From Spirochaetota bacterium (lineage in GTDB: Bacteria > Spirochaetota > Spirochaetia > CADAEX01): a DNA stretch of 64,000 bases. A model generated the notes under the pieces. That model saw only the letters and a program-made list of their open reading frames with translations, made no database searches and had not been told where the DNA came from. Both the position numbers and the translations under genes were made by a program. This document shows positions 1 through 64,000 of this stretch, in pieces. How positions within the stretch are numbered: the stretch's first letter is position 1; every line of letters begins with the position of its first letter. The stretch lies in contig WQTU01000136.1 in assembly GCA_009786125.1 (NCBI GenBank), forward strand, positions 88 through 64,087, read 5' to 3'.

Positions 1-1
1 C

Positions 2-598
2 GCCGGGGTTGCTCAGGCAACTTTTACAATGTACGGCGGCACCATATCAAACAATACTGTACGGGGTAACTCGATCGCATGGGGCGGCGGGGTAAATGGA
101 ATAACCACCATGCACGGCGGCACTATATCTGGTAATACTGCCTATGCCCACAATACAACAAGTAGTGTTGTTGTTGAAGCACGCGGCGGCGGGGTAAACG
201 GAGCCCTTACTATGCATGGGGGCGCCATATCGGGTAATCATGTCAGAGGCGGCACTACAAGTGGAACTGGTATTGAAGTTACCTCTCACGGCGGTGGTAT
301 GCATGGAGTTCTTACCATGCACGGCGGCACCATATCCGGTAATACTGTCTCTGCCAGCGCAGGTAATATAAGCAACAACCTTACTCTAAGAGGGGGTGGG
401 GTGTCTGTTTTATCCCCAATCGCCTTTACCAAAACTGGCGGAACCATTAATGGCAATGACGGAGGCTCTCCAAATACTGTTATTGGCTCCGGCGCTCAGG
501 GGCATGCTGTGTTCGAATTCGGTTTGAACGCTAGATGGAGAAATGCCACTGCTGGACCTGCAATGAACTCCGACACACCCGGTTTCTGGGAAAACTGA
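2..598 (+). CDS. C-terminal part of a Gly-rich beta-helix repeat protein (Pmp/PATR-like surface protein); 5' end outside window
   Basis: Frame 2 is open from nt 2 (AGVAQATFT precedes the first Met at 29). At least five iterations of '..GGGVNG.LTMHGGTISGNT..'. Stop at 596-598. Confidence 0.6.
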   Translation, partial: AGVAQATFTMYGGTISNNTVRGNSIAWGGGVNGITTMHGGTISGNTAYAHNTTSSVVVEARGGGVNGALTMHGGAISGNHVRGGTTSGTGIEVTSHGGGMHGVLTMHGGTISGNTVSASAGNISNNLTLRGGGVSVLSPIAFTKTGGTINGNDGGSPNTVIGSGAQGHAVFEFGLNARWRNATAGPAMNSDTPGFWEN

Positions 599-730
599 GG
601 AAACGGCAGAATGGCATTGTCAGAGTAAGGATATAAAAAGACAAGCAGTGAGCAATTGACAAAGGAAAACAATGTTTCCTGGCTTTGCTCACTGCTATTT
701 GATTAAACAACAATATAAGGAGAGTTAATC

Positions 731-868
731 ATGGCAATCGATTTTAAAGTAAAAGACGTAATGCACAACATAATAGCAAAGTTTGTGCACGCATTCCTGC
801 CGGAAGCAAAAAAACCCTACAACCTGCGCGCAGTACATCAGGAAGAACTCGACATTCACGGCTTTTAA
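731..868 (+). CDS. 45-aa ORF, possibly a truncated N-terminal fragment of an HU/HIG-like DNA-binding protein
   Basis: ATG 731 is preceded by AAGGAG (716-721). Translation MAIDFKVKDVMHNIIAKFVHAFLPEAKKPYNLRAVHQEELDIHGF. The stop lies 2 nt before the CRISPR-like repeat. Below the ORF-track size cutoff. Family guess is from motif memory only. Confidence 0.3.
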   Translation: MAIDFKVKDVMHNIIAKFVHAFLPEAKKPYNLRAVHQEELDIHGF

Positions 869-870
869 AA

Positions 871-902
871 GTCGCACCCATCGCGGGTGCGTGGATTGAA
901 AC
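871..902 (+). CRISPR. Solitary 32-nt CRISPR repeat of type I-C style (GTCGCACCCATCGCGGGTGCGTGGATTGAAAC)
   Basis: Matches the I-C repeat architecture: GTCGC start, internal 6-bp hairpin GCACCC/GGGTGC, and 3' handle GTGGATTGAAAC. No second copy at plausible spacer spacing on either side, or elsewhere in the window. Confidence 0.6.
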
Positions 903-933
903 TTTGGACTTCCCACGATAATGTGGACAATAA

Positions 934-1137
934 GCTAAGCTCATGCTAAACCTAAAAGAATATCATGGTATTTCCCGGACAAGAACTCCCGCGGGATGGG
1001 AATTATTTCGGCTTAGAAAAGAAGCTGCTGTTCTTCGGGAGGCAAATGAAGTCTTAAAAAAAGCAACGCTCTTATTTGCAACACAGAAGCCCCCTAAGCG
1101 GCGTTCAAATTATAGGGGTAAAATTATCACAGGCTAA
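934..1137 (+). mobile_element. IS3-family OrfA remnant (C-terminal leucine-zipper part), degraded
   Basis: 'ELFRLRKEAAVLREANEVLKKATLLFA' resembles the conserved end of IS3/IS911 OrfA. An A7G slippery run at 1056-1063 sits where the IS3 -1 frameshift site normally lies. No OrfB follows. Confidence 0.55.
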
Positions 1138-1142
1138 TCACA
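1115..1142. repeat. Left copy of 28-bp inverted repeat (GGGGTAAAATTATCACAGGCTAATCACA)
   Basis: Its reverse complement matches 1989-2016 at 27 of 28 positions. It overlaps the 3' end of the IS3 remnant ORF. Confidence 0.9.
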
Positions 1143-1285
1143 ATATCACTATCCATTCTTTCTACATATATAATAATCTGATATACTTAGTTTTTATTAT
1201 ATGTATATACAATTAGCGAGAAAAAACATAGACAGCTTAAAGAAAAACAGAGAAAATGATTATACAAGCCTGCGGAGATTATGTA

Positions 1286-1663
1286 TTAGGGTTTGAATTT
1301 CTGTATTTGTATGTTTAGTATAAATTTATAATGCTTGTCGTTTGCTGTCAACAAAGTCTCATTTCTTTCTAATACTGTTGCTGCTATCATGGCATCAGTT
1401 AACTCCAGTGAATGACTTAAGTTATAGTTTTCCACAAGATACATCGCGTAAGTTGATATAGTCTCATTAATCGGAATAATTTCTACACCCCATTTTTTTA
1501 ATTGCTTTTGCAAGATGCCCAGATCTTTCTTGTTTTGTAACCCTTGTATTAATTCTAAATATGTTATGACCGAAATTTTGAATGGAATATTATCGAAAAT
1601 TATTTTTTTGGCATGAGTGTTTCCTCGCAAGTACCAGATTAATACATCTGTATCAATTATCAA
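1286..1663 (-). CDS. vapC: PIN-domain toxin (VapC family)
   Basis: 125 aa. 'MIIDTDVLIWYLRG' N-terminus with acidic residues typical of PIN. Overlaps the upstream antitoxin gene by 11 nt. Confidence 0.85.
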   Translation of the reverse strand: MIIDTDVLIWYLRGNTHAKKIIFDNIPFKISVITYLELIQGLQNKKDLGILQKQLKKWGVEIIPINETISTYAMYLVENYNLSHSLELTDAMIAATVLERNETLLTANDKHYKFILNIQIQKFKP

Positions 1664-1910
1664 AATTTCTTCCTTTTCTCATATTTCGGACATATAAATC
1701 AACATTACTTATATCTTTTTTGTTTTTCCAGAGTCCAAAGAGCATATCTTCTGATTCAAGTTCTGCTATATCAACAGCTTGTTTTTTCATTATTGGAACT
1801 ATTTTTGCACTTGGTTTTCCTCTATAGGTTACAGTTATGTTCTGCCCGCTGTTTACCAGAGAAATGATCCTGCCTGGTTGATCTCTTAGCTGTTTTGCTG
1901 AAATTTCCAT
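1653..1910 (-). CDS. Phd/YefM-type antitoxin
   Basis: 85 aa. 'ISAKQLRDQPGRIISLVNSGQNITVTYRGKPSAKIVP' fits the prevent-host-death fold. Sits directly upstream of and overlapping the PIN gene. Confidence 0.8.
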   Translation of the reverse strand: MEISAKQLRDQPGRIISLVNSGQNITVTYRGKPSAKIVPIMKKQAVDIAELESEDMLFGLWKNKKDISNVDLYVRNMRKGRNFDN

Positions 1911-1925
1911 ACTACCCCCTCTAGT

Positions 1926-1943
1926 TTGTAGTGTACACTACAA
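1926..1943. promoter_or_regulatory. Candidate TA operator palindrome TTGTAGTG-TA-CACTACAA
   Basis: Perfect 8+8 palindrome 16 nt upstream of the antitoxin start codon. This is the usual place for antitoxin autoregulation. Confidence 0.45.
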
Positions 1944-1988
1944 GTGTGTACTTATCTCCTGCAGAAAGTCAAGTCCTGCGGGATAATA

Positions 1989-2016
1989 TGTGATTAGCCT
2001 GTGATAATTTCACCCC
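1989..2016. repeat. Right copy of 28-bp inverted repeat (TGTGATTAGCCTGTGATAATTTCACCCC)
   Basis: Reverse complement of 1115-1142 with one mismatch. Confidence 0.9.
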
Positions 2017-2302
2017 AAAAATAAAGTTAATCTCTTGTCTGCTTAGAGCTAAATTGCTATTATTGAATAATTAAGGAAGATATTTTTGGAAAATAATGCG
2101 GAACTAAGCCAAAGAATCAATGAAATTCGTAAAATCTTGGGAATAACCAAAAAAAAATGCCAGAAATCAATTTTTATGATTTGCCATTTTCATCGCACAA
2201 AGGCACCAAGACGCAAAGGAATAAATTCCATCAAAAGGACTAGTATCTCAAACCAAGGGGCAGAATATATATCGACTTAGTGCCTCTGTGCCTTAGTGCT
2301 AG

Positions 2303-2340
2303 GGAAGCACTGATTAAATTTGACTCTAATCAGTGCTTCC
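2303..2340 (+). terminator. Hairpin (14-bp perfect stem GGAAGCACTGATTA/TAATCAGTGCTTCC, 10-nt loop) followed by a T-rich tract
   Basis: Read directly from the sequence. Followed by ATATTTTTCTCGTTTTC. Confidence 0.35.
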
Positions 2341-2393
2341 ATATTTTTCTCGTTTTCTTGCAGAAAACTGCGAAAAAAGGATAATAAGGTAAA

Positions 2394-2434
2394 GCTGATT
2401 TATTCTCGATTGAATAAATCAGCGGTTCCCTAGA
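2394..2434. promoter_or_regulatory. Palindromic motif GCTGATTTATTC-TCGATT-GAATAAATCAGC + GGTTCCCTAGA (copy 1)
   Basis: Perfect 12-bp inverted repeat with a 6-nt spacer. The 33-mer 2402-2434 recurs at 62379-62411 with one substitution. Both copies lie upstream of + strand genes for exported proteins. Confidence 0.5.
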
Positions 2435-2534
2435 TATTGTGAGCAAAATTGATTTCCGCAGCCGCAGAGGCTTGCATATTGCATATAAGAGTTTTTTCCG
2501 GTAATATCTAAGCAGGTTGTAAGGAGGTTTAACT

Positions 2535-2726
2535 ATGTATGCAATAAAAGCTGTGTACAATGGTGTAAATTTTGAGCCAAAAGAACCCATACCTGTCAAT
2601 GAAAAATATGAAGTGATTATTACTTTTACAACTCCGTTGAAAAATATTACCCCTTCTCAAAAAATATTTTCCAAGGCGGAAAAAGATATTATTACGCCAG
2701 CCCAAGTCTATTGGAAAGGCTTATAA
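2535..2726 (+). CDS. DUF104/AF2212-like small antitoxin-family protein
   Basis: Strong RBS (AAGGAGG). 'MYAIKAVYNGVNFEPKEPIPVNEKYEVIITF' matches the characteristic N-terminus of this family. No cognate toxin gene is adjacent. Confidence 0.6.
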   Translation: MYAIKAVYNGVNFEPKEPIPVNEKYEVIITFTTPLKNITPSQKIFSKAEKDIITPAQVYWKGL

Positions 2727-2738
2727 GGAGAGTGAGAT

Positions 2739-3782
2739 ATGAAACAGGGAATATTTGTTTTTATTTTTGGTTTTATAGTAACGGTTTTTGGTTTTGCTCA
2801 GGCAGATTCGCGGTCTGCTGCTACTATCAATCTAATTAGGACCGAACAGATAACGGTTGGGCAGCTTCGTGCCGAAGTGGAACCTATGGAAAGATATGGC
2901 GGGCGGGCATTAACCCAAAGCGAGCGTCTTCAAATACTGGATGTAATGATCAATGAGCGGCTGGTTTTGCAAGCTGCTGAGCGGGACAGAGTTATAGTTT
3001 CAGAAAACGAAATTAATGGGCAAGTTCAAGAGTTGCGCAATAATATGGCTCAGCAGCTCGGGCGGCAACCTACTGATGCGGAATTTGCACAGGCAGTAAG
3101 GAATGAGAGCGGTCTGGAAGTGGCGGCTTTTAGGGAAGAGCTTCGCAGGCATATGACTCTGCAAAAATACTTATTTCATAAAAAGGGAGACTTGATTAAT
3201 TCCATAAGACCGCCCACGGAGCAGGAGATTCAAGCGCAGTTTAATCTGGTAAGAAGACATTTTGTTCGTCCGGAGACAATCCGCTTTTCAATGATTTTGG
3301 TTCCTCATGGTACGGATGAAGCTTCCAGAACCGGAGCCAGGGAATTGGCTAATCAGTTGGCCGCGGAAATTGGTACAAACCCTGCAAGGTTTGATGCGGT
3401 TGCAGCTCTCAGCGGACCTAATTCCGGCTTTCGGGCGGGTGACGCTGGTTTTCTTCCGCGGAATAATGAAGCGATGGCTGTTGTTGGCGCTGATTTTATG
3501 AATGCTGCTTTTAGGCTTCGGCATGGCGAAGTATCAGGATTAATCGAAGGTGCAGGCGGGTTTCAAATTATCAAGATTACTGAAAAATACGAAGCGAAAA
3601 ATCTGGAGCTGGGCGATATTTTCCAGCTTGGGACAAGAATTACGGTTAGGGATTATATTGGGCGCAGTATGTACTTTGAGAGGCAGCAGGCGATTTTAAA
3701 TCAGGCAACTCAGGAACTTGTTACAGAATTAAGAGCTGGCAGAGGAACTGTTCAGATACATGAAAGAAACATAAGCTGGTAG
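2739..3782 (+). CDS. SurA/PpiC-type periplasmic chaperone / peptidyl-prolyl isomerase
   Basis: Signal peptide. SurA-N-like 'INERLVLQAAERD'. C-terminal rotamase-like 'GDAGFLPRNN..GEVSGLIEGAGGFQIIKI'. RBS AAGGAG. Confidence 0.75.
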   Translation: MKQGIFVFIFGFIVTVFGFAQADSRSAATINLIRTEQITVGQLRAEVEPMERYGGRALTQSERLQILDVMINERLVLQAAERDRVIVSENEINGQVQELRNNMAQQLGRQPTDAEFAQAVRNESGLEVAAFREELRRHMTLQKYLFHKKGDLINSIRPPTEQEIQAQFNLVRRHFVRPETIRFSMILVPHGTDEASRTGARELANQLAAEIGTNPARFDAVAALSGPNSGFRAGDAGFLPRNNEAMAVVGADFMNAAFRLRHGEVSGLIEGAGGFQIIKITEKYEAKNLELGDIFQLGTRITVRDYIGRSMYFERQQAILNQATQELVTELRAGRGTVQIHERNISW

Positions 3783-3800
3783 TTTTTAGAGCAAGGGGAT

Positions 3801-5972
3801 ATGAGTAATATAGAAAAGAACAAGTTCTTTCCGGATTTAAAAGAACACGCAAGCGAGGGCAGCAAGCCTTTCCCGTATGGAGAATTCGCGGAAATACGGA
3901 ATCAGCAAACAGGGGTGCGATACAGAAACTCCAGGCAGCTTAAAAGCGAAGAAATCGAAATACTTAAACAAAACTTGTGCGAAGCAGATGACTGGTCTTT
4001 AATATCTGTTACAGATCCATTTGATCCTTTGTTAATAAAAAGAACTGTTTTTAAGGGCATTGTCCGCATCGGGCGCTTGGAGAAAGGCATTATAAAGGAT
4101 AAGGACAGGGAATGCTGCTGCGGAATTTCAGACAGCTTTATAATATCATCAGACATAGGAGATTACTGCGCTATTCATAACAACAGATATATTTCTGCTG
4201 TTATTGCAGGTAACTATGTTATTTTATCGGACAATAACGAAATATATACTACAGAAGATGCAAAGTTCGGTAACTGTATTTTAAAAGAAGGCGAAGCTGC
4301 GGCAACTTTGCGAAAAATCAATCTTGTGAACGAAAAAGGGGGCAGAGCTATTTCTGCTTTTAGCGGCATTACAGGCGCAGATGTTTATCTCTGGGTAAAA
4401 CAGCGGGAATCAAAAGAATTTGTTTCGCGGCTGGAATCTTTTACTTGCAAAAGCTTTGATGCCAAAAGAGGTTATTACAGTTTTATCGATGACCATACTG
4501 TTATAAAAGGAACATCTTTAATAAGAAATATTATGACAGGAAGGAGCTGCAGAATAGAGAGAGCCACATGCGTTGATGATGTTACCATAAATTCTTCTGC
4601 TTTAAAGCCTGTATTGCTGGCTAATAACGTTGTTGTAAAAAAGGGAATTATTGGGGAAGGGTGTAGAATCGCAAATTCTTCTGTTGCAGAAGATTTTATT
4701 CTTGAGCCCGGAAGCTCGCTCGACAAGGGCGCGCGGTTTATCCACTCTTTTCTTGGAAGCTGTTCCAATGTTGCCTGCTGCGAAGTCATTAGCAGCTTTA
4801 TATATCCGTCTCACCAGCAGCATCATAACAACTCGTTTCTTATTGCATCTGTTGTAATGGGGCAGAGCAATATTGCAGCAGGTGCAACTTTGGGGTCGAA
4901 TCATAATAGTCGGGCAAATGACTGCGAAATGTGGGCAGGAAGGGGTTTCTGGCCGGGTCTTTGTTCTTCGATAAAGTTTAATTCTAAATTCGCGTCTTAT
5001 TGCCTTTTGGCTAAATCTGATTTTCCTTATGAGCTTAACATCTTTCTGCCTTTTGCTCTGGTAAATAACAATGTGTATGAGGACTCTCTTGAGATAATGC
5101 CTGCTTACTGGTGGCTTTATAATATGTATTCGCTGTTTCGCAACTACTTTAAATTCAAGGACAGGAGCCAAGGGCTGGATTCCATAAAAGGAGTTGAGTT
5201 TGATTTTATGGCGCCTGATACCGCAGAAGAGATTCTGTCTGCCATCTCTTTTATCGAAGATATTTGCAAATCAAATACCGGTGAAACTTCTTGCATTAAA
5301 ATCCCTGCGACCGGAATCGAAAATTCAAAGCGAAAAGTAAAGATTCTTTATCCTGATAAATCAAAAGCTGCTTATATGGAAATGCTTACCTTTTACTGCG
5401 GCAGTGTAATTTTTGAATTTATCGGGAAGTCCGGCGTTGCCTTAATCACTGCACAAATTTTGGAACATGAGCCAGCAGGTGTAAACAAAACTGCCGGGAA
5501 GTTGGATGATAACATCAGTCTAATTTTAAAAAGTAATTGCTCACAAGAAAGGGAGACGGAGTGGGTTAATGCGTGCGGCAGGCTGCTTCCGAAAAAATCT
5601 ATTGCAAATGCAGTAAAAGCTGTTCTGGGCGAAACAGAAACTGTTATTGAATCTTGGGAAGATATGCACGATTATTTTAATGAAGAGTTTGAATTGTATG
5701 AATCGAGAAAACTTTTTCATGCGCTCTCTATAGCTATGATGCTTTATAAAAAAGAAAAACCGGACCATGATCTTTTGAGTAACTTAAAAGCAGATTATGA
5801 AAAACTGCTTTTAAAAATCGAACAAGAGATAATCAAGAGCAGAAAAAAGGATTACGATGACCCTATAAGAAAAGCTCTTTTTTCAAATGAACAAGAAATG
5901 GAAAATGTGCTTGGGGTTTTGGAAAAAGATCCGGTTCTCGGCAGGTTTAAAGCGAAGTTTTCCCTGCGCTAG
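3801..5972 (+). CDS. Large conserved hypothetical protein, probably DUF4954-type (left-handed beta-helix-like)
   Basis: 723-aa ORF 18 nt after the SurA-like gene. 'LKSEEIEILKQNLCEADDWSLISV' and 'GSNHNSRANDCEMWAGRGFWPG' resemble DUF4954 as I recall it. Family assignment not verifiable here. Confidence 0.7.
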   Translation: MSNIEKNKFFPDLKEHASEGSKPFPYGEFAEIRNQQTGVRYRNSRQLKSEEIEILKQNLCEADDWSLISVTDPFDPLLIKRTVFKGIVRIGRLEKGIIKDKDRECCCGISDSFIISSDIGDYCAIHNNRYISAVIAGNYVILSDNNEIYTTEDAKFGNCILKEGEAAATLRKINLVNEKGGRAISAFSGITGADVYLWVKQRESKEFVSRLESFTCKSFDAKRGYYSFIDDHTVIKGTSLIRNIMTGRSCRIERATCVDDVTINSSALKPVLLANNVVVKKGIIGEGCRIANSSVAEDFILEPGSSLDKGARFIHSFLGSCSNVACCEVISSFIYPSHQQHHNNSFLIASVVMGQSNIAAGATLGSNHNSRANDCEMWAGRGFWPGLCSSIKFNSKFASYCLLAKSDFPYELNIFLPFALVNNNVYEDSLEIMPAYWWLYNMYSLFRNYFKFKDRSQGLDSIKGVEFDFMAPDTAEEILSAISFIEDICKSNTGETSCIKIPATGIENSKRKVKILYPDKSKAAYMEMLTFYCGSVIFEFIGKSGVALITAQILEHEPAGVNKTAGKLDDNISLILKSNCSQERETEWVNACGRLLPKKSIANAVKAVLGETETVIESWEDMHDYFNEEFELYESRKLFHALSIAMMLYKKEKPDHDLLSNLKADYEKLLLKIEQEIIKSRKKDYDDPIRKALFSNEQEMENVLGVLEKDPVLGRFKAKFSLR

Positions 5973-5974
5973 AT

Positions 5975-6062
5975 TGCGCCCCGCAACAAGTCCGGGATAA
6001 TAACATCCGTGTCGCGGCGCAGGACGCGGCCTGCTTCGCAATGCCGCAGATCCCGGGAGTTT
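5975..6062. repeat. GC-rich repeat module (family member E1)
   Basis: Starts 3 nt after the stop codon. 6023-6049 (GACGCGGCCTGCTTCGCAATGCCGCAG) matches 23597-23623 at 24 of 27 positions. 6004-6030 resembles the 22562/60434 module. Confidence 0.75.
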
Positions 6063-6166
6063 ATAGATAGGTTTATATTTGTTCCATGCCGCCATCCGGG
6101 GAAGAAAGTATTTTTTGAGCCTTTTTTTAATTGACATAATTTACCTGTCTATTTACAATCTTCCGC

Positions 6167-6913
6167 ATGAAGTATAGAGATGTTTTTACAATTAATTCTT
6201 TTGATGTTGGCACAACAGGTTTTGCAACGCCTGTAGTGCTTTGCGCAATAATGCAGGAAACAGCTTCCAGGCAATGCTCAGATCTTGGCATAAGCATTGC
6301 TGACCTTGCAAAACATAATTTGACATGGATGCTTGCAAGACAATATGTAAAGTTTTCAAACTATCCTGCATGGAGAAGTGTTGTAACATCAGAAACATGG
6401 CCAAGAAATAAAACAGGTATACGCGCTCTTCGTGACTTTATTTTAAAAGATGAAGAAGGGCGGGAACTTGCGAAATCAGTCACAAATTGGATGCTTATAG
6501 ATCTCAATACAAGAAGGCTGTGTAAGACCGACGAAATTCTGAATGATATTGCAATAACGGAAGAATCAATAATGCCCGAAGATTTTAAAATCAGAGTTGA
6601 GAAATTTGACGGAGAAAAAACTACTGCGATTTTTAGGGTAGGGGCTTATGATTTTGATATGAACGCGCATGTTACAAGTATGTGTTATATAAAATGGATT
6701 TTGAATACAGTTCCGCTTGAATTTCATAAAACACATTCTCTCTCGGAGCTTTCTGCAGAATATATCGAAGAAGTATCATCCGAAGTTGATATTGAATCTG
6801 TAGCATATAGGAAGGATAATATTTTTTACCATGAGCTTAAAAACATGGAAACAGAAAAAATTGTTTTTCGGGGTCAGACAGCGTGGCAGGCGCATACCAA
6901 TATTTTACACTGA
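6167..6913 (+). CDS. Acyl-ACP thioesterase
   Basis: 248 aa. The N-terminal hot-dog region 'FTINSFDVG..PVVLCAIMQETASRQC..LTWMLARQYVKF' is typical of the FatA/B-like family. Confidence 0.8.
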   Translation: MKYRDVFTINSFDVGTTGFATPVVLCAIMQETASRQCSDLGISIADLAKHNLTWMLARQYVKFSNYPAWRSVVTSETWPRNKTGIRALRDFILKDEEGRELAKSVTNWMLIDLNTRRLCKTDEILNDIAITEESIMPEDFKIRVEKFDGEKTTAIFRVGAYDFDMNAHVTSMCYIKWILNTVPLEFHKTHSLSELSAEYIEEVSSEVDIESVAYRKDNIFYHELKNMETEKIVFRGQTAWQAHTNILH

Positions 6914-6924
6914 TGGCTTGGCGT

Positions 6925-6984
6925 GTTTTCGCCGGAAACTCGCTCGAAACTTCGTTGCGACGTGCGTTCGCAGTGCTCTCGATG
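6925..6984. repeat. GC-rich segment loosely related to the repeat family (E2)
   Basis: 'TGCGACGTGCGTTCGCAGTGCTCTCGATGAA' resembles 'TCGCGACGTGCTTGCACGCTCGTGACCGAGCGAATGA' at 61790-61826. The similarity is partial. Confidence 0.4.
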
Positions 6985-7015
6985 AACTTCACGCGTAAGG
7001 TAAACGCGTGAAGTT
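6985..7015. terminator. Bidirectional hairpin between convergent genes (12-bp stem AACTTCACGCGT/ACGCGTGAAGTT, 7-nt loop)
   Basis: Perfect stem read from the sequence. It overlaps the stop codon of the minus-strand ATPase gene. Confidence 0.5.
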
Positions 7016-8042
7016 ATCTGAGCCAGCATCTTATACGGTGCCCTGGTTTAACTTCTTTTAACAACGGATTTTCCTTAAAGCATCGATCTTCAACGTAGGG
7101 ACACCGATGAACAAACGCACAGCCTGTTTCGGTCTTTTCGGCGGTTTGGGATCTTACACTTTTTACTTCGCCTGCAAAAACTTTTGGGGTTTGTGCGTTT
7201 GGGTCACCGCTTTGCATAGACGAAAAAAGCAATTCAGTGTAAGGGTGGCTTTTGCCTGAGTCCTGCCGCCAAATCTCGTCTGCTTCGGCTTCTTCCATAA
7301 TTTCGCCGCGGTACATAACTCCAATTCTGTCGCAAAAATAACAGGCAACACGCAAGTTGTGTGCAATAAAAAGATAAGATATTTCCTGACCGCTTGCTTT
7401 ACGCGCATTGCGAAGTTCAAGCAAAAGATTGAGGATTTGCCCCTGTATCGATACGTCAAGTGCGGAAACTACTTCATCGCAAATAAGAACACTGGGCTTT
7501 TGCAAAAGGCCTCGGGCAATCGAAATGCGCTGGCGCTGTCCGCCGGAAAACTCCGTGGGCCGCCGCTCAAGGTCTTTTGCAGAAAGGCCGACTTCTTCCA
7601 GGATATTGGCAGCCTCTGCACGTAACACGCTGTCCGGTCTTTTATTTGTGGAGTATCTTGCGCCGGATGTTAATACTTCGTAAACAGTCATGCGGGGGTT
7701 AAGCGACTTGGCAGGGTCCTGGAAAACATAGCGCACCTTTTCTCGGTAATGTCTTAAATCCTGCCCTTTGATTTTACGCACATCGACATTTTCGCCGGTA
7801 ACAGGATCGCGAAAGATTATCTCGCCTTCGTTTGCGTCGAACATTCGTACCAAAAGTTTGGCAGTGGTACTTTTGCCGCAGCCAGACTCTCCTACAAGAC
7901 CGTAGGTTTCGTTTCTGCCGATAGAAAAAGAGACGCCGTTTACTGCATGAACAAACTTGCCAAAGCGGGCAAAAAAGCCTGCCTCTAAGTCAAAACGTTT
8001 GCGTAAATTGGTAATCGTAAGTACATTGTTTTCGTTTGTCAT
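7014..8042 (-). CDS. Peptide-type ABC transporter ATP-binding protein (OppF/DppF-like)
   Basis: Walker A 'GESGCGKST', signature 'FSGGQRQR', Walker B 'LICDEVVSALD'. C-terminal Cys-rich oligopeptide-type tail. Confidence 0.9.
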   Translation of the reverse strand: MTNENNVLTITNLRKRFDLEAGFFARFGKFVHAVNGVSFSIGRNETYGLVGESGCGKSTTAKLLVRMFDANEGEIIFRDPVTGENVDVRKIKGQDLRHYREKVRYVFQDPAKSLNPRMTVYEVLTSGARYSTNKRPDSVLRAEAANILEEVGLSAKDLERRPTEFSGGQRQRISIARGLLQKPSVLICDEVVSALDVSIQGQILNLLLELRNARKASGQEISYLFIAHNLRVACYFCDRIGVMYRGEIMEEAEADEIWRQDSGKSHPYTELLFSSMQSGDPNAQTPKVFAGEVKSVRSQTAEKTETGCAFVHRCPYVEDRCFKENPLLKEVKPGHRIRCWLR

Positions 8043-10171
8043 TCAGCAGCTCCCTTTATACAGCGGTAGAAACGGCCGTTTTCGGCGGCAGTCATAACAG
8101 GTATTGTTGCGCGGCACTCTTCGCTTGCAACAGAACAGCGAGGAGCGTAAGGGCAGCCCGGCTCAGGATAAGCAGGATCAGCCACCTGTCCGGGAATAAC
8201 CGCAAGAGGTGTATTGGTATAATGATTGCCAAACTTAGGGCTGGCAGCCAAAAGGTCTTTGGCGTAAGGGTGGATAGCGCTTGTCATAAACTGCTCGGAA
8301 CTTGCGCCTTCCATCATAAGGCCGCAGTACATTACAATCATGCGGTCGGAAATATCAGAAACCAAGTCGATGTCGTGGCTGATAAAAATAATCGACAGGC
8401 CGCGTGTTTTACGCAGATCTTTTAACAAGTCGATGATCTGTTTTTGCACGGTAACATCAAGCGCGGTTGTCGGCTCGTCTGCGATTAATAAATCACAGCC
8501 TTGTGCCAGCGACAAAGCAATTCCCACACGTTGAAGCTGTCCGCCGGAAAATTGATGCGGATAGTTGATTAAACGCTCTTTGGCATTGTCGATGCCAACT
8601 TCTTCAAGCAGCCTGGCAGCTCTTTCATCACTTTGCGCTCTTGTAATTTTAGGCTCGCTGTTACGGTAAGTTTCCCAAAAGGTTTTACTCATCGTGTACA
8701 GAGGGTCGTAGGAACGACCTGGCTCCTGGAAAATCATACCGATCTTTTTACCGCGGTACTTGCGCATTTCTTTGGCGGTAAGACCGACCAGCTCGTTTCC
8801 TTCGTACTTGATAGAGCCGGTTATTGTTGCGTTTAACGGCAAAAGGGCAGGAATGGCGTGAGTGCTGACACTCTTGCCGCTGCCGGACTCACCTACAATG
8901 CCCAAAATCTCGCCGCGGTTAAGGCTAAAGGAAACGCCGCGCACAGCTTGGTTAACCAGCGTTTCGGCTCCCCGTAATAGTCTGAACTTTACTTTCAGGT
9001 TTTTTACTTCGAGCAGGGGCTCTGCGCCGCTGCCTGTAATGGGAGCATCAACCGAAGCATCATGTTCGCAAGCGACAACTTCTTTAACCTTTTTGCGGAA
9101 TCTCTTTGGCAAAAACTTGTTAAAGTCTAATGTTTTGCGTGTGTGGAACGGGTCAAGGTAATCGCGCAAGGCATCGCCTAAAAAGTTAAAGCTAAAAGCA
9201 AAAGCTATCAAAAACCACATCGGGCTTAAGAGCCAGGGAAAATTACGAAGATTACTGATAGTGGTAATGTCGCGGTTAATGAGCGAGCCCCAGCTTACTG
9301 ACGGGTCCTGAATGCCAAGTCCCAGATAAGACAATATTACTTCGGTCATAACCATTGACGGAATACCAAGCACTGTAACTACAATAATTATGCTGGCTAT
9401 GTGCGGAATACAATACTTAAATATAATAACGAAACTTGGAATCATCTCTAACTTGGCATTTTGCACAAAATCTTCGCGTTTTATACTGTGGATCATGCCG
9501 CGATAAAGCCTTGCTCCGGTAGGCCAGGCAGTAAACGCCAAAATTAAAGTGATAGACATGAAAAGCTGCCCCGGGCTCATGTCAACGCCAAGCATAGAAC
9601 GAATAAACAAAATGAGATACAAGCCGGGTATCAAAATTATAAATTCGGCGCTGCGAATAATAATTGAGTCCAGTTTTCCGCCAAAAAATCCGGCTATACC
9701 GCCTAACAGCATCGCTATCAATGTTGAGATGGCTATCGCCACAAAGCCGATAATCATCGAAATGCGCGAGCCGTGAACAATTCGCGAAAAGATGCAACGC
9801 CCCAAAATGTCGGCTCCCATTAAAAAAACCGGCATTTGCGGGTCGCTGGAAACAAAAAGCCTGCGTTCCATTGGAATGAAGCCCCACAAATAAGTACGTT
9901 CGCCTTTGCCCAAAAACTGAATGGGAGTAAAACTGTTGCCGACAGCTCCGTATTGCCAGGCTACTGTATCAATAACCCTGTGTTCCTGGGCTTGCAACCG
10001 GCTGTTTACAAAACGCACGTTAGGCGGGTGATAACTGTAGGGGAACGCTGTTCTTGGGTTGTAAGGCGCGATAAACTCGGCAAAAATCATCATGATATAC
10101 ATGAGAATCAATACTATAAGTGAGGCCATGCCGACAGGTCTAGTTTTAAGATATACAAAAAACCTTTTCAC
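8039..10171 (-). CDS. Fused ABC transporter permease (OppC/DppC-like, N-terminal) and ATP-binding protein (OppD/DppD-like, C-terminal)
   Basis: 710 aa. The N-terminal ~345 aa is multi-TM with the permease EAA-like region. From ~aa 385: 'GESGSGKSV', 'FSGGQLQR', 'LIADEPTTALD'. 4-nt overlap with the downstream ATPase gene. Confidence 0.85.
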   Translation of the reverse strand: MKRFFVYLKTRPVGMASLIVLILMYIMMIFAEFIAPYNPRTAFPYSYHPPNVRFVNSRLQAQEHRVIDTVAWQYGAVGNSFTPIQFLGKGERTYLWGFIPMERRLFVSSDPQMPVFLMGADILGRCIFSRIVHGSRISMIIGFVAIAISTLIAMLLGGIAGFFGGKLDSIIIRSAEFIILIPGLYLILFIRSMLGVDMSPGQLFMSITLILAFTAWPTGARLYRGMIHSIKREDFVQNAKLEMIPSFVIIFKYCIPHIASIIIVVTVLGIPSMVMTEVILSYLGLGIQDPSVSWGSLINRDITTISNLRNFPWLLSPMWFLIAFAFSFNFLGDALRDYLDPFHTRKTLDFNKFLPKRFRKKVKEVVACEHDASVDAPITGSGAEPLLEVKNLKVKFRLLRGAETLVNQAVRGVSFSLNRGEILGIVGESGSGKSVSTHAIPALLPLNATITGSIKYEGNELVGLTAKEMRKYRGKKIGMIFQEPGRSYDPLYTMSKTFWETYRNSEPKITRAQSDERAARLLEEVGIDNAKERLINYPHQFSGGQLQRVGIALSLAQGCDLLIADEPTTALDVTVQKQIIDLLKDLRKTRGLSIIFISHDIDLVSDISDRMIVMYCGLMMEGASSEQFMTSAIHPYAKDLLAASPKFGNHYTNTPLAVIPGQVADPAYPEPGCPYAPRCSVASEECRATIPVMTAAENGRFYRCIKGAAE

Positions 10172-11266
10172 TTAGTCCTCCTTACCGTAGCGCACGCGCG
10201 GGTCAATAACGGCAACCAAAATATCACTTATAAGCATACCAATCAGGTTAAGCGCCGAAATTACCATCAAACTTGCCATTGCCAAATTGACATCTTGCTG
10301 TCTTACTGCAGCAAAAATTAACTGCCCCATACCTGGATACGCAAAGATTATTTCAAAAATTAACGCTCCGCCAAAAATCGCCCCCAGCATTGTAGCCATG
10401 GAAATAATGTAAGGGTTTAATGTGTTTCTAAAAGCGTGACAAAGATAAACTCTCCACTCGGCAATGCCGCGAGAGCGCAGGGCTATTATGTACGGCTTGC
10501 CAAGCTCGTCAAGCATAGCTGCCCTTACACGCCTTAAAGTGCCGCCCACGCCCATCAAAAACATGGAAAACAACGGTAAAAAGGTAAAGTGAATATATGC
10601 AAAGATAAAGGCAAGCGGGTCGCTTGCAAAAGTAAAGTGAGGGAACGCCGTTAAAGGAAACCAACCTGTCGCAGCAGCAAACATTTGCGCTAAAATCAAA
10701 AACAACATTCCAGGGAAACTGTGAAAACAAAGCGCTATAAACTGAATCGCCAAGTCGGAGTTTTTTCCGGCTTTGGAAGAAAAATAAACGCCCAGCAGGA
10801 ACGAAAATACAGTAACCATAGTCAAGTTTATTAAGGCAAGGACTACGGTGTTTGCAAGCCTGCTGGCAATTAAAAAGGAAACAGGCGCTTGTGTAATAAG
10901 GCTTACACCCAAATCACGGTATACCAAAACATTTCGCAGCCACCTAAAATATTGAACATAAAAAGGCTGATCAAGACCCAGTTCAGAGCGCATTTGTTCC
11001 GCCCATTCTGCGGTTATTTCCGCAGCCATTGGCGAGCCGTCTCCGGTCAATAACTGCTGCATCATTACCTGTGATACAATGTCGCCCGGGATAAGAGCCA
11101 TTAGTCCAAAGATACCAAAGCCCAGGACAAACAACATTGCCAGCATTAAAAAGAATCGCCCTATTATGTATGAGAAGAGCGGCATCTTTTTCTTGAAGGC
11201 AATAAACGGTCTTGCAACGGTAAAAGCCGCAAGCCTTAACCAGTTAATCACTTGAATAAAAATCAC
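10172..11266 (-). CDS. ABC transporter permease (OppB/DppB-like)
   Basis: Multi-TM protein ending '..VIDPRVRY', the canonical OppB C-terminus. The true start may be the internal Met at 11185 ('MPLFSYIIGRFF'). Confidence 0.85.
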   Translation of the reverse strand: MIFIQVINWLRLAAFTVARPFIAFKKKMPLFSYIIGRFFLMLAMLFVLGFGIFGLMALIPGDIVSQVMMQQLLTGDGSPMAAEITAEWAEQMRSELGLDQPFYVQYFRWLRNVLVYRDLGVSLITQAPVSFLIASRLANTVVLALINLTMVTVFSFLLGVYFSSKAGKNSDLAIQFIALCFHSFPGMLFLILAQMFAAATGWFPLTAFPHFTFASDPLAFIFAYIHFTFLPLFSMFLMGVGGTLRRVRAAMLDELGKPYIIALRSRGIAEWRVYLCHAFRNTLNPYIISMATMLGAIFGGALIFEIIFAYPGMGQLIFAAVRQQDVNLAMASLMVISALNLIGMLISDILVAVIDPRVRYGKED

Positions 11267-13209
11267 TCTCCTCCTTTACGCAGCCACATACGCGGAATTG
11301 CAGTTGGACTGCTTTGACCAAATCCACCCAGGCTCGTTACAATAGTCGCAGCAGAGGCATCGAAAAAAAAGTTTGTCATGTCCCAGCGGTTATTTACAGC
11401 AAGAAATGCTATCCCTCGATTAAGATATATCAGGGGCATTTCTTCCTGCAATAGGCGTTCAAACTCATCAGAGATTTCCTGTCTTCGTACAGGATTCATC
11501 TCGCGTGATTCGGCATTAAACAAATAATCTTTACGGCGGGTCCACTCATTTACAGGTGTTTCCTGAAAAGGATACCACATGTGCAAGTTACCATGCGACT
11601 GCCAGACATTTGTGCCTGAGCCTGGCAAGCTCGGTTGGGTTACACCAATTATCAAAGATTGCCAGTCGAAAGTTTCTGTAAGTTGATTCACCAAAAGCTG
11701 AAAATCCAGCGGGCTGACAGTAATGTTAATTCCAATTTGAGCGGCAGTAGAGGCAATTATGATTGCCGTATCTGAGGTGGCAGCAACAGCAGCAGGAATG
11801 GCAAGAGTAAATTCAATTGGTCTGCCTTCCCAATCCCGCATTACTCCCTGGTCATCGCGCCTAATATCAATGCTTTCCAGTAACTTCACAGCTCTATCAA
11901 GGCAAAAATCCCAAGGCAAAACAATATCCGGGTTAAAATGAGGGTGGCTAATCGCCCTAAAACTTGATGTAGGTACGGCAAGTCCGCGCGAAACCTGGCT
12001 GGCAATACGCTCCCGATTGACCAGGCTGCTCATGGCTTGCCTGAATTCGCGCCTGTTAAACCATTCGTACTGCGGTGTTCCGCGGTTAACGGAGTTCTGG
12101 TTGAATGTCCACAAAGTACCTGTCGCTGAGTTACCGCGATTGCTAAAGGCAGTCCAGCCGGTAACGGCGCTGCTCTGACCAACTATCATATCTATGAGAT
12201 CTTCTGGTCTTGCGCCAATAGCATCAAGCTGTCCGCTTCTGAACATCAGCCATTGGGTAGCCAACTCCGGAATAATGTGGACAACAATATGCTCTATATG
12301 GATTGAATCAGAATCAAAAAAACCTGGGTTGCGCTGAAGGGTTATCCTTTGCCCTGGCATATATTCGACAATATGAAAAGGTCCCATTGATGGTATTAGG
12401 CGCGGATCGTGAGCTATAGTAAAGGCAGCGTTGACAGCCGCAACCCCGCCTTTCACGTAGAGAGGCTCATAGATGTGGCGAGGACCTACAGTTTCATTGG
12501 TAGCCCAGGGCAAATTCCAGTGAGGCTGAGGTCTAATAAAATAAAACTGCCGATCGCTTACTCTGTGAATAGTAGTGCGTACAGACGTGCCGTCGGGCAT
12601 CAATACCCACTGACCTGGCCCGGCGATTGTGTTAAAGGCAGGATTGCCGTTAATCGTATCGTACCAGAATATAAAGTCATCGCTGGTTACAGGCACTTGC
12701 CTGCCATCAAGGTATGTCCAGAATAAATCATCACGCAAGGTATATAGTATTTTTACGCCGCCGTTTTCAAGTTCGGTAATTTCCCAGCTTTCCGCTGCCC
12801 AAGGCAATTGTTCTCTGGTAACCGGGCAAAAGTAAGTTAAAGGCGTCATTAAGTTGCCCAAAAGTCCGCCTGAGTCAGCTTCGCGTGTTCCAACTACTAA
12901 GTTAAAAGTGCGCACGTCTCCTATATTGGCGATGTGGAAAGTGCCGCCGCGCCTGTCCGGTCTTGCGACTATACTTTCCAAAAGCGGCTGATCTTGCGGC
13001 GGCGGTGCATAGTTGGCACGGGCTAACCATTCATCACGACCTATTGGCTTAAAACCTTCCCAGTTGTGAATTTCTATTCTCCTTGCACGGCCTGTGGGTT
13101 CAAAATCTTCCCAGTTGTAAATCACCACACGTCTTGTGCAGCCTGCAAGCCCTAAGGATACCAGTAAAACCAATACTATTTTGAAAAATTTCGATGCTTT
13201 TTTAATCAT
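11263..13209 (-). CDS. ABC transporter substrate-binding lipoprotein, family 5 (OppA-like)
   Basis: Start chosen at 'MIKKASKFF..LVSLGLAGC' (lipobox), with AGGAAG 7 nt upstream. The ORF track extends it to 13272. Size and position are typical of an SBP_bac_5 protein. Confidence 0.8.
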   Translation of the reverse strand: MIKKASKFFKIVLVLLVSLGLAGCTRRVVIYNWEDFEPTGRARRIEIHNWEGFKPIGRDEWLARANYAPPPQDQPLLESIVARPDRRGGTFHIANIGDVRTFNLVVGTREADSGGLLGNLMTPLTYFCPVTREQLPWAAESWEITELENGGVKILYTLRDDLFWTYLDGRQVPVTSDDFIFWYDTINGNPAFNTIAGPGQWVLMPDGTSVRTTIHRVSDRQFYFIRPQPHWNLPWATNETVGPRHIYEPLYVKGGVAAVNAAFTIAHDPRLIPSMGPFHIVEYMPGQRITLQRNPGFFDSDSIHIEHIVVHIIPELATQWLMFRSGQLDAIGARPEDLIDMIVGQSSAVTGWTAFSNRGNSATGTLWTFNQNSVNRGTPQYEWFNRREFRQAMSSLVNRERIASQVSRGLAVPTSSFRAISHPHFNPDIVLPWDFCLDRAVKLLESIDIRRDDQGVMRDWEGRPIEFTLAIPAAVAATSDTAIIIASTAAQIGINITVSPLDFQLLVNQLTETFDWQSLIIGVTQPSLPGSGTNVWQSHGNLHMWYPFQETPVNEWTRRKDYLFNAESREMNPVRRQEISDEFERLLQEEMPLIYLNRGIAFLAVNNRWDMTNFFFDASAATIVTSLGGFGQSSPTAIPRMWLRKGGE

Positions 13210-13515
13210 AATTCGTCTTCCTAAAGTTAAAGCATTGTAGATATATTTGCAAAAAATATCAATATTTTGCATCTTACCATCAGCAATTCGGAATTTAGAA
13301 AAAGTATGTTTTTATAACTTTTACAGAGCCCCATTGGCAAACTATTCAGGGGAAAATTAGTCAGCCCACACCATCAAATGCAATGGCAAAACTGAGAATT
13401 GCGAATTTCTGTGCAACAAAAACCCATGCAGAAAAGCGTAAAAGCATAGGTATCCCTTTCAAGCCTTATGCAAAACGAGTCTGGTAAAAACAGATATCAT
13501 GTATGGCTGCTACAG

Positions 13516-13851
13516 CTACCCAGGCTCCTCGCCGGCAACACATATGAGGAAAGAATCCCAGCTATCGTGAAGGACATACCACAGCCCACCACGCAGATGA
13601 ATGAAAAACTCTGTCCGGTGGCCATGGCGGTCGCGAGCCCTGCCGTACAGTTCATCTGTGTACGACAATATCCCATGAAACAAAAAAGCAAGCAAATTCA
13701 ATAAGCAATACATCTCGCTGGCATGCTCCTGTCCATGACCGAAATTATGTTCAAGGTTATAGCCGTGATTCTTCAAAACATTATTGTGCTCATTCTCTAT
13801 CTTCCAGCGAGAGCGCGCACACAGAGCAAAGGGCTCATAACATATCTTCAA
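13516..13851 (-). mobile_element. C-terminal fragment of a DDE transposase (IS4/ISAs1-like superfamily), 5'-truncated
   Basis: 'SRWKIENEHNNVLKNHGYNLEHNFGHG..LLNLLAFLFH' resembles the conserved RW-IEN block around the catalytic E of DDE transposases. No N-terminal part lies upstream. Confidence 0.55.
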
Positions 13852-14751
13852 AAAAACGGTTTTAATAATATAGTTATTCTGGAAGGCTCGTGGGTAGGGG
13901 ATTCAACCTCAAAAGCTTTTTCTGCCTGCGGATACACTTCTCTTGCAAAAGAAACAGGGGTTCAGCTTATTGACACACAAAAAGACTCTTGCGAAGTTGT
14001 AATTTGTAAAGGTTTAGAAATAGAAATATGTAAAAGCGCCCTAAACCTGGATTTTATGATCAATTTACCGGTGATGAAGGGACATTGCCAAACCAAGTTA
14101 ACTTGCGCGCTCAAGAACAACAAAGGCATTATAAGCGACAAGGAAAAGCAACGCTTTCATACCCTTGGCCTTACCAAACCAATTGCCCTTCTTAATACAG
14201 CAGTTCGCAATGATTTTATAGTAGTTGATGGTATTTGCGGAGACCTTGATTTTGAAGAAGGCGGAAACCCTGTATATTCAGGCCGAATGTTTGGAGCCAG
14301 AGACCCGGTACTTTGCGATGCTTGGGTTGCAGAGCTTATGGGTTACAAGGTAAGCGACATCCCCTACATAGGTCTTGCAGAAGAGCTGGGTGTGGGCTCT
14401 GCAGGTCCCGCTCAAATTCGGGAACTCAACCAAAACTCCGCTGTTCCGGCGCTGCCACGTCCGCAGCCCCAAGGGAAAGTAAAACAGCTTTCAAGTTCGA
14501 TAAACGAAGCCGGGGCGTGCAGCGCCTGTTACGCTGCATTGATTTTTGCCCTCTCCAGAATGAGCAGGTCTGAGCAAGAGCAGTTGGGGCAAGTAAATAT
14601 AGGGCAGGGGTTTAGAGCACAAAAACCAGCCGGAGCCGGAGGCAAAGTGGGTGTGGGGCAGTGTGCTTCGGGGTTTGATTCCTTTTGCCCCGGCTGCCCG
14701 CCAACAGGTGCAGAAGTTTTGTCTTTTCTTAAAAATATTTTAAAAAAGTGA
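13723..14751 (+). pseudogene. DUF362 domain protein, apparently 5'-truncated at the transposase remnant
   Basis: From ~13830 on: 'ITYLQKNGFNNIVILEGSWVGD..NLPVMKGHCQT..VVDGICG', which is DUF362-like. The first ~40 codons of the ORF are antisense to the transposase fragment, and the usual N-terminal 'KPN' segment is missing. Confidence 0.5.
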
Positions 14752-14787
14752 TCGGTTTTATGGAGTTGTCAAATTGGACAACTTCGA

Positions 14788-15366
14788 CTATTTCATCCTT
14801 TTATCATACCAGAGATATGCAAGAATTGTTATTGCATTCACATATTCGCCTGTTCCCATCTTATTTTCAAACTCTTTTACAGGAATTATCTTAACATCTA
14901 TAAGTTCATCTTCATCAAGAGATTGTTCAGTTGATTTTACAGGATTAACAGCAAAATATGTGTAGGAAGTATTGCTCATAAAAGCAGGATTCGGCTTTAT
15001 TGACCCAATGAGGACAAATTTTTCTGCACTGTACCCGGTTTCTTCGAGAAGTTCCCGCTGGGCTGCAATTACCGGCTCTTCGCCATTATTCACGAGTCCT
15101 GCGGGAAATTCCATTGTTATAGAATTGCTGCCATGTCTATATTGCCTTACCATTAAAAAAGCGTCCTCGTTGTTTTTATCTTTTACAACACATACAATAT
15201 TTACCCAATCCGGGGAATCAAGCCGGACAAAAGTGTTTTCCCTGCCATCCGGCGCAGTGCTTGTAACTTCACAAGCGCTAAATATTTTAAAATCTTTTAT
15301 AACTTCTTTTTTTTTCTCTACCCATTTAAGATTATCAGTTTTTTCCATATAATTATTATACCTCAT
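14788..15366 (-). CDS. NUDIX hydrolase (ADP-ribose pyrophosphatase-like)
   Basis: Nudix box 'GLVNNGEEPVIAAQRELLEETGY'. Confidence 0.85.
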   Translation of the reverse strand: MRYNNYMEKTDNLKWVEKKKEVIKDFKIFSACEVTSTAPDGRENTFVRLDSPDWVNIVCVVKDKNNEDAFLMVRQYRHGSNSITMEFPAGLVNNGEEPVIAAQRELLEETGYSAEKFVLIGSIKPNPAFMSNTSYTYFAVNPVKSTEQSLDEDELIDVKIIPVKEFENKMGTGEYVNAITILAYLWYDKRMK

Positions 15367-15460
15367 ATTTTATTCAACATTCTATAAATATCAAAAAAAA
15401 TAGTTTGATTTATTATTGTAGACACAATTTTTTCCAATTTAGTATATAATTTGGTATATT

Positions 15461-17674
15461 ATGGAAAGCATGGATTTGTTTTCATCTTCAATAAATAACA
15501 GAGAATTTCCCCTTGCAGCAAGAATGCGCGCCGAAACCCTTGATGATTTTATAGGGCAGGAACACCTTGTAGGAAAAGGCAGGCTTTTGCGCCGGGCAAT
15601 TCAGGCAGACCAGCTCTCATCTCTTATTTTTTACGGTCCGCCCGGGACAGGAAAAACAACCCTTGCCCAGATTATTGCAAAAACAACAAAGAGCGCATTT
15701 GTTACCATCAATGCTGTGTTATCCGGCGTAAAAGAGATAAGAGATGAAATTATCGAAGCGAAGAAGCGGCTCGAATTGCATGACAAAAAAACAATACTTT
15801 TTGTAGATGAAGTTCACAGGTGGAACAAAGCTCAGCAGGATGCCTTGCTTCCCTGGGTTGAAAACGGAACATTTATACTGATAGGAGCAACAACAGAGAA
15901 TCCTTTTTACGAGGTAAACTCTGCGCTCGTTAGCCGAAGCAGAATATTTCAGCTTCTGCCGCTTTCAAAAGAAAATCTCCTAAAAGCAGCAGCAAGAGCC
16001 CTTGCAGATAAAGAAAAAGGATATGGCAAATATAAAGTAGTATTTGAAGAAGGGGCGCTCGAACATATTGCAGACATTGCAAACGGAGATGCCCGAACCC
16101 TCTACAATGCTCTCCAGCTTGCAATCGAGACAACGCCAAAACAATTTCCACCGCCGGATGGCGAAATAATATATATAAGCATGGAGACAGCAGAAGACAG
16201 TATACAGCGGAAAGTTCTTCTTTATGACAAAGAAGGAGATTATCATTTTGACATTATAAGTGCATTTATAAAATCAATAAGAGGTTCTGACCCGGATGCA
16301 ACCTTGTACTGGCTTGCAAGAATGCTTGATGCAGGTGAAGATCCAAAGTTTATACTAAGGCGTTTGACTATTTCTGCAGCCGAAGACATAGGGCTTGCGG
16401 ATCCCAATGCGCTTGTAGTCGCCAATGCGGCAGCTCAGGCTTTTGAGCGCATTGGAATGCCGGAGGGGCAGATTATTCTCTCCGAAGCTGCTCTGTATCT
16501 TGCGTGCACAAAAAAGTCAAATTCTGTTCTGGCGATTTTTAATGCACTTAAAACAATAAAAGAAGAAAAGCACATGGAAGTACCGGCTAACATAAAGGAC
16601 TCTTCCAGGGACAAAGAAAGTTTTGGTCACGGCAAGAATTATCTCTACCCGCACGATTACAAAGAGCGCTGGGTTGCGCAGCAGTATTTACCCGATGCTC
16701 TAAAGGGCAAAGTTTTTTATGAGCCGGGCGACATAGGTTTTGAAGCAGAACTAAAGAAAGATATTTTCCGCAGAAGAGAAGCGCAAATAGAAGCCCAAAT
16801 GGAAAGAGATGATTTTAGCCAGGAAACCCTGACCTTTTCTCCTCCGGATAAAAAGAAAGATGAATGGTATAAACGAATCTCAGACAATAAAAATATAATT
16901 TTATCTGCTGTCCGTGAAAGAATTTTCTCGCAGGTTAATATAAACCGTCACGACAGAATTCTGATAACCAGCCGCGACAGGGGGCTTTTAATCTGGGAAG
17001 CAATAAGGCATGTGCCGGAAGGCGGAGTGTTTTATGTAAATAACGACAAACGCGACATAGAAATTATCGACAAGCACTCGATATATACCGAGAAAACAGA
17101 AAAACCAATATTGATTAACGAAAGCCCCGCAGATTACTTGCGTAACGAAAAAGAAACCGGAATCTATGATATTATAGCGGGGCGAAATCTGTTTTTAAAA
17201 CAGAGCAATGTCAAGCAAATATCAGAGAGGCTGTTTGCTCTTTTGGATGCAAAAGGCAGAATTTCGCTTGCAGAAAACCTGGCATCAAAATCTTCGAGAA
17301 TATCGCAATTTTTGGACAGGACTGTTTTTGAAGAAGGTGATTTTGATATTTTTTTGAATGCAGAAAAAACTGTTTATGAAGAAAGCAAATATGGAATATA
17401 TCTGGATACAGAGGGGCTGGAAAAAGTGCTCCATGAAACAGGGTTTAAAAAAATAAAATTCAGGGAAAAAGAGTGGTTTGAAACCCGTGTTATAAATAAA
17501 AACGACGTAGAAAAATGGTTTGACGAGTCGCTGGAAAGTTATGGCTCGATTCTTCTTTCTTTGGTCGAGGGGCATTTGTATGAGAGGGTAAAGGAGCAGG
17601 CATTAAAAACCCTGCCGGATAAAGAGATAAAGTGGAAAAGCACTTACCTTTTTGTCGCTGCGGGGAAGGAGTAG
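15461..17674 (+). CDS. rarA: Replication-associated recombination protein A (AAA+ ATPase) with ~290-aa C-terminal extension
   Basis: Walker A 'GPPGTGKTT', 'LFVDEVHRWNK', and the MgsA C-terminal block 'SDPDATLYWLARML..GEDP.FILRRL' up to ~aa 445. This is followed by an extra domain ('RILITSRDRGLLIWEAI..'). Confidence 0.85.
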   Translation: MESMDLFSSSINNREFPLAARMRAETLDDFIGQEHLVGKGRLLRRAIQADQLSSLIFYGPPGTGKTTLAQIIAKTTKSAFVTINAVLSGVKEIRDEIIEAKKRLELHDKKTILFVDEVHRWNKAQQDALLPWVENGTFILIGATTENPFYEVNSALVSRSRIFQLLPLSKENLLKAAARALADKEKGYGKYKVVFEEGALEHIADIANGDARTLYNALQLAIETTPKQFPPPDGEIIYISMETAEDSIQRKVLLYDKEGDYHFDIISAFIKSIRGSDPDATLYWLARMLDAGEDPKFILRRLTISAAEDIGLADPNALVVANAAAQAFERIGMPEGQIILSEAALYLACTKKSNSVLAIFNALKTIKEEKHMEVPANIKDSSRDKESFGHGKNYLYPHDYKERWVAQQYLPDALKGKVFYEPGDIGFEAELKKDIFRRREAQIEAQMERDDFSQETLTFSPPDKKKDEWYKRISDNKNIILSAVRERIFSQVNINRHDRILITSRDRGLLIWEAIRHVPEGGVFYVNNDKRDIEIIDKHSIYTEKTEKPILINESPADYLRNEKETGIYDIIAGRNLFLKQSNVKQISERLFALLDAKGRISLAENLASKSSRISQFLDRTVFEEGDFDIFLNAEKTVYEESKYGIYLDTEGLEKVLHETGFKKIKFREKEWFETRVINKNDVEKWFDESLESYGSILLSLVEGHLYERVKEQALKTLPDKEIKWKSTYLFVAAGKE

Positions 17675-17723
17675 AAAGTATCTATAAATTCTTGTATATT
17701 AGGTGCGGCAAATTCTAAAAAAA

Positions 17724-17745
17724 GCCCCGCTTAAGTACGCGGGGC
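17724..17745. terminator. GC hairpin GCCCCGC-N8-GCGGGGC between convergent genes
   Basis: Preceded by an A-run and followed by AAATATT. Lies between the rarA stop (17674) and the minus-strand OMP gene stop (17752). Confidence 0.5.
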
Positions 17746-17751
17746 GAAATA

Positions 17752-18324
17752 TTACCAAAGCCAAAAAGCATAGCCTACGCGAAACCCTATGGTGGAGCCA
17801 GAGGGAAACGCATGATAACGCTCATGGGTGCCTATGAGCCTAAATCTTAAATCAAAAATAAGATCCCCATTACCCACAGGAAGCGCATAGCCTATACCAG
17901 CAATAGCTCCAAACACTGACCTGTTATATGGAGGGAAGCTGGAGCTACCACCGTTCCATTCGACGTTTATATCCCCAAGTATAATTTGCATTGCCGGACC
18001 AAGGAAAACACTAAAATCCCCAAAATTAAATTTCGCAAGAACAGGAATTTCAAAGAATCTATATGTAGCTGTACCGTTCTGCAAGCCACCCATCCATATC
18101 TCGCGCCCGACTCTAAAATATATAAAATTAAATTCTGGCTGTATAGAAAATATTCTGCTTAGATATATATTTGCAAATGCGCCTACTTCAAACCCTGCTT
18201 TGGAAGATGATTCCCACTCGAAATGAGAGTTGCGATTAAGCCCAAAAGCGCCGCCAACCTGAATATCTGCAAAGAGAGATGCTGCAACCAGTAAAAATAT
18301 TAAAACCAATACTATCTTTTTCAT
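17752..18324 (-). CDS. Outer-membrane beta-barrel protein (OmpW/porin-like small barrel)
   Basis: Signal peptide. Alternating hydrophobic beta-strand pattern. C-terminal aromatic 'YAFWLW'. Confidence 0.65.
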   Translation of the reverse strand: MKKIVLVLIFLLVAASLFADIQVGGAFGLNRNSHFEWESSSKAGFEVGAFANIYLSRIFSIQPEFNFIYFRVGREIWMGGLQNGTATYRFFEIPVLAKFNFGDFSVFLGPAMQIILGDINVEWNGGSSSFPPYNRSVFGAIAGIGYALPVGNGDLIFDLRFRLIGTHERYHAFPSGSTIGFRVGYAFWLW

Positions 18325-18343
18325 CTAAATAAGCTTCCTTTTA

Positions 18344-18883
18344 TTATCTTCTGTTTCGCCGCTCTCGAGCATTTGCTTGCGGAGTTGCTCGCTGCTTGGG
18401 GCTGCTATCGTTGTTTACAATAAACTGGTCACTTGTTGTGGTAACAGTGCCGCCCGGAACAGTAGTTGTTGTAATAGTATTCCTTAGTGCAGTTGTGTAC
18501 CTTATTGCCAGCGCAGTTCCTAAATAGCGATGAACTGTTGTGGTTACTCCGCGCTCTGCTGACTTGGTTATTATTCTGTCGATGGTAACATTTATAATGG
18601 CATCTGCTCCGAGTCTTTGCGCTTCTCTAAGCAAAGCCTGGTATGTAAACGCTTCTCCGGTGGTTTCACCGCTACGGCCTGCTCTGGAAGTGACTCTATA
18701 TTCTATTTCTGTGAATACAAGCCCCCGGGACTCAAAATCTTTTGCAGGAATAATAACCTGCCTGCTAAATTCTCCCTCATTAACAACCTGCCTGCCGGGA
18801 GCAGCAGTCGCACACCCTGTAAACAAAAAAGCAATAAATGTTACAAAAGCAAAAAATCCAAATAACTTAAAACCCTTCTTCAT
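18344..18883 (-). CDS. Lipoprotein, function unknown
   Basis: Lipobox 'FLFTGC'. 179 aa with a basic C-terminal tail. Confidence 0.65.
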   Translation of the reverse strand: MKKGFKLFGFFAFVTFIAFLFTGCATAAPGRQVVNEGEFSRQVIIPAKDFESRGLVFTEIEYRVTSRAGRSGETTGEAFTYQALLREAQRLGADAIINVTIDRIITKSAERGVTTTVHRYLGTALAIRYTTALRNTITTTTVPGGTVTTTSDQFIVNNDSSPKQRATPQANARERRNRR

Positions 18884-19145
18884 AGAAAAACTCCTTTTTA
18901 TGACACATCGCCTTCTTTTTGGGAAAGCGTGTCATAGCTGATTAACCACCCACAAGGGCGGACAAGGCAAAAAAGCCGAAAAATTTAGTAAAACATGGTT
19001 TTAACCTATTTAAATTCTTGGAAACCTGTGTAAACTTACATACTTTCCGCGTTGTTTGCCTAAAAAAGACTAATGTCGTTTTATATCATGTAAAAAAGAA
19101 TAATGTCAATATTGTATTATCCTTTTTTAGCTAATCTGTAATTTC

Positions 19146-19496
19146 ATGGGATTTAAAGAGAATTTAAAATCAGAGTTAATTTACTCGGGGATTTTGGTAA
19201 AGGAACTTTCTGCAATAACAGGAATAAAAAGACATACTTTGGATAATTATCTTAATACGCATAATGCTATTCCCAATGCCGAAAATGCAGTAAAAATCGC
19301 CCGCGCTCTGGGGGTATCTGTTGAATATCTTATTACCGGAGAGGAAAATCAAAAACAACAAAAAACTATTTTTTCTCTATCGCCGGATATTCGGCTTTTG
19401 ATTGATATAGCTGACAAACTTAGTCCCAAAAGCCGCAGTCTTGCCATCAAGCTGGTTAAAGCCCTAAAAGAACAGGAAGACGAAGGGAAAAAATAG
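19146..19496 (+). CDS. XRE-family helix-turn-helix transcriptional regulator
   Basis: 'LSAITGIKRHTLDNYLN..NAVKIARALGVSVEYLITGEE' is a canonical HTH_3 pattern. Confidence 0.8.
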   Translation: MGFKENLKSELIYSGILVKELSAITGIKRHTLDNYLNTHNAIPNAENAVKIARALGVSVEYLITGEENQKQQKTIFSLSPDIRLLIDIADKLSPKSRSLAIKLVKALKEQEDEGKK

Positions 19497-19569
19497 TGTT
19501 CGGGCTATCCATCGAAATTTTGCTAACAATTGGTTCTTTGCATAAGCACAAGAATTAATCACAGGTTTC

Positions 19570-19600
19570 TTGACAAAAAAGTGCAAATCATCCATTATAA
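19570..19600 (+). promoter_or_regulatory. Candidate sigma70-type promoter for the tRNA-His/Arg pair (TTGACA ... CATTAT)
   Basis: TTGACA at 19570-19575. A-T rich -10-like hexamer ~17-18 nt downstream. The tRNA starts at 19616. Confidence 0.35.
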
Positions 19601-19615
19601 ACATACAAAAATCAT

Positions 19616-19688
19616 GGTGGGTGTAGTTCAAAGGTAGAGCACCAGATTGTGGTTCTGGTTGTTGCGGGTTCGAGTCCCGTCATCCACC
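19616..19688 (+). tRNA. tRNA-His (GTG)
   Basis: Cloverleaf folded by hand. The extra G-1 pairs with discriminator C. Anticodon loop TTGTGGT. T-loop TTCGAGT. Confidence 0.9.
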
Positions 19689-19699
19689 CAATTTTTTGA

Positions 19700-19773
<74 letters not shown>

Positions 19774-19882
19774 AGACACATTTCTTTGCACAAGCTGTTT
19801 TTGTTAAAACTGCTTGACAGCGCTATCTATTTATTACTTGAAACTTATCCAATATTCTGCTAGTGTATATTTGAATAATCTG

Positions 19883-19955
19883 GGGCCGTTAGCTCAGCTG
19901 GTAGAGCAGCAGACTCTTAATCTGCGGGTCGATGGTTCGACTCCATCACGGCTCA
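19883..19955 (+). tRNA. tRNA-Lys (CTT)
   Basis: GGGCCGT acceptor, anticodon stem-loop GCAGA-CTCTTAA-TCTGC, T-loop TTCGACT. Confidence 0.9.
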
Positions 19956-20007
19956 AGAATATGAGAATACTAATAGATAGGCAAAATAGAGCGCCCCAGC
20001 GTGATTT

Positions 20008-21123
20008 ATGACTTTTTTGGAACATGAAATCTTGACTTATCAAAAACTTAAAGAGCTCTCTTTTTTTACCAAAGAAGAAATATCTTATATAGAAAGCAAC
20101 TTTAATTTAGAGCGAATTGCAACAACAACTTTTTATCTGCAACTCGCAGCGAATAGCGCAAAAAGCCGGAAAAGCATCAGTACAAATACCCCAAAAGAAA
20201 ATTCCAGCAAAAGCAGCAGTGCAGAAAATCCCCTTCGCAGACAATTTGTCCCATCAGTACAAGAGCTTAAAATACTTGACTACGAAAAAACAGACCCGCT
20301 TTGCGATAAAAAATTCTCAATTTCGGACAGAATAATCCACAGGTACCGCGATAGAGTCCTTTTTATTGCCACAGGCCAATGCGCGCTTTACTGTCGCCAC
20401 TGCTTTAGGCGGTATCTCGACAAAACCCAGGTCAAAGCCCCAACTAAAGCAGAGATAAAAACCTTAACTGACTACCTAAAAGCCAACAAAAATATTAGAG
20501 AAGTTTTAATCTCCGGCGGCGACCCGCTTGTGCTCGACAACAGCCTTCTTGAGTACCTTTGCAAATCAATAAGAGAAGTATCGAAAAACATCGTAATAAG
20601 AATAGGCACAAGAGTCCCGGTCGTCCTGCCATCAAGAATCGACAGTGCGCTTGTAAATAATTTACAAAAATACCGGCCGCTCTATATTTTTACGCAATTT
20701 AACCATTCAGATGAAGTCGCTGAACAGAACAGCGAAGCTATTGATTTGCTGGTAAAATCCGGGATACCTGTTTTTAATCAAACAGTTCTGCTGCGCGGAA
20801 TAAACAATTTGAAAGATCAGCTTAAAGAGCTTTTCTACAAACTTGTTTCGATTTCTGTAAAGCCGTACTACTTTTTTCAGGGAGATATTGCAGCAGGCAC
20901 TTCGCATTTTCGGACAAACCTTATGCAGGGCATAGAAATCATGGAAGAATTAAAAACAGAAATGTCTAGCCTTTCGCTCCCGCTTCTTGCCGTCGACCTT
21001 CCGGACGGCGGCGGAAAAATTATGCTCGACAGAAATTCTATTGTAAAAAGAGAGAACGGGTTTTATTATCTAAAAAACAGCGAAGGGAAAGTATTTAAAT
21101 ATCCTGATGAAAACCAGGAGTAA
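20008..21123 (+). CDS. KamA-family radical SAM enzyme (lysine 2,3-aminomutase-like)
   Basis: 'HRYRDRVLFIATGQCALYCRHCFRR' (CxxxCxxC cluster) and 'ISGGDPL' are hallmarks of the family. The true start may be downstream of 20008. Confidence 0.85.
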   Translation: MTFLEHEILTYQKLKELSFFTKEEISYIESNFNLERIATTTFYLQLAANSAKSRKSISTNTPKENSSKSSSAENPLRRQFVPSVQELKILDYEKTDPLCDKKFSISDRIIHRYRDRVLFIATGQCALYCRHCFRRYLDKTQVKAPTKAEIKTLTDYLKANKNIREVLISGGDPLVLDNSLLEYLCKSIREVSKNIVIRIGTRVPVVLPSRIDSALVNNLQKYRPLYIFTQFNHSDEVAEQNSEAIDLLVKSGIPVFNQTVLLRGINNLKDQLKELFYKLVSISVKPYYFFQGDIAAGTSHFRTNLMQGIEIMEELKTEMSSLSLPLLAVDLPDGGGKIMLDRNSIVKRENGFYYLKNSEGKVFKYPDENQE

Positions 21124-21268
21124 CTTTTTTATCAAATTTTGCGCAAAAAAGAGTTTTTTTCATTCGTTTTTGTTTGTAATCCATACAATTATTTGCTATA
21201 CTATTTACTCTGATTTGAATTAGTGTTTTATCAAAGTAAACTAATGACCACACAAGCTGAGGTAAAAA

Positions 21269-22540
21269 ATGTATTTTTCAAGGCCAATGAATCTAGGCAT
21301 TATTGGTTGTCCGGGGGCGGATCATTTTACGAATGATATTGTTCACAATCTTAAGAGATATTACAGCCGCAAACACCAGCAGCATATTGATCTTATATCA
21401 AAAACGTATGGAATTGAAAAAAATGAGATCGAAAGAAAGATCAATTTATTAAAAGATATTCAAAATGCCAATCTTTGGGAAGATCTCAATAGATATCCGG
21501 ATATTGAAAAATATCGAGTCCCTGAGTTTAAAGTTCCTGTAAAATATACAAGATTTGCCAATGGCGAATACAAAGCAGATATAAAAAAATCTGTAAGAGG
21601 AATGGATGTTTACATTGTCCAGGATGTTGAAAATCATTATGGCATAGATATAAATGAGGACGGCAAAGAACATAAACTCTCTGTAAACGACCATGTTTTT
21701 ATGCTGTTTGCGACAATTGATGCAGTAATACAATCCGGAGCAAGCTTTGTATCTGTTGTTGTGCCTGCTTATCCGTATGCGCGCCAGCATAAACGCAAAG
21801 GAAGAGAAGCTCTTACAGCAGCTCTTTTTGGAAGAATAATCGAAAACATGGGAGTCGCCCGAATAATCACTCTAGATATACACTCCAAAGAAATAGAAAA
21901 CTGTTTTAACAAGTGCAGAATGGAAGATCTTCATGCATCATATCAGATAATAAAAATGCTTTTTAACTTTATTGATGTAGAGAAATCAAATTTAGTTATT
22001 GTTTCGCCTGACTCAGGAGCTGTTGAAAGAAACAAGTTTTTTGCTGATAACCTCAAAAAACCGCTTGCCATGCTTTACAAAGAAAGAGACTATTCCAAAA
22101 TTTCCAGCGATGCAAAAGCAAGCAATATTACAGAGATGAAGCTGCTGGGAGATGTAAAGGGAAAAACAGTTTTTATGGCAGACGATATGGTAGGGACCGG
22201 CGGAACAATGATTGAAGCAATGCGGCGTCTTCGGGAACTTGGCGCAGAAAAAATTATTTGCGCAATAAGCCTTCCGCTTTTTACAGGCAATGCTATTGAA
22301 AATTTTGATAAAGCTTACAGAGACGGTTACTTCGATAAAGTAATAGGAACAAATGCCGTGTATCATACAGATGCGCTTTACGCAAAAGAGTGGTATGTAA
22401 GCGCCCCGATATCAAACCTCTTTGCCCGTGTTATTTCAAGATTGCATCAGCAGAGAACTTTAACTCCATTGATTGACAACAGCGAAATAATTCAGCGCCT
22501 GTTAAGCGACCCTCAAATTACTTTTTCTTATGGCTTATAA
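21269..22540 (+). CDS. prs: Ribose-phosphate pyrophosphokinase (long form)
   Basis: 'RFANGEY', 'PAYPYARQHKR', 'ITLDIHS', and PRPP-binding loop 'MADDMVGTGGT'. Confidence 0.85.
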   Translation: MYFSRPMNLGIIGCPGADHFTNDIVHNLKRYYSRKHQQHIDLISKTYGIEKNEIERKINLLKDIQNANLWEDLNRYPDIEKYRVPEFKVPVKYTRFANGEYKADIKKSVRGMDVYIVQDVENHYGIDINEDGKEHKLSVNDHVFMLFATIDAVIQSGASFVSVVVPAYPYARQHKRKGREALTAALFGRIIENMGVARIITLDIHSKEIENCFNKCRMEDLHASYQIIKMLFNFIDVEKSNLVIVSPDSGAVERNKFFADNLKKPLAMLYKERDYSKISSDAKASNITEMKLLGDVKGKTVFMADDMVGTGGTMIEAMRRLRELGAEKIICAISLPLFTGNAIENFDKAYRDGYFDKVIGTNAVYHTDALYAKEWYVSAPISNLFARVISRLHQQRTLTPLIDNSEIIQRLLSDPQITFSYGL

Positions 22541-24077
22541 AGTTCTTCCCGGCGCTTCATTGCGACATCTCTGTCGCTGCGCCGGGCGCAACGTCCATGT
22601 TGCAGGCGTTGATATTGGAACCTCTTCGATAAAAGCCGGTATAATAGATAAAAAAGGAATTCTTGCATCGTACCGGAAAATTCGCTACGAAGAAATTGGC
22701 GGAGATATTTATAACTGGAAAACTGATTTTTGGGTTAATTCCCTTAAAAAAGCGCTAAAAGAGCTCCCGCTGCTCGAAAAAGCAGAAGCAGTTGTTTTTA
22801 GCGGAAGCGGCCCTTCTGTGATACCTATATGCCGGGACGGCAATTATATGGCCGAGTCTCTATTGTGGCTCGATAATAAAAAAACTGATATAGCCGATAA
22901 CATTTCTTTTTTTCTTCCCAAAATAGCCTGGTATAAAGAAAACAGAAAAGATATTTATGCGAATGTTTCTTGCTTTCTTACGCTATCCGGCTTTTTTCCC
23001 TATTTGCTGACAGGAGAATTAAAAGAACCGCTTCCGAATAAAGAATTTACTCCTTATATATGGACAGAAGATTCCATAAAAAAAGCAGGGCTTGAGCTTA
23101 CTCTTTTTCCGCAATTTGTATTTGCCGGGAATCTTGTGGGTTATGTCTCCGAAAAAAGCAGCAGGGAATTTTATTTGCGAAAAGGGATTCCTGTGTTTGC
23201 CGGAGCCAGCGATTACCTTATGGCTCTTTTGGGAACAGGCGCGCTTTTTGAAGGAGCTGTCTGCGATAGGGCAGGAACTTCAGAGGGTATTAATTATTGC
23301 ACAAAAAAAAATGTAAAAGCAGATACCCTTAGAATACTACCGCATATAATAGAAGATTTTTATAATGTTTCCGGAGTAATTGATTCTTCCGGAAAAAATT
23401 TTAGCTGGTTTAAAAAAATATCAGGACAGGAAGAAAAGTCTTATTCAGAACTTATTGGGGAAATATCTAAGGTTATACACAATGACGACTCGCTCTATTT
23501 TTTACCCAGCGCTCGCTTTGCACGTGCTTTGCACGTTTCGCGGCGCGCCAAGGCACTGCGTCCGTACTCACAAGGGGCACTTTGCCACTGCGCCGGGACG
23601 CAACCTGCTTCGCAATGCTGCAGTCCGGATCTGGGAAGAAATTCTTTGTGGAAGTATAACAACGGCGCATTCACAGGGCTTGAGGTAATGCCGGAAGCAG
23701 GTGCTGCTGTTTTAAAAGCAATTGGTTTTTCTGTATGCGAGGTTATAAGAATTATGGAATCACATTCTCTTGCTGTGGAAGAAATAAGGCTGTCCGGCGG
23801 ACAGGCGGAAATCCCTTTGTGGAACCAGGTAAAAGCAGATATGACAGGAAAAAAACTGCTTGCCCCAGAGGTAAAGGATAGCGAGCTTATAGGGTGTGCG
23901 TGCGTTGCATTTACAGGACTTGGCGTATACAACTCCCTGACGCAAGCATCGCAGGAAATGGTGCGTATAAAAGATGTCTATACGCCTGATGCAAAAGCTT
24001 ATTCCGGGTTCTGTAAGCTCTTTGAAGATTATTCTGATATTTTGCGCAAGTTTGAGCTTTTTGCAAATTCTTTGTAG
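22530..24077 (+). CDS. FGGY-family carbohydrate kinase carrying two in-frame GC-rich repeat insertions
   Basis: 'GVDIGTSSIKAGI' N-terminal motif and C-terminal 'RLSGGQAEIPLWNQVKADMTG'. Start at ATG 22530 or TTG 22560. Confidence 0.8.
   Translation: MAYKVLPGASLRHLCRCAGRNVHVAGVDIGTSSIKAGIIDKKGILASYRKIRYEEIGGDIYNWKTDFWVNSLKKALKELPLLEKAEAVVFSGSGPSVIPICRDGNYMAESLLWLDNKKTDIADNISFFLPKIAWYKENRKDIYANVSCFLTLSGFFPYLLTGELKEPLPNKEFTPYIWTEDSIKKAGLELTLFPQFVFAGNLVGYVSEKSSREFYLRKGIPVFAGASDYLMALLGTGALFEGAVCDRAGTSEGINYCTKKNVKADTLRILPHIIEDFYNVSGVIDSSGKNFSWFKKISGQEEKSYSELIGEISKVIHNDDSLYFLPSARFARALHVSRRAKALRPYSQGALCHCAGTQPASQCCSPDLGRNSLWKYNNGAFTGLEVMPEAGAAVLKAIGFSVCEVIRIMESHSLAVEEIRLSGGQAEIPLWNQVKADMTGKKLLAPEVKDSELIGCACVAFTGLGVYNSLTQASQEMVRIKDVYTPDAKAYSGFCKLFEDYSDILRKFELFANSL
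22562..22608. repeat. GC-rich repeat module (E3) inside the FGGY kinase N-terminus
   Basis: The 47-mer GCGACATCTCTGTCGCTGCGCCGGGCGCAACGTCCATGTTGCAGGCG matches the reverse complement of 60434-60480 at 41 of 47 positions, counted by hand. Confidence 0.85.
23508..23633. repeat. GC-rich mosaic repeat (E4) inserted in frame in the FGGY kinase
   Basis: 23512-23537 resembles the 3' module of 61775-61897 (TCGCTTTGC.CGTGCTTTGCACGT). 23597-23623 matches 6023-6049 at 24 of 27 positions. It encodes about 41 atypical Cys/Arg/Ala-rich residues. Confidence 0.8.
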
Positions 24078-24179
24078 TCGGTGATTGGCCCCGGACGAAC
24101 TCTGGAGTGAAAAAAGTAATTTTTGGATATGGAAAAAAATTACGCCAAAATATATATTTTAAAATATTATATAATCTTA

Positions 24180-24208
24180 TTGACAAAAATTTTCAAATTT
24201 GTTACTCT
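24180..24208 (+). promoter_or_regulatory. Candidate sigma70 promoter (TTGACA-17-TACTCT) ahead of tRNA-Thr/rpmG
   Basis: Hexamers and 17-nt spacing read from the sequence. The tRNA starts at 24247. Confidence 0.4.
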
Positions 24209-24246
24209 TTGCTCTCGTTCTCCGTTCGACTTGTCGGGACAGGTAT

Positions 24247-24319
24247 GCCCTTGTAGCTCAGTCGGTAGAGCACCTCCATGGTAAGGAGGGGGTCTCCGGT
24301 TCAAGTCCGGTCGAGGGCT
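24247..24319 (+). tRNA. tRNA-Thr (GGT)
   Basis: GCCCTTG acceptor, anticodon stem-loop CCTCC-ATGGTAA-GGAGG, T-loop TTCAAGT. Confidence 0.9.
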
Positions 24320-24374
24320 CAAAATTACGAAATACCGGTTTGCCGGTTAATCCATAAACTTAGGGGATTCTAGT

Positions 24375-24551
24375 ATGGCATCTAAAAAAAAGGGAAATGT
24401 AGAGCTTATTGCTCTGCAGTGTACTGAATGTAAAAGAAGAAACTATACAACTTCTAAAAATAGAAAAAATTCACAGGCAAAGTTTGAATTTAGTAAGTTT
24501 TGCAAGTTTGACAGAAAGCACACTGTGCATAAAGAAACCAAAATTAAATAA
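24375..24551 (+). CDS. rpmG: 50S ribosomal protein L33
   Basis: Hand translation gives [58 protein letters not shown] (58 aa), below the ORF-track cutoff. Classical position before secE. Confidence 0.9.
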
Positions 24552-24557
24552 AGTTTT

Positions 24558-24631
24558 AGGTCAGTAGCTCCAACGGCTAGAGCGTCGGTCTCCAAAACCG
24601 AATGTTGCAGGTTCGAATCCTGCCTGGCCTG
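24558..24631 (+). tRNA. tRNA-Trp (CCA)
   Basis: AGGTCAG acceptor, anticodon stem-loop TCGGT-CTCCAAA-ACCGA, T-loop TTCGAAT. Confidence 0.9.
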
Positions 24632-24700
24632 TATAAATTTCAATATGTGCCGCAAGTCGATGTTTTGGAATCTGCTCGATATGCGGGAACAGGAGTTTTT

Positions 24701-24898
24701 ATGAAAAAAATGGGTAAAATTGCCAAAATTGGACTTTTTTTTAAAGAAAGCTACTCTGAGCTTAGAAAAGTTGTTTGGCCCAGCAGAGCTGATATTGCTG
24801 CATCTACGAAAGTAGTTATTGTTTCGGTAGTTATTATTTCTTTGTTTCTTGGCGCTGTAGATTTCTTGCTAATTATAGGAATGGATATTATTTTCTAG
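24701..24898 (+). CDS. secE: Preprotein translocase subunit SecE
   Basis: ATG 24701 follows AGGAG. 'ESYSELRKVVWPSR' plus a single C-terminal TM. The ORF-track start (24602) overlaps tRNA-Trp, so it was rejected. Confidence 0.85.
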   Translation: MKKMGKIAKIGLFFKESYSELRKVVWPSRADIAASTKVVIVSVVIISLFLGAVDFLLIIGMDIIF

Positions 24899-24931
24899 CC
24901 ATAGGGAAGGCAAACAGGGTATGGGATATAA

Positions 24932-25486
24932 ATGGTAAAAGGTTGGTATGTTCTTCACGCTTACTCAGGTTATGAGGGCAGAATCGAGAAACATATAAGA
25001 AAGTTGATGACAGATCAGAACTTCTCCGAATATATTATCGATATAAAAACTCCTTCAGAGGAAGTTGTTGAAATAAAAGATGGTAAAAAGAAAATCACTT
25101 CGAGAAAATTTTTACCCGGATATATATTGCTTGAAATGAATTTGCCTGATAAAGGCTGGAAAAATGTATGCGCAGAAATCAGGAAGATCAAGGGCGTAAC
25201 AGGTTTTGTTGGAGCTTTGGGGAGCTTAAAGCCAAGCCCAATTTCTCCCGACGAAATGAGAGCAATTTTACAGAAAACAGGAGAGCTTAAAGCTTCAAGG
25301 CACGTTAAATCTAAACAAGTATTTAATGTTGGGGAATCAGTCAAGATTATTGGCGGTCCGTTTGATACTTTTACAGGAAAAATTGATGAAGTTAATGCCG
25401 AAAAAGGAAAGTTAAGAGTAGTTGTAGGCATTTTTGGAAGAGCAACGCCTGTAGAAGTTGATTTTGCACAAGTTGAGCAGATATAA
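24932..25486 (+). CDS. nusG: Transcription termination/antitermination factor NusG
   Basis: 'WYVLHAYSGYE' NGN start and a KOW motif near the C-terminus. Follows secE. Confidence 0.95.
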   Translation: MVKGWYVLHAYSGYEGRIEKHIRKLMTDQNFSEYIIDIKTPSEEVVEIKDGKKKITSRKFLPGYILLEMNLPDKGWKNVCAEIRKIKGVTGFVGALGSLKPSPISPDEMRAILQKTGELKASRHVKSKQVFNVGESVKIIGGPFDTFTGKIDEVNAEKGKLRVVVGIFGRATPVEVDFAQVEQI

Positions 25487-25509
25487 AAGATAAAATTATT
25501 TTTTATTTA

Positions 25510-25676
25510 CCGATGAAGCGAGAACCGCGGACAAGCGAAGCTTGCACATGGTCGAGCGAGGAGGTAAACAAAAGGTTCGCGTGAGCGTACCTCGCTGCAA
25601 GCAGCGGAATCCGCGCCAAAGGCGCGGTGGGCGCAGGGCAAGCCCTGCGGTCGCTTTGCACGTAATACCTTTTATT
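25510..25676. repeat. Full-length GC-rich repeat element (E5), intergenic nusG-rplK
   Basis: The 5' end CCGATGAAGCGAG, the middle GAGCGAGGAGGTAAACAAAAGGTTCGCG, and the 3' end GGTCGCTTTGCACGTAATACCTTTTAT are shared with 61775-61897 and partly with 52216-52282 and 36969-37212. Contains several perfect 7-bp hairpins. Confidence 0.85.
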
Positions 25677-25830
25677 CTGATAATTATCAAAATAATTTGT
25701 TTTTTTCGGTAAGTTTTACCGTTTAACGATGGGAGTTTTCAAATGAGAGGTTGTCAATAATGTAGACACATTACTGACAAGCAACTTTAGCTTGGCGCAT
25801 TTTTGCAGCTTTTAAGCGAAAAAATGCTAT

Positions 25831-25876
25831 CCGTCCGCAAAGTCGGTTACAAGGTAACCGTGACTTTGTGAGACGG
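25831..25876 (+). promoter_or_regulatory. Long imperfect hairpin in the rplK 5' leader (candidate L11-operon autoregulatory structure)
   Basis: CCGTC-CG-CAAAGTCGGTTAC-AAG-GTAACCG-TG-ACTTTG-TGA-GACGG, about 45 nt upstream of the rplK ATG. Function inferred only. Confidence 0.3.
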
Positions 25877-25918
25877 GCACCCTCATGGGAAACGCTTTAC
25901 CACATTTTGGAGAAATAA

Positions 25919-26350
25919 ATGGCCAAAAAAAGAATAATAGCTGTTATTAAGCTACAGGTTCCGGCCGGAAAAGCGACTCCTGCGCCTCCTGTAGGACCCG
26001 CACTTGGTCCTCATGGCGTTAGCGCTCCGCAGTTTGTTCAGCAGTTTAATGACAGAACAAAAAATTTGGAGCCAGGGCTTACAATTCCGGTTGTTATTAC
26101 AGTTTATGGTGATAAAACATTTACGTTTATCACAAAAACACCTCCTGCTGCTGTTTTAATTAAAAAAGCATGCAGCATAGAAAAAGGTTCTGCAGAGCCG
26201 CACAAAGCAAAAGTTGCAAAAATGTCAAAAGCAGCTTTACAGAAAGTAGCGGAAACAAAAATGCCGGATTTAAATGCAAACGATGTTGATGCAGCAATGA
26301 AAATTATAGCAGGGACTGCAAGAAGCATGGGCGTGGAGGTGGAAGCATGA
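25919..26350 (+). CDS. rplK: 50S ribosomal protein L11
   Basis: '[24 protein letters not shown]' is a hallmark motif. Operon position fits. Confidence 0.97.
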
Positions 26351-27024
26351 AGAAGGGGAAAAAATACCTCGAAGCAGTAAAGCAATATGATAAAACAGCG
26401 TTCTATCCCTATGAAGAAGCTGTAAAGATTGTTAAAAAAGTTGCTTTTGCAAAATTTGATGAAACTGTTGAAGTTTCCATCAGGCTTAAGCTTAAAAAAG
26501 CTCAGGGCATAAGAGATACTCTTGTTCTGCCTCATCAGTTTACGGGCGAAAAGAAGATTCTTGTTTTTGCAAAAGGCGATAAAGCAGAAGAAGCAAAAGC
26601 TGCCGGAGCTGCGTACGTCGGAGATGTTGATCTTGTTGAAAAAATCAAAAACGGCTGGCTTGATTTTGATGTTGCTGTTGCTACGCCGGATATGATGAAA
26701 GATGTTGGCCGGCTTGGTCCTGTTCTTGGAAGAAGGGGGCTAATGCCTAACCCGAAAACGCAAACAGTTACTTTTAATATAAAAGAAGCGTTGTCTGAAC
26801 TTAAAAAGGGTCGTGTTGAATTCAGGTCTGACAAGGGAGGAGTTCTCCACCTTGCAGTAGGCAAAGTTTCAAGCGAAGTGAATCAGATTGTAGAAAATAT
26901 CAAAGCAGTTGTTGCTGAGGTTGAAAGAAAAAAACCGGCAGATACGAAGGGAGATTTTTTCCTTTCAGTTGCTGTTTCTTCTACAATGGGCCCAGGCGTT
27001 AAAGTAGATTTTAAGACTGCGTAA
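26347..27024 (+). CDS. rplA: 50S ribosomal protein L1
   Basis: L1-like sequence ('[11 protein letters not shown]', '[25 protein letters not shown]'). 4-nt overlap with rplK. Confidence 0.97.
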
Positions 27025-27036
27025 AAGGATTGAGAT

Positions 27037-27573
27037 ATGGCAGAATATGTAACAAAGGTACAGCCATCCAAAGTAGAGGCTGTTGCTGAGATAAAAGATA
27101 AAATTGAAAATGTAAATGATTTTGTTGTAACTGACTACAGGGGGCTTACTGTAGAGCAAATAACAGGTTTAAGAAGAAAATTAAGAGAATTAAGCACAGA
27201 GTACAAAGTTGTTAAAAACAGATATGCAAAAATTGCTTTTAACAATAAGGGTATTGCAGGTCTTGATAATCTTCTTGTTGGTCCTTCTGCGATTGCAATG
27301 GTAAAAGGCGATGCTAGTTCTGCGGTGAAAGCAATTTTTGATTTTACTAAAGAGGCGCCTGTGCAGGTAAAGGGCGGCTATATAGACGGCAATATATTTG
27401 ATATGCAGCAACTTGAGGCTTTTTCTAAGCTTCCTACGAAAATGGAGCTTATATCGAGCCTTATGGGTACTATGAAGGCGCCTATACAAAATCTTGTTTT
27501 TGTTCTTAATGCTCCTATGCAAAAGCTTGTTAGAACAATACAGGCTGTTGCTGACCAGAAGGAAGGAAAGTAA
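27037..27573 (+). CDS. rplJ: 50S ribosomal protein L10
   Basis: 'VVTDYRGLTVEQITGLRRKLRE' and operon position. Confidence 0.95.
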   Translation: MAEYVTKVQPSKVEAVAEIKDKIENVNDFVVTDYRGLTVEQITGLRRKLRELSTEYKVVKNRYAKIAFNNKGIAGLDNLLVGPSAIAMVKGDASSAVKAIFDFTKEAPVQVKGGYIDGNIFDMQQLEAFSKLPTKMELISSLMGTMKAPIQNLVFVLNAPMQKLVRTIQAVADQKEGK

Positions 27574-27670
27574 GCGCTTCGAAGTCCCCTTCGCTGGCGA
27601 AGAGGTGGCGACGAAGTCGGCGGGGTAGTGGAGCCCCGGTTAATTCGGTAAAAGGCAAAAGCCTTTGTTT
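27574..27670. repeat. GC-rich structured segment (E6), intergenic rplJ-rplL, loosely related to the repeat family
   Basis: Begins right after the rplJ stop. 'GGCGACGAAGTCGGCGGGG' resembles the family 5' motif CGACGAAGCGAGGG. Hairpins CTTCGC/GCGAAG, CGGGG/CCCCG and AAAGGC/GCCTTT. Confidence 0.45.
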
Positions 27671-27763
27671 GGGGAATAAAAAGTTTATACTTTTTACAAA
27701 TATTCAGCATTAGTCTTCTGTTTGCCATGCTACTGCTGAAATAAAAGATAAGGAGAAGATAAT

Positions 27764-28150
27764 ATGGCTAAAAAAGATGAAATTTTAGAAGCAATTGCTA
27801 ACATGACTGTTCTTGAAGTATCAGAACTCATTAAAGCAATGGAAGAAAAGTTTGGCGTTACAGCAGCAGCTCCGGTAGCTGTTGCAGCTCCTGCAGCAGC
27901 AGGCGGCGGCGCAGCAGCAGAAGCAGCTGAAGAACAAACTGAATTTGATGTTATTCTTGCGAAATTTGATGATTCCAAGAAAATTCCTATTATTAAGGAA
28001 GTAAGAGCAATTACAGGTCTTGGTCTTAAAGAGGCAAAGGATATGGTTGAGGGTGCTCCTCAAAAAGTTAAAGAAGGTGTTTCTAAAGAAGAAGCAAAAA
28101 CAATTAAAGAAAAGCTGGAAGCAGCTGGCGCAGTTGTTGAAGTTAAATAA
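27764..28150 (+). CDS. rplL: 50S ribosomal protein L7/L12
   Basis: '[26 protein letters not shown]', an Ala-rich hinge, and '[15 protein letters not shown]'. Confidence 0.97.
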
Positions 28151-28266
28151 TTCTTGTTTTAAGACAACTTATTTTTCTCATATTGCACCTCTATATAACT
28201 ATAGGGGTGTAAGTTTTGCCGACAGTTTAAGGCTGCCGGTATGTTTGTTGCAGGGGGGTATGATTA

Positions 28267-31200
28267 ATGCTTGATAGATATAAGGCTATTAAGCGGCGGT
28301 ATATTGGAGAAGACTATCAGGAAGTAATGGAAATTCCAGGACTTGTTGATGTTCAGTTGTCTTCGTATGAAAAATTTCTTCAGCGCGAGAGGCTTAAAAA
28401 CGGAGAGTCTTTGCTTGAGCAAGGTTTGGAAGAGGTTTTTCAAAGTGTTTTTCCAATAGAGAGCCCAAACGGCGATATGCTTTTGGAATATACGCAGTAT
28501 GTTCTGGATGAAGAGGGTGTTAAACTCGACGAGTTTGAGTGCAAGCAGAAAGGCGTAACATATGCTATCCCCCTTAAGGCGAAAATCAATCTGATTTTTC
28601 AGGAAACAGGCGAGATTCGGCAAAAGTTAATTTATATTGGCGATATTCCTTTAATGACAGAGCGGGGAACATTTATTGTAAATGGCGCAGAACGAGTTGT
28701 TATAAGCCAGATACACAGGTCTCCGGGTGTTATTTTTTCCTATGATAAAGGAGTTTTTTCTTCGAGGATAATTCCTTATAAAGGCTCCTGGCTTGAATTT
28801 GAGATTGAGCATAAAAGAGACTTAATATATGCAAAGATAGACAGAAAAAAAAGAATTCTGGGTACAATTTTCCTAAGAGCTTTGGGGTTTGATACTCGTG
28901 AACAGATAATATCGCTTTTTTATAAAACAAAAAAAGTTAAAATAAGCGGTACAGCCGAAGAAAAAGAAAAACTTATTGGTTCTATAACTACAAAAGCAAT
29001 TTTTGTAAAAAATGAATTTGATGAGGATAAAAAACTTTATCGTGCCGGAGAAAAAATCCTTCTGCATGATATTGATGAGCTTGTTCATTCAGGTGTAGAA
29101 GAAATTGAAATAATAGACTTTGAAAATGAAAACTCTCTCCACTCAAGTATAATTCTTAATTGTTTTGAGATGGAAGATATTAAATATGTGAAAGATGATT
29201 CAGCGACAGATGAGCCCACAAAAGAAGAGGCGCTCGCTGCTGTTTATGCTGTTCTTCTTCCCGGAGAACCCATAACCGTAGAAAGCGCAGAAAAAGATCT
29301 TAAAATGATGTTTTTCTCTGCCAGAAGATATGATCTGGGAAGAGTTGGTCGCTACAAGTTAAACAAAAAATATGATTACAATCCTCCGGTTGAAGATCAG
29401 ATTCTCACAAAAGATGATGTTATAAATACTATGCGCTTTTTAATAAAAGTGTATATAGAAGAAGAAAATGTTGATGACATAGATCATCTTGGAAACAGAA
29501 GAGTGCGCTCTGTCGGCGAGCTTCTTGCAAATCATTTAAAAACTGCTTTTGTAAGAATGGAAAGAATTGCAAAAGAGAGAATGTCTTTAAAAGAAACCGA
29601 TACAATAAAGCCGCAGGATATTGTTTCTATTAAGCCTATTGTGGCTGCGATAAAAGAGTTTTTTGGTTCGAGCCAGCTTTCGCAGTTTATGGATCAGGTT
29701 AATCCTCTGGCAGAGCTTACTCATAAAAGAAGGCTTAATGCTCTTGGACCAGGAGGTCTTTCAAGAGACAGGGCAGGCTTTGAAGTAAGAGATGTTCACT
29801 ATACTCATTACGGCAGAATGTGTCCTATAGAAACTCCTGAAGGACCAAACATTGGTCTTATTGTTTCACTTGCAAACTACACAAAAGTAAATGATTATGG
29901 TTTTCTTGAGTCACCATATCGCAAAGTTATTAATGGAATTGTTACAAAAGATGTAGAATATCTTTCTGCAATTGATGAAGAAAAATATTTTATTGCGCAG
30001 GCAAATGCCCAAATTAGCAGCAAGGGAGAATTTGTTTCAGACCATGTTTCTGTAAGAAAGGCAGGAAGTTATACAACACAAGAACCTGCCAAGATTCAAT
30101 ATATGGATGTTTCTCCAAAGCAGGTAATTTCTGTTTCAACATCGCTTATTCCGTTTCTTGAACATGATGATGCTAACAGAGCTCTTATGGGTTCAAACAT
30201 GATGCGCCAGGCAGTTCCTCTTCTTTTTCCGGAATCTCCTATTGTTGGTACAGGAATGGAAGAAAGAACAGCGTATGACTCCGGTGTTGTAAAAAAAGCA
30301 AGAGAAGCTGGTGTTGTAACTTATGTGAGTTCGGAAAAAATTATTATAGAAGGCGAAAATAAAAAAAGCGAAACCTATAAACTGCTTAAGAATCAGAGAA
30401 CAAATCAGGACACTTGTTTTACTCAAAAGCCTCTTGTAAAAGTGGGGCAAGAAATTACAAAGGGCGAGGTTATTGCAGATGGTCCTGCCACATTTTTTGG
30501 TGAGCTTGCACTTGGCCGCGATGTTCTTGTGGCTTTTCTCCCCTGGAATGGTTACAACTACGAAGATGCTATTCTAATATCTGAAAAAGTGATTAAGGAA
30601 GATACTTTTTCTTCTATTCATATAAAAGAGTTTATTATAGAAGTAAGGGAAACAAAGCTTGGTACGGAAAAGCTTACAAGAGATATTCCAAATACAGGGG
30701 AAAAAGCTCTTGAGCAGCTTGATGAAGAAGGCATTATAAGAATCGGCGCTGCAGTAAAATCCGGCTATATTCTGGTTGGAAAAGTTACTCCTAAGTCTGA
30801 AACAGAAACTACTCCGGAATTCAAGCTTTTAAATTCAATCTTTGGAGAAAAAGCAAAAGAAGTCAGAGATACTTCGCTAAGAGTTCCCCACGGAGTAGAA
30901 GGAACTGTAATAGATATACAAAGACTCAAACGCACAGAAGGCGATGATCTTAATCCTGGAGTTGATGAGGTTGTAAAGATACTTATTGCAACAAAAAGAA
31001 AGCTTCAGGAAGGAGATAAAATGGCTGGCCGTCATGGAAATAAAGGGGTTGTGGCAAGGGTTCTGCCGGAAGAAGATATGCCATATATGGCGGACGGCAC
31101 GCCCATAGATATTTGTCTTAATCCTCTTGGGGTTCCGTCGCGTATGAACCTTGGGCAGCTCATGGAAGCAAGTCTTGGCTGGGCAGGCTGGGTTCTTGGC

Positions 31201-31758
31201 GAAAAATATGCAGCTCCTGTGTTTCAGGCAGCATCGAATGAGATGATTTCGAAAATACTTGAAGGCGCGGGTCTTCCGGGAACATCAAAAACAGTATTAT
31301 ATGATGGACTTACAGGCGAAGCATTTGAAAACCCTGTAATGGTTGGGTGTGTTTATATGCTTAAACTGCATCATCTTGTTGACGACAAGATGCACGCAAG
31401 GTCTACAGGTCCTTACTCGCTTGTTACACAGCAGCCTCTTGGCGGAAAAGCGCAGTTTGGAGGTCAGAGGCTTGGAGAAATGGAAGTTTGGGCGCTTGAA
31501 GCTTATGGCGCAGCAAATACACTCCAGGAATTCATCACTATTAAGTCTGATGATATGGCTGGAAGAGCGAAAATATATGAAAGCATTGTAAAAGGCGAGC
31601 CAAACTCTGCTGCAGGTATTCCCGAAGCATTTAATGTAATTGTTCAGGAGTTAAGGGGATTGGCGCTTGATATCTCTATTTGGGATTCCAGAGCCAGACA
31701 GGTTCCTCTTACAGAGCGCGACGAAGAGCTTATAAACAAACAGGGAACCAATTTCTAG
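28267..31758 (+). CDS. rpoB: DNA-directed RNA polymerase subunit beta
   Basis: 1163 aa. Conserved blocks such as '[12 protein letters not shown]', '[13 protein letters not shown]' and '[11 protein letters not shown]'. Confidence 0.98.
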
Positions 31759-31770
31759 GAAGGGTGTTTA

Positions 31771-34700
31771 ATGAGAGAAATACAAGATTTCGACAATATA
31801 ATGATTAAGCTTGCTTCGCAGGATCAGATAAGAGCATGGTCTTACGGCGAAGTAAAGAAACCGGAAACAATAAATTACAGAACCCTTAGACCGGAAAAGG
31901 AAGGTCTTTTCTGCGAAAGAATTTTCGGCACAACCAAGGAGTGGGAGTGCTACTGCGGAAAATTTAAATCAATCAGGTACAAGGGAGTAATTTGCGACAG
32001 GTGCGGTGTAGAAGTAACTCACTTTAAAGTAAGAAGAGAGAGAATGGGGCATATTGAACTTGCTTCGCCTGTATCTCATATATGGTACTACAGGGCTATT
32101 CCTTCAAGAATGGGGCTTCTTCTTGATCTTACATTAGCTTCGCTCAGGTCTATTCTTTATTATGAGAAATATATTGTAATTGATCCGGGTGATACTGAGC
32201 TTAAGAAATATGAACTTCTGTCTGAAGAAGATTTTAATACAGCGACCGAAAGATATGGGATGAGTTTTACTGCAGGAATTGGCGCAGAGGCTATAAGAAC
32301 GCTTCTGGAAGGTCTTGATCTGGATATGCTTTCTGCTGAACTCAGAATAAAAATGGTGGAAAAGGGCGCAAAATCTGATCGCAGGCTGCTTAAGAGAATA
32401 GAAATTGTTGAGAATTTCAAAGAATCCGGAAATAAACCGGAATGGATGATTCTTGATGTAATTCCTGTAATACCGCCGGAACTTAGACCTATGGTTCAGC
32501 TTGAGGGCGGAAGATTTGCAACATCAGACCTTAATGACCTTTACAGAAGGGTTATAAACAGAAACAACAGGCTTAAAAGGCTTATGGGGCTGAATGCTCC
32601 GGATATAATTATCAGAAACGAAAAGAGGATGCTTCAGGAAGCTGTTGATGCTCTTTTTGACAACTCAAAGAAAAAGAAGGTTGTAAAAGGTTCTGCAAAC
32701 AGGCCTCTTAAGTCTCTTTCAGATATGCTTAAGGGTAAGCAGGGAAGGTTCAGGCAGAATCTTCTTGGAAAAAGGGTTGACTACTCCGGCCGTTCGGTAA
32801 TTGTTGTTGGGCCGGAGCTTAAGCTGCATCAGTGCGGCTTGCCTGCGAAAATGGCGCTTGAGCTTTACAAGCCTTTTATAATGAAGAAACTTGTTGAAAA
32901 AGATGTTGTATATAATATTAAAAAAGCGAAAACACTTGTGGAACAGGAAACAACTGAGGTGTGGTCTGTTCTTGATGAGGTTGTGAAAGAGCACCCGGTG
33001 TTATTGAACAGGGCGCCAACTCTTCACAGGCTGGGTATTCAGGCTTTTGAGCCGGTGCTTGTGCAGGGGAAAGCGATAAAGCTGCACCCGCTTGTGTGTC
33101 ATGCGTACAACGCAGACTTTGACGGGGACCAGATGGCTGTGCATGTGCCTCTTACGCAGGCTGCACAGATTGAGTGCTGGACCCTTATGCTTTCTGTAAA
33201 TAATCTTTTGAACCCAGCTAACGGAAACCCGATTGTGTTTTCGTCTCTTGATATGGTACTTGGAATAAATTATTTAACTGTTGCGAAGCAGGGAGCAAAA
33301 GGAGAGGGTCGCTATTTCCACTCTTTTGATGAAGTTTTAATGGCGCTCGATGCGAAATCCCTTGATTATCAGGCTATATGTAAAATAAAAATAAAAGACA
33401 AGTATATTGAAACAACTCCGGGAAGGGTTATTTTTTACGAAGAGATGCCCGAAGAAATAGAGTTTATTAATGCTCCGCTTGCAGATAAAGAACTAAAAGC
33501 TCTTATTGCGAAGTGTTACAGTAAGTTTGGCGCTTACACAACAGTAAAAATGCTTGATTCCATAAAAGCGCTTGGCTTTAAATATGTTACAAAATTTGGC
33601 GCCACTATAAGTATGGAAGATGTTGTAATTCCGGGAGAAAAGAAAAAACTTATTGAAGATGCGAACAAGCAGGTTTCTGTTATTCAGAATCAGTATCTCC
33701 AGGGACACATAACTCAGGAAGAAAGGTATAACAGAGTTATAGAAGTATGGAGTAAGACAAACGAAGATCTTACAAATGTGCTTATGAAAACTCTTAAAGA
33801 AGACCGCCAGGGATTTAACCCTATCTATATGATGGCAAACTCCGGAGCAAGGGGTTCAAGAACCCAGCTTAGGCAGCTTGCGGGAATGAGGGGTCTTATG
33901 GCCAAGCCATCAGGTGATATTATAGAACTTCCGATAAGGTCGAACTTCAAAGAAGGTCTTTCGATTATCGAATTTTTTATCTCTTCTAATGGTGCGCGAA
34001 AAGGTCTTGCGGACACAGCATTAAAAACAGCCGAAGCAGGATACCTCACAAGGCGTCTTATAGATATTGCTCAGGATGTTGTAATAAATGAAGATGACTG
34101 CGGAACTATAAATGGTATTCAAATAAGCGCTTTGAAAGACGGCGAAGAAATTGTACAGGCTCTTGCAGACAGAATTGTAGGAAGCTACACCCTTGAAAGA
34201 GTAAAACACCCTATTACAGGCGAAATACTTCTTAATGTTAATCAGGGAATTACTGAAGATATGGCAAAGATAATAGAAGAAGTTGGCATTGAAACAGTAA
34301 GAATAAGAAGCGTTCTCACCTGCGACTCGCGCTTTGGGGTTTGCCAGAAATGCTATGGCAGAAACTTGGCAACCAACAAAACTGTTGAGATTGGAGAAGC
34401 TGTGGGTATAATAGCTGCGCAGTCAATTGGTCAGCCCGGAACACAGCTTACAATGAGAACCTTCCACATCGGCGGAGCTGCAACAAAAGCAAGCGAAGAA
34501 AACAAAGTCTATCTAAAATACCCTGTTCTTGTACAAAAGATAACAGGTAATACTTTAAAAATAGACAATGATATTACTCTTTTTACAAGAAAAGGATATA
34601 TTCTTGTAAATAAGATACTCGATTCTGTTGACCTTAAAGAAGGCGATAAAATTCTTGTAAATAATGGCGACAAAGTAATCCCTGGAAATCCTATTGTAAA

Positions 34701-36000
34701 AAGGGAAGAACAGGATATTGTTGCAAAAGAGATCGCATATATTGTGATCCAGGAAAAAGTGCTTTACCTTGTAGCGCAGGAGCAAAAGGTTGAAATCAGA
34801 AATGGTGCAGAGCTTCTTGTCCAGGAAGGAGAAGCTGTTCCTCCGGAAGCATCAATCGCAAGATTTGACCCATTTTCTGAGCCAATTATTGCTGAATATC
34901 CAGGTATAGTAAAATATCATGATATTATTCTTGGCACTACGCTAAAAGAAGAAATCAACGAAGATAGCGGCAATATCGAAAAGAAGATTGTGGAATATAC
35001 TCTTGAGACGCTGCAGCCGCGAATTGTTATAGAAGATGAAGATGGCATTGAGCTCGCGGTTTACTATTTGCCTGGATCTTCATATATAAATGTAGATGAT
35101 GGAGCAAAGATAGAAGCAGGGAGAACTCTTGCAAAGCTTCTTAAAGAAAGCGTTAAAACAAGAGATATTACCGGAGGTCTTCCAAGGGTAGGCGAGCTTT
35201 TTGAAGCAAGAAAACCCAAAAGTATTGCTGTGCTTGCTCAGATTACAGGAAAAGTTAAATTTGGCAGCATAATTAAGGGTAAAAGGCTTATTGTAATAAC
35301 AGATGACAGAGAAATAGAGTTTAAGCATCTTGTGCCTATGGGAAAACATCTTCTTGTGCGCGATGGAGATATTGTTGAAGCAGGTGAGCCTCTTTGCGAA
35401 GGCGATTTGGACCCGCACGATATTCTTGATATACTTGGAGAAAATGTTCTTCACCGTTTTCTTATGGACGAAGTGCAGGAGGTTTACAGGCTTCAGGGTG
35501 TAAGTATAAACGATAAGCACATAGGTGTAATTGTCAGGCAGATGATGAGAAAAGTTGAAATTACCCATGTTGGGGATACCAACTTTATCCACGGACATCA
35601 GGTTGATAAGTATAAATTCCATGAGGAAAACATAAAAGTAATTAGGGAAGGCGGCGAGCCGGCTATAGCAAAACCCCTTCTTCTTGGAATTACAAGAGCT
35701 TCTCTTAATATAGACTCATTCCTCTCTGCTGCATCGTTCCAGGAAACAACAAGAGTTCTTACAAACGCTGCAATTGCAGGAAAAGTGGATAATTTAAGAG
35801 GTCTTAAGGAAAACATTATTATTGGACACCTTATTCCTGCGGGAACAGGGCAAAGAATGTATAGAAACATAAAGCTGTATGATGAATCCAGTGAAGACCT
35901 TGATGCGTCAATACAGGAAATAATTGAGGCAAGAAAGAAAGAAGAAGCTGAGGCAGCCGCAAATCAGCCAAAGCAGCATAATATTGATGAACTCTACTAA
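31771..36000 (+). CDS. rpoC: DNA-directed RNA polymerase subunit beta'
   Basis: 1409 aa. Zn-finger '[20 protein letters not shown]' and catalytic '[12 protein letters not shown]'. Confidence 0.98.
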
Positions 36001-36018
36001 AATAGAGTAGAAAACCTA

Positions 36019-36047
36019 TTGACTTTTTTGAATGGGGTTGTTAATCT
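36019..36047 (+). promoter_or_regulatory. Candidate sigma70 promoter TTGACT-17-TAATCT upstream of rpsL
   Basis: Hexamers and spacing read from the sequence, 60 nt upstream of the rpsL ATG. Confidence 0.45.
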
Positions 36048-36106
36048 TCATTCACTTAGGGCAGTGTGGGCTGCCAAAGAAATTTTATTAGGAGATAATT
36101 TGGTAA

Positions 36107-36481
36107 ATGCCAACGATTAATCAATTAATTAGAAAAGGTAGAGATAAGGTTACTAAAAAGACAAAATCTCCTGCGCTTAATAGCTGTCCTCAAAAAAGAG
36201 GTGTTTGCACAAGAGTTATGACCGTAACTCCTAAAAAACCTAATTCAGCTTTGAGAAAAGTAGCAAGGGTTAGATTGTCAAATGGTATTGAGGTTACTGC
36301 ATATATTCCGGGTATTGGTCACAACCTTCAGGAACACTCAGTAATACTTTTAAGAGGCGGAAGAGTAAAAGACCTTCCGGGTGTTAGATATCACATTGTC
36401 AGGGGTACTAAAGATACTCTTGGTGTTGAAGGCAGAAAAAGATCAAGATCTAAATATGGTACAAAAAGGCCAAAGGCGTAA
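36107..36481 (+). CDS. rpsL: 30S ribosomal protein S12
   Basis: '[12 protein letters not shown]' and '[16 protein letters not shown]'. Confidence 0.98.
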
Positions 36482-36495
36482 TAGGGGTTTGATAT

Positions 36496-36966
36496 ATGTC
36501 TAGAAAAATTACTTCAAAGAAGTCCGGAATTATTCCTGATCCAAAATATAACAGTACATCTATTGCCAAATTTATTACAAGAATGATGGTAAGCGGAAAA
36601 AAATCCGTAAGCAAAACCATAATGTATGGGGCGCTTGATGTATTGAGTTCTAAAACCCAAAAAGGAGCTGTTGAAGCATTCGGCGAAGCAATGGATAGGA
36701 TAAAACCTCTTGTCGAGGTAAAGTCGAGAAGGGTTGGCGGCTCTACTTATCAGGTTCCTGTTGAAATAAGGGAGTCAAGAAGAGAAGCTCTTGCAACCCG
36801 CTGGATAATTCAGGCAGCAAGGTCGAGAAGCGGCAGGTCAATGAGTGAAAAGCTTGGAGCAGAGCTGGTGGATGCTTTTAACTCTACAGGAACAGCTTTC
36901 AAGAAAAAAGAAGATACACATAAAATGGCAGAAGCAAATAAAGCTTTTTCTCATTATAGGTGGTAA
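36496..36966 (+). CDS. rpsG: 30S ribosomal protein S7
   Basis: 'PDPKYNS..', '[12 protein letters not shown]', C-terminal 'AFSHYRW'. Confidence 0.98.
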
Positions 36967-36968
36967 TC

Positions 36969-37212
36969 ACGACGAACGAGGGTCGCGGGCAAGCAGAGCT
37001 TGCACATGACCGAGTGAGGAAGTGATTGAAAAGCTGAAAGGCTTTTTCTGTTCTCCGACGAAGCGAGGGTCGCGGGCAAACGAAGTTTGTACATCCGCCG
37101 AATAAGTGAGAGTCGCGGGCAGCTTGCTTGCACACAAAGTACCCCTTGCGGGTGTGATCGAACGATGAGGTGGACAAAGGGGCTATGCTCCTTGTGAATC
37201 GGGCTAGGAGGA
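36969..37212. repeat. Cluster of GC-rich repeat units (E7) directly after rpsG
   Basis: Two or three tandem units: CGACGAACGAGGGTCGCGGGCAAGCAGAGCTTGCACATGACCGAGTGAGGAAG (36970-37022), CGACGAAGCGAGGGTCGCGGGCAAACGAAGTTTGTACAT (37057-37095), and GAGAGTCGCGGGCAGCTTGCTTGCACA (37109-37135). Confidence 0.85.
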
Positions 37213-37300
37213 GATAAAAATAAAAAAACTGCAAAGTTTTTTTATTTTCTGTGAAATTTTGTAAGTTTTTAATAAAATTTCTCTGTTTTTCACAGAGGGA

Positions 37301-37329
37301 TTGCATAAAAAACTAATTTTGTATATGAT
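37301..37329 (+). promoter_or_regulatory. Candidate sigma70 promoter TTGCAT-17-TATGAT for tuf/S10 operon
   Basis: Good hexamers with 17-nt spacing. Followed by an 11-bp AT-rich hairpin (37341-37382) in a ~250-nt leader. Confidence 0.4.
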
Positions 37330-37587
37330 TTAACTTGTATTTTGGTTAAAATCAAAATACATATAATTTGGTTTTAACCAAACCAATCATTCTGAGAGAT
37401 TTAGCGTCCGAATGTTATATCTCGTTATAAGGGTGGTAAGGTGGTGAGACTTTTTATCTTTTAATTTTTTTAAAATTTCAAGATCAGAAAATCATCATTT
37501 TACCTCATGTTATATAAAGTATAGTTTTATGGGTGTTTCCATGCCTATACAGTTGTTTAAAATGAATGTATTTAAAAGGAGAAGCTG

Positions 37588-38772
37588 ATGGCTAAAGAAA
37601 AGTTTGAACGGACTAAGCCGCACATTAATGTTGGTACTATTGGACATGTTGACCACGGAAAGACAACACTTACCGCTGCTCTTTCGATGTATTGTGCAAA
37701 GAAGCAGGGCGGAAAAGTTATGAAGTATGAGGATATTGATAATGCACCGGAAGAAAAAGCACGTGGTATAACAATTAACACAAGGCATGTTGAGTATGAA
37801 ACAGAAAACAGGCACTATGCGCATGTAGACTGTCCTGGGCACGCTGACTATATAAAGAACATGATTACAGGCGCTGCTCAGATGGATGGGGCAGTAATTC
37901 TTGTTGCCGGAGACTCAGGTCCCGAGCCGCAGACAAGAGAGCATATTCTTCTTGCAAAACAGGTAGGGGTTCCAAAGCTTGTTGTTTTTCTTAACAAGAT
38001 GGATATCGCAGATCCGGAACTTGTTGAGCTTGTAGAAGTGGAAGTGCAGGAACTTCTTGAATCTTATGGTTTTGATTCCAAATGTCCTATTATTAAAGGA
38101 TCTGCTTTTAAAGCTTTGTCAAACCCAGATGATCCGGAAGCTACGAAATGTATTCAGGAACTTCTTGATGCAATGGATACTTATTTTCCAATTCCGGAAA
38201 GAGCAATTGATAAGCCATTTCTTATGCCTGTAGAAGATGTTTTCTCTATTCAGGGCAGAGGTACTGTAGTAACAGGAAGAGTTGAAAAAGGTGTTGTGAA
38301 AGTAGGTGAAGAAATCGAAATTGTAGGTATCAGGGATACAAAAAAGACAACTTGTACGGGCGTTGAGATGTTTAACAAGATACTCGACCAGGGGCAGGCA
38401 GGCGATAATATAGGCGCTCTTCTTAGAGGTATTGATAAAAACGATGTTGAAAGAGGGCAAGTTCTTGCCAAGCCGGGTTCGATAAAGCCGCACAAAAAAT
38501 TCAAAGGCACTATTTATTGTCTTACAAAAGAAGAGGGCGGAAGGCATAATCCATTCTTTACAGGATACAGGCCCCAGTTCTATTTCAGAACTACAGACGT
38601 TACAGGGTCGGTAACGCTTCCTGCTGATAAGCAGATGGTTATGCCTGGCGATAACACAGAGCTTGATGTTGAGCTTATCAATCCAATTGCTATGGAAAAA
38701 GGATTAAGATTTGCTATTCGAGAAGGCGGAAGAACAGTTGCTTCAGGTCAAGTAATCGAGGTATTGGAATAA
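37588..38772 (+). CDS. tuf: Elongation factor Tu
   Basis: '[10 protein letters not shown]', 'DCPGHADY', 'NKMD'. 394 aa. Confidence 0.98.
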
Positions 38773-38783
38773 TTTGGAAAAGT

Positions 38784-38818
38784 CTCCTGTTTTTTATAAG
38801 CAGGGGGCTGATTTTTTT
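38784..38818 (+). terminator. Weak hairpin plus T-run after tuf (possible attenuating terminator)
   Basis: CTCCTG/CAGGGG stem with one G-U pair and an 11-nt loop, followed by GCTGATTTTTTT. Confidence 0.25.
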
Positions 38819-38829
38819 CAGGAGGAAAA

Positions 38830-39138
38830 ATGGCTGAAGAGCGAATTAGGGTTAGGCTTAGAGGATTTGATGTTGAGCTCATAGATCAAAGTGCTAAATC
38901 AATAGTTCAGACAGTTGTAAAGGCCGGATCAAAAGTAGCTGGTCCAATACCATTGCCTACAAAAATTAGCAAATATACAGTTTTGAAATCGCCATTTGTA
39001 AATAAAAAATCAAGAGAACAGTTTGAGATGAGAACGCATAAGCGGCTGATTGATATACTGGAACCAACATCAGCGGTAATGGATGCGTTAATGAAGCTGG
39101 AACTTCCGGCTGGTGTTGATGTTGAAATAAAACAGTAA
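38830..39138 (+). CDS. rpsJ: 30S ribosomal protein S10
   Basis: '[14 protein letters not shown]' and '[12 protein letters not shown]'. Confidence 0.97.
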
Positions 39139-39153
39139 GTTTTGGGGTGGAAA

Positions 39154-39771
39154 ATGATTGGGGTGATTGCTGAGAAAATTGGAATGACTCAGATTTTTGA
39201 TGATAAAGGTGTGCTTACGCCTGTAACTGTTATAAAAATAGATGAAAATCTTGTGGTAGAGCAGAGAACACCCGAAAAAAATGGTTATAGTTCTGTTGTC
39301 CTCGGTTATGGTGAAGTTAAAAAAAGCAGATTAACAAAGTCGGTGTTAGGGCAATTTGAAGAAGGATTCGATCCTAAAAAGCATCTGAAGGAAATGAGAG
39401 ACTTTGAAGTTGAATGTAAGGCTGGTGACAAAATAGGTGTTGAGATATTTAAAGATGCTGATACTGTAGATGTTACTGGAATGTCAAAAGGCAAGGGTTT
39501 TCAGGGTGTAATGAAGCGTCATAACTTTGGCGGCGGAAGAGCATCGCATGGTTCTAAATTTCACAGAGAGTCGGGCTCGACCGGACAAAACACATATCCC
39601 GGCAAGACATTTAAAAACAAAAAGATGCCAGGCAGAATGGGGCACGAGAAAGTAACGATTCAGAATCTTAAAGTTGTAAAAGTAGATGTTGAAAATAAAG
39701 TTTTATTAGTAGCTGGTGCGGTGCCTGGTGTTAATAAAAGTATTGTAATGGTGCGGAAAAGTATAAAATAG
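39154..39771 (+). CDS. rplC: 50S ribosomal protein L3
   Basis: Start moved to ATG 39154 ('[15 protein letters not shown]', the canonical L3 start). The ORF track used TTG 39142. Confidence 0.95.
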
Positions 39772-39784
39772 GCAGAGGAATAAA

Positions 39785-40429
39785 ATGGAAGCTAAGGTCT
39801 TTTCGATAAAAGGCGAAGAGATAAAAACAATTAATCTTGATGACGCAGTTTTTAATTGTGAAGTGAGTGAAGGTACGATATATTACGCAATCAATAATGA
39901 GCTTGCAAATATGAGAGTCGGAACTGCTTCGACAAAAGGCAGGGCAGAGGTTAGGGGCAGCGGTGCAAAGCCGTGGTCGCAGAAAGGTATGGGTCGTGCA
40001 AGAGCAGGGCATAGAAGAAGCCCTATCTGGGTTCATGGCGGTGTAGTGTTTGGACCAAAGCCAAGGGATTACAGCTATAAAATGCCAAAAACCATGAAGC
40101 AAAGTGCTATGAAATCTGTATTAAGCCTTAAAAATAAAAATAACAGCTTAAAAGTTGTTGAAGATTTTACTATTGAAAGCGGGAAAACTAAAGATATTGT
40201 TTCAATTTTAAAAAATCTTGTTAAAGACGAAAGAACAGTTCTTATTCTTAAAGATAATGACAATATAATTAAAAGAGCAGGAAGAAATATTCCGTGGCTC
40301 TCTTTTCTTTCCTATAACAGGTTGCGCGCTCATGATTTGTTTTATGGGAAAAATATTTTACTTATGGAATCAGCAGCTCTTAAGCTTAATGATTTTTATG
40401 GTAAGAAACAGCAGGGGGCAGCGGAATGA
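39785..40429 (+). CDS. rplD: 50S ribosomal protein L4
   Basis: 'RGSGAKPWSQKGMGRARAG..RSPIWVHGGVVFGPKPR'. Confidence 0.97.
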   Translation: MEAKVFSIKGEEIKTINLDDAVFNCEVSEGTIYYAINNELANMRVGTASTKGRAEVRGSGAKPWSQKGMGRARAGHRRSPIWVHGGVVFGPKPRDYSYKMPKTMKQSAMKSVLSLKNKNNSLKVVEDFTIESGKTKDIVSILKNLVKDERTVLILKDNDNIIKRAGRNIPWLSFLSYNRLRAHDLFYGKNILLMESAALKLNDFYGKKQQGAAE

Positions 40430-40728
40430 AATTAGAAAGTATTCTTATTGAACCTGTTGTTACGGAAAAAACAAATGCAATGAAAGAAGATAAACGCATT
40501 AAATATGCTTTCAGAGTTATGCCGGAAGCAAATAAGTTTCAGGTTATGGATGCAGTAAGAAAACTATTTAATGTAAAACCAGTGTCATGCAATATTGCAT
40601 GGGTAAAAAGTAAAAAGAAAACTTCAAGAACAAAGTCCGGATTTAGAGAAGGTGAAAGAGCTGGTTGGAAAAAAGCGATTGTAACTCTCTCCCCCGGTGA
40701 AAAAATAGATATTTTTGAAGGTGTTTGA
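40426..40728 (+). CDS. rplW: 50S ribosomal protein L23
   Basis: '[11 protein letters not shown]' start and operon position. Confidence 0.95.
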
Positions 40729-40745
40729 GTAGGGGGCTTTTAAAA

Positions 40746-41570
40746 GTGGGCATTAAGAAGTATAAACCCAGCACGCCGGGTTTGCGAACAAAGACAACAC
40801 TTACTAAAGATGAAATAACATCTGAAAAACCAGAAAAAGGTCTTGCGAAAGGGCTTTCCTCCAAGGCTGGGCGCGGTGCAAGCGGAAGAATAAGTGTAAG
40901 AAGAAGAGGCGGCGGTCATAAAAGAAAATATAGATTTATTGATTTTAAAAGAGATAAATTAAATGTGCCCGGAAAAGTAGCGCAAATTGAATATGATCCA
41001 AACAGAAGCGCTAACATTGCGTTAATTTATTATGTTGACGGAGAAAAAAGATATATCCTTGCTCCCAAAGGACTTAATGTTGGAGATACAATTCAAAGCG
41101 GAGATTCTTCGCCAATAAAGCCGGGAAATGCTCTGCCTTTAGAAAAAATACCTCTAGGTATTGAGATTCATAATGTTGAGCTTCAGCTTGGAAGAGGCGG
41201 GCAGTTGGTAAGATCCGCAGGGACAAGCGCAATGCTTGTTGCCAAAGAGGGCGATTATGTTACGATAAAATTTCCATCCGGCGAAGTGAGAATGGTTTTC
41301 CGCAAATGTTGTGCGACAGTAGGCGCTGTGGGTAATGAGGATCACATGAATGTTTCAATTGGAAAAGCAGGAAGGTCAAGATGGCTTGGAAAAAGGCCTA
41401 AAGTTAGAGGTGTTGTAATGAATCCGATTGATCATCCTCATGGTGGCGGCGAAGGAAGAACTTCCGGCGGACGGCATCCGGTTACTCCTTGGGGTACGCC
41501 AACTAAAGGTTATAAAACAAGAAGTAAAAGAAAGCTATCCAGTAAATATATAGTAAAAAGGCGAAAGTAG
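40746..41570 (+). CDS. rplB: 50S ribosomal protein L2
   Basis: Start set at GTG 40746 ('[14 protein letters not shown]'), with AGGGGG ~9 nt upstream. '[10 protein letters not shown]' motif. Confidence 0.95.
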
Positions 41571-41579
41571 GAGATAAAT

Positions 41580-41861
41580 GTGTCTAGATCAGTAAAAAAA
41601 GGACCTTTCATAGAAAAAAGACTTTATAAAAGAGTTGTTGAAATGGCAAAAGCTGGAGACAGGAAGATGATTAAATCTTACTCCAGGTGTTCAACAGTTA
41701 TACCTGAAATGGTTGGTTTTACAATATCTGTATATAACGGAAAAACATGGATTCCTGTTTATATTACAGAAAATTTGGTTGGACATAAGTTGGGCGAATT
41801 TGCACCTACTAGGTTTTACAGAGGTCATTCAGCTTCTGATAAAAAAGCTAAAAAAGGTTGA
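41580..41861 (+). CDS. rpsS: 30S ribosomal protein S19
   Basis: GTG start. 'SRSVKKGPF' and '[25 protein letters not shown]'. Confidence 0.97.
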
Positions 41862-41888
41862 TTTTGATTAAGGAGATAGGTGTTTAAT

Positions 41889-42272
41889 ATGGGAGCTAAA
41901 AAAGGATATAAAGCTATAGCTAAATATCTTATGGTTTCACCAAGAAAAGTAAGACCTGTTGCAGATGTAGTAAGAAATATTCAGTATACAGAGGCTCTTG
42001 CAAGGCTTGATGCAATACCAAATAAGGGAGCAAGAATTCTTAAAAAAGTTATTCAATCTGCGGCAGCAAATGCTCTTTTTCAAAACAAAAAACTTGATGA
42101 AGAGATGCTTTATATAAAAGAACTTCAGGTTAGCGATGGGCCAAGGCTTAGAAGACTTTGGGCCAGGGCTCGCGGAAAAAGAGACATTCTCTTAAAAAGA
42201 ATGAGTCATATATCTGTTGTTGTAGATGAAATAGCAGAGATGGGGGAGAAGAAAGTTGGGACAAAAAGTTAA
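41889..42272 (+). CDS. rplV: 50S ribosomal protein L22
   Basis: ATG 41889 is preferred over GTG 41880, which is only 4 nt from AGGAG. 'AKYLMVSPRKVRPVADVVR'. Confidence 0.93.
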   Translation: MGAKKGYKAIAKYLMVSPRKVRPVADVVRNIQYTEALARLDAIPNKGARILKKVIQSAAANALFQNKKLDEEMLYIKELQVSDGPRLRRLWARARGKRDILLKRMSHISVVVDEIAEMGEKKVGTKS

Positions 42273-42960
42273 TCCAATAGGTTTAAGGCTTGGCATAAAC
42301 AAAACCTGGAAGTCAAAATGGTATGTAGACCCCAGAGAATATGCCGCTACGCTTCATGAAGATCTTCGGCTTAGAAAGGTTTTAATAGAAATTCCTGAAA
42401 CCAAAAGTGCTGAAATCGCAAGTATTGAGATTGTAAGACAGCCGCAAAGAATAACAGTGGTAATCGAAAGTGCCAAACCTGGAATATTGATTGGAGCAAA
42501 AGGCGCCACTATAGAAAAAATCGGTGAAAAACTTCAGAAAGAAGCCGGTAAGAAAATACAGCTTAAGATAAAAGAGCTAAAAAAATCTGAAACAAATGCG
42601 CAGATAATATCAGAGAATATTGCAAAGCAATTGAAATCAAAAGGGTCTTTTAGAAAAGTGCTTAAATCCGCAATTAACAATGCTATGAAAGGCGGAGCTC
42701 AGGGTATAAAGATAAGAATAGCAGGGCGCTTAGCTGGCGCAGAAATGGCAAGGGTACAGCAGTACAAAGAAGGTCGTGTTCCTCTTCATACTTTTAGAGC
42801 AAATATTGATTATGGTTTTTCTGAAGCATTTACAACTTTTGGTGCGATAGGAGTAAAGGTTTGGGTCTTTCATGGTGAAGTTTATAAAAAAGACATGAAA
42901 GAAGATGCCGGCGTACTGGTAAAAAAGAAAAAGACTAAAACCGGCGACAAGGAGTGGTAA
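42256..42960 (+). CDS. rpsC: 30S ribosomal protein S3
   Basis: TTG start. 'GQKVNPIGLRLG' and a KH domain. Confidence 0.97.
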   Translation: MGQKVNPIGLRLGINKTWKSKWYVDPREYAATLHEDLRLRKVLIEIPETKSAEIASIEIVRQPQRITVVIESAKPGILIGAKGATIEKIGEKLQKEAGKKIQLKIKELKKSETNAQIISENIAKQLKSKGSFRKVLKSAINNAMKGGAQGIKIRIAGRLAGAEMARVQQYKEGRVPLHTFRANIDYGFSEAFTTFGAIGVKVWVFHGEVYKKDMKEDAGVLVKKKKTKTGDKEW

Positions 42961-42963
42961 AAG

Positions 42964-43386
42964 ATGCTTAGTCCTAAAAGAACGAAATTCAGAAAAAAGA
43001 TGCGAAATGCCAGAGCTCTTACTATAGTAGCATCACAAAGAAATACAGTTGCATTTGGCGAATTCGGGCTTGTTGCGCTTGAACCAAAGTGGATTACAAA
43101 CAGACAAATTGAAGCAGCTAGAATAGCAATGACAAGAAAGATAAAAAGAGGCGGTAAGGTCTGGATTAGAATTTTTCCGGATATGCCATATACAAAAAAA
43201 CCTGCTGAAACAAGAATGGGAAAGGGAAAAGGAAATCCTGAGCACTGGGTTGCTGTTGTAAAGCCCGGTACCGTAATGTTTGAAATGGGCGGCATCCCAA
43301 AAGAACTTGCGTTTGAGGCAATGACGCTTGCAGGAAGCAAGCTTCCGATAAAGACAAGATTTGTTGCACGAAGGGACCTGGAGTAG
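42964..43386 (+). CDS. rplP: 50S ribosomal protein L16
   Basis: '[11 protein letters not shown]' and '[19 protein letters not shown]'. Confidence 0.97.
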
Positions 43387-43389
43387 TAT

Positions 43390-43590
43390 ATGAAAGATAA
43401 TTTTAAGGATTTAACATACGAAGAGCTTAAATCCAAATATAATGAGCTTACAAAAAAATATATGGATTTAAGGTTTAAATCAGTGCTTGGGCATATTGAA
43501 AATCCGCTGGAAAGAAGAAATGTAAGGCGAAAAATAGCGCGGCTTAAGACTTTAATTCATGAAAATGATCTTGGAATTAGAAAGGTTTAG
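43390..43590 (+). CDS. rpmC: 50S ribosomal protein L29
   Basis: 66 aa. 'ELKSKYNEL..LRFKSVLGHIENP'. Position after rplP. Confidence 0.93.
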   Translation: MKDNFKDLTYEELKSKYNELTKKYMDLRFKSVLGHIENPLERRNVRRKIARLKTLIHENDLGIRKV

Positions 43591-43599
43591 GAGATCAAA

Positions 43600-43872
43600 G
43601 TGGAAAATAGCCAGGAAAATAAGAAAATAAACAAGAAAATTTATAGCGGTATTGTTGTCAGCGATAAGATGGATAAAACAATTGTTGTAGCAATCGAACA
43701 AAGAAAGCTTCATAGGTTGTATAAAAAATATGTTATTAACACAAAAAAGGTTAAGGCTCATGATGAAAAAAATGAGGCGAAATCCGGAGATAAAGTGAAA
43801 GTAATCCAGTCTAGACCTATAAGTAAGGAAAAATGCTGGCAGCTTCTTGAAATAGTGGAAAAAGCTAAATAA
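43600..43872 (+). CDS. rpsQ: 30S ribosomal protein S17
   Basis: GTG start. '[31 protein letters not shown]'. Confidence 0.95.
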
Positions 43873-43917
43873 ATAGGCTGATGAAAATATGGTGAAGCTG
43901 GAAGGAGTTGGAAAGAT

Positions 43918-44286
43918 ATGATACAGATGCAAACATATCTTAATGTTGCAGATAATAGTGGTGCCAAGATTGTGCAGTGTATAAAAGTTCTTGGTGGAAG
44001 TAAAAAAAGAACTGCAAAAATCGGCGATATTATTGTGGTAGCAGTAAAAGATGCTATTCCAAATGCGCCTGTAAAAAAGGGCGATGTTCATAAAGCGGTT
44101 ATAGTTCGTACTATAAATAAGGTTAAAAGGTCTGACGGAACACATATAAGGTTCGATGATAATGCTTGTGTTATTCTTGATCAGGCCATGAATCCGAGAG
44201 GAAAAAGAATTTTTGGACCTGTTGCCAGAGAGCTCAGAGATACCAATTATATGAAGATTATTTCTCTTGCTCCGGAAGTTCTTTAA
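43918..44286 (+). CDS. rplN: 50S ribosomal protein L14
   Basis: '[17 protein letters not shown]'. Confidence 0.98.
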
Positions 44287-44297
44287 AGGATTTAGAT

Positions 44298-44615
44298 ATG
44301 GAAAAAGTTAAATATAAACTTAAAAAGAATGATCTTGTAAAAGTTGTTACGGGAAAAGAGAAAGGTAAAACCGGAACAATTGTTAAAGTTGACAGCAGCA
44401 AAGGCGGCGTTATTGTTTCCGGCATTAACATGGTTAAGAAATGCAAGAAGCCCAAAAAACGGGGTGAAAAGGGCGGAATAATTGAAATAGAAGCGTTAAT
44501 AAACATTTCGAATGTAATGATAATGTGTAAAAAATGCGGTCCTACGCGCGTCGGTATTGAGGTGTCCGGTAACAATAAAACCAGAAAATGTAAAAAATGC
44601 GGGGAAACACTGTAA
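44298..44615 (+). CDS. rplX: 50S ribosomal protein L24
   Basis: KOW motif '[15 protein letters not shown]'. C-terminal Cys pairs (CKKCG..CKKCG). Confidence 0.95.
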
Positions 44616-45163
44616 TGAGTAAAAAACAACCAAATTTGAAAACCAAGTATGCTGGAATAAAAAAAGAGTTTTTTGACGAATTTGGATTTAAGTCAATAAT
44701 GCAGGTTCCCACTCTTGAAAAGGTAATTGTAAGCGTTGGTGTTGGTGAAGCTATTCAAAACAAAAAACTTCTTGAGGCAGCAGTTCAGGAACTTGCACTT
44801 ATTACAGGGCAGCGTCCAATAAAAACAAAGGCAAGAAAATCGATTGCAAACTTTAAGCTTAGAGAAGGTTATGAAATAGGCGCTAAAGTTACTTTGCGTC
44901 AGGATAGAATGTGGGAATTTTTGGACAGATTTATCAATGTGGCGTTACCTCGTGTAAAAGACTTCAGGGGCGTTAACCCCAATGCTTTTGACGGACATGG
45001 AAACTATTCTATCGGGATTAAGGAGCAGATAATTTTTCCAGAGATAGATTATGATAAAATAGAAAGAGTTAGCGGCTTAAATATTGCTATTATTACTACA
45101 ACAGATAGTGATAAAGAAGCAAGAAGTTTGCTTAAAAAACTCGGAATGCCGTTCCGGAAATAG
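44615..45163 (+). CDS. rplE: 50S ribosomal protein L5
   Basis: Start set at ATG 44615, overlapping the rplX stop by 1 nt. '[16 protein letters not shown]' and '[19 protein letters not shown]'. Confidence 0.95.
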
Positions 45164-45174
45164 GGGTGCAATAG

Positions 45175-45360
45175 ATGGCAAAGAAATCAATGATAATTAA
45201 AGCACAGCGGAAGCCTAAATTTAAAACCAGAAGGGTAAACCGATGTAAAGTTTGCGGAAGGCCCAGAGGTTATATGAGAGATTTTCAGATGTGTAGAATA
45301 TGTTTTAGAAAACTTGCAAGCCAGGGCTTAGTGCCTGGTGTAACAAAATCAAGCTGGTAG
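45175..45360 (+). CDS. rpsN: 30S ribosomal protein S14, type Z (zinc-binding)
   Basis: 61 aa. '[22 protein letters not shown]'. Confidence 0.97.
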
Positions 45361-45370
45361 GGAGAAGTAA

Positions 45371-45769
45371 ATGGCAGTATCAGATCCTGTTGCAGATATG
45401 CTTACAAAAATAAGAAATGCCAGTCGTGCAGGTTTTGACAGAGTTGATATAATTCCTTCAAAACTTAAGCTGGAAATCATTAAAGTTATGAAAAATGAGG
45501 GCTATATAAAGAACTTTAAGAAAATCCAGCAGGATGGCAAAAATTATATAAGGCTGTTTCTCAAATATGATGAAGCAGAGAAACCAATTATTCATGGTAT
45601 TGAAAAGATATCCACTCCTGGCAGGAGAATTTACTCAGGCTATAAAGAGATGCCCAGGGTTAGGAATGGATATGGTACAATAGTTGTTTCAACATCATCA
45701 GGTGTAACAACAGGTAAGAAAGCGGCTGAGAAGAAAATCGGCGGCGAGCTTATTTGTTCAATTTGGTAA
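45371..45769 (+). CDS. rpsH: 30S ribosomal protein S8
   Basis: '[14 protein letters not shown]'. Confidence 0.97.
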
Positions 45770-45780
45770 GGAGTTGTTTT

Positions 45781-46320
45781 ATGTCTCGTATAGGTAAATT
45801 ACCGATAGCTGTTCCAAAAGATGTTAAAGTAACTATTGATGGCGATAACATTATAGTTGAAGGGAAAAAAGGAAAACTAACAAGAAAATTCAGACCGGAA
45901 GTTTCTGTTACAAATGCAGACAACCTGATTCATGTTAAAGCTAATGAAGATACTAAAGAAGCAAGAGCTTATCATGGTCTTTACAGAACTCTTTTAAATA
46001 ACATGGTTAAGGGAGTTTCGGAAGGTTTTAAGAAAACGCTTGTTATAACCGGAGTAGGCTACAAAGCTGAAGTTGTTGGAAAATCACTTTTTCTTAACCT
46101 TGGATATTCTACGCAATTTGAATATCCGATTTTAGATGGGCTTACAATAGCTACAGAAGGTCCTACTAAACTTGTTGTTTCTGGCATTGATAAAGAAGTA
46201 GTTGGGCAGACTTGTGCCGAAATTAGATCATTCAGAAGACCTGAGCCTTACAAGGGTAAAGGTATAAAATATGAAAATGAAGTTGTGAAAAGAAAAGTTG
46301 GAAAGTCAGGTGCAAAATAG
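45781..46320 (+). CDS. rplF: 50S ribosomal protein L6
   Basis: Start set at ATG 45781 ('MSRIGKLPIAVP'). The ORF-track start 45754 overlaps rpsH. Confidence 0.95.
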   Translation: MSRIGKLPIAVPKDVKVTIDGDNIIVEGKKGKLTRKFRPEVSVTNADNLIHVKANEDTKEARAYHGLYRTLLNNMVKGVSEGFKKTLVITGVGYKAEVVGKSLFLNLGYSTQFEYPILDGLTIATEGPTKLVVSGIDKEVVGQTCAEIRSFRRPEPYKGKGIKYENEVVKRKVGKSGAK

Positions 46321-46331
46321 GATAGGATGAA

Positions 46332-46691
46332 ATGAAAAGACTAATTGAAATGGAAAAGCGAAGAACCCGAAGAAAAAAGGGTATTCGCGGAAAAATATCA
46401 GGAACTCTGGAAATACCAAGACTTACTGTGTATAAAAGTAATTTATATATTTATGCGCAGGCTATAGATGATGCTGGCGGTACTACAATAGTTGCGATTT
46501 CCAATAAAGAGGAAAAACTTTCGAGTATTAAGTCTAACATTGAAGGCGCTGGAAAACTTGGTGAAGAGATGGGAAAGAGGCTTAAAGAAAAAAATATTGA
46601 AAAAATAGTTTTCGACAGAAACGGTTATATTTTTCATGGAAAAGTAAAGGCTTTAGCCGATGGCATCAGAAAAGCAGGCCTGGTATTTTAG
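46332..46691 (+). CDS. rplR: 50S ribosomal protein L18
   Basis: 'PRLTVYKSNLYIYAQAIDD' and 'VFDRNGYIFHGKVKALADGIR'. Confidence 0.96.
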   Translation: MKRLIEMEKRRTRRKKGIRGKISGTLEIPRLTVYKSNLYIYAQAIDDAGGTTIVAISNKEEKLSSIKSNIEGAGKLGEEMGKRLKEKNIEKIVFDRNGYIFHGKVKALADGIRKAGLVF

Positions 46692-46700
46692 GGGGAAACA

Positions 46701-47195
46701 GTGGAGCATGATAAAGATAAAGGATTAGTTGAAAAATTAATTAAACTTAACAGGGTTGCTAAGGTTGTGAAAGGCGGAAGAAGATTTTCTTTTTCTGCTT
46801 TGGTTGTTGTTGGCGATCAGAATGGCTCTGTAGGATATGGTTTTGGCAAGGCTAATGATGTTTCTGAAGCAATTAGAAAGGGAATGGATAAAGCAAAGAA
46901 AAGTATGATCAAAGTTCCTGTTAAAAATAAAACAATTCCGCATGAAGTGCTTGCGAGATTCAAGAGCGCGAAAATTGTAATGAAGCCGGCTGCTCCTGGT
47001 ACCGGTGTTATTGCAGGCGGCGCTGTAAGAGCTGTTATGGATGCTGTTGGAATAAATGATATTCTTAGTAAGTCACTTGGCTCTAAAAACAGTATAAATA
47101 TTGTAAAGGCAGTTTTCGATGGATTTGGTGAATTAATGGATGCTAAAAAAGTGTCAATCGATAGAGGCAAACCAATAAACGAGATGTGGGGATAA
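46701..47195 (+). CDS. rpsE: 30S ribosomal protein S5
   Basis: GTG start. '[24 protein letters not shown]'. Confidence 0.96.
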
Positions 47196-47200
47196 TGGTA

Positions 47201-47386
47201 ATGGCTGGAAGAATAAAAATTAAACTTGTGAGAAGCACTATAGGCAAGAAACCTTATCAGAGAAGAACTGTAAAAGCTCTGGGTCTTGGTAAAATTAACT
47301 CTTCGGTAGAAAAGGAAGCTAATCCGGCAATACTTGGAATGGTTAAAGCCGTAGAGCATCTTGTCGTTGTTGAGGAGATAAAATAA
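47201..47386 (+). CDS. rpmD: 50S ribosomal protein L30
   Basis: '[29 protein letters not shown]'. ATG 47201 is preferred. ATG 47195 and 47186 are in-frame alternatives. Confidence 0.9.
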
Positions 47387-47388
47387 AT

Positions 47389-47856
47389 ATGAGTGAGCTT
47401 GTACTTAATGCGCCAGTTGGTGCAAACAGAAGCCGAAAAAGACTTGGAAGAGGCAGCGGCTCAGGACTGGGTAAAACATCCGGAAAAGGACATAAGGGGC
47501 AGAATGCAAGATCCGGCGGCGGAGTAAAACCTGGATTTGAAGGCGGGCAGATGCCTTTATATAGAAGACTTGCTGCCAGAGGTTTTTCAAACTACCCTTT
47601 TAAGAAAATAAATAGAATAATTAATATAGCTGATATTGAAACAGCTTATAATAATGGCGAAAAAGTGAATATGGAAACATTGCTTGAGAAAGCGCTTATA
47701 AGAAAAAGCGACAAAAATGTAAAACTTTTAGGAAATGGAGAACTTACGAAAAAGCTCGATGTTTATCTTAAAAGTATTTCTGCCAGTGCAAAGGAGAAAA
47801 TAGAGAAAGCTGGCGGCAGTATAGTACCTATAAATGAAGCCAATGGGGACAGGTAA
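47389..47856 (+). CDS. rplO: 50S ribosomal protein L15
   Basis: 'RKRLGRGSGSGLGKTSGKGHKGQ'. Confidence 0.97.
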   Translation: MSELVLNAPVGANRSRKRLGRGSGSGLGKTSGKGHKGQNARSGGGVKPGFEGGQMPLYRRLAARGFSNYPFKKINRIINIADIETAYNNGEKVNMETLLEKALIRKSDKNVKLLGNGELTKKLDVYLKSISASAKEKIEKAGGSIVPINEANGDR

Positions 47857-47862
47857 TCGGAT

Positions 47863-49185
47863 ATGACAGGAAACCCGATATTAGAAGTTTTTAAAATAAA
47901 AGACTTACGTGAAAGAATTATCTTTACTGTTTCTCTTCTGGTTGTATTCAGAATTGGAACAATTATTCCTATCCCAGGGATTAATATCAATGCTCTTAGA
48001 CTCTATTTTTCATCTTTGAGAGAAACTGGCGGCGCGGTTTTAACAGAATATATTGATTTTTTTACAGGCGGCGGATTTTCCAATTTTTCTGTGTTTATGC
48101 TTGGCATTATGCCATATATATCTATGTCTATTATTATGCAGCTTCTTATTCTTGTTTTTCCGAAGTTGAAAAAGATTTCGCAGGCAGAAGGCGGCAAGAA
48201 AAAGATACAGAAATATACAAGATATGGAACAGTAGTTGTGTGTCTTTTGCAGTCTTATGTAGTTACTATATATGCCAGACACATACCTGACGCTATTATG
48301 ATGTCTCACTTGGCATATTCAATTATTGCAATTATTACCGTAACAACAGGAACCATGCTGCTTATGTGGATGGGAGAGCAGATAACGCAAAGAGGTGTTG
48401 GTAACGGGATTTCGCTGATAATCTTCGCAGGGATTGTTGCAAGATTACCCGCAGCTTTTTACCAGCTTTTTTCTATGGTAAGAGCAAGAGAACTTAATGT
48501 TGTATTTGTAATAATAGTTCTTGCAATGTTTGTCGGTGTTATTGCTCTTGTAATATATGAACAGCAAGGGCAGAGAAAAATTCCTGTAAATTATGCAAAA
48601 AGAGTAATTGGCAGAAAAATGTATGGCGGGCAGAATACTTATATTCCATTTAAGATAAATCCATCAGGTGTAATTCCTGTTATCTTTGCATCATCTGTTA
48701 TGGCGTTTCCGCTTCAGATGTTTGGAACTCTTGGGGTACAATATAGGTGGATGTCTGATCTTGCATATTGGTTTAGGCCTACAGGCGCTCTTTATCTTTC
48801 TGTTTATTCGATGTTGATAGTGTTTTTTGCATATTTTTATACTCAGGTTACTCTAAATCCTACAGAGATCACAAAGCAGATAAGGGAAAACGGGGGTTCG
48901 ATACCGGGAATAAGAACAGAAAAAATAGAATCATACCTTACAAGAATATTAAGCAGAATTGTTCTTCCGGGAGCGCTTTTTCTGTCAGCTATAGCAATAA
49001 TGCCTACGATAATACAGATATTATTTGGTTTTCCTGCCGAGCTTTCCATGTTAATGGGCGGCACATCTCTTTTGATTATGGTAGGTGTTGATCTTGACAC
49101 AATGGCGCAGATTGAAGGTCACTTAAAAATGCACCATCGTGATGGTATTGTACGAAAAGGTAAAATAAGATCCAGGAATCTTTAG
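47863..49185 (+). CDS. secY: Preprotein translocase subunit SecY
   Basis: 440 aa, 10-TM pattern. '[15 protein letters not shown]' and '[12 protein letters not shown]'. Confidence 0.97.
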
Positions 49186-49198
49186 GAGTTATAAGACA

Positions 49199-49312
49199 AT
49201 GAAAGTACGGGCTAGTATAAAACCTATGTGTGAAAAGTGTAAAATAATAAAAAGAAGTGGGGTTTTACGAATTATATGTCAGAACCCTAAACATAAGCAG
49301 AGGCAAAGGTAG
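49199..49312 (+). CDS. rpmJ: 50S ribosomal protein L36
   Basis: Hand translation gives [37 protein letters not shown] (37 aa), below the ORF-track cutoff. Confidence 0.95.
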
Positions 49313-49321
49313 GGGGACTAA

Positions 49322-49687
49322 ATGGCAAGAATTGCGGGTATAGACCTGCCAAATAAAAGTGCAAAAATAGCGTTAACGTATATTTATGGTATAGGCAGGA
49401 CATCGGCATTAAAAATTTGTGAAACAACCGGAGTTGATCCGGATAAGAAAATCAATGATCTGACAGCCGAAGAAGTAAATAGTTTAAGAAAAGAAATAGA
49501 AAATGAATTTAAAGTAGAAGGTCGGTTAAGAACTGAAGTTTCACTTAGCATAAAAAGACTTATGGATATTGGAAGCTATAGAGGGCTTAGGCATAGAAAA
49601 GGGCTGCCTGTAAGGGGACAGCGAACAAAAACAAACGCGAGAACCAGAAAAGGTAAAAAGAAGACTGTAGCTGGTAAGAAGAAGTAA
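49322..49687 (+). CDS. rpsM: 30S ribosomal protein S13
   Basis: '[10 protein letters not shown]' and '[23 protein letters not shown]'. Confidence 0.98.
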
Positions 49688-49702
49688 TGCTGGAGGTTGT
49701 AA

Positions 49703-50083
49703 TTGGCTAATCTGAAAAAGAAGAAAGAGAAAAAAAGCGTATTTAGTGGCAATGTATATATACAGGCTACGTTTAATAATACAATAGTTACCATTACCGA
49801 CTTAAACGGAAATGCTATCTCATGGGCAAGCGCTGGTGGACTTGCTTTTAAAGGTGCAAAAAAATCCACCCCATATGCTGCTCAGACAACAGCAGAAGCT
49901 GCTATAAAAAAAGCAATGGATATTGGACTTCGGGAAGTAAATGTTTTTGTTAAGGGTCCCGGAGTTGGAAGAGAATCTGCTATAAGGTCTATAGGGGTTC
50001 TTGGAGTAAAGGTTATGAGTATTAAGGATGTTACTCCAATACCTCATAATGGGTGCAGACCAAAGAAAACAAGAAGAGTTTAA
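49703..50083 (+). CDS. rpsK: 30S ribosomal protein S11
   Basis: '[14 protein letters not shown]' and '[14 protein letters not shown]'. Confidence 0.98.
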
Positions 50084-50101
50084 TAACGAGGTATATATTA
50101 A

Positions 50102-50737
50102 ATGGCAAGATATTTAGGACCAAAATGCAGGCTATGCAGAATAGAAAAGAAAAAACTTCTTCTAAAAGGAGAAAGATGTAATTCTCCAAAATGTGCGATT
50201 ACAAAGAAAAAAAATATGCCTGGCAAGTCTGCAAAATCAAGAGTAGGAAAGATGTCTGACTACGGTCTCCAGCTTAGAGAAAAGCAGAGACTTAAAAGAA
50301 TATATGGTATGCTTGAAAAGCAGTTTAAGCTTACATTTGTTGAAGCAGCAAGAAGACCAGGGAAAACAGGTGAAAACCTTATAAGGCTTCTTGAATCAAG
50401 ACTTGACAATGTTGTCTTTAGAATGAGATTTGCTACTTCCCGCGATCAGGCAAGGCAGCTTGTAAACCATGGTCATGTACTGGTAAATGGAAAAAAAGTA
50501 GATATACCATCATATCTTTTAAAACAGAATGATGTTATAGAAGTAAAAGACAAAAGCAAAAAAATGATCTTGGTTAAAGAAAGCCTTAAAGAATATACAC
50601 GCTCCGGTGTTGTTCCCTGGATTGAAGTTAATCCTGATGAAATGAAAGGTACTTTAAAAGCTGTTCCATTAAGAAGTGAAGTTATTGATCTTACAGATAT
50701 CAACGAGCAGTTAATAGTTGAACTATATTCGAGGTAA
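50102..50737 (+). CDS. rpsD: 30S ribosomal protein S4
   Basis: 'MARYLGPKCRLCR' and an S4 RNA-binding domain ('RLDNVVFRMRFA.SRDQARQLVNHGHVLVNG'). Confidence 0.98.
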   Translation: MARYLGPKCRLCRIEKKKLLLKGERCNSPKCAITKKKNMPGKSAKSRVGKMSDYGLQLREKQRLKRIYGMLEKQFKLTFVEAARRPGKTGENLIRLLESRLDNVVFRMRFATSRDQARQLVNHGHVLVNGKKVDIPSYLLKQNDVIEVKDKSKKMILVKESLKEYTRSGVVPWIEVNPDEMKGTLKAVPLRSEVIDLTDINEQLIVELYSR

Positions 50738-50741
50738 TTAA

Positions 50742-51797
50742 ATGGCGAGAAAAAATCTTTTGAGAGGATTTAAAAGGCCTAAAGGTATTTCATTTGAGCA
50801 AAGTGAAACTTCCAAAAACTATGGGAAATTTGTTGCTTATCCATTTGAAAGAGGCTTTGGTACAACTATTGGAAATACTTTGCGCAGAATCCTTCTTTCC
50901 TCATTACAGGGTTATGCAATAACTGCTGTAAAAATTACAAGTTATGATAGTGACGGGAATCCGCACCAAATATCCAGTGAATTTGAATCAATACCTGGTG
51001 TTGTGGAAGATACTCCGGAGATTATCAACAACTTGAAACAACTTAAAATTAAGCTTGAAGATGATCTTGAACAAAAAATAATTTTTCTTGAAAACAAAAA
51101 AGAAGGAGAGCTTCTTGCCAAAGACTTTGAAGTAGACACACAAATAACTGTTTCCAATAGTAATTTTAAAGTTGCTACACTAATGAATGATGCAAATATT
51201 GATATTGAACTTCAAATTGATCTCGGAAGAGGTTATATACCCGCTGAGGCAAATGAGAAATATATTGATATTATAGGAACAATTCCAATAGATGCAATAT
51301 TTTCTCCTATAAGTCGCGTAAAATACTCAATTGAAAATACCAGAGTTGGCTATAGAAATGATTATGATAAACTTATTCTTGAGGTCTGGACCGATGGTAC
51401 AATAACTCCGGAAGATGCAATTGCAGAAGCTGCAAAAATTGCAAAAGATCACTTTACAATCTTTATTAATTTTGATGAAGATATGGTAAGCGGAGAAGAT
51501 GATATTGATGAAGAAGAGGAAAGGATAAGAAAAATTCTTGAAACCCCGGTAGATGAGCTTGAACTTTCCGTCAGATCAAGTAATTGTCTTAAGAATGCCA
51601 ATATCAGGTCTATCGGAGAACTTACTTCAAAAACCGAAGATGATATTGCAAAAACAAGAAATTTTGGAAAAAAATCTCTGCAAGAGATAAAAGAAAAGCT
51701 TAAGGAATGGGGTCTTGAGCTTGGTATGATTGATTACAGTTCATTAAGGCTTAAACCAACCCCGCTTAGCCAGAAGGAAGACGAAGATGAAGCATAA
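50742..51797 (+). CDS. rpoA: DNA-directed RNA polymerase subunit alpha
   Basis: '[15 protein letters not shown]' and the C-terminal domain '[19 protein letters not shown]'. Confidence 0.97.
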
Positions 51798-52206
51798 AAT
51801 TGGTTTTAATAGATTAGGTAGAAAATACAGCCATAGAAAAGCTATGACCAGAAATATGGTTACATCTGTATTTAAATATGAAAGAATTAAAACAACAAAA
51901 GCAAAAGCTCTTGAAATTCGCAAAAAAGCAGAAAAAATGATTACACGAGCAAAAGTTGATTCTGTTCATAACAGAAGAATTATTGCAAAAGATATAACAG
52001 ATAAAGCTGTTCTTGCAAAGCTTTTTACAGATATAGCTCCAAGATTTAGTAAAAGAAACGGCGGTTATACAAGAATTTTGAAGCTTGGAAGAAGAGTTGG
52101 GGATGCGGCAGAAATAGTTTTTCTCGAACTCGTAGAAAGAAAAGAGAAAGAATCCAGGAAAAAGAAAAAAGAAGGCAAAGAAAAAACAGAAGTTGCTACC
52201 AAATAG
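51787..52206 (+). CDS. rplQ: 50S ribosomal protein L17
   Basis: '[15 protein letters not shown]' and '[13 protein letters not shown]'. Confidence 0.97.
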
Positions 52207-52215
52207 AGTTTATTT

Positions 52216-52282
52216 GCCGACGAAGCGAGGGATGTGTTAAACAAAAGGTTGCGAAAAAAGGTTACGAAGCATACCTTTTATA
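52216..52282. repeat. Short variant of the GC-rich repeat element (E8) after rplQ
   Basis: It keeps the 5' end GCCGACGAAGCGAGGG, the middle TAAACAAAAGGTTGCG and the 3' end CATACCTTTTAT of the 25510-25676 element. Most of the interior is missing. Confidence 0.75.
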
Positions 52283-52284
52283 TA

Positions 52285-52318
52285 TAAAAAAAGAGAGGTA
52301 AATACCTCTCTTTTTTTT
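52285..52318 (+). terminator. Rho-independent terminator of the ribosomal superoperon
   Basis: AGAGAGGT-AAAT-ACCTCTCT hairpin flanked by an A-run and T8. Confidence 0.8.
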
Positions 52319-52453
52319 GCTGATTTGCCGATAATTAATCAGTGTTATTTGCTGACTCCGGCTTTTGCCGGGATAAACTACTCCGCGAGAGTCGCAGGTA
52401 GTCATAGGTTAAAGACATCAATGGGTGTTTACAAGGAGATAAATAACCATTAA

Positions 52454-55366
52454 ATGACAATTATAAAAAAAGCTGCAATAAGTTTAGTTATTACTCTGAT
52501 CGTATTCTCAGCTTTCACAATAATATCTTTTTTTACTCTCTTTGATCTTATAGAATCAAGATTCTATAACAAAAAAGTGCTTACCGAAGTAGAAAACAGA
52601 ATTGAAAACATCATAATTGGGATAGAAGAATATAAAAATGATCGCATTGAAATACTTACTGCAGTTTCAAATGAAGCAGCCATAAGAAACAGTTTTCTTA
52701 TAAATCAAAGCAGAGAAGACATCTTTCAGAGAGAAAATATAATAAAATCCTTGATTGAGCGAAGAGTGGATTTTGATTTTATCAGAGTTATTGATGATGC
52801 CGGGAGAATCCACTACAGCAGCAATCCTATTGACCTGCAATCTGCTGACCCCACAAGAATATCTTATAGAATACTGGATGCGCAGTCTATTGAAAGATAT
52901 AGAGAAATTATCGAGCGCGCAGGTGATATCCCGGCCATTTTTTTTGACATTCAAGACCACAATCTGTTTGTAGCTTCTGTTTACAGCCATATAGGAATAA
53001 GAAGAGGCACAATTTTAGTATATCTTGCACCAAATGATTTAAGAAGTTTTCTTGCCCGAAAAAATGTTATTGAAAGAAATATTGTTATAAGGTATTTGGC
53101 TCATAATAAAATTGTTTTTAATATACTTGATGGCAACATCTCTATTCTGGAAGAACTAAAAGCTTATTGGACAGCCGGAGAAATAAGAAACCCTCATAAT
53201 CTCTATTCTGATGCTGCCGGAACTGCCTTTTCTGTTGTTACAAAAAGATGGGGCGATGGCTTTATAGGATATGTTATCCCCGATCATCTTATAAAAATTA
53301 ATGCTATTTATAAATATATTCTTCTCTTTTCGGTATTTTCAATTACATTTATACTTTCTTTCCTGCTGATGAATATAAGGCAGGATCAGGTAGTTGTTAT
53401 AGCTGACAGGGTAAAACGATTCCAGATAAATTTTCTTATTGAATATCTTGAAAATAAAAGCGAAGTCGAATGGAGAGTATGGAAAAAAGAACTGGAAAGC
53501 CGCAAAGAAGAATTACGCAGGGAATTTAAGAAAGGTATAAGAAGATTAGACGAAGATAAAGATAAGATTGTAAATGATCTTGTTGATAAAAGCTGGGACG
53601 AGATAATAAGCCTTCTCGCAGGACATCTGGAAAAAAAATCTGAAAGTAAAAATTTAGTTACAAATCTCCAGGTTGATAATATTGAAGAAATAATCAGAAA
53701 AATTATTGCAAGTGAAAATAATATACGAAGAAAAGATATCAATACTGTTTCAAGCCCGCAAGTTGTTGCACAAGTTGCCGAGGTCGCAGGCGCGGATGCG
53801 GAAGAAGAACTTGAGGAAATAGAGGAAGCGGATGAGGTCGCAGACGCGGTTGAGGAAGCAGAGGAACTCGAAGACGCGGACTTAGAAGAAATAGAGGAAG
53901 CGGAAGCGGTCGAAGTCGCAGTAGAAGAAGAGCTGGAAAGAATCGAAGAAGCTGCAAAAGTTTCAGTTAGGGAAGCAGACAAAGAATCTGCAACAGCAGA
54001 ACCTTTATTGGATGAAAATAAAAAATTCGAAGAGCTTATAACTACTTATAAAGATTATGGCGAAGAAATTGCAAACGCAAAAGAAATTCAAAATACTGTT
54101 GAAGAAATTGAAAGGACTATTGTTCCAATTACCGATGACCAAGATGAAGCAGATCTGAAAAAACTTACATCATTCAGAGATGGATTAGAAAACGATGATA
54201 CAAACATTCCTGAATTAATAGAAGAAGAACTTCTGGACGAAGAAGATATGGCAGATCTCGAAGATCTTGACATTGAAGAAGCAGAAATGCTGGAAGAAAA
54301 ATCAGTATATGAAAAAGTACCTAAAAAATATGTTTCTGAAACTGAAAAAATAGAAAACCTTGAAACAATAGGGGATTTTAAACCACTTGTTATAGACAGT
54401 GAATTCGAAGAGCTTGAAGTTCTTGAAAAAACTGAAGCAGATGAAGATGATGACGATAAAGCCAGAATAGTAGAATACATAAGAAATGACATAGTTGGTG
54501 TATATAAGCCGAATTATATGCCTGATTTTTTTTATTCCAGGAAAAAAACAGAAAAAAAAGAAGAAGATTTTGCAGGCGAAATTTCAGAGGAAAAAATCGA
54601 AACTTGCGGCAGCCCTAAAGCATCTTCTGCAAAACATCTTGAAACATTAAAAAAAGAAGGGCTTCTGGAAATATGGACAATAAAAGATGTTATTAAAATA
54701 ATAGAAGAAAAAAAAGAATCTCCTGTAATAGAAAAAGATGGAATTCTTAAAATAAGTGAAAATCTGTATAACGATGGCAATACTTCAAAAAATGCTGACG
54801 AAGATAACGAAATAGGTATTTCAGATATCTTTTTTGATGATGCAATAGATTTACCTGTCTTTTCAGATGCATCTGCAGATGCTCCTGTTGCTGACGAAAA
54901 ATATGCTGATATAAAAATTAGTGAAGAATATGGTTTCTATGCTGATATTTTCTATGATCACAATGAAAATAACCCTATTGAAATTATAAAAATTTTATTT
55001 GAAATAACAAAAAAAATGGGTTCTTCTTTCGGTGTTATATTAGTACAAAATGATAAAAAGTATTATCCGGAAGTATCTGTAGGGCTTTTTAACAAAGATT
55101 ACCCGGAACTACTTAGGATAAATAAAGATTCTTATCTTTTTAGAGAATTTCTTGCAGAGAGAAAAATTTTCTTTATAAAGACCGATATTACTGAACTAGA
55201 AGAGCTTAATACCAAATTTTCACCGAATGATCTTAAAAAAATCAATGGTCTTCTGTTTGCTCCAATGAGATATAAAGGAAAGCAAGCCTATTTTGTGGCT
55301 GCCCCGGACGCAAAAGACTTCTATCTGGATAGCGTTATACTAAAAGTTAAAAATTTCCAAAAATGA
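52454..55366 (+). CDS. Large membrane-anchored acidic protein: TM, extracytoplasmic domain, TM, Glu/Asp-rich region, and possible GAF-like C-terminus
   Basis: 970 aa. TM segments near aa 8-30 and ~285-305. Extreme acidic low-complexity region aa ~435-700. The C-terminal ~170 aa looks globular, and the GAF-like guess is weak. Confidence 0.75.
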   Translation: MTIIKKAAISLVITLIVFSAFTIISFFTLFDLIESRFYNKKVLTEVENRIENIIIGIEEYKNDRIEILTAVSNEAAIRNSFLINQSREDIFQRENIIKSLIERRVDFDFIRVIDDAGRIHYSSNPIDLQSADPTRISYRILDAQSIERYREIIERAGDIPAIFFDIQDHNLFVASVYSHIGIRRGTILVYLAPNDLRSFLARKNVIERNIVIRYLAHNKIVFNILDGNISILEELKAYWTAGEIRNPHNLYSDAAGTAFSVVTKRWGDGFIGYVIPDHLIKINAIYKYILLFSVFSITFILSFLLMNIRQDQVVVIADRVKRFQINFLIEYLENKSEVEWRVWKKELESRKEELRREFKKGIRRLDEDKDKIVNDLVDKSWDEIISLLAGHLEKKSESKNLVTNLQVDNIEEIIRKIIASENNIRRKDINTVSSPQVVAQVAEVAGADAEEELEEIEEADEVADAVEEAEELEDADLEEIEEAEAVEVAVEEELERIEEAAKVSVREADKESATAEPLLDENKKFEELITTYKDYGEEIANAKEIQNTVEEIERTIVPITDDQDEADLKKLTSFRDGLENDDTNIPELIEEELLDEEDMADLEDLDIEEAEMLEEKSVYEKVPKKYVSETEKIENLETIGDFKPLVIDSEFEELEVLEKTEADEDDDDKARIVEYIRNDIVGVYKPNYMPDFFYSRKKTEKKEEDFAGEISEEKIETCGSPKASSAKHLETLKKEGLLEIWTIKDVIKIIEEKKESPVIEKDGILKISENLYNDGNTSKNADEDNEIGISDIFFDDAIDLPVFSDASADAPVADEKYADIKISEEYGFYADIFYDHNENNPIEIIKILFEITKKMGSSFGVILVQNDKKYYPEVSVGLFNKDYPELLRINKDSYLFREFLAERKIFFIKTDITELEELNTKFSPNDLKKINGLLFAPMRYKGKQAYFVAAPDAKDFYLDSVILKVKNFQK
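53775..53950 (+). repeat. Imperfect tandem coding repeats (period ~72 nt) encoding EEIEEA(D/E)-type acidic units
   Basis: GAGGAAATAGAGGAAGCGGATGAGGTCGCAGACGCGG (53813-53849) versus GAAGAAATAGAGGAAGCGGAAGCGGTCGAAGTCGCAG (53885-53921). Confidence 0.7.
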
Positions 55367-55526
55367 TATTTTTTTAGAATAATTCGCCGAAAATCCATGA
55401 CTTAAAAGCAAAGAATATGATAAAATTACTATTCTCTTATGAAAATTACTCATGTAAGGATTACGTATTGACATCTTTCATAAAAAATAGGTACTATTTT
55501 TATGAAAGATAAAATGGAGGAAGATT

Positions 55527-57056
55527 ATGCAAATTATTTTATATCTCATTCTTCCTCTCATTGGTTTGATATTAGGTTGGATAATTAGGTGGCTATATGC
55601 AAGAGTTCAGCTATCATCATCTGAGCAGAAAGCTGAGCGTATAAAACAAGAAGCTGTTAAAGAGGCTGAGGCGAAAAAAAAGGAGCTGGTTTTAGAGACA
55701 AAAGATCAGCTTCTTAAGGAGAGAAATCAGCAGGAAAAGGAATTTAGGGAAAGAAGAAGCGAATTACAGCGTTTTGAGAGAAGATTGCTTCAAAAAGAAG
55801 ATAATCTCGATAGTAAAATAGCTCTGTTAGAGAAACAAACACAGGCAGTTTCAGACCGTGAGAGTGGTATAGAGAAAAAAGAAGTTATACTAGGTGAACA
55901 GAAGAAAGAATGGCAGAGAAAACTGGAAGAAGTTTCGGGCTTATCTGTTGCAGATGCAAAAAAGCTTATAATTGAATCGCTTGAAAGCGAAGCAAAGCAT
56001 GATGCACAGACGCTTTTGAATAAAATTGAGCAGGAAGCACAGTTTGCCGCAGAAAAGAAAGCAAGAGAGATACTGGTTGCAATTATTCAGAGAATAGCAA
56101 CAGATGTAAGTTCAGAAGTAACAATAGCATCTGTAAACCTTCCAAATGATGAGATGAAAGGAAGGATTATAGGGCGCGAAGGTAGAAATATAAGAACGCT
56201 TGAAACCCTTACAGGCGTAGATATTATTATAGATGATACTCCCGAAGCAGTTGTTATATCCTGTTTTGACCCTGTTAAAAAGGAAATTGCAAAAATAGCC
56301 CTTGAAAGGCTGATAATTGACGGAAGAATACATCCGGCAAGAATAGAAGAAATTGTTCAAAAAGTAAAAAAAGAGATAAATCAGACTATTTTTGAAGAAG
56401 GTGAAAAAGTTCTGTTTGATCTTGGAATTCATAATATGAGTCCCGAAGGAATAAGAAGCCTTGGCAGGCTCCACTTTAGAACAAGTTATGGGCAAAATGT
56501 ACTGCAACATTCAAAAGAGGTTGCTATAATTGCAAGCCTTATTGCATCGGAAGTTGGCGCCAACAAAGCAATTACAAGAAGAGCAGCGCTGCTTCATGAT
56601 ATTGGCAAAGGGATTGAGACAAACGGCGACGGCAACCATGCGGAGCTTGGCATGGAAGCAGCTAAAAAGCTTGGGGAAGATGCAAGAATTATAAATGCAA
56701 TTGGTTCCCATCACAGCGATATTGAGCCTTCATGTATTGAATCAATAATTGTGCAGATTGCAGACGCAATATCTGCTGCACGGCCGGGTGCAAGACGCGA
56801 AACAATTGATAATTACATAAAGCGGCTTGAAAATCTCGAAAAAATTGCAGTTGATTTTCCGGGAGTTGACAAAGCTTATGCTATACAGGCAGGCAGGGAG
56901 TTAAGAATCATTGTAAACAATGAGGCTGTAAACGACGAACAGGCATCTGAATTGTGCAAAGCTATTGCAAAGAAAATTGAATCAGAATTGCGTTATCCCG
57001 GCAGGATAAGAGTTACGATTATAAGAGAAACACGTATTGTAGAGTATGCACGATAA
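55527..57056 (+). CDS. rny: Ribonuclease Y
   Basis: N-terminal TM, coiled coil, KH ('GRIIGREGRNIR'), and HD domain ('LLHDIGK'). Confidence 0.95.
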   Translation: MQIILYLILPLIGLILGWIIRWLYARVQLSSSEQKAERIKQEAVKEAEAKKKELVLETKDQLLKERNQQEKEFRERRSELQRFERRLLQKEDNLDSKIALLEKQTQAVSDRESGIEKKEVILGEQKKEWQRKLEEVSGLSVADAKKLIIESLESEAKHDAQTLLNKIEQEAQFAAEKKAREILVAIIQRIATDVSSEVTIASVNLPNDEMKGRIIGREGRNIRTLETLTGVDIIIDDTPEAVVISCFDPVKKEIAKIALERLIIDGRIHPARIEEIVQKVKKEINQTIFEEGEKVLFDLGIHNMSPEGIRSLGRLHFRTSYGQNVLQHSKEVAIIASLIASEVGANKAITRRAALLHDIGKGIETNGDGNHAELGMEAAKKLGEDARIINAIGSHHSDIEPSCIESIIVQIADAISAARPGARRETIDNYIKRLENLEKIAVDFPGVDKAYAIQAGRELRIIVNNEAVNDEQASELCKAIAKKIESELRYPGRIRVTIIRETRIVEYAR

Positions 57057-57852
57057 TAAATTTAAAGTTCTGCTGCTCGGCGATGTCTATGGACAAGCTG
57101 GGTGCAGAGCTCTTTTTTTCAATCTAAAAAGTCTAATTAAAAAGAAAAAAGCAGACCTCGTAATAATTAACGGAGAAAATGCTGCAGATGGTTTGGGGAT
57201 TAATTCCAAAACTATGGAGCAGCTTATGCAAAGTGGCGGAGATGTTATTACCACAGGCAACCATGTGTGGCAAAAGCCCGAAGGCGTACAGCTCTTAAAA
57301 GAAACTCCGCATCTGCTGCGGCCTGCAAATTACCCAGACTTTCCCGAAAGTGCTCCGGGAAGCGGAGTTTTTATTATTGAGAAATCAGGGGTTAAGGCTG
57401 CTGTTATAAACCTTGAAGGCCGGGAAAGTATGTCAAACCTTGACTGTCCTTTTAGAAGTGTTACAGAAATTATAAAAAAAATAAAAAAAGATAAATCTGT
57501 GAATATAATTATTATAGATTTTCATGCAGAATCTGCGATGGAAAAAGAAGCGCTTGCACTGTTTCTTGATGGACAGGTAAGTCTTCTGGTTGGTACGCAC
57601 ACCCATGTTCAAACTGCGGATGAAAAAATATTGCCCAAAGGCACAGGTTATATAACAGATGTTGGCATGACAGGTCCGGAAGATTCGGTTATAGGAAGTG
57701 AAAAAAACACAGCATTAGAAAAATTCTTAACACAAATGCCTCTAAAAATGGAAATAGCAGAGACGCCCCTTATGATTAATGGCGTGTTTGCGGAAATAGA
57801 TACAGAAACAGGGAAAACCATTTCAATAGAGCGGATTTATGAAAGAGTATGA
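57046..57852 (+). CDS. ymdB: YmdB-family metallophosphoesterase (TIGR00282)
   Basis: 'KVLLLGDVYGQAG', 'INGENAADGLGI', 'TTGNHVW', 'DFHAE'. Conserved pairing downstream of rny. Confidence 0.9.
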   Translation: MHDNKFKVLLLGDVYGQAGCRALFFNLKSLIKKKKADLVIINGENAADGLGINSKTMEQLMQSGGDVITTGNHVWQKPEGVQLLKETPHLLRPANYPDFPESAPGSGVFIIEKSGVKAAVINLEGRESMSNLDCPFRSVTEIIKKIKKDKSVNIIIIDFHAESAMEKEALALFLDGQVSLLVGTHTHVQTADEKILPKGTGYITDVGMTGPEDSVIGSEKNTALEKFLTQMPLKMEIAETPLMINGVFAEIDTETGKTISIERIYERV

Positions 57853-58616
57853 GCGCTACTTCTTTACTTGCCTTGCTTAATAAGACATTTGGCAGCGATA
57901 AAAAAGAAGAAAACTATGCGCTTATTCTTTGCGGCAATGTATTTGTAAATGGCGAAAAAATTAAAAATCCCGCAGAAAAAGTCGATAAAAACTCCAAAAT
58001 TACGATAAATAAGAAAAAATATGTCTCACGAGGCGGTTTTAAACTTGAATACGCGCTTGATTTTTGGAAAATTCCAATAGAAGGAAAAATACTTATTGAT
58101 GCAGGCAGCTCTACAGGCGGTTTTACAGACTGTCTTCTTAAAAGAGGCGCACAATTTGTCCATTCTGTTGATGTTGGTTATAATCAGATAGATTATTTAC
58201 TAAGAAATAATAAAAGAGTAATTCTTCATGAAAAAACAAATATCATGGATATAGAATCTCTTTTGCCGCCTGCTGATATAGGTGTAGCTGATCTTTCTTT
58301 TCGCTCAATAACAAATGCTGCTTCAAAAATTCTTGATTTAACCAAGGAAAAAAAGCTAATTGCCTTGATAAAACCACAGTTTGAAACAGAAAAATCTAAT
58401 CTTGAAAAAGGAGTTCTAGAAAGCTCTTTGGCACTTGGAGAAACACTTTTTGCAGTAATAGATAAGTTATTTAATGAAAAATCTTATGTTTGGGACCTTG
58501 TTCAATCGCCTATAAAAGGCACAAAAGGCAACCGCGAATTCTTTTTTTTAATAACAAGAGAAGAGACTGAAAAAAGTAAAATTAAGGAAAAACTGGCGCT
58601 CCTACTGCCGGATTAG
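57849..58616 (+). CDS. tlyA: TlyA-family rRNA 2'-O-methyltransferase (hemolysin A-like)
   Basis: S4-like N-terminus. 'YVSRGGFKLEYAL' and SAM motif 'DAGSSTGGFTDCLL'. Confidence 0.9.
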   Translation: MSATSLLALLNKTFGSDKKEENYALILCGNVFVNGEKIKNPAEKVDKNSKITINKKKYVSRGGFKLEYALDFWKIPIEGKILIDAGSSTGGFTDCLLKRGAQFVHSVDVGYNQIDYLLRNNKRVILHEKTNIMDIESLLPPADIGVADLSFRSITNAASKILDLTKEKKLIALIKPQFETEKSNLEKGVLESSLALGETLFAVIDKLFNEKSYVWDLVQSPIKGTKGNREFFFLITREETEKSKIKEKLALLLPD

Positions 58617-58623
58617 ACCCTAA

Positions 58624-58650
58624 AAACATACCATTGGTATATTTTTGGCA
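58624..58650. terminator. AT-rich hairpin after tlyA (AAAAACATACCA-T-TGGTATATTTTT, one mismatch)
   Basis: Read from the sequence between the convergent tlyA and metH genes. Weak because the stem is AT-rich. Confidence 0.3.
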
Positions 58651-58747
58651 AGGGTCCTCGACTGTTATCTATGGTGTACGCACAATCCCTAGACATGCTA
58701 CTTGGATAATAGCCGTGTGAGGCTACATGTTATTCCGCTGCCGCAGA

Positions 58748-61396
58748 TTATAGGTTACATTTTCCCGCAAGACTTGATGCAGTTTTTACAGCTTCAACGC
58801 CATCCTTCGAGTAAGCTGCGCCTATTGATTCTGCCCACTCTTTTGTAACAACTGCTCCGCCAACCATAAAGCTGGCTGTTATGCCTTCTTTTTTTGCAAG
58901 TTCAATAACTTCCGGCATTTTTACCATTGTTGTTGTCATAAGCGCAGAGAGCGCAATTATGTCCGGCTCAAACTCTTTTGCATTTTTTATAATCTCGTCT
59001 GCTGGTACAGATTTACCTAGGTCTTTTACATCAAAGCCATAATTGCGCAGCATGAGTATTACAATATTTTTTCCAATGTCGTGTATATCTCCCTCGACAG
59101 TTGCAAAAAGTATTTTGCCTTTTGCACCGGCATTCTTGTCTTCGAGTTTGGGCTCAAGGACAGTGAAGCCTTTTTTCATTGTCTCTGCGCTTGCAATGAG
59201 CTGCGGCAAAAAATACTTTTTCTTGTCGTAAAGCTCGCCCACATGCATAATTGCGGGAATCATTATTTTTTCGAGAATATCTTTTGGCGCTGTGTTGAGC
59301 TCAAGTGTTTTCTGCACATGAGTTATTATGTCATCGCGGTTGCCGGAAACAATGCAGTCGAAGACTGGGCTTGTTGCTGCGTTTGCACCAGCGCTTGCGT
59401 CTGCGTCTGCGGCTGTGTCTGCACTTGCGTCCGGGCTTGCGCCAGCGCCTTTCGCAGCAGGGTGGGGCATGGGCTGTATGCTGTTGGGCATAATGCCGGG
59501 GTCCGGGTTTGCCGAAGCAAATTTAAGATACGCCAGCGCATCAACATCTTTGCCGGTTAGCAGGTCGGATGCATGTTTTGCCCACATTAGCTCGATTTCT
59601 CCGGGATTTGCAATTACATGGGTCATTCCATACGCAGCAGCCATTGAAAGAAAAGCAGAGTTTATTCTTTTTCTCTCCGGCAGCCCGAAAGAAACATTAG
59701 AAAGCCCGGCTAACGAAGAAAAGCCGTTTTCTGCAGCCCATTTTATTGTTTTAAGTGTTTCCAGCGGAGCCTGCTGGTTCGATGAGACAGTCATAACAAG
59801 CCCGTCTATAATTATATCGTTTTTTGTAAAGCCCAGTTTTTCTGCCTCATTATAAACTTCTTTTATAATTTCGATTCTTCGTTCTGCTGTCTCGGGGAGT
59901 TCGTTGTCCGCAAGAGGCAGCAGAACGAACATTGCGCCGTATTTTGCCGCAACAGGCAGGAGTTTTTCGATTTTTTCTTTTTCCCCGGATATTGAATTTA
60001 TTAAAGCTCTTCCGGGATATTTTCTGAGAGCTGCTTCTACTACTTCTGGCGACGCAGAATCTATTACAAGCGGCAGTTTGCACCAAGGCGCAAGCATGTC
60101 GATTATTTTAATTACTGTATTTTTTTCGTTAATGCCGGGCATCCCTGCGTTTATGTCTAACATGCTTGCGCCGGAGGCTTCCTGTTCCATTGCCATTTTG
60201 CGTACCAGCGACAGTTTGCCCTCAAGCATTTCTGATTGAAGCCTTTTCTTGCCCGTAGGATTTATGCGCTCGCCGATAACCTGCAGCCCTGACTTTTTGT
60301 TTACGATAAGGGCTTCGGTTGCGCTCGAAAGTGCAACAATATCTTTGGCAAAAAAGCAGTTCTTCCTGGTTTTGACCTTGACTTCGCCGCGGGCTTCGGT
60401 TTGGGTTTGCGGAGCTGCGGCTTGGGGTAAAAGCGGCTGCAACACGGATGTTGCGCTCGGCGCAGCGACATGGATGTCGCAATAAGGCTCCGGTTTGTAT
60501 TGCGCAAGCTCTTTTGCAAGCAGTTTTATGTGCTGCGGAGTTGTGCCGCAGCAGCCGCCCATAAGATTGATTCCCGCGCTTGCAAAAGATTCTGCGAAGG
60601 ATGCAAATTCTTCCGGTCCCATTGGAAAAATGGTTTTGCCGGATTCTATTCTTGGCATTCCGGCATTTGGCTTTGCAACCAGAGGAACTTTCGAAATAGG
60701 TTTAAGACGTTCTATTATTTTTAGCATTTCTGCAGGGCCGGAAGAGCAATTGCAGCCAACAGCATCTGCTCCAAGGCTTTGAAGCGTTATTAGCGCAGCT
60801 TCCGGCGATGTTCCGTTAAGCGTTCTGCCTTCCGGCTCATAAGTCATTGTTACTATCGTAAAAGCATCAGTGAGTTCTTTAACGGCGATTAACGCTGCAC
60901 GCGCTTCCTGAATATCCATCTGCGTTTCTATTACAAAAAGATCGCAGCCGCCGTCCAGCAATCCTCTTGCCTGACGCTTAAACATTTTTACAGCATCTTC
61001 AAACCTGATTTCCCCAAAAGGCTCGATAAAATGCCCTATGGGTCCAATATCGCCTGCAACAAGCGTATTTTCTCCTCCTGCTTTTTTTGCCGCCTGCGCA
61101 AGAATCGAATTTATATTTTCTACATCGTCCCGGCCGTATAACGCAAGTTTATAAAAATTCGCCCCAAATGTGCATGTATAAATTATGTCCGACCCTACCT
61201 CGGAATAGCTTTTATAAATTGCCCTTTGGATTTCCTTGTTCTCGCTTGCCCATATTTCCGGGCACACTCCTGCGGGCATTCCTTTTTTCTGGAGTTCTGT
61301 TCCTGTTGCTCCGTCGAGCACAAGAATTTTGTTTTTAAGCAATTCCGAAATTACTTTTTTATCTGTCATATATTCCCTTCTTAGTTTATTAAACAA
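58748..61396 (-). CDS. metH: Cobalamin-dependent methionine synthase lacking the AdoMet activation domain
   Basis: 882 aa. Hcy-methyltransferase N-terminus ('LDGATGTEL', 'GGCCGTTP'), pterin-binding domain, and B12-binding domain ('GDIHDIGKNIV'). Two GC-rich low-complexity linkers. Confidence 0.92.
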   Translation of the reverse strand: MFNKLRREYMTDKKVISELLKNKILVLDGATGTELQKKGMPAGVCPEIWASENKEIQRAIYKSYSEVGSDIIYTCTFGANFYKLALYGRDDVENINSILAQAAKKAGGENTLVAGDIGPIGHFIEPFGEIRFEDAVKMFKRQARGLLDGGCDLFVIETQMDIQEARAALIAVKELTDAFTIVTMTYEPEGRTLNGTSPEAALITLQSLGADAVGCNCSSGPAEMLKIIERLKPISKVPLVAKPNAGMPRIESGKTIFPMGPEEFASFAESFASAGINLMGGCCGTTPQHIKLLAKELAQYKPEPYCDIHVAAPSATSVLQPLLPQAAAPQTQTEARGEVKVKTRKNCFFAKDIVALSSATEALIVNKKSGLQVIGERINPTGKKRLQSEMLEGKLSLVRKMAMEQEASGASMLDINAGMPGINEKNTVIKIIDMLAPWCKLPLVIDSASPEVVEAALRKYPGRALINSISGEKEKIEKLLPVAAKYGAMFVLLPLADNELPETAERRIEIIKEVYNEAEKLGFTKNDIIIDGLVMTVSSNQQAPLETLKTIKWAAENGFSSLAGLSNVSFGLPERKRINSAFLSMAAAYGMTHVIANPGEIELMWAKHASDLLTGKDVDALAYLKFASANPDPGIMPNSIQPMPHPAAKGAGASPDASADTAADADASAGANAATSPVFDCIVSGNRDDIITHVQKTLELNTAPKDILEKIMIPAIMHVGELYDKKKYFLPQLIASAETMKKGFTVLEPKLEDKNAGAKGKILFATVEGDIHDIGKNIVILMLRNYGFDVKDLGKSVPADEIIKNAKEFEPDIIALSALMTTTMVKMPEVIELAKKEGITASFMVGGAVVTKEWAESIGAAYSKDGVEAVKTASSLAGKCNL
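60434..60480. repeat. GC-rich repeat module inside the metH Hcy/pterin linker
   Basis: The reverse complement GCGACATCCATGTCGCTGCGCCGAGCGCAACATCCGTGTTGCAGCCG matches 22562-22608 at 41 of 47 positions. It is translated in a different frame from that copy. Confidence 0.85.
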
Positions 61397-62150
61397 TTCC
61401 TGTTAATGCAATAACTGATTTTTGCGGTATAAGCAAAAAGCTTTCTGTTATATTAACTTCTATTTTTTTCATTTCAAGCAAATTGTAAAAGATTTTTTGT
61501 GTTTCAAGCGATAGGTCTCCGTATCCGGGAGAAAATCTTTTGGAAAAAAGCTTTTCTGATTTTCTTATAAGCTCTTTGCTGTAAAGAGACATAATGTAAT
61601 CCAGCCCCCTGTCTGCAATTTCGCCTGCTGCTGCGTCAAGAACAACAGCTTTGGTCATGTTTTCCTTCTGTTCTTTCTCTATAAAATCCGCTATTTCTTT
61701 GCCGCATGTTATTCCCATCAGCAGAATTTTATTCGCTCCGGAGATGAATTTGCATAATGAGCTGCTTATTATTTCCGAATGAAGCGAGTGTCGCGACGTG
61801 CTTGCACGCTCGTGACCGAGCGAATGAGGAAACAAAGGGTCGCGCAGGGCTCTGCCTTGCGGTCGCTTTGCGCGTGCTTTGCACGTAATACCCTTTATCT
61901 CAATTTTTTCTGATGGGGCTGCCTGACTTGCAGCAGGATATATCAGAATTTTATCCTGATCCGCGACTTCAAAATTACTTTCCAGCATTACGCCTTTTAA
62001 GTTTACAAGAGAGGCTGTCTCATCAATCCATGCTACAATCTCTTTTCTGCTTGATTCAGCAAGTTCTGTTTCTTTTTGTCTATACCCCAGCCGAGAGAAA
62101 ATAACTCTATAATCTGGCTTGGGCAATATATTATTGATAAACCTGAGCAT
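61389..62150 (-). CDS. Stand-alone methionine synthase activation-domain protein with in-frame GC-rich element
   Basis: The C-terminal 'RFSPGYGDLSLETQKIFYNLL' is typical of Met_synt_B12. 8-nt overlap with metH. Carries a 41-codon foreign-looking insert. Confidence 0.8.
   Translation of the reverse strand: MLRFINNILPKPDYRVIFSRLGYRQKETELAESSRKEIVAWIDETASLVNLKGVMLESNFEVADQDKILIYPAASQAAPSEKIEIKGITCKARAKRPQGRALRDPLFPHSLGHERASTSRHSLHSEIISSSLCKFISGANKILLMGITCGKEIADFIEKEQKENMTKAVVLDAAAGEIADRGLDYIMSLYSKELIRKSEKLFSKRFSPGYGDLSLETQKIFYNLLEMKKIEVNITESFLLIPQKSVIALTGIV
61775..61897. repeat. GC-rich repeat element (E9), 123 nt, in frame within the activation-domain gene
   Basis: CCGAATGAAGCGAG...GGTCGCTTTGCGCGTGCTTTGCACGTAATACCCTTTAT. 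Both termini and the central AAACAAAGGGTCGCG are shared with 25510-25676. Confidence 0.85.
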
Positions 62151-62350
62151 AAGGCATTATAGCAGAAAAAAAGTAATGTGGAATGGAGTAATGATTGTCT
62201 TGCTAAAAAAGAATTGCCGGCGATGGTTTCTTTTTCGGTAAAGCTGCCTGCCGCCAGTTCATCAGTCTAAAATTTAGAAACGAAACGGCTATTTTTTTTC
62301 CTTGCTTAATTTCTCTAAAAAATGATAAAATATTGCAATAATAATGTATT

Positions 62351-62411
62351 GCTGATTGCCCATTCGGGATGCTTTGCGATTCTCGATTGAATAAATCAGC
62401 GGTTTCCTAGA
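62351..62411. promoter_or_regulatory. Copy 2 of the palindromic motif, left arm split by a 21-nt GC-rich insertion
   Basis: 62379-62411 ATTCTCGATTGAATAAATCAGCGGTTTCCTAGA matches 2402-2434 at 32 of 33 positions. The left-arm remnant GCTGATT lies at 62351-62357, followed by GCCCATTCGGGATGCTTTGCG. Confidence 0.5.
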
Positions 62412-62463
62412 AAATATAGGAAGATAGTGGCTTTTTTATGAAAACAACAAGGAGGAGTTTTTT

Positions 62464-63168
62464 ATGAACAAGTTGAAAGCAGTATTTATTTTTGCGGTGC
62501 TTACTATTGCGGCAGCGGCAACCGCTTTTGCTCAAACAGAGAGTGACTTTTTGGTCGAATTGACGCCGGACGGCAGAGGCGCTAGAATTATTGGATATAC
62601 TGGCTCGGTTCGGGATGTAGTAATTCCAGCGACAATACAGGGCTTGCCTGTAAGAGAAATAGGGAGAATAGCATTTCAGGGAAATACGACCATTACCAGT
62701 GTGGTAATCCCCGAAGGTGTTACTGCTATTGGTTTCCAGGCATTTATTGATTGTATTAATCTGCATACTGTTAATATCCCAAATTCTGTTAGAACAATAG
62801 GAGATGGAGTGTTTTCCGGTACAGGTCTTACTACTATTACCTGGCCTGCCCGTTTTACTACTATCCCGCCGCGCACATTTGCCCGAACCAAAAATTTTCA
62901 GAGTATAGTAATTCCGGAAGGTGTTACGCATATAGGCGAAAATGCTTTTGCTGAATCAGGCGTAACCAGTGTTACCTTGCCTTCAACTATTAGAGAAATA
63001 GGGGTTGGGGCGTTTGGAAACTGTGCTTCGTTAACTGCATTGACGATTCCGGATTCTGTAAGGAATCTAGGCTTTGGAAGAGCTCATAATCAATTTGAGG
63101 GAGCTTTCGGTCTTAATTTGGGCTCGCAGGCAAGGTTAAGGCAGCTCGGCTATACAGGCAGATTTTAA
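62464..63168 (+). CDS. BspA-type leucine-rich-repeat secreted protein
   Basis: Signal peptide ending AFAQ. Repeats of 'IPxxVxxIGxxAFxxCxxLTxxxIP' (LRR_5-like). Confidence 0.8.
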   Translation: MNKLKAVFIFAVLTIAAAATAFAQTESDFLVELTPDGRGARIIGYTGSVRDVVIPATIQGLPVREIGRIAFQGNTTITSVVIPEGVTAIGFQAFIDCINLHTVNIPNSVRTIGDGVFSGTGLTTITWPARFTTIPPRTFARTKNFQSIVIPEGVTHIGENAFAESGVTSVTLPSTIREIGVGAFGNCASLTALTIPDSVRNLGFGRAHNQFEGAFGLNLGSQARLRQLGYTGRF

Positions 63169-63178
63169 GCAAAATTAC

Positions 63179-63199
63179 CGCAGGGCAACTTGCCCTGCG
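63179..63199. terminator. Bidirectional hairpin CGCAGGGCA-ACT-TGCCCTGCG between convergent genes
   Basis: Perfect 9-bp GC-rich stem read from the sequence. Confidence 0.6.
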
Positions 63200-63203
63200 T
63201 CTA

Positions 63204-64000
63204 TTAATTACCTATAACAATTCCGGTTAAATAAGCGTTAATACCCCTTGCCAGTTCCGCAGAGAGCTGTCTTTGAAATTCTCTGAAAGCAACTGTTTCT
63301 GCCTGTGTTTCTGTTAAGCCATTTTCGCGCGCATCTCTGAAGAATGTTGCAATAGTTGTATCTGCTTCATCAAAAAGAGATATATTTGCTATCCAGTTCA
63401 CAGATCTAAAATTGGGATTTACGGTAACAGGAGTAACAGACCATGTTCCACGGAAAACCATGCTGCCGTTGGGGCTGTAAGATATTGCCTGCCCGCTCAT
63501 TGCTTCCCGCACAATTCCTGCAATTCTTCCGTCTGTATCTCCGTCGATTGCTATGCGGTAAGACAAGTTTGCCGCTTCCCTGTCTCTTGCTGCAGTAAAT
63601 TTTCTTAAATCAAGTTCCATTTCCATCATGGCTGCCATTGGCGGAAAAATAATGCGAAGCTGATCAATCATTCGTTCTGCATTAAGCGCCATAATATATG
63701 CAGCATCGAAAAACGCATAACGTCTAAGCGAGCCAACTGCAGTATTTGCTCTGCGGAAATAATCTTCTGCTTTTTCCAAATCTCTTCTTATTAAGTCTCT
63801 GTAGATTAAGGCTGTTGGCTGCCTTTCGAGATAAGCAACAACATGAGTTGTTCCTGTTCTGTCTATATAGGGGTCAGAAAATTTCAAATTTATAAATGTT
63901 TGATCTGCTTGCGTGCCTATTGTGTGGTTAAGCATTGTCATTATTTCCCTGTAACGCTGATCCCCTCTGATAAGTTCTGCATATCTTTCCTGAGCAACGG
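63204..64000 (-). CDS. Hypothetical protein, N-terminus beyond the window edge
   Basis: By hand translation, the minus-strand frame stays open upstream of the Met at 63941 all the way to nt 64000 (..VAQERYAELIRGDQRYREI-MTML..). No family recognised. Confidence 0.6.
   Translation of the reverse strand, partial: VAQERYAELIRGDQRYREIMTMLNHTIGTQADQTFINLKFSDPYIDRTGTTHVVAYLERQPTALIYRDLIRRDLEKAEDYFRRANTAVGSLRRYAFFDAAYIMALNAERMIDQLRIIFPPMAAMMEMELDLRKFTAARDREAANLSYRIAIDGDTDGRIAGIVREAMSGQAISYSPNGSMVFRGTWSVTPVTVNPNFRSVNWIANISLFDEADTTIATFFRDARENGLTETQAETVAFREFQRQLSAELARGINAYLTGIVIGN

What the first reader, a model, noticed from the sequence alone, without database searches (positions are those of the whole stretch)
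61775..61897. Complete 123-nt repeat element inserted in frame in the methionine synthase activation protein
This element shares both termini and its core with the intergenic copy at 25510-25676. It lies inside the ORF in the orientation whose translation is open ('KGITCKARAKRPQGRALRDPLFPHSLGHERASTSRHSLHSE'). On my boundary definition it is 41 codons long, so the downstream activation-domain sequence stays in frame.

The intergenic copy is also open in the same orientation and starts with the same 'IKGITCKA'. This suggests selection for, or survival of, an ORF-compatible strand, as described for Rickettsia palindromic elements.
Basis: partly seen in the sequence, partly recalled or inferred. 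Interest (0 to 1): 0.8.

Follow-up and report, generated by a model that had tools for sequence, protein, structure and literature searches.

The report
Small repeat inserted in-frame in gene
A 122-base, hairpin-forming, GC-rich repeat of a spirochaete genome has landed inside the gene for the methionine-synthase reactivation protein without breaking the reading frame, adding a floppy 42-residue loop; this kind of event is already known from Rickettsia and other bacteria, but this repeat family and its several in-frame insertions in spirochaete housekeeping genes do not appear to have been described.

Summary
Window 61773-61894 is a 122-nt member of a dispersed, GC-rich, hairpin-forming repeat family. 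It is flanked by TTAT on both sides. It lies inside the intact 253-aa stand-alone MetH activation-domain gene (61389-62150, minus strand).

Against orthologues the net gain is 126 nt (42 codons), not 123 nt (41 codons). Both are multiples of three. The insert sits in a loop that is hypervariable among orthologues and is predicted to be disordered.

The Rickettsia-like reading is only partly supported:
- The family is mostly intergenic.
- Intergenic copies mostly have lengths that are not multiples of three.
- The closest relative lies in frame in a phosphopantetheinyl transferase gene. It has the same orientation but a different reading frame.
- A fragment in an FGGY kinase gene lies in the opposite orientation.
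- No conserved insert peptide was found among 1.84 billion representative proteins.

The best explanation is a mobile MITE/REP-like element that survived at a permissive site because it kept the frame and carried no stop codon. One strand shows a weak depletion of stop codons.

The same window holds three further in-frame repeat-related insertions (MetH linker, FGGY kinase twice), plus a fourth GC-rich expansion in MetH of unproven origin. I class this as a new member of a known kind, of moderate interest.

The parts
61773..61894 (+). Focal repeat element proper (122 nt, 59% GC). It has a left three-helix module and a right stem-loop module. It is written in the family's + orientation; the host gene reads the opposite strand.
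   Evidence: Family alignment A5; profile hit E 1e-32; boundaries from the empty-site comparison; folds.
61769..61772 (.). Left TTAT flank. This is the target tetranucleotide, present once in the inferred empty site.
   Evidence: I read TTAT at both flanks in 10 of 12 family copies from the sequences.
61895..61898 (.). Right TTAT flank. It is either the duplicated target or the element's own 3' end. With it the net gain is 126 nt, or 42 codons.
61389..62150 (-). Host gene: stand-alone MetH activation (AdoMet-binding) domain protein, 253 aa. The insert-derived residues are about 86-127.
   Evidence: AlphaFold2 mean pLDDT is 80.8, with residues 76-101 and 108-121 below 50. Foldseek best hit 1j6r_A. 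A gene caller on the longer contig also calls a 253-aa gene here.
58748..61369 (-). metH (873 aa), with Hcy, pterin, B12-cap and B12 domains and no activation domain. It lies immediately downstream of the host gene. It carries its own in-frame extra segments.
   Evidence: Pfam. BLASTP against the L065 orthologue shows 77% identity and 43 extra aa in the Hcy/pterin linker.
25507..25671 (+). Intergenic family copy (165 nt) between nusG and rplK. TTAT lies at 25503-25506 and 25672-25675.
   Evidence: flanking genes.
52214..52277 (+). Short degenerate intergenic family copy (64 nt), flanked by TTAT on both sides.
36965..37195 (+). Compound intergenic array of left-module-like units. Modules are nested and adjacent.
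60434..60493 (-). 60-nt multi-hairpin repeat, translated in frame inside the metH Hcy/pterin linker. The same unit is nested inside a family copy at the end of L074.
   Evidence: Inverted pair I1, 85% complementary.
22548..22604 (+). The same 60-nt repeat type, translated in frame near the N-terminus of an FGGY kinase. It adds 19 aa, in a different frame from the metH copy.
23511..23630 (+). A 40-aa in-frame insert in the same FGGY kinase. Its start carries the family's right-end motif GCTTTGCACGTGCTTTGCACGT, in the opposite orientation relative to the host gene from the focal copy.
   Evidence: Direct-repeat family D9, 93% over 28 nt.

Best explanation
The feature is a copy of a small, non-autonomous, GC-rich, hairpin-forming dispersed repeat. 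The family is MITE/REP-like and modular, and belongs to an AT-rich (40% GC) spirochaete lineage.

**Inferred history**
- The element inserted at a TTAT in the coding sequence of the stand-alone MetH reactivation-domain gene.
- The gain was 126 nt: 122 nt of element plus one TTAT.
- The strand that came to be read has no stop trinucleotides.
- The gene therefore stayed open and now encodes about 42 extra residues rich in Arg, Ser and His.

**Why it persists**
- The extra residues lie in a loop between two beta strands.
- That loop varies in length among orthologues and is predicted to be disordered.
- The insertion is therefore most likely tolerated, and it persists as a passenger.
- Genic copies are the survivors of a filter (length a multiple of three, no stop codon, permissive site), not products of a coding function of the element.

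**Status of each step**
- Shown: family membership, the insertion point, frame preservation, the permissive loop, the differing frames and orientations of other genic copies, and the conserved secondary structure of the left module.
- Inferred: mobility, the transposition chemistry (a 4-bp target duplication, or IS200/IS605-like insertion 3' of TTAT), neutrality, and expression as one protein.
For: **Family and spread**
- Copies with shared ends lie at unrelated loci in the window and in other contigs.
- I read TTAT on both sides in 10 of 12 copies.

**Insertion point**
- Orthologue DNA gives the empty site, with a 4-nt overlap between the left and right flanks.
- Orthologues of 206-208 aa lack any insert.

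**Permissive site**
- Other orthologues carry unrelated inserts or tandem repeats in the same loop: P0002, P0005, P0007 and P0016, with P0014's just upstream.
- The AlphaFold2 model has pLDDT below 50 over residues 76-101 and 108-121 and above 90 on both sides.
- The fold still matches the MetH activation domain structures 1j6r and 1msk.

**Filter rather than design**
- Genic copies add 126 and 177 nt. Intergenic copies add 76, 76, 76, 72, 169 and 68 nt.
- The L075 phosphopantetheinyl transferase copy is 92-96% identical in the shared modules but is read in another frame.
- The FGGY kinase fragment is read from the other strand.
- There is no conserved insert peptide in 1.84 billion representative proteins.
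- Most copies are intergenic, and no frame-breaking genic copy was seen in about 80 kb of this genome.

**Structure is what is conserved**
- The left module has 19 base pairs in three helices, and 12 pairs show compensatory changes.
- 94.7% of cells are paired, against 79% in shuffles and 26-45% in slid controls.
Against: - No empty-site allele of this gene from a close relative is available. The nearest orthologue is 66% identical, so the empty site is an inference.
- No transposase or autonomous partner was found. Twenty window ORFs were scanned with Pfam, with none found.
- Only about 80 kb of the genome could be examined.
- There are no expression or protein data, so loss of function cannot be excluded.
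- Stop trinucleotides on the read strand are fewer than shuffles predict (0 against 1.85 expected, P 0.07, for this copy). The figures are 0 against 3.6 (P 0.009) for the L075 copy and 1 against 3.6 (P 0.05) for the intergenic copy.
- That depletion leaves room for some element-level bias towards being readable.
Confidence: 0.74

Rival explanations
1. RPE-like coding element. On this view the family has evolved, or is selected for, a stop-free strand so that it can live inside genes, and the inserted peptide contributes something to the host proteins.
For: - Both full-length genic copies lie in the same orientation relative to their host genes.
- That strand has no stop trinucleotide in any of its three frames.
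- The strand is depleted in stops across 8 copies, including intergenic ones: 9 observed against about 21 expected.
- Three further repeat-related in-frame insertions lie in two other genes of the same 64-kb window.
Against: - The two genic copies use different frames.
- A fragment is read from the other strand.
- No conserved peptide exists in public proteins.
- The insert is predicted to be disordered.
- Intergenic copies are the majority and their lengths are mostly not multiples of three.
- The copies are related, so the stop-depletion statistic has an effective sample of perhaps two or three.
Confidence: 0.12
2. Pseudogenising insertion. On this view the gene is inactivated or impaired, and the ORF is still open only because the event is recent.
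For: There are no expression data. The insert adds 42 residues to a roughly 210-aa protein. The Pfam score for the activation domain is below the gathering threshold.
Against: - The ORF is intact from start to stop.
- All 49 alignment-invariant positions are kept, including RFSPGY. From my own knowledge, that motif corresponds to the AdoMet-binding RxxxGY motif of MetH.
- Insert-free orthologues also mostly lack a precomputed Pfam hit, so the weak score is a property of the family.
- The predicted fold outside the loop is confident and matches solved activation domains.
- metH next door lacks its own activation domain, so loss of this gene should be costly.
- The loop tolerates other inserts in orthologues.
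Confidence: 0.08
3. The element acts at the RNA or DNA level inside the gene, for example as an mRNA structure that modulates translation of the activation-gene/metH pair. A more exotic version is that it is skipped or removed so that it never appears in the protein.
For: The left module has a covariation-supported structure. The intergenic copies in the window lie on the same strand as the flanking ribosomal-protein and nusG genes, as REP-like RNA elements would.
Against: - The structure is better on the + strand (z -3.1) than on the mRNA strand of this gene (z -1.8).
- An invariant G-U pair points to the + strand as the folding strand.
- No Rfam family, ribozyme or intron matched.
- Every genic copy keeps the frame and lacks stops, which would be unnecessary if the insert were skipped or excised.
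Confidence: 0.04
4. Assembly artefact: a repeat wrongly placed inside a gene by the metagenome assembler.
For: The source is a metagenome assembly. Short-read contigs from another run tend to end near repeat copies.
Against: - The junctions are clean, in frame and flanked by TTAT, like other family members.
- The same sequence occurs in a second, longer record (122.6 kb) and is identical over the 11.5 kb compared.
- An analogous in-frame copy exists in a different gene on another contig.
Confidence: 0.02

Closest known systems
Rickettsia palindromic elements (RPE; Ogata et al. 2000, as summarised in PMC10969869 and PMC3184786)
   Same: Both are dispersed palindromic repeats of about 100-150 bp. 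Both are found in intergenic DNA and also inserted in frame in unrelated housekeeping genes, at positions compatible with the protein fold. Several genes in one genome are affected.
   Different: - The host is a spirochaete, judging by the names of the homologues' source genomes.
- The element is GC-rich in an AT-rich genome.
- Genic copies do not share a reading frame or a peptide.
- Sequence relatedness to RPEs was not tested.
- Most copies seen here are intergenic.
Intragenic REPs, GTAG- or CGTC-tagged (Di Nocera et al. 2013, PMC3733652), and BIME-like mosaics
   Same: - Both are GC-rich stem-loops scattered through the genome, sometimes grouped or nested.
- Some lie inside coding regions and add 20-30 or more residues.
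- The authors reached the same reading: insertion into unrelated proteins argues against a function, and inactivating insertions are purged.
- The consensus left end here carries GACG (CGTC on the other strand) next to the main stem.
   Different: - The element is longer and modular (64-173 nt), with two distinct end modules.
- The tetranucleotide tag is degenerate in the focal copy (AATG).
- The flanks are TTAT.
- No RAYT gene could be looked for beyond about 80 kb.
Bacterial MITEs with in-frame fusions (ERIC, YPAL/RU, BOX, SPRITE; Delihas 2007 and 2011, PMC3184786; review PMC10969869)
   Same: Both are small non-autonomous repeats with ORF-compatible frames, found fused to or inside genomic ORFs. 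A short direct repeat is present at both flanks.
   Different: The outermost ends are not clean terminal inverted repeats; the inverted repeats are subterminal. No parent insertion sequence is known.
IS200/IS605-family derivatives (palindrome-associated elements mobilised by Y1 transposases)
   Same: - No terminal inverted repeats, and structured subterminal hairpins.
- An invariant tetranucleotide (TTAT) lies immediately 5' of the left end.
- All copies in the window lie on one DNA strand.
   Different: No Y1 transposase was found. A 4-bp target duplication by another kind of transposase explains the flanks equally well. This comparison rests on my general knowledge of the family and on the anatomy only.
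Mobile GC clusters of yeast mitochondrial genomes (from my own knowledge, not checked here)
   Same: Both are GC-rich palindromic mini-elements spreading in AT-rich genomes, occasionally inside protein-coding genes in frame.
   Different: They belong to a different domain of life and there is no sequence relationship. Some mitochondrial elements are bypassed by the ribosome; nothing here suggests bypass.

Membership tests
Rickettsia palindromic elements (RPE) | Dispersed palindromic repeat of about 100-150 bp in many copies | tested here: met
   122-173 nt long forms plus short forms; hairpins; 12 or more copies in the DNA held.
Rickettsia palindromic elements (RPE) | Inserted in frame within protein-coding genes without breaking them | tested here: met
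   MetH activation protein; phosphopantetheinyl transferase in L075.
Rickettsia palindromic elements (RPE) | Copies of one family encode a conserved peptide in one frame | tested here: not met
   The two full genic copies use different frames. There are no true relatives of the insert peptide in 1.84 billion representative proteins.
Rickettsia palindromic elements (RPE) | Sequence relatedness to RPE-1 to RPE-10, and occurrence in Rickettsiales | not testable with these tools
   No RPE sequences or models were at hand, and Rfam returned nothing. Homologues of the window's proteins come from Spirochaetaceae metagenome-assembled genomes.
MITE | Small, non-coding, multi-copy | tested here: met
   64-173 nt; no ORF of its own; multiple loci.
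MITE | Terminal inverted repeats | tested here: inconclusive
   The subterminal arms AAGCGAG..CCGC and GCGG..CGCTT pair in the short form. The outermost bases (TTACCG... and ...ATACCTT) are not inverted repeats.
MITE | Target-site duplication | tested here: inconclusive
   TTAT lies on both sides in 10 of 12 copies, and the empty site inferred from orthologues has one TTAT. This is equally compatible with insertion 3' of TTAT by an element that itself ends in TTAT.
MITE | Cognate autonomous element with the same ends | tested here: not met
   None was found in the window. Twenty ORFs were scanned with Pfam without a transposase hit, and the family profile found none in the other loci. Only about 80 kb of the genome was seen.
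REP / BIME (RAYT-associated) | A 20-40 nt palindrome tagged at one end by GTAG or CGTC (PMC3733652) | tested here: inconclusive
   There is no GTAG. The consensus left end has GACG (the complement of CGTC) abutting the main stem in most copies, but AATG in the focal copy.
REP / BIME (RAYT-associated) | A RAYT gene in the genome | not testable with these tools
   The rest of the genome could not be fetched.
IS200/IS605-derived elements | Insertion 3' of a fixed tetra- or pentanucleotide, no duplication, subterminal hairpins, strand bias | tested here: inconclusive
   - TTAT lies 5' of the left end in 10 of 12 copies.
- Hairpins are supported by covariation.
- All five loci in the window are on the + strand, and GC skew is positive.
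- Duplication cannot be told apart from no duplication.
MetH activation (AdoMet-binding) domain, PF02965 (the host protein) | Fold and conserved motif of the activation domain | tested here: met
   Foldseek 1j6r_A at E 8e-12 and 1msk at E 3e-9. RFSPGY is invariant. Pfam itself scores only 22 bits against a threshold of 25.

The most novel reading that the evidence does not exclude
This spirochaete lineage may carry an undescribed, structurally conserved, mosaic family of GC-rich elements that has colonised coding sequences at a density comparable to RPEs in Rickettsia. Four repeat-related in-frame insertions lie in 3 genes within 64 kb, and there are more on other contigs. One strand of the element may have been shaped to be free of stop codons, so that insertions into genes are survivable. 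That would amount to adaptation at the level of the element to life inside ORFs.
Probability: 0.2. Interest if true: 0.65.

Novelty: new member of a known kind. Interest (0 to 1): 0.42.

Why it matters
In-frame colonisation of genes by small repeats is one way proteins acquire new loops and linkers. The best-studied case, Rickettsia, has long raised the question of whether such elements are adapted to coding regions or are merely filtered by selection.

This family offers an independent case in another phylum:
- Genic and intergenic copies are both present.
- Genic copies use different frames and orientations.
- The element has a structure supported by covariation.
- The target motif is clear (TTAT).

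A genome-wide census could therefore separate the two explanations. There are also practical consequences. These inserts lengthen housekeeping proteins, lower their domain-model scores and break short-read assemblies.

Tried and rejected
- **Rfam.** Gathering thresholds on the whole window, and permissive E-values on both copies, found only tRNAs and noise. The element is therefore not a known RNA family, ribozyme or intron.
- **GTDB representative genomes.** The exact 17-mer gave 64 chance hits, none labelled as a spirochaete in the record titles. Back-translated insert peptide patterns gave 597 pattern hits, none confirmed. The source genome and its element family are not in that set.
- **Close relative L065/L066** (MetH 77% identical). 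No family copies in 20 kb, so the family is lineage-restricted.
- **Insert peptide against 1.84 billion representative proteins.** It found only the window's own protein and three low-complexity proteins that I judged spurious after reading them.
- **Concatenated six-frame translation query.** One real hit, P0244.
- **Excess of open frames.** 3-4 of 6 open against 1.3-2.5 expected, P 0.08-0.17 per copy. Not significant.
- **Transposase search.** Pfam scans of 20 window ORFs found none.
- **Literature.** Searches for such elements in Treponema or termite-gut spirochaetes found nothing relevant.
- **One look-up** of a window protein (63204-63941) found no record.
Full report
**1. What is at the coordinates**

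The window is AT-rich (39.9% GC). Positions 61773-61894 are a 59% GC island inside ORF 61389-62150 on the minus strand (253 aa).

The island shares its left end (TTATTT(A)CCGA.TGAAGCGAG) with the intergenic sequence at 25503-25675. It also shares a central block (GAGCGA..GAGG.AAACAAA.GGT) and its right end (GCTTTGCACGTAATACCYTTTAT). The 17-mer GCTTTGCACGTAATACC occurs exactly twice in the window. With up to three mismatches allowed, 0.09 matches are expected.

**2. It belongs to a dispersed family**

A scan of JGI metagenome contigs with the right end returned six AT-rich contigs (36-46% GC, five of them 36-39%) from one metagenome. Each carries a copy with the same two ends at an unrelated site.

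The copies fall into several forms:
- Four are a short form of about 72 nt (left end plus right end).
- One is a long form like the window's intergenic copy.
- One carries only the right-end motif with other GC-rich hairpins.

A profile built from these copies found further members:
- in the window at 52214-52277;
- in the window's compound array at about 36965-37195;
- as a fragment at 23504-23536;
- three more in locus L075;
- one downstream of the window on the same contig.

The flanks read TTAT|TT(A)CCG...ATACC(Y)T|TTAT. I read TTAT on both sides in 10 of 12 copies.

The family is modular. Long forms carry extra hairpin modules between the same ends. In L074 a separate 60-nt multi-hairpin repeat is nested inside a family copy.

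Rfam has no matching family.

**3. The insertion point**

The host protein has close relatives (56-66% identity) in Spirochaetaceae metagenome-assembled genomes. Those of 206-208 aa have no insert.

DNA of two orthologous loci (L065, L067) aligns on both sides of the island. The orthologues read GAG ATA (ACA/ATC) AGT. The window reads GAG ATA [126 nt] ATA AGC.

On the + strand the inferred empty site is GCTTATTATCTC. The filled site shares 9 nt on the left and 7 nt on the right with it, so 4 nt (TTAT) are counted twice. The coordinates follow:

| Feature | Coordinates | Length |
|---|---|---|
| Left TTAT | 61769-61772 | 4 nt |
| Element proper | 61773-61894 | 122 nt |
| Right TTAT | 61895-61898 | 4 nt |
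| Net gain | | 126 nt (42 codons) |

The frame argument stands.

**4. The host gene and the fate of the protein**

The sequence match to the activation domain is weak: Pfam PF02965 scores 22 bits against a threshold of 25, and NCBIfam metH gives E 0.0018.

The structural match is clear:
- An AlphaFold2 model built on 21 aligned sequences has mean pLDDT 80.8.
- Its best PDB matches are the Thermotoga maritima TM0269 activation domain (1j6r_A, E 8e-12, target TM-score 0.82).
- The E. coli MetH activation domain also matches (1msk, E 3e-9).

The adjacent metH (58748-61369) has the Hcy, pterin and two B12 domains but no activation domain. This is the split arrangement also seen in the orthologous locus L065.

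In the model, residues 76-101 and 108-121 have pLDDT below 50. They lie between strands 67-72 and 125-128. Both sides are above 90.

All 49 columns that are invariant in the alignment are, by definition, kept in the window's protein, including RFSPGY. From my own knowledge, this corresponds to the RxxxGY AdoMet-binding motif of MetH.

The same loop varies in length among orthologues:
- P0002 has an unrelated 37-aa insert.
- P0005 and P0007 have DDVVGNQ tandem repeats.
- P0016 has NPLGY repeats.
- P0014 has three tandem units of about 19 aa just upstream.

The site is therefore permissive.

**5. Testing the 'ORF-compatible strand' idea**

*(a) Composition.* The element has 4 of 6 frames open. 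Dinucleotide shuffles give 2.3 (P 0.11). Other copies are similar.

*(b) Length.* With one TTAT included, lengths are as follows.

| Copies | Lengths (nt) | Multiples of three |
|---|---|---|
| Genic | 126, 177 | both |
| Intergenic | 76, 76, 76, 72, 169, 68 | one of six (72) |

The family has no built-in multiple-of-three length.

*(c) Frame.*
- A query made of all six frames of the family found one real protein, P0244. It is a 4'-phosphopantetheinyl transferase from a Spirochaetes metagenome-assembled genome.
- Its locus L075 comes from the same ENA sample as a 122.6-kb contig that contains the window. That contig is identical to the window wherever I compared them.
- L075 10245-10417 is a 173-nt copy, 92-96% identical to the focal element's two modules.
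- It lies between FNISHSG and GCDIQ. Against Sfp, about 60 residues are extra there.
- It has the same orientation relative to its host gene as the focal copy, but it is read in a different frame (KRYYVQSTRKATA...).

*(d) Orientation.* A 40-aa in-frame insert in the window's FGGY kinase begins with the family's right-end motif read from the other strand: ARFARALHV, against TCKARAKRP in the focal gene.

*(e) Peptide.* The 45-aa insert peptide, searched with HMMER against 1.84 billion representative proteins, found only the window's own protein and three low-complexity repeat proteins that I judged spurious.

*(f) A residual signal.* The strand read in the two genic copies has no stop trinucleotide at all.

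| Copy | Stops observed | Expected from shuffles | P |
|---|---|---|---|
| Focal (window) | 0 | 1.85 | 0.07 |
| L075 | 0 | 3.6 | 0.009 |
| Window intergenic | 1 | 3.6 | 0.05 |

Over eight copies the read strand has 9 stops against about 21 expected. The other strand has 25 against about 32. The copies share ancestry, so this is suggestive only.

Taken together, 'survival of tolerable insertions' is supported. 'A coding element with a selected peptide' is not.

**6. What is conserved is structure**

Seven left modules align to a three-helix structure of 19 base pairs. Twelve pairs show compensatory double changes; the closing stem, for example, is TTTCC/GGAAA, TTTACC/GGTAAA, AATCAC/GTGATT or TTTGTC/GACAAA.

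| Measure | Value |
|---|---|
| Cells paired, observed | 94.7% |
| Cells paired, shuffles | 79% (0 of 500 reach the observed value) |
| Cells paired, partners slid by 1-3 columns | 26-45% |

One pair is G-U in all seven sequences, and the + strand folds better than the mRNA strand of the host gene (z -3.1 against -1.8). The + strand is therefore the one that folds.

The internal loops GA.GAAGCGAG and GAGCGA.GA are conserved in sequence.

This fits an element whose hairpins are recognised during mobilisation, as single-stranded DNA. It also fits an element that acts as an RNA when transcribed from intergenic sites. The intergenic copies at 25.5, 37 and 52 kb lie on the same strand as the flanking ORFs.

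All five family loci in the window are on the + strand, and GC skew is positive across the window.

**7. Mechanism**

The anatomy gives two candidate mechanisms:
- a transposase with a strict TTAT target and a 4-bp duplication;
- an IS200/IS605-type (Y1) single-strand mechanism that inserts 3' of TTAT.

The relevant features are the absence of clean terminal inverted repeats, the structured subterminal hairpins, the TTAT abutting the left end, and the apparent strand bias.

I could not tell the two apart. I also found no transposase in the DNA available.

Mobility itself is inferred from two observations: copies lie at unrelated sites, and the family is absent from a related genome (L065/L066). 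No empty/filled polymorphism was seen.

**8. The wider pattern in the window**

The focal insertion is not alone.
- The window's metH has 43 extra residues in the Hcy/pterin linker relative to a 77%-identical orthologue. Part of this is the 60-nt repeat at 60434-60493.
- The same 60-nt repeat type adds 19 residues near the N-terminus of the FGGY kinase (22548-22604), in another frame.
- The kinase has the second, 40-residue insert described in section 5(d) (23511-23630). Orthologues at 73-77% identity have 459 aa against 515 aa in the window.
- metH also has a 62% GC, roughly 18-residue expansion of its second linker (59335-59522). I could not tie this to any repeat.

No genic copy that breaks a frame was seen in about 80 kb of this genome. 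Filtering predicts this, but the sample is small.

**9. Comparison with what is known**

In-frame fusion of small repeats with genes is established.
- RPEs in Rickettsia are the extreme case (PMC10969869).
- REPs inside coding regions occur in several phyla. The authors of that survey reached the same reading: insertion into unrelated proteins argues against functional constraint, and inactivating insertions are purged (PMC3733652).
- ERIC, YPAL/RU, BOX and SPRITE elements also form fusions (PMC3184786).

The present element works like these. It is not shown to be a member of any named family:
- It fails the RPE feature of a conserved peptide.
- Its terminal inverted repeats and target duplication are ambiguous for a classical MITE.
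- Its end tag is ambiguous for a REP.

I found no description of such elements in spirochaetes in the searchable literature.

**10. Verdict**

- It is a new member of a known kind.
- Interest is moderate. The single insertion is ordinary for this class of element. The family offers an independent system for an old question, because it has several in-frame insertions in housekeeping genes, a covariation-supported structure and a clear target motif.

Noticed in passing
window 22530-24077 (+), inserts at 22548-22604 and 23511-23630: The FGGY-family kinase is 515 aa, against 459 aa in orthologues at 73-77% identity. It has two in-frame GC-rich inserts. One adds 19 aa from a 60-nt multi-hairpin repeat. 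The other adds 40 aa and begins with the focal family's right-end motif read from the other strand.
   Followed up: yes
window 60353-60490 and 59335-59522 (inside metH, minus strand): metH has 43 extra residues in the Hcy/pterin linker, partly the 60-nt repeat at 60434-60493. It also has about 18 extra residues in a 62% GC stretch of the pterin/B12 linker. The second stretch matched no repeat.
   Followed up: partly
window about 36965-37195: A compound array of left-module-like units, nested and adjacent, fills part of the 620-nt spacer between the ORFs ending at 36966 and starting at 37588. I took these for rpsG and tuf from their position and size, without checking.
   Followed up: partly
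window 25507-25671, 36965-37195, 52214-52277, 61773-61894, 23504-23536: All family loci in the window lie in the same orientation on the + strand, and GC skew is positive across the window. This may mean strand-specific insertion, as with single-strand (Y1) transposition.
   Followed up: partly
L075 9799-9895 (minus strand): A family copy overlaps the called start of a DUF3261 lipoprotein-like gene. The called N-terminus (MVAPKPDPKGQTMLAHDRARRQTKGIIPF...) is element-derived, and an internal ATG within the element would give a plausible charged signal-peptide start. The element may supply the start codon.
   Followed up: no
L075 11872-11896: A solo right-end fragment (TTTGCACGTAATACCATTTATT) lies inside a gene with a weak MMPL-domain hit. 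It is read as INGITCKK, which resembles the IKGITCKA of the focal insert.
   Followed up: no
L068 9145-9510: An ORF at the end of the locus carries a copy of the 60-nt repeat type in frame (…RVAAPSATS…). This is the same frame as in the window's metH.
   Followed up: no
orthologues P0002, P0005, P0007, P0014, P0016 (alignment A2): The same loop of the activation protein carries unrelated inserts or tandem repeats in other lineages. Examples are DDVVGNQ units, NPLGY units and three units of about 19 aa. This loop is a hotspot for length change.
   Followed up: partly
window 1109-1142 and 1989-2022: A 34-nt inverted repeat (91% complementary) brackets a PIN-toxin gene and a PhdYeFM-antitoxin gene. 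The gene calls come from L078 and correspond to window 1286-1663 and 1653-1910. This may be a mobile toxin-antitoxin cassette.
   Followed up: no
window 2402-2434 and 62379-62411: A 33-nt direct repeat, 97% identical, lies at two places 60 kb apart. Both appear to be intergenic. It is unrelated to the focal family.
   Followed up: no
window 53759-53930 (inside ORF 52454-55366): Degenerate tandem repeats with periods in multiples of 6 (Glu/Ala/Asp-rich) lie inside a 970-aa protein. The gene call on L080 gives this protein a TP_0593_N domain.
   Followed up: no
window 15461-17674: The MgsA/RarA-like ORF is 737 aa, but its Pfam domains end at residue 435. It has an unexplained C-terminal extension of about 300 aa.
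   Followed up: no
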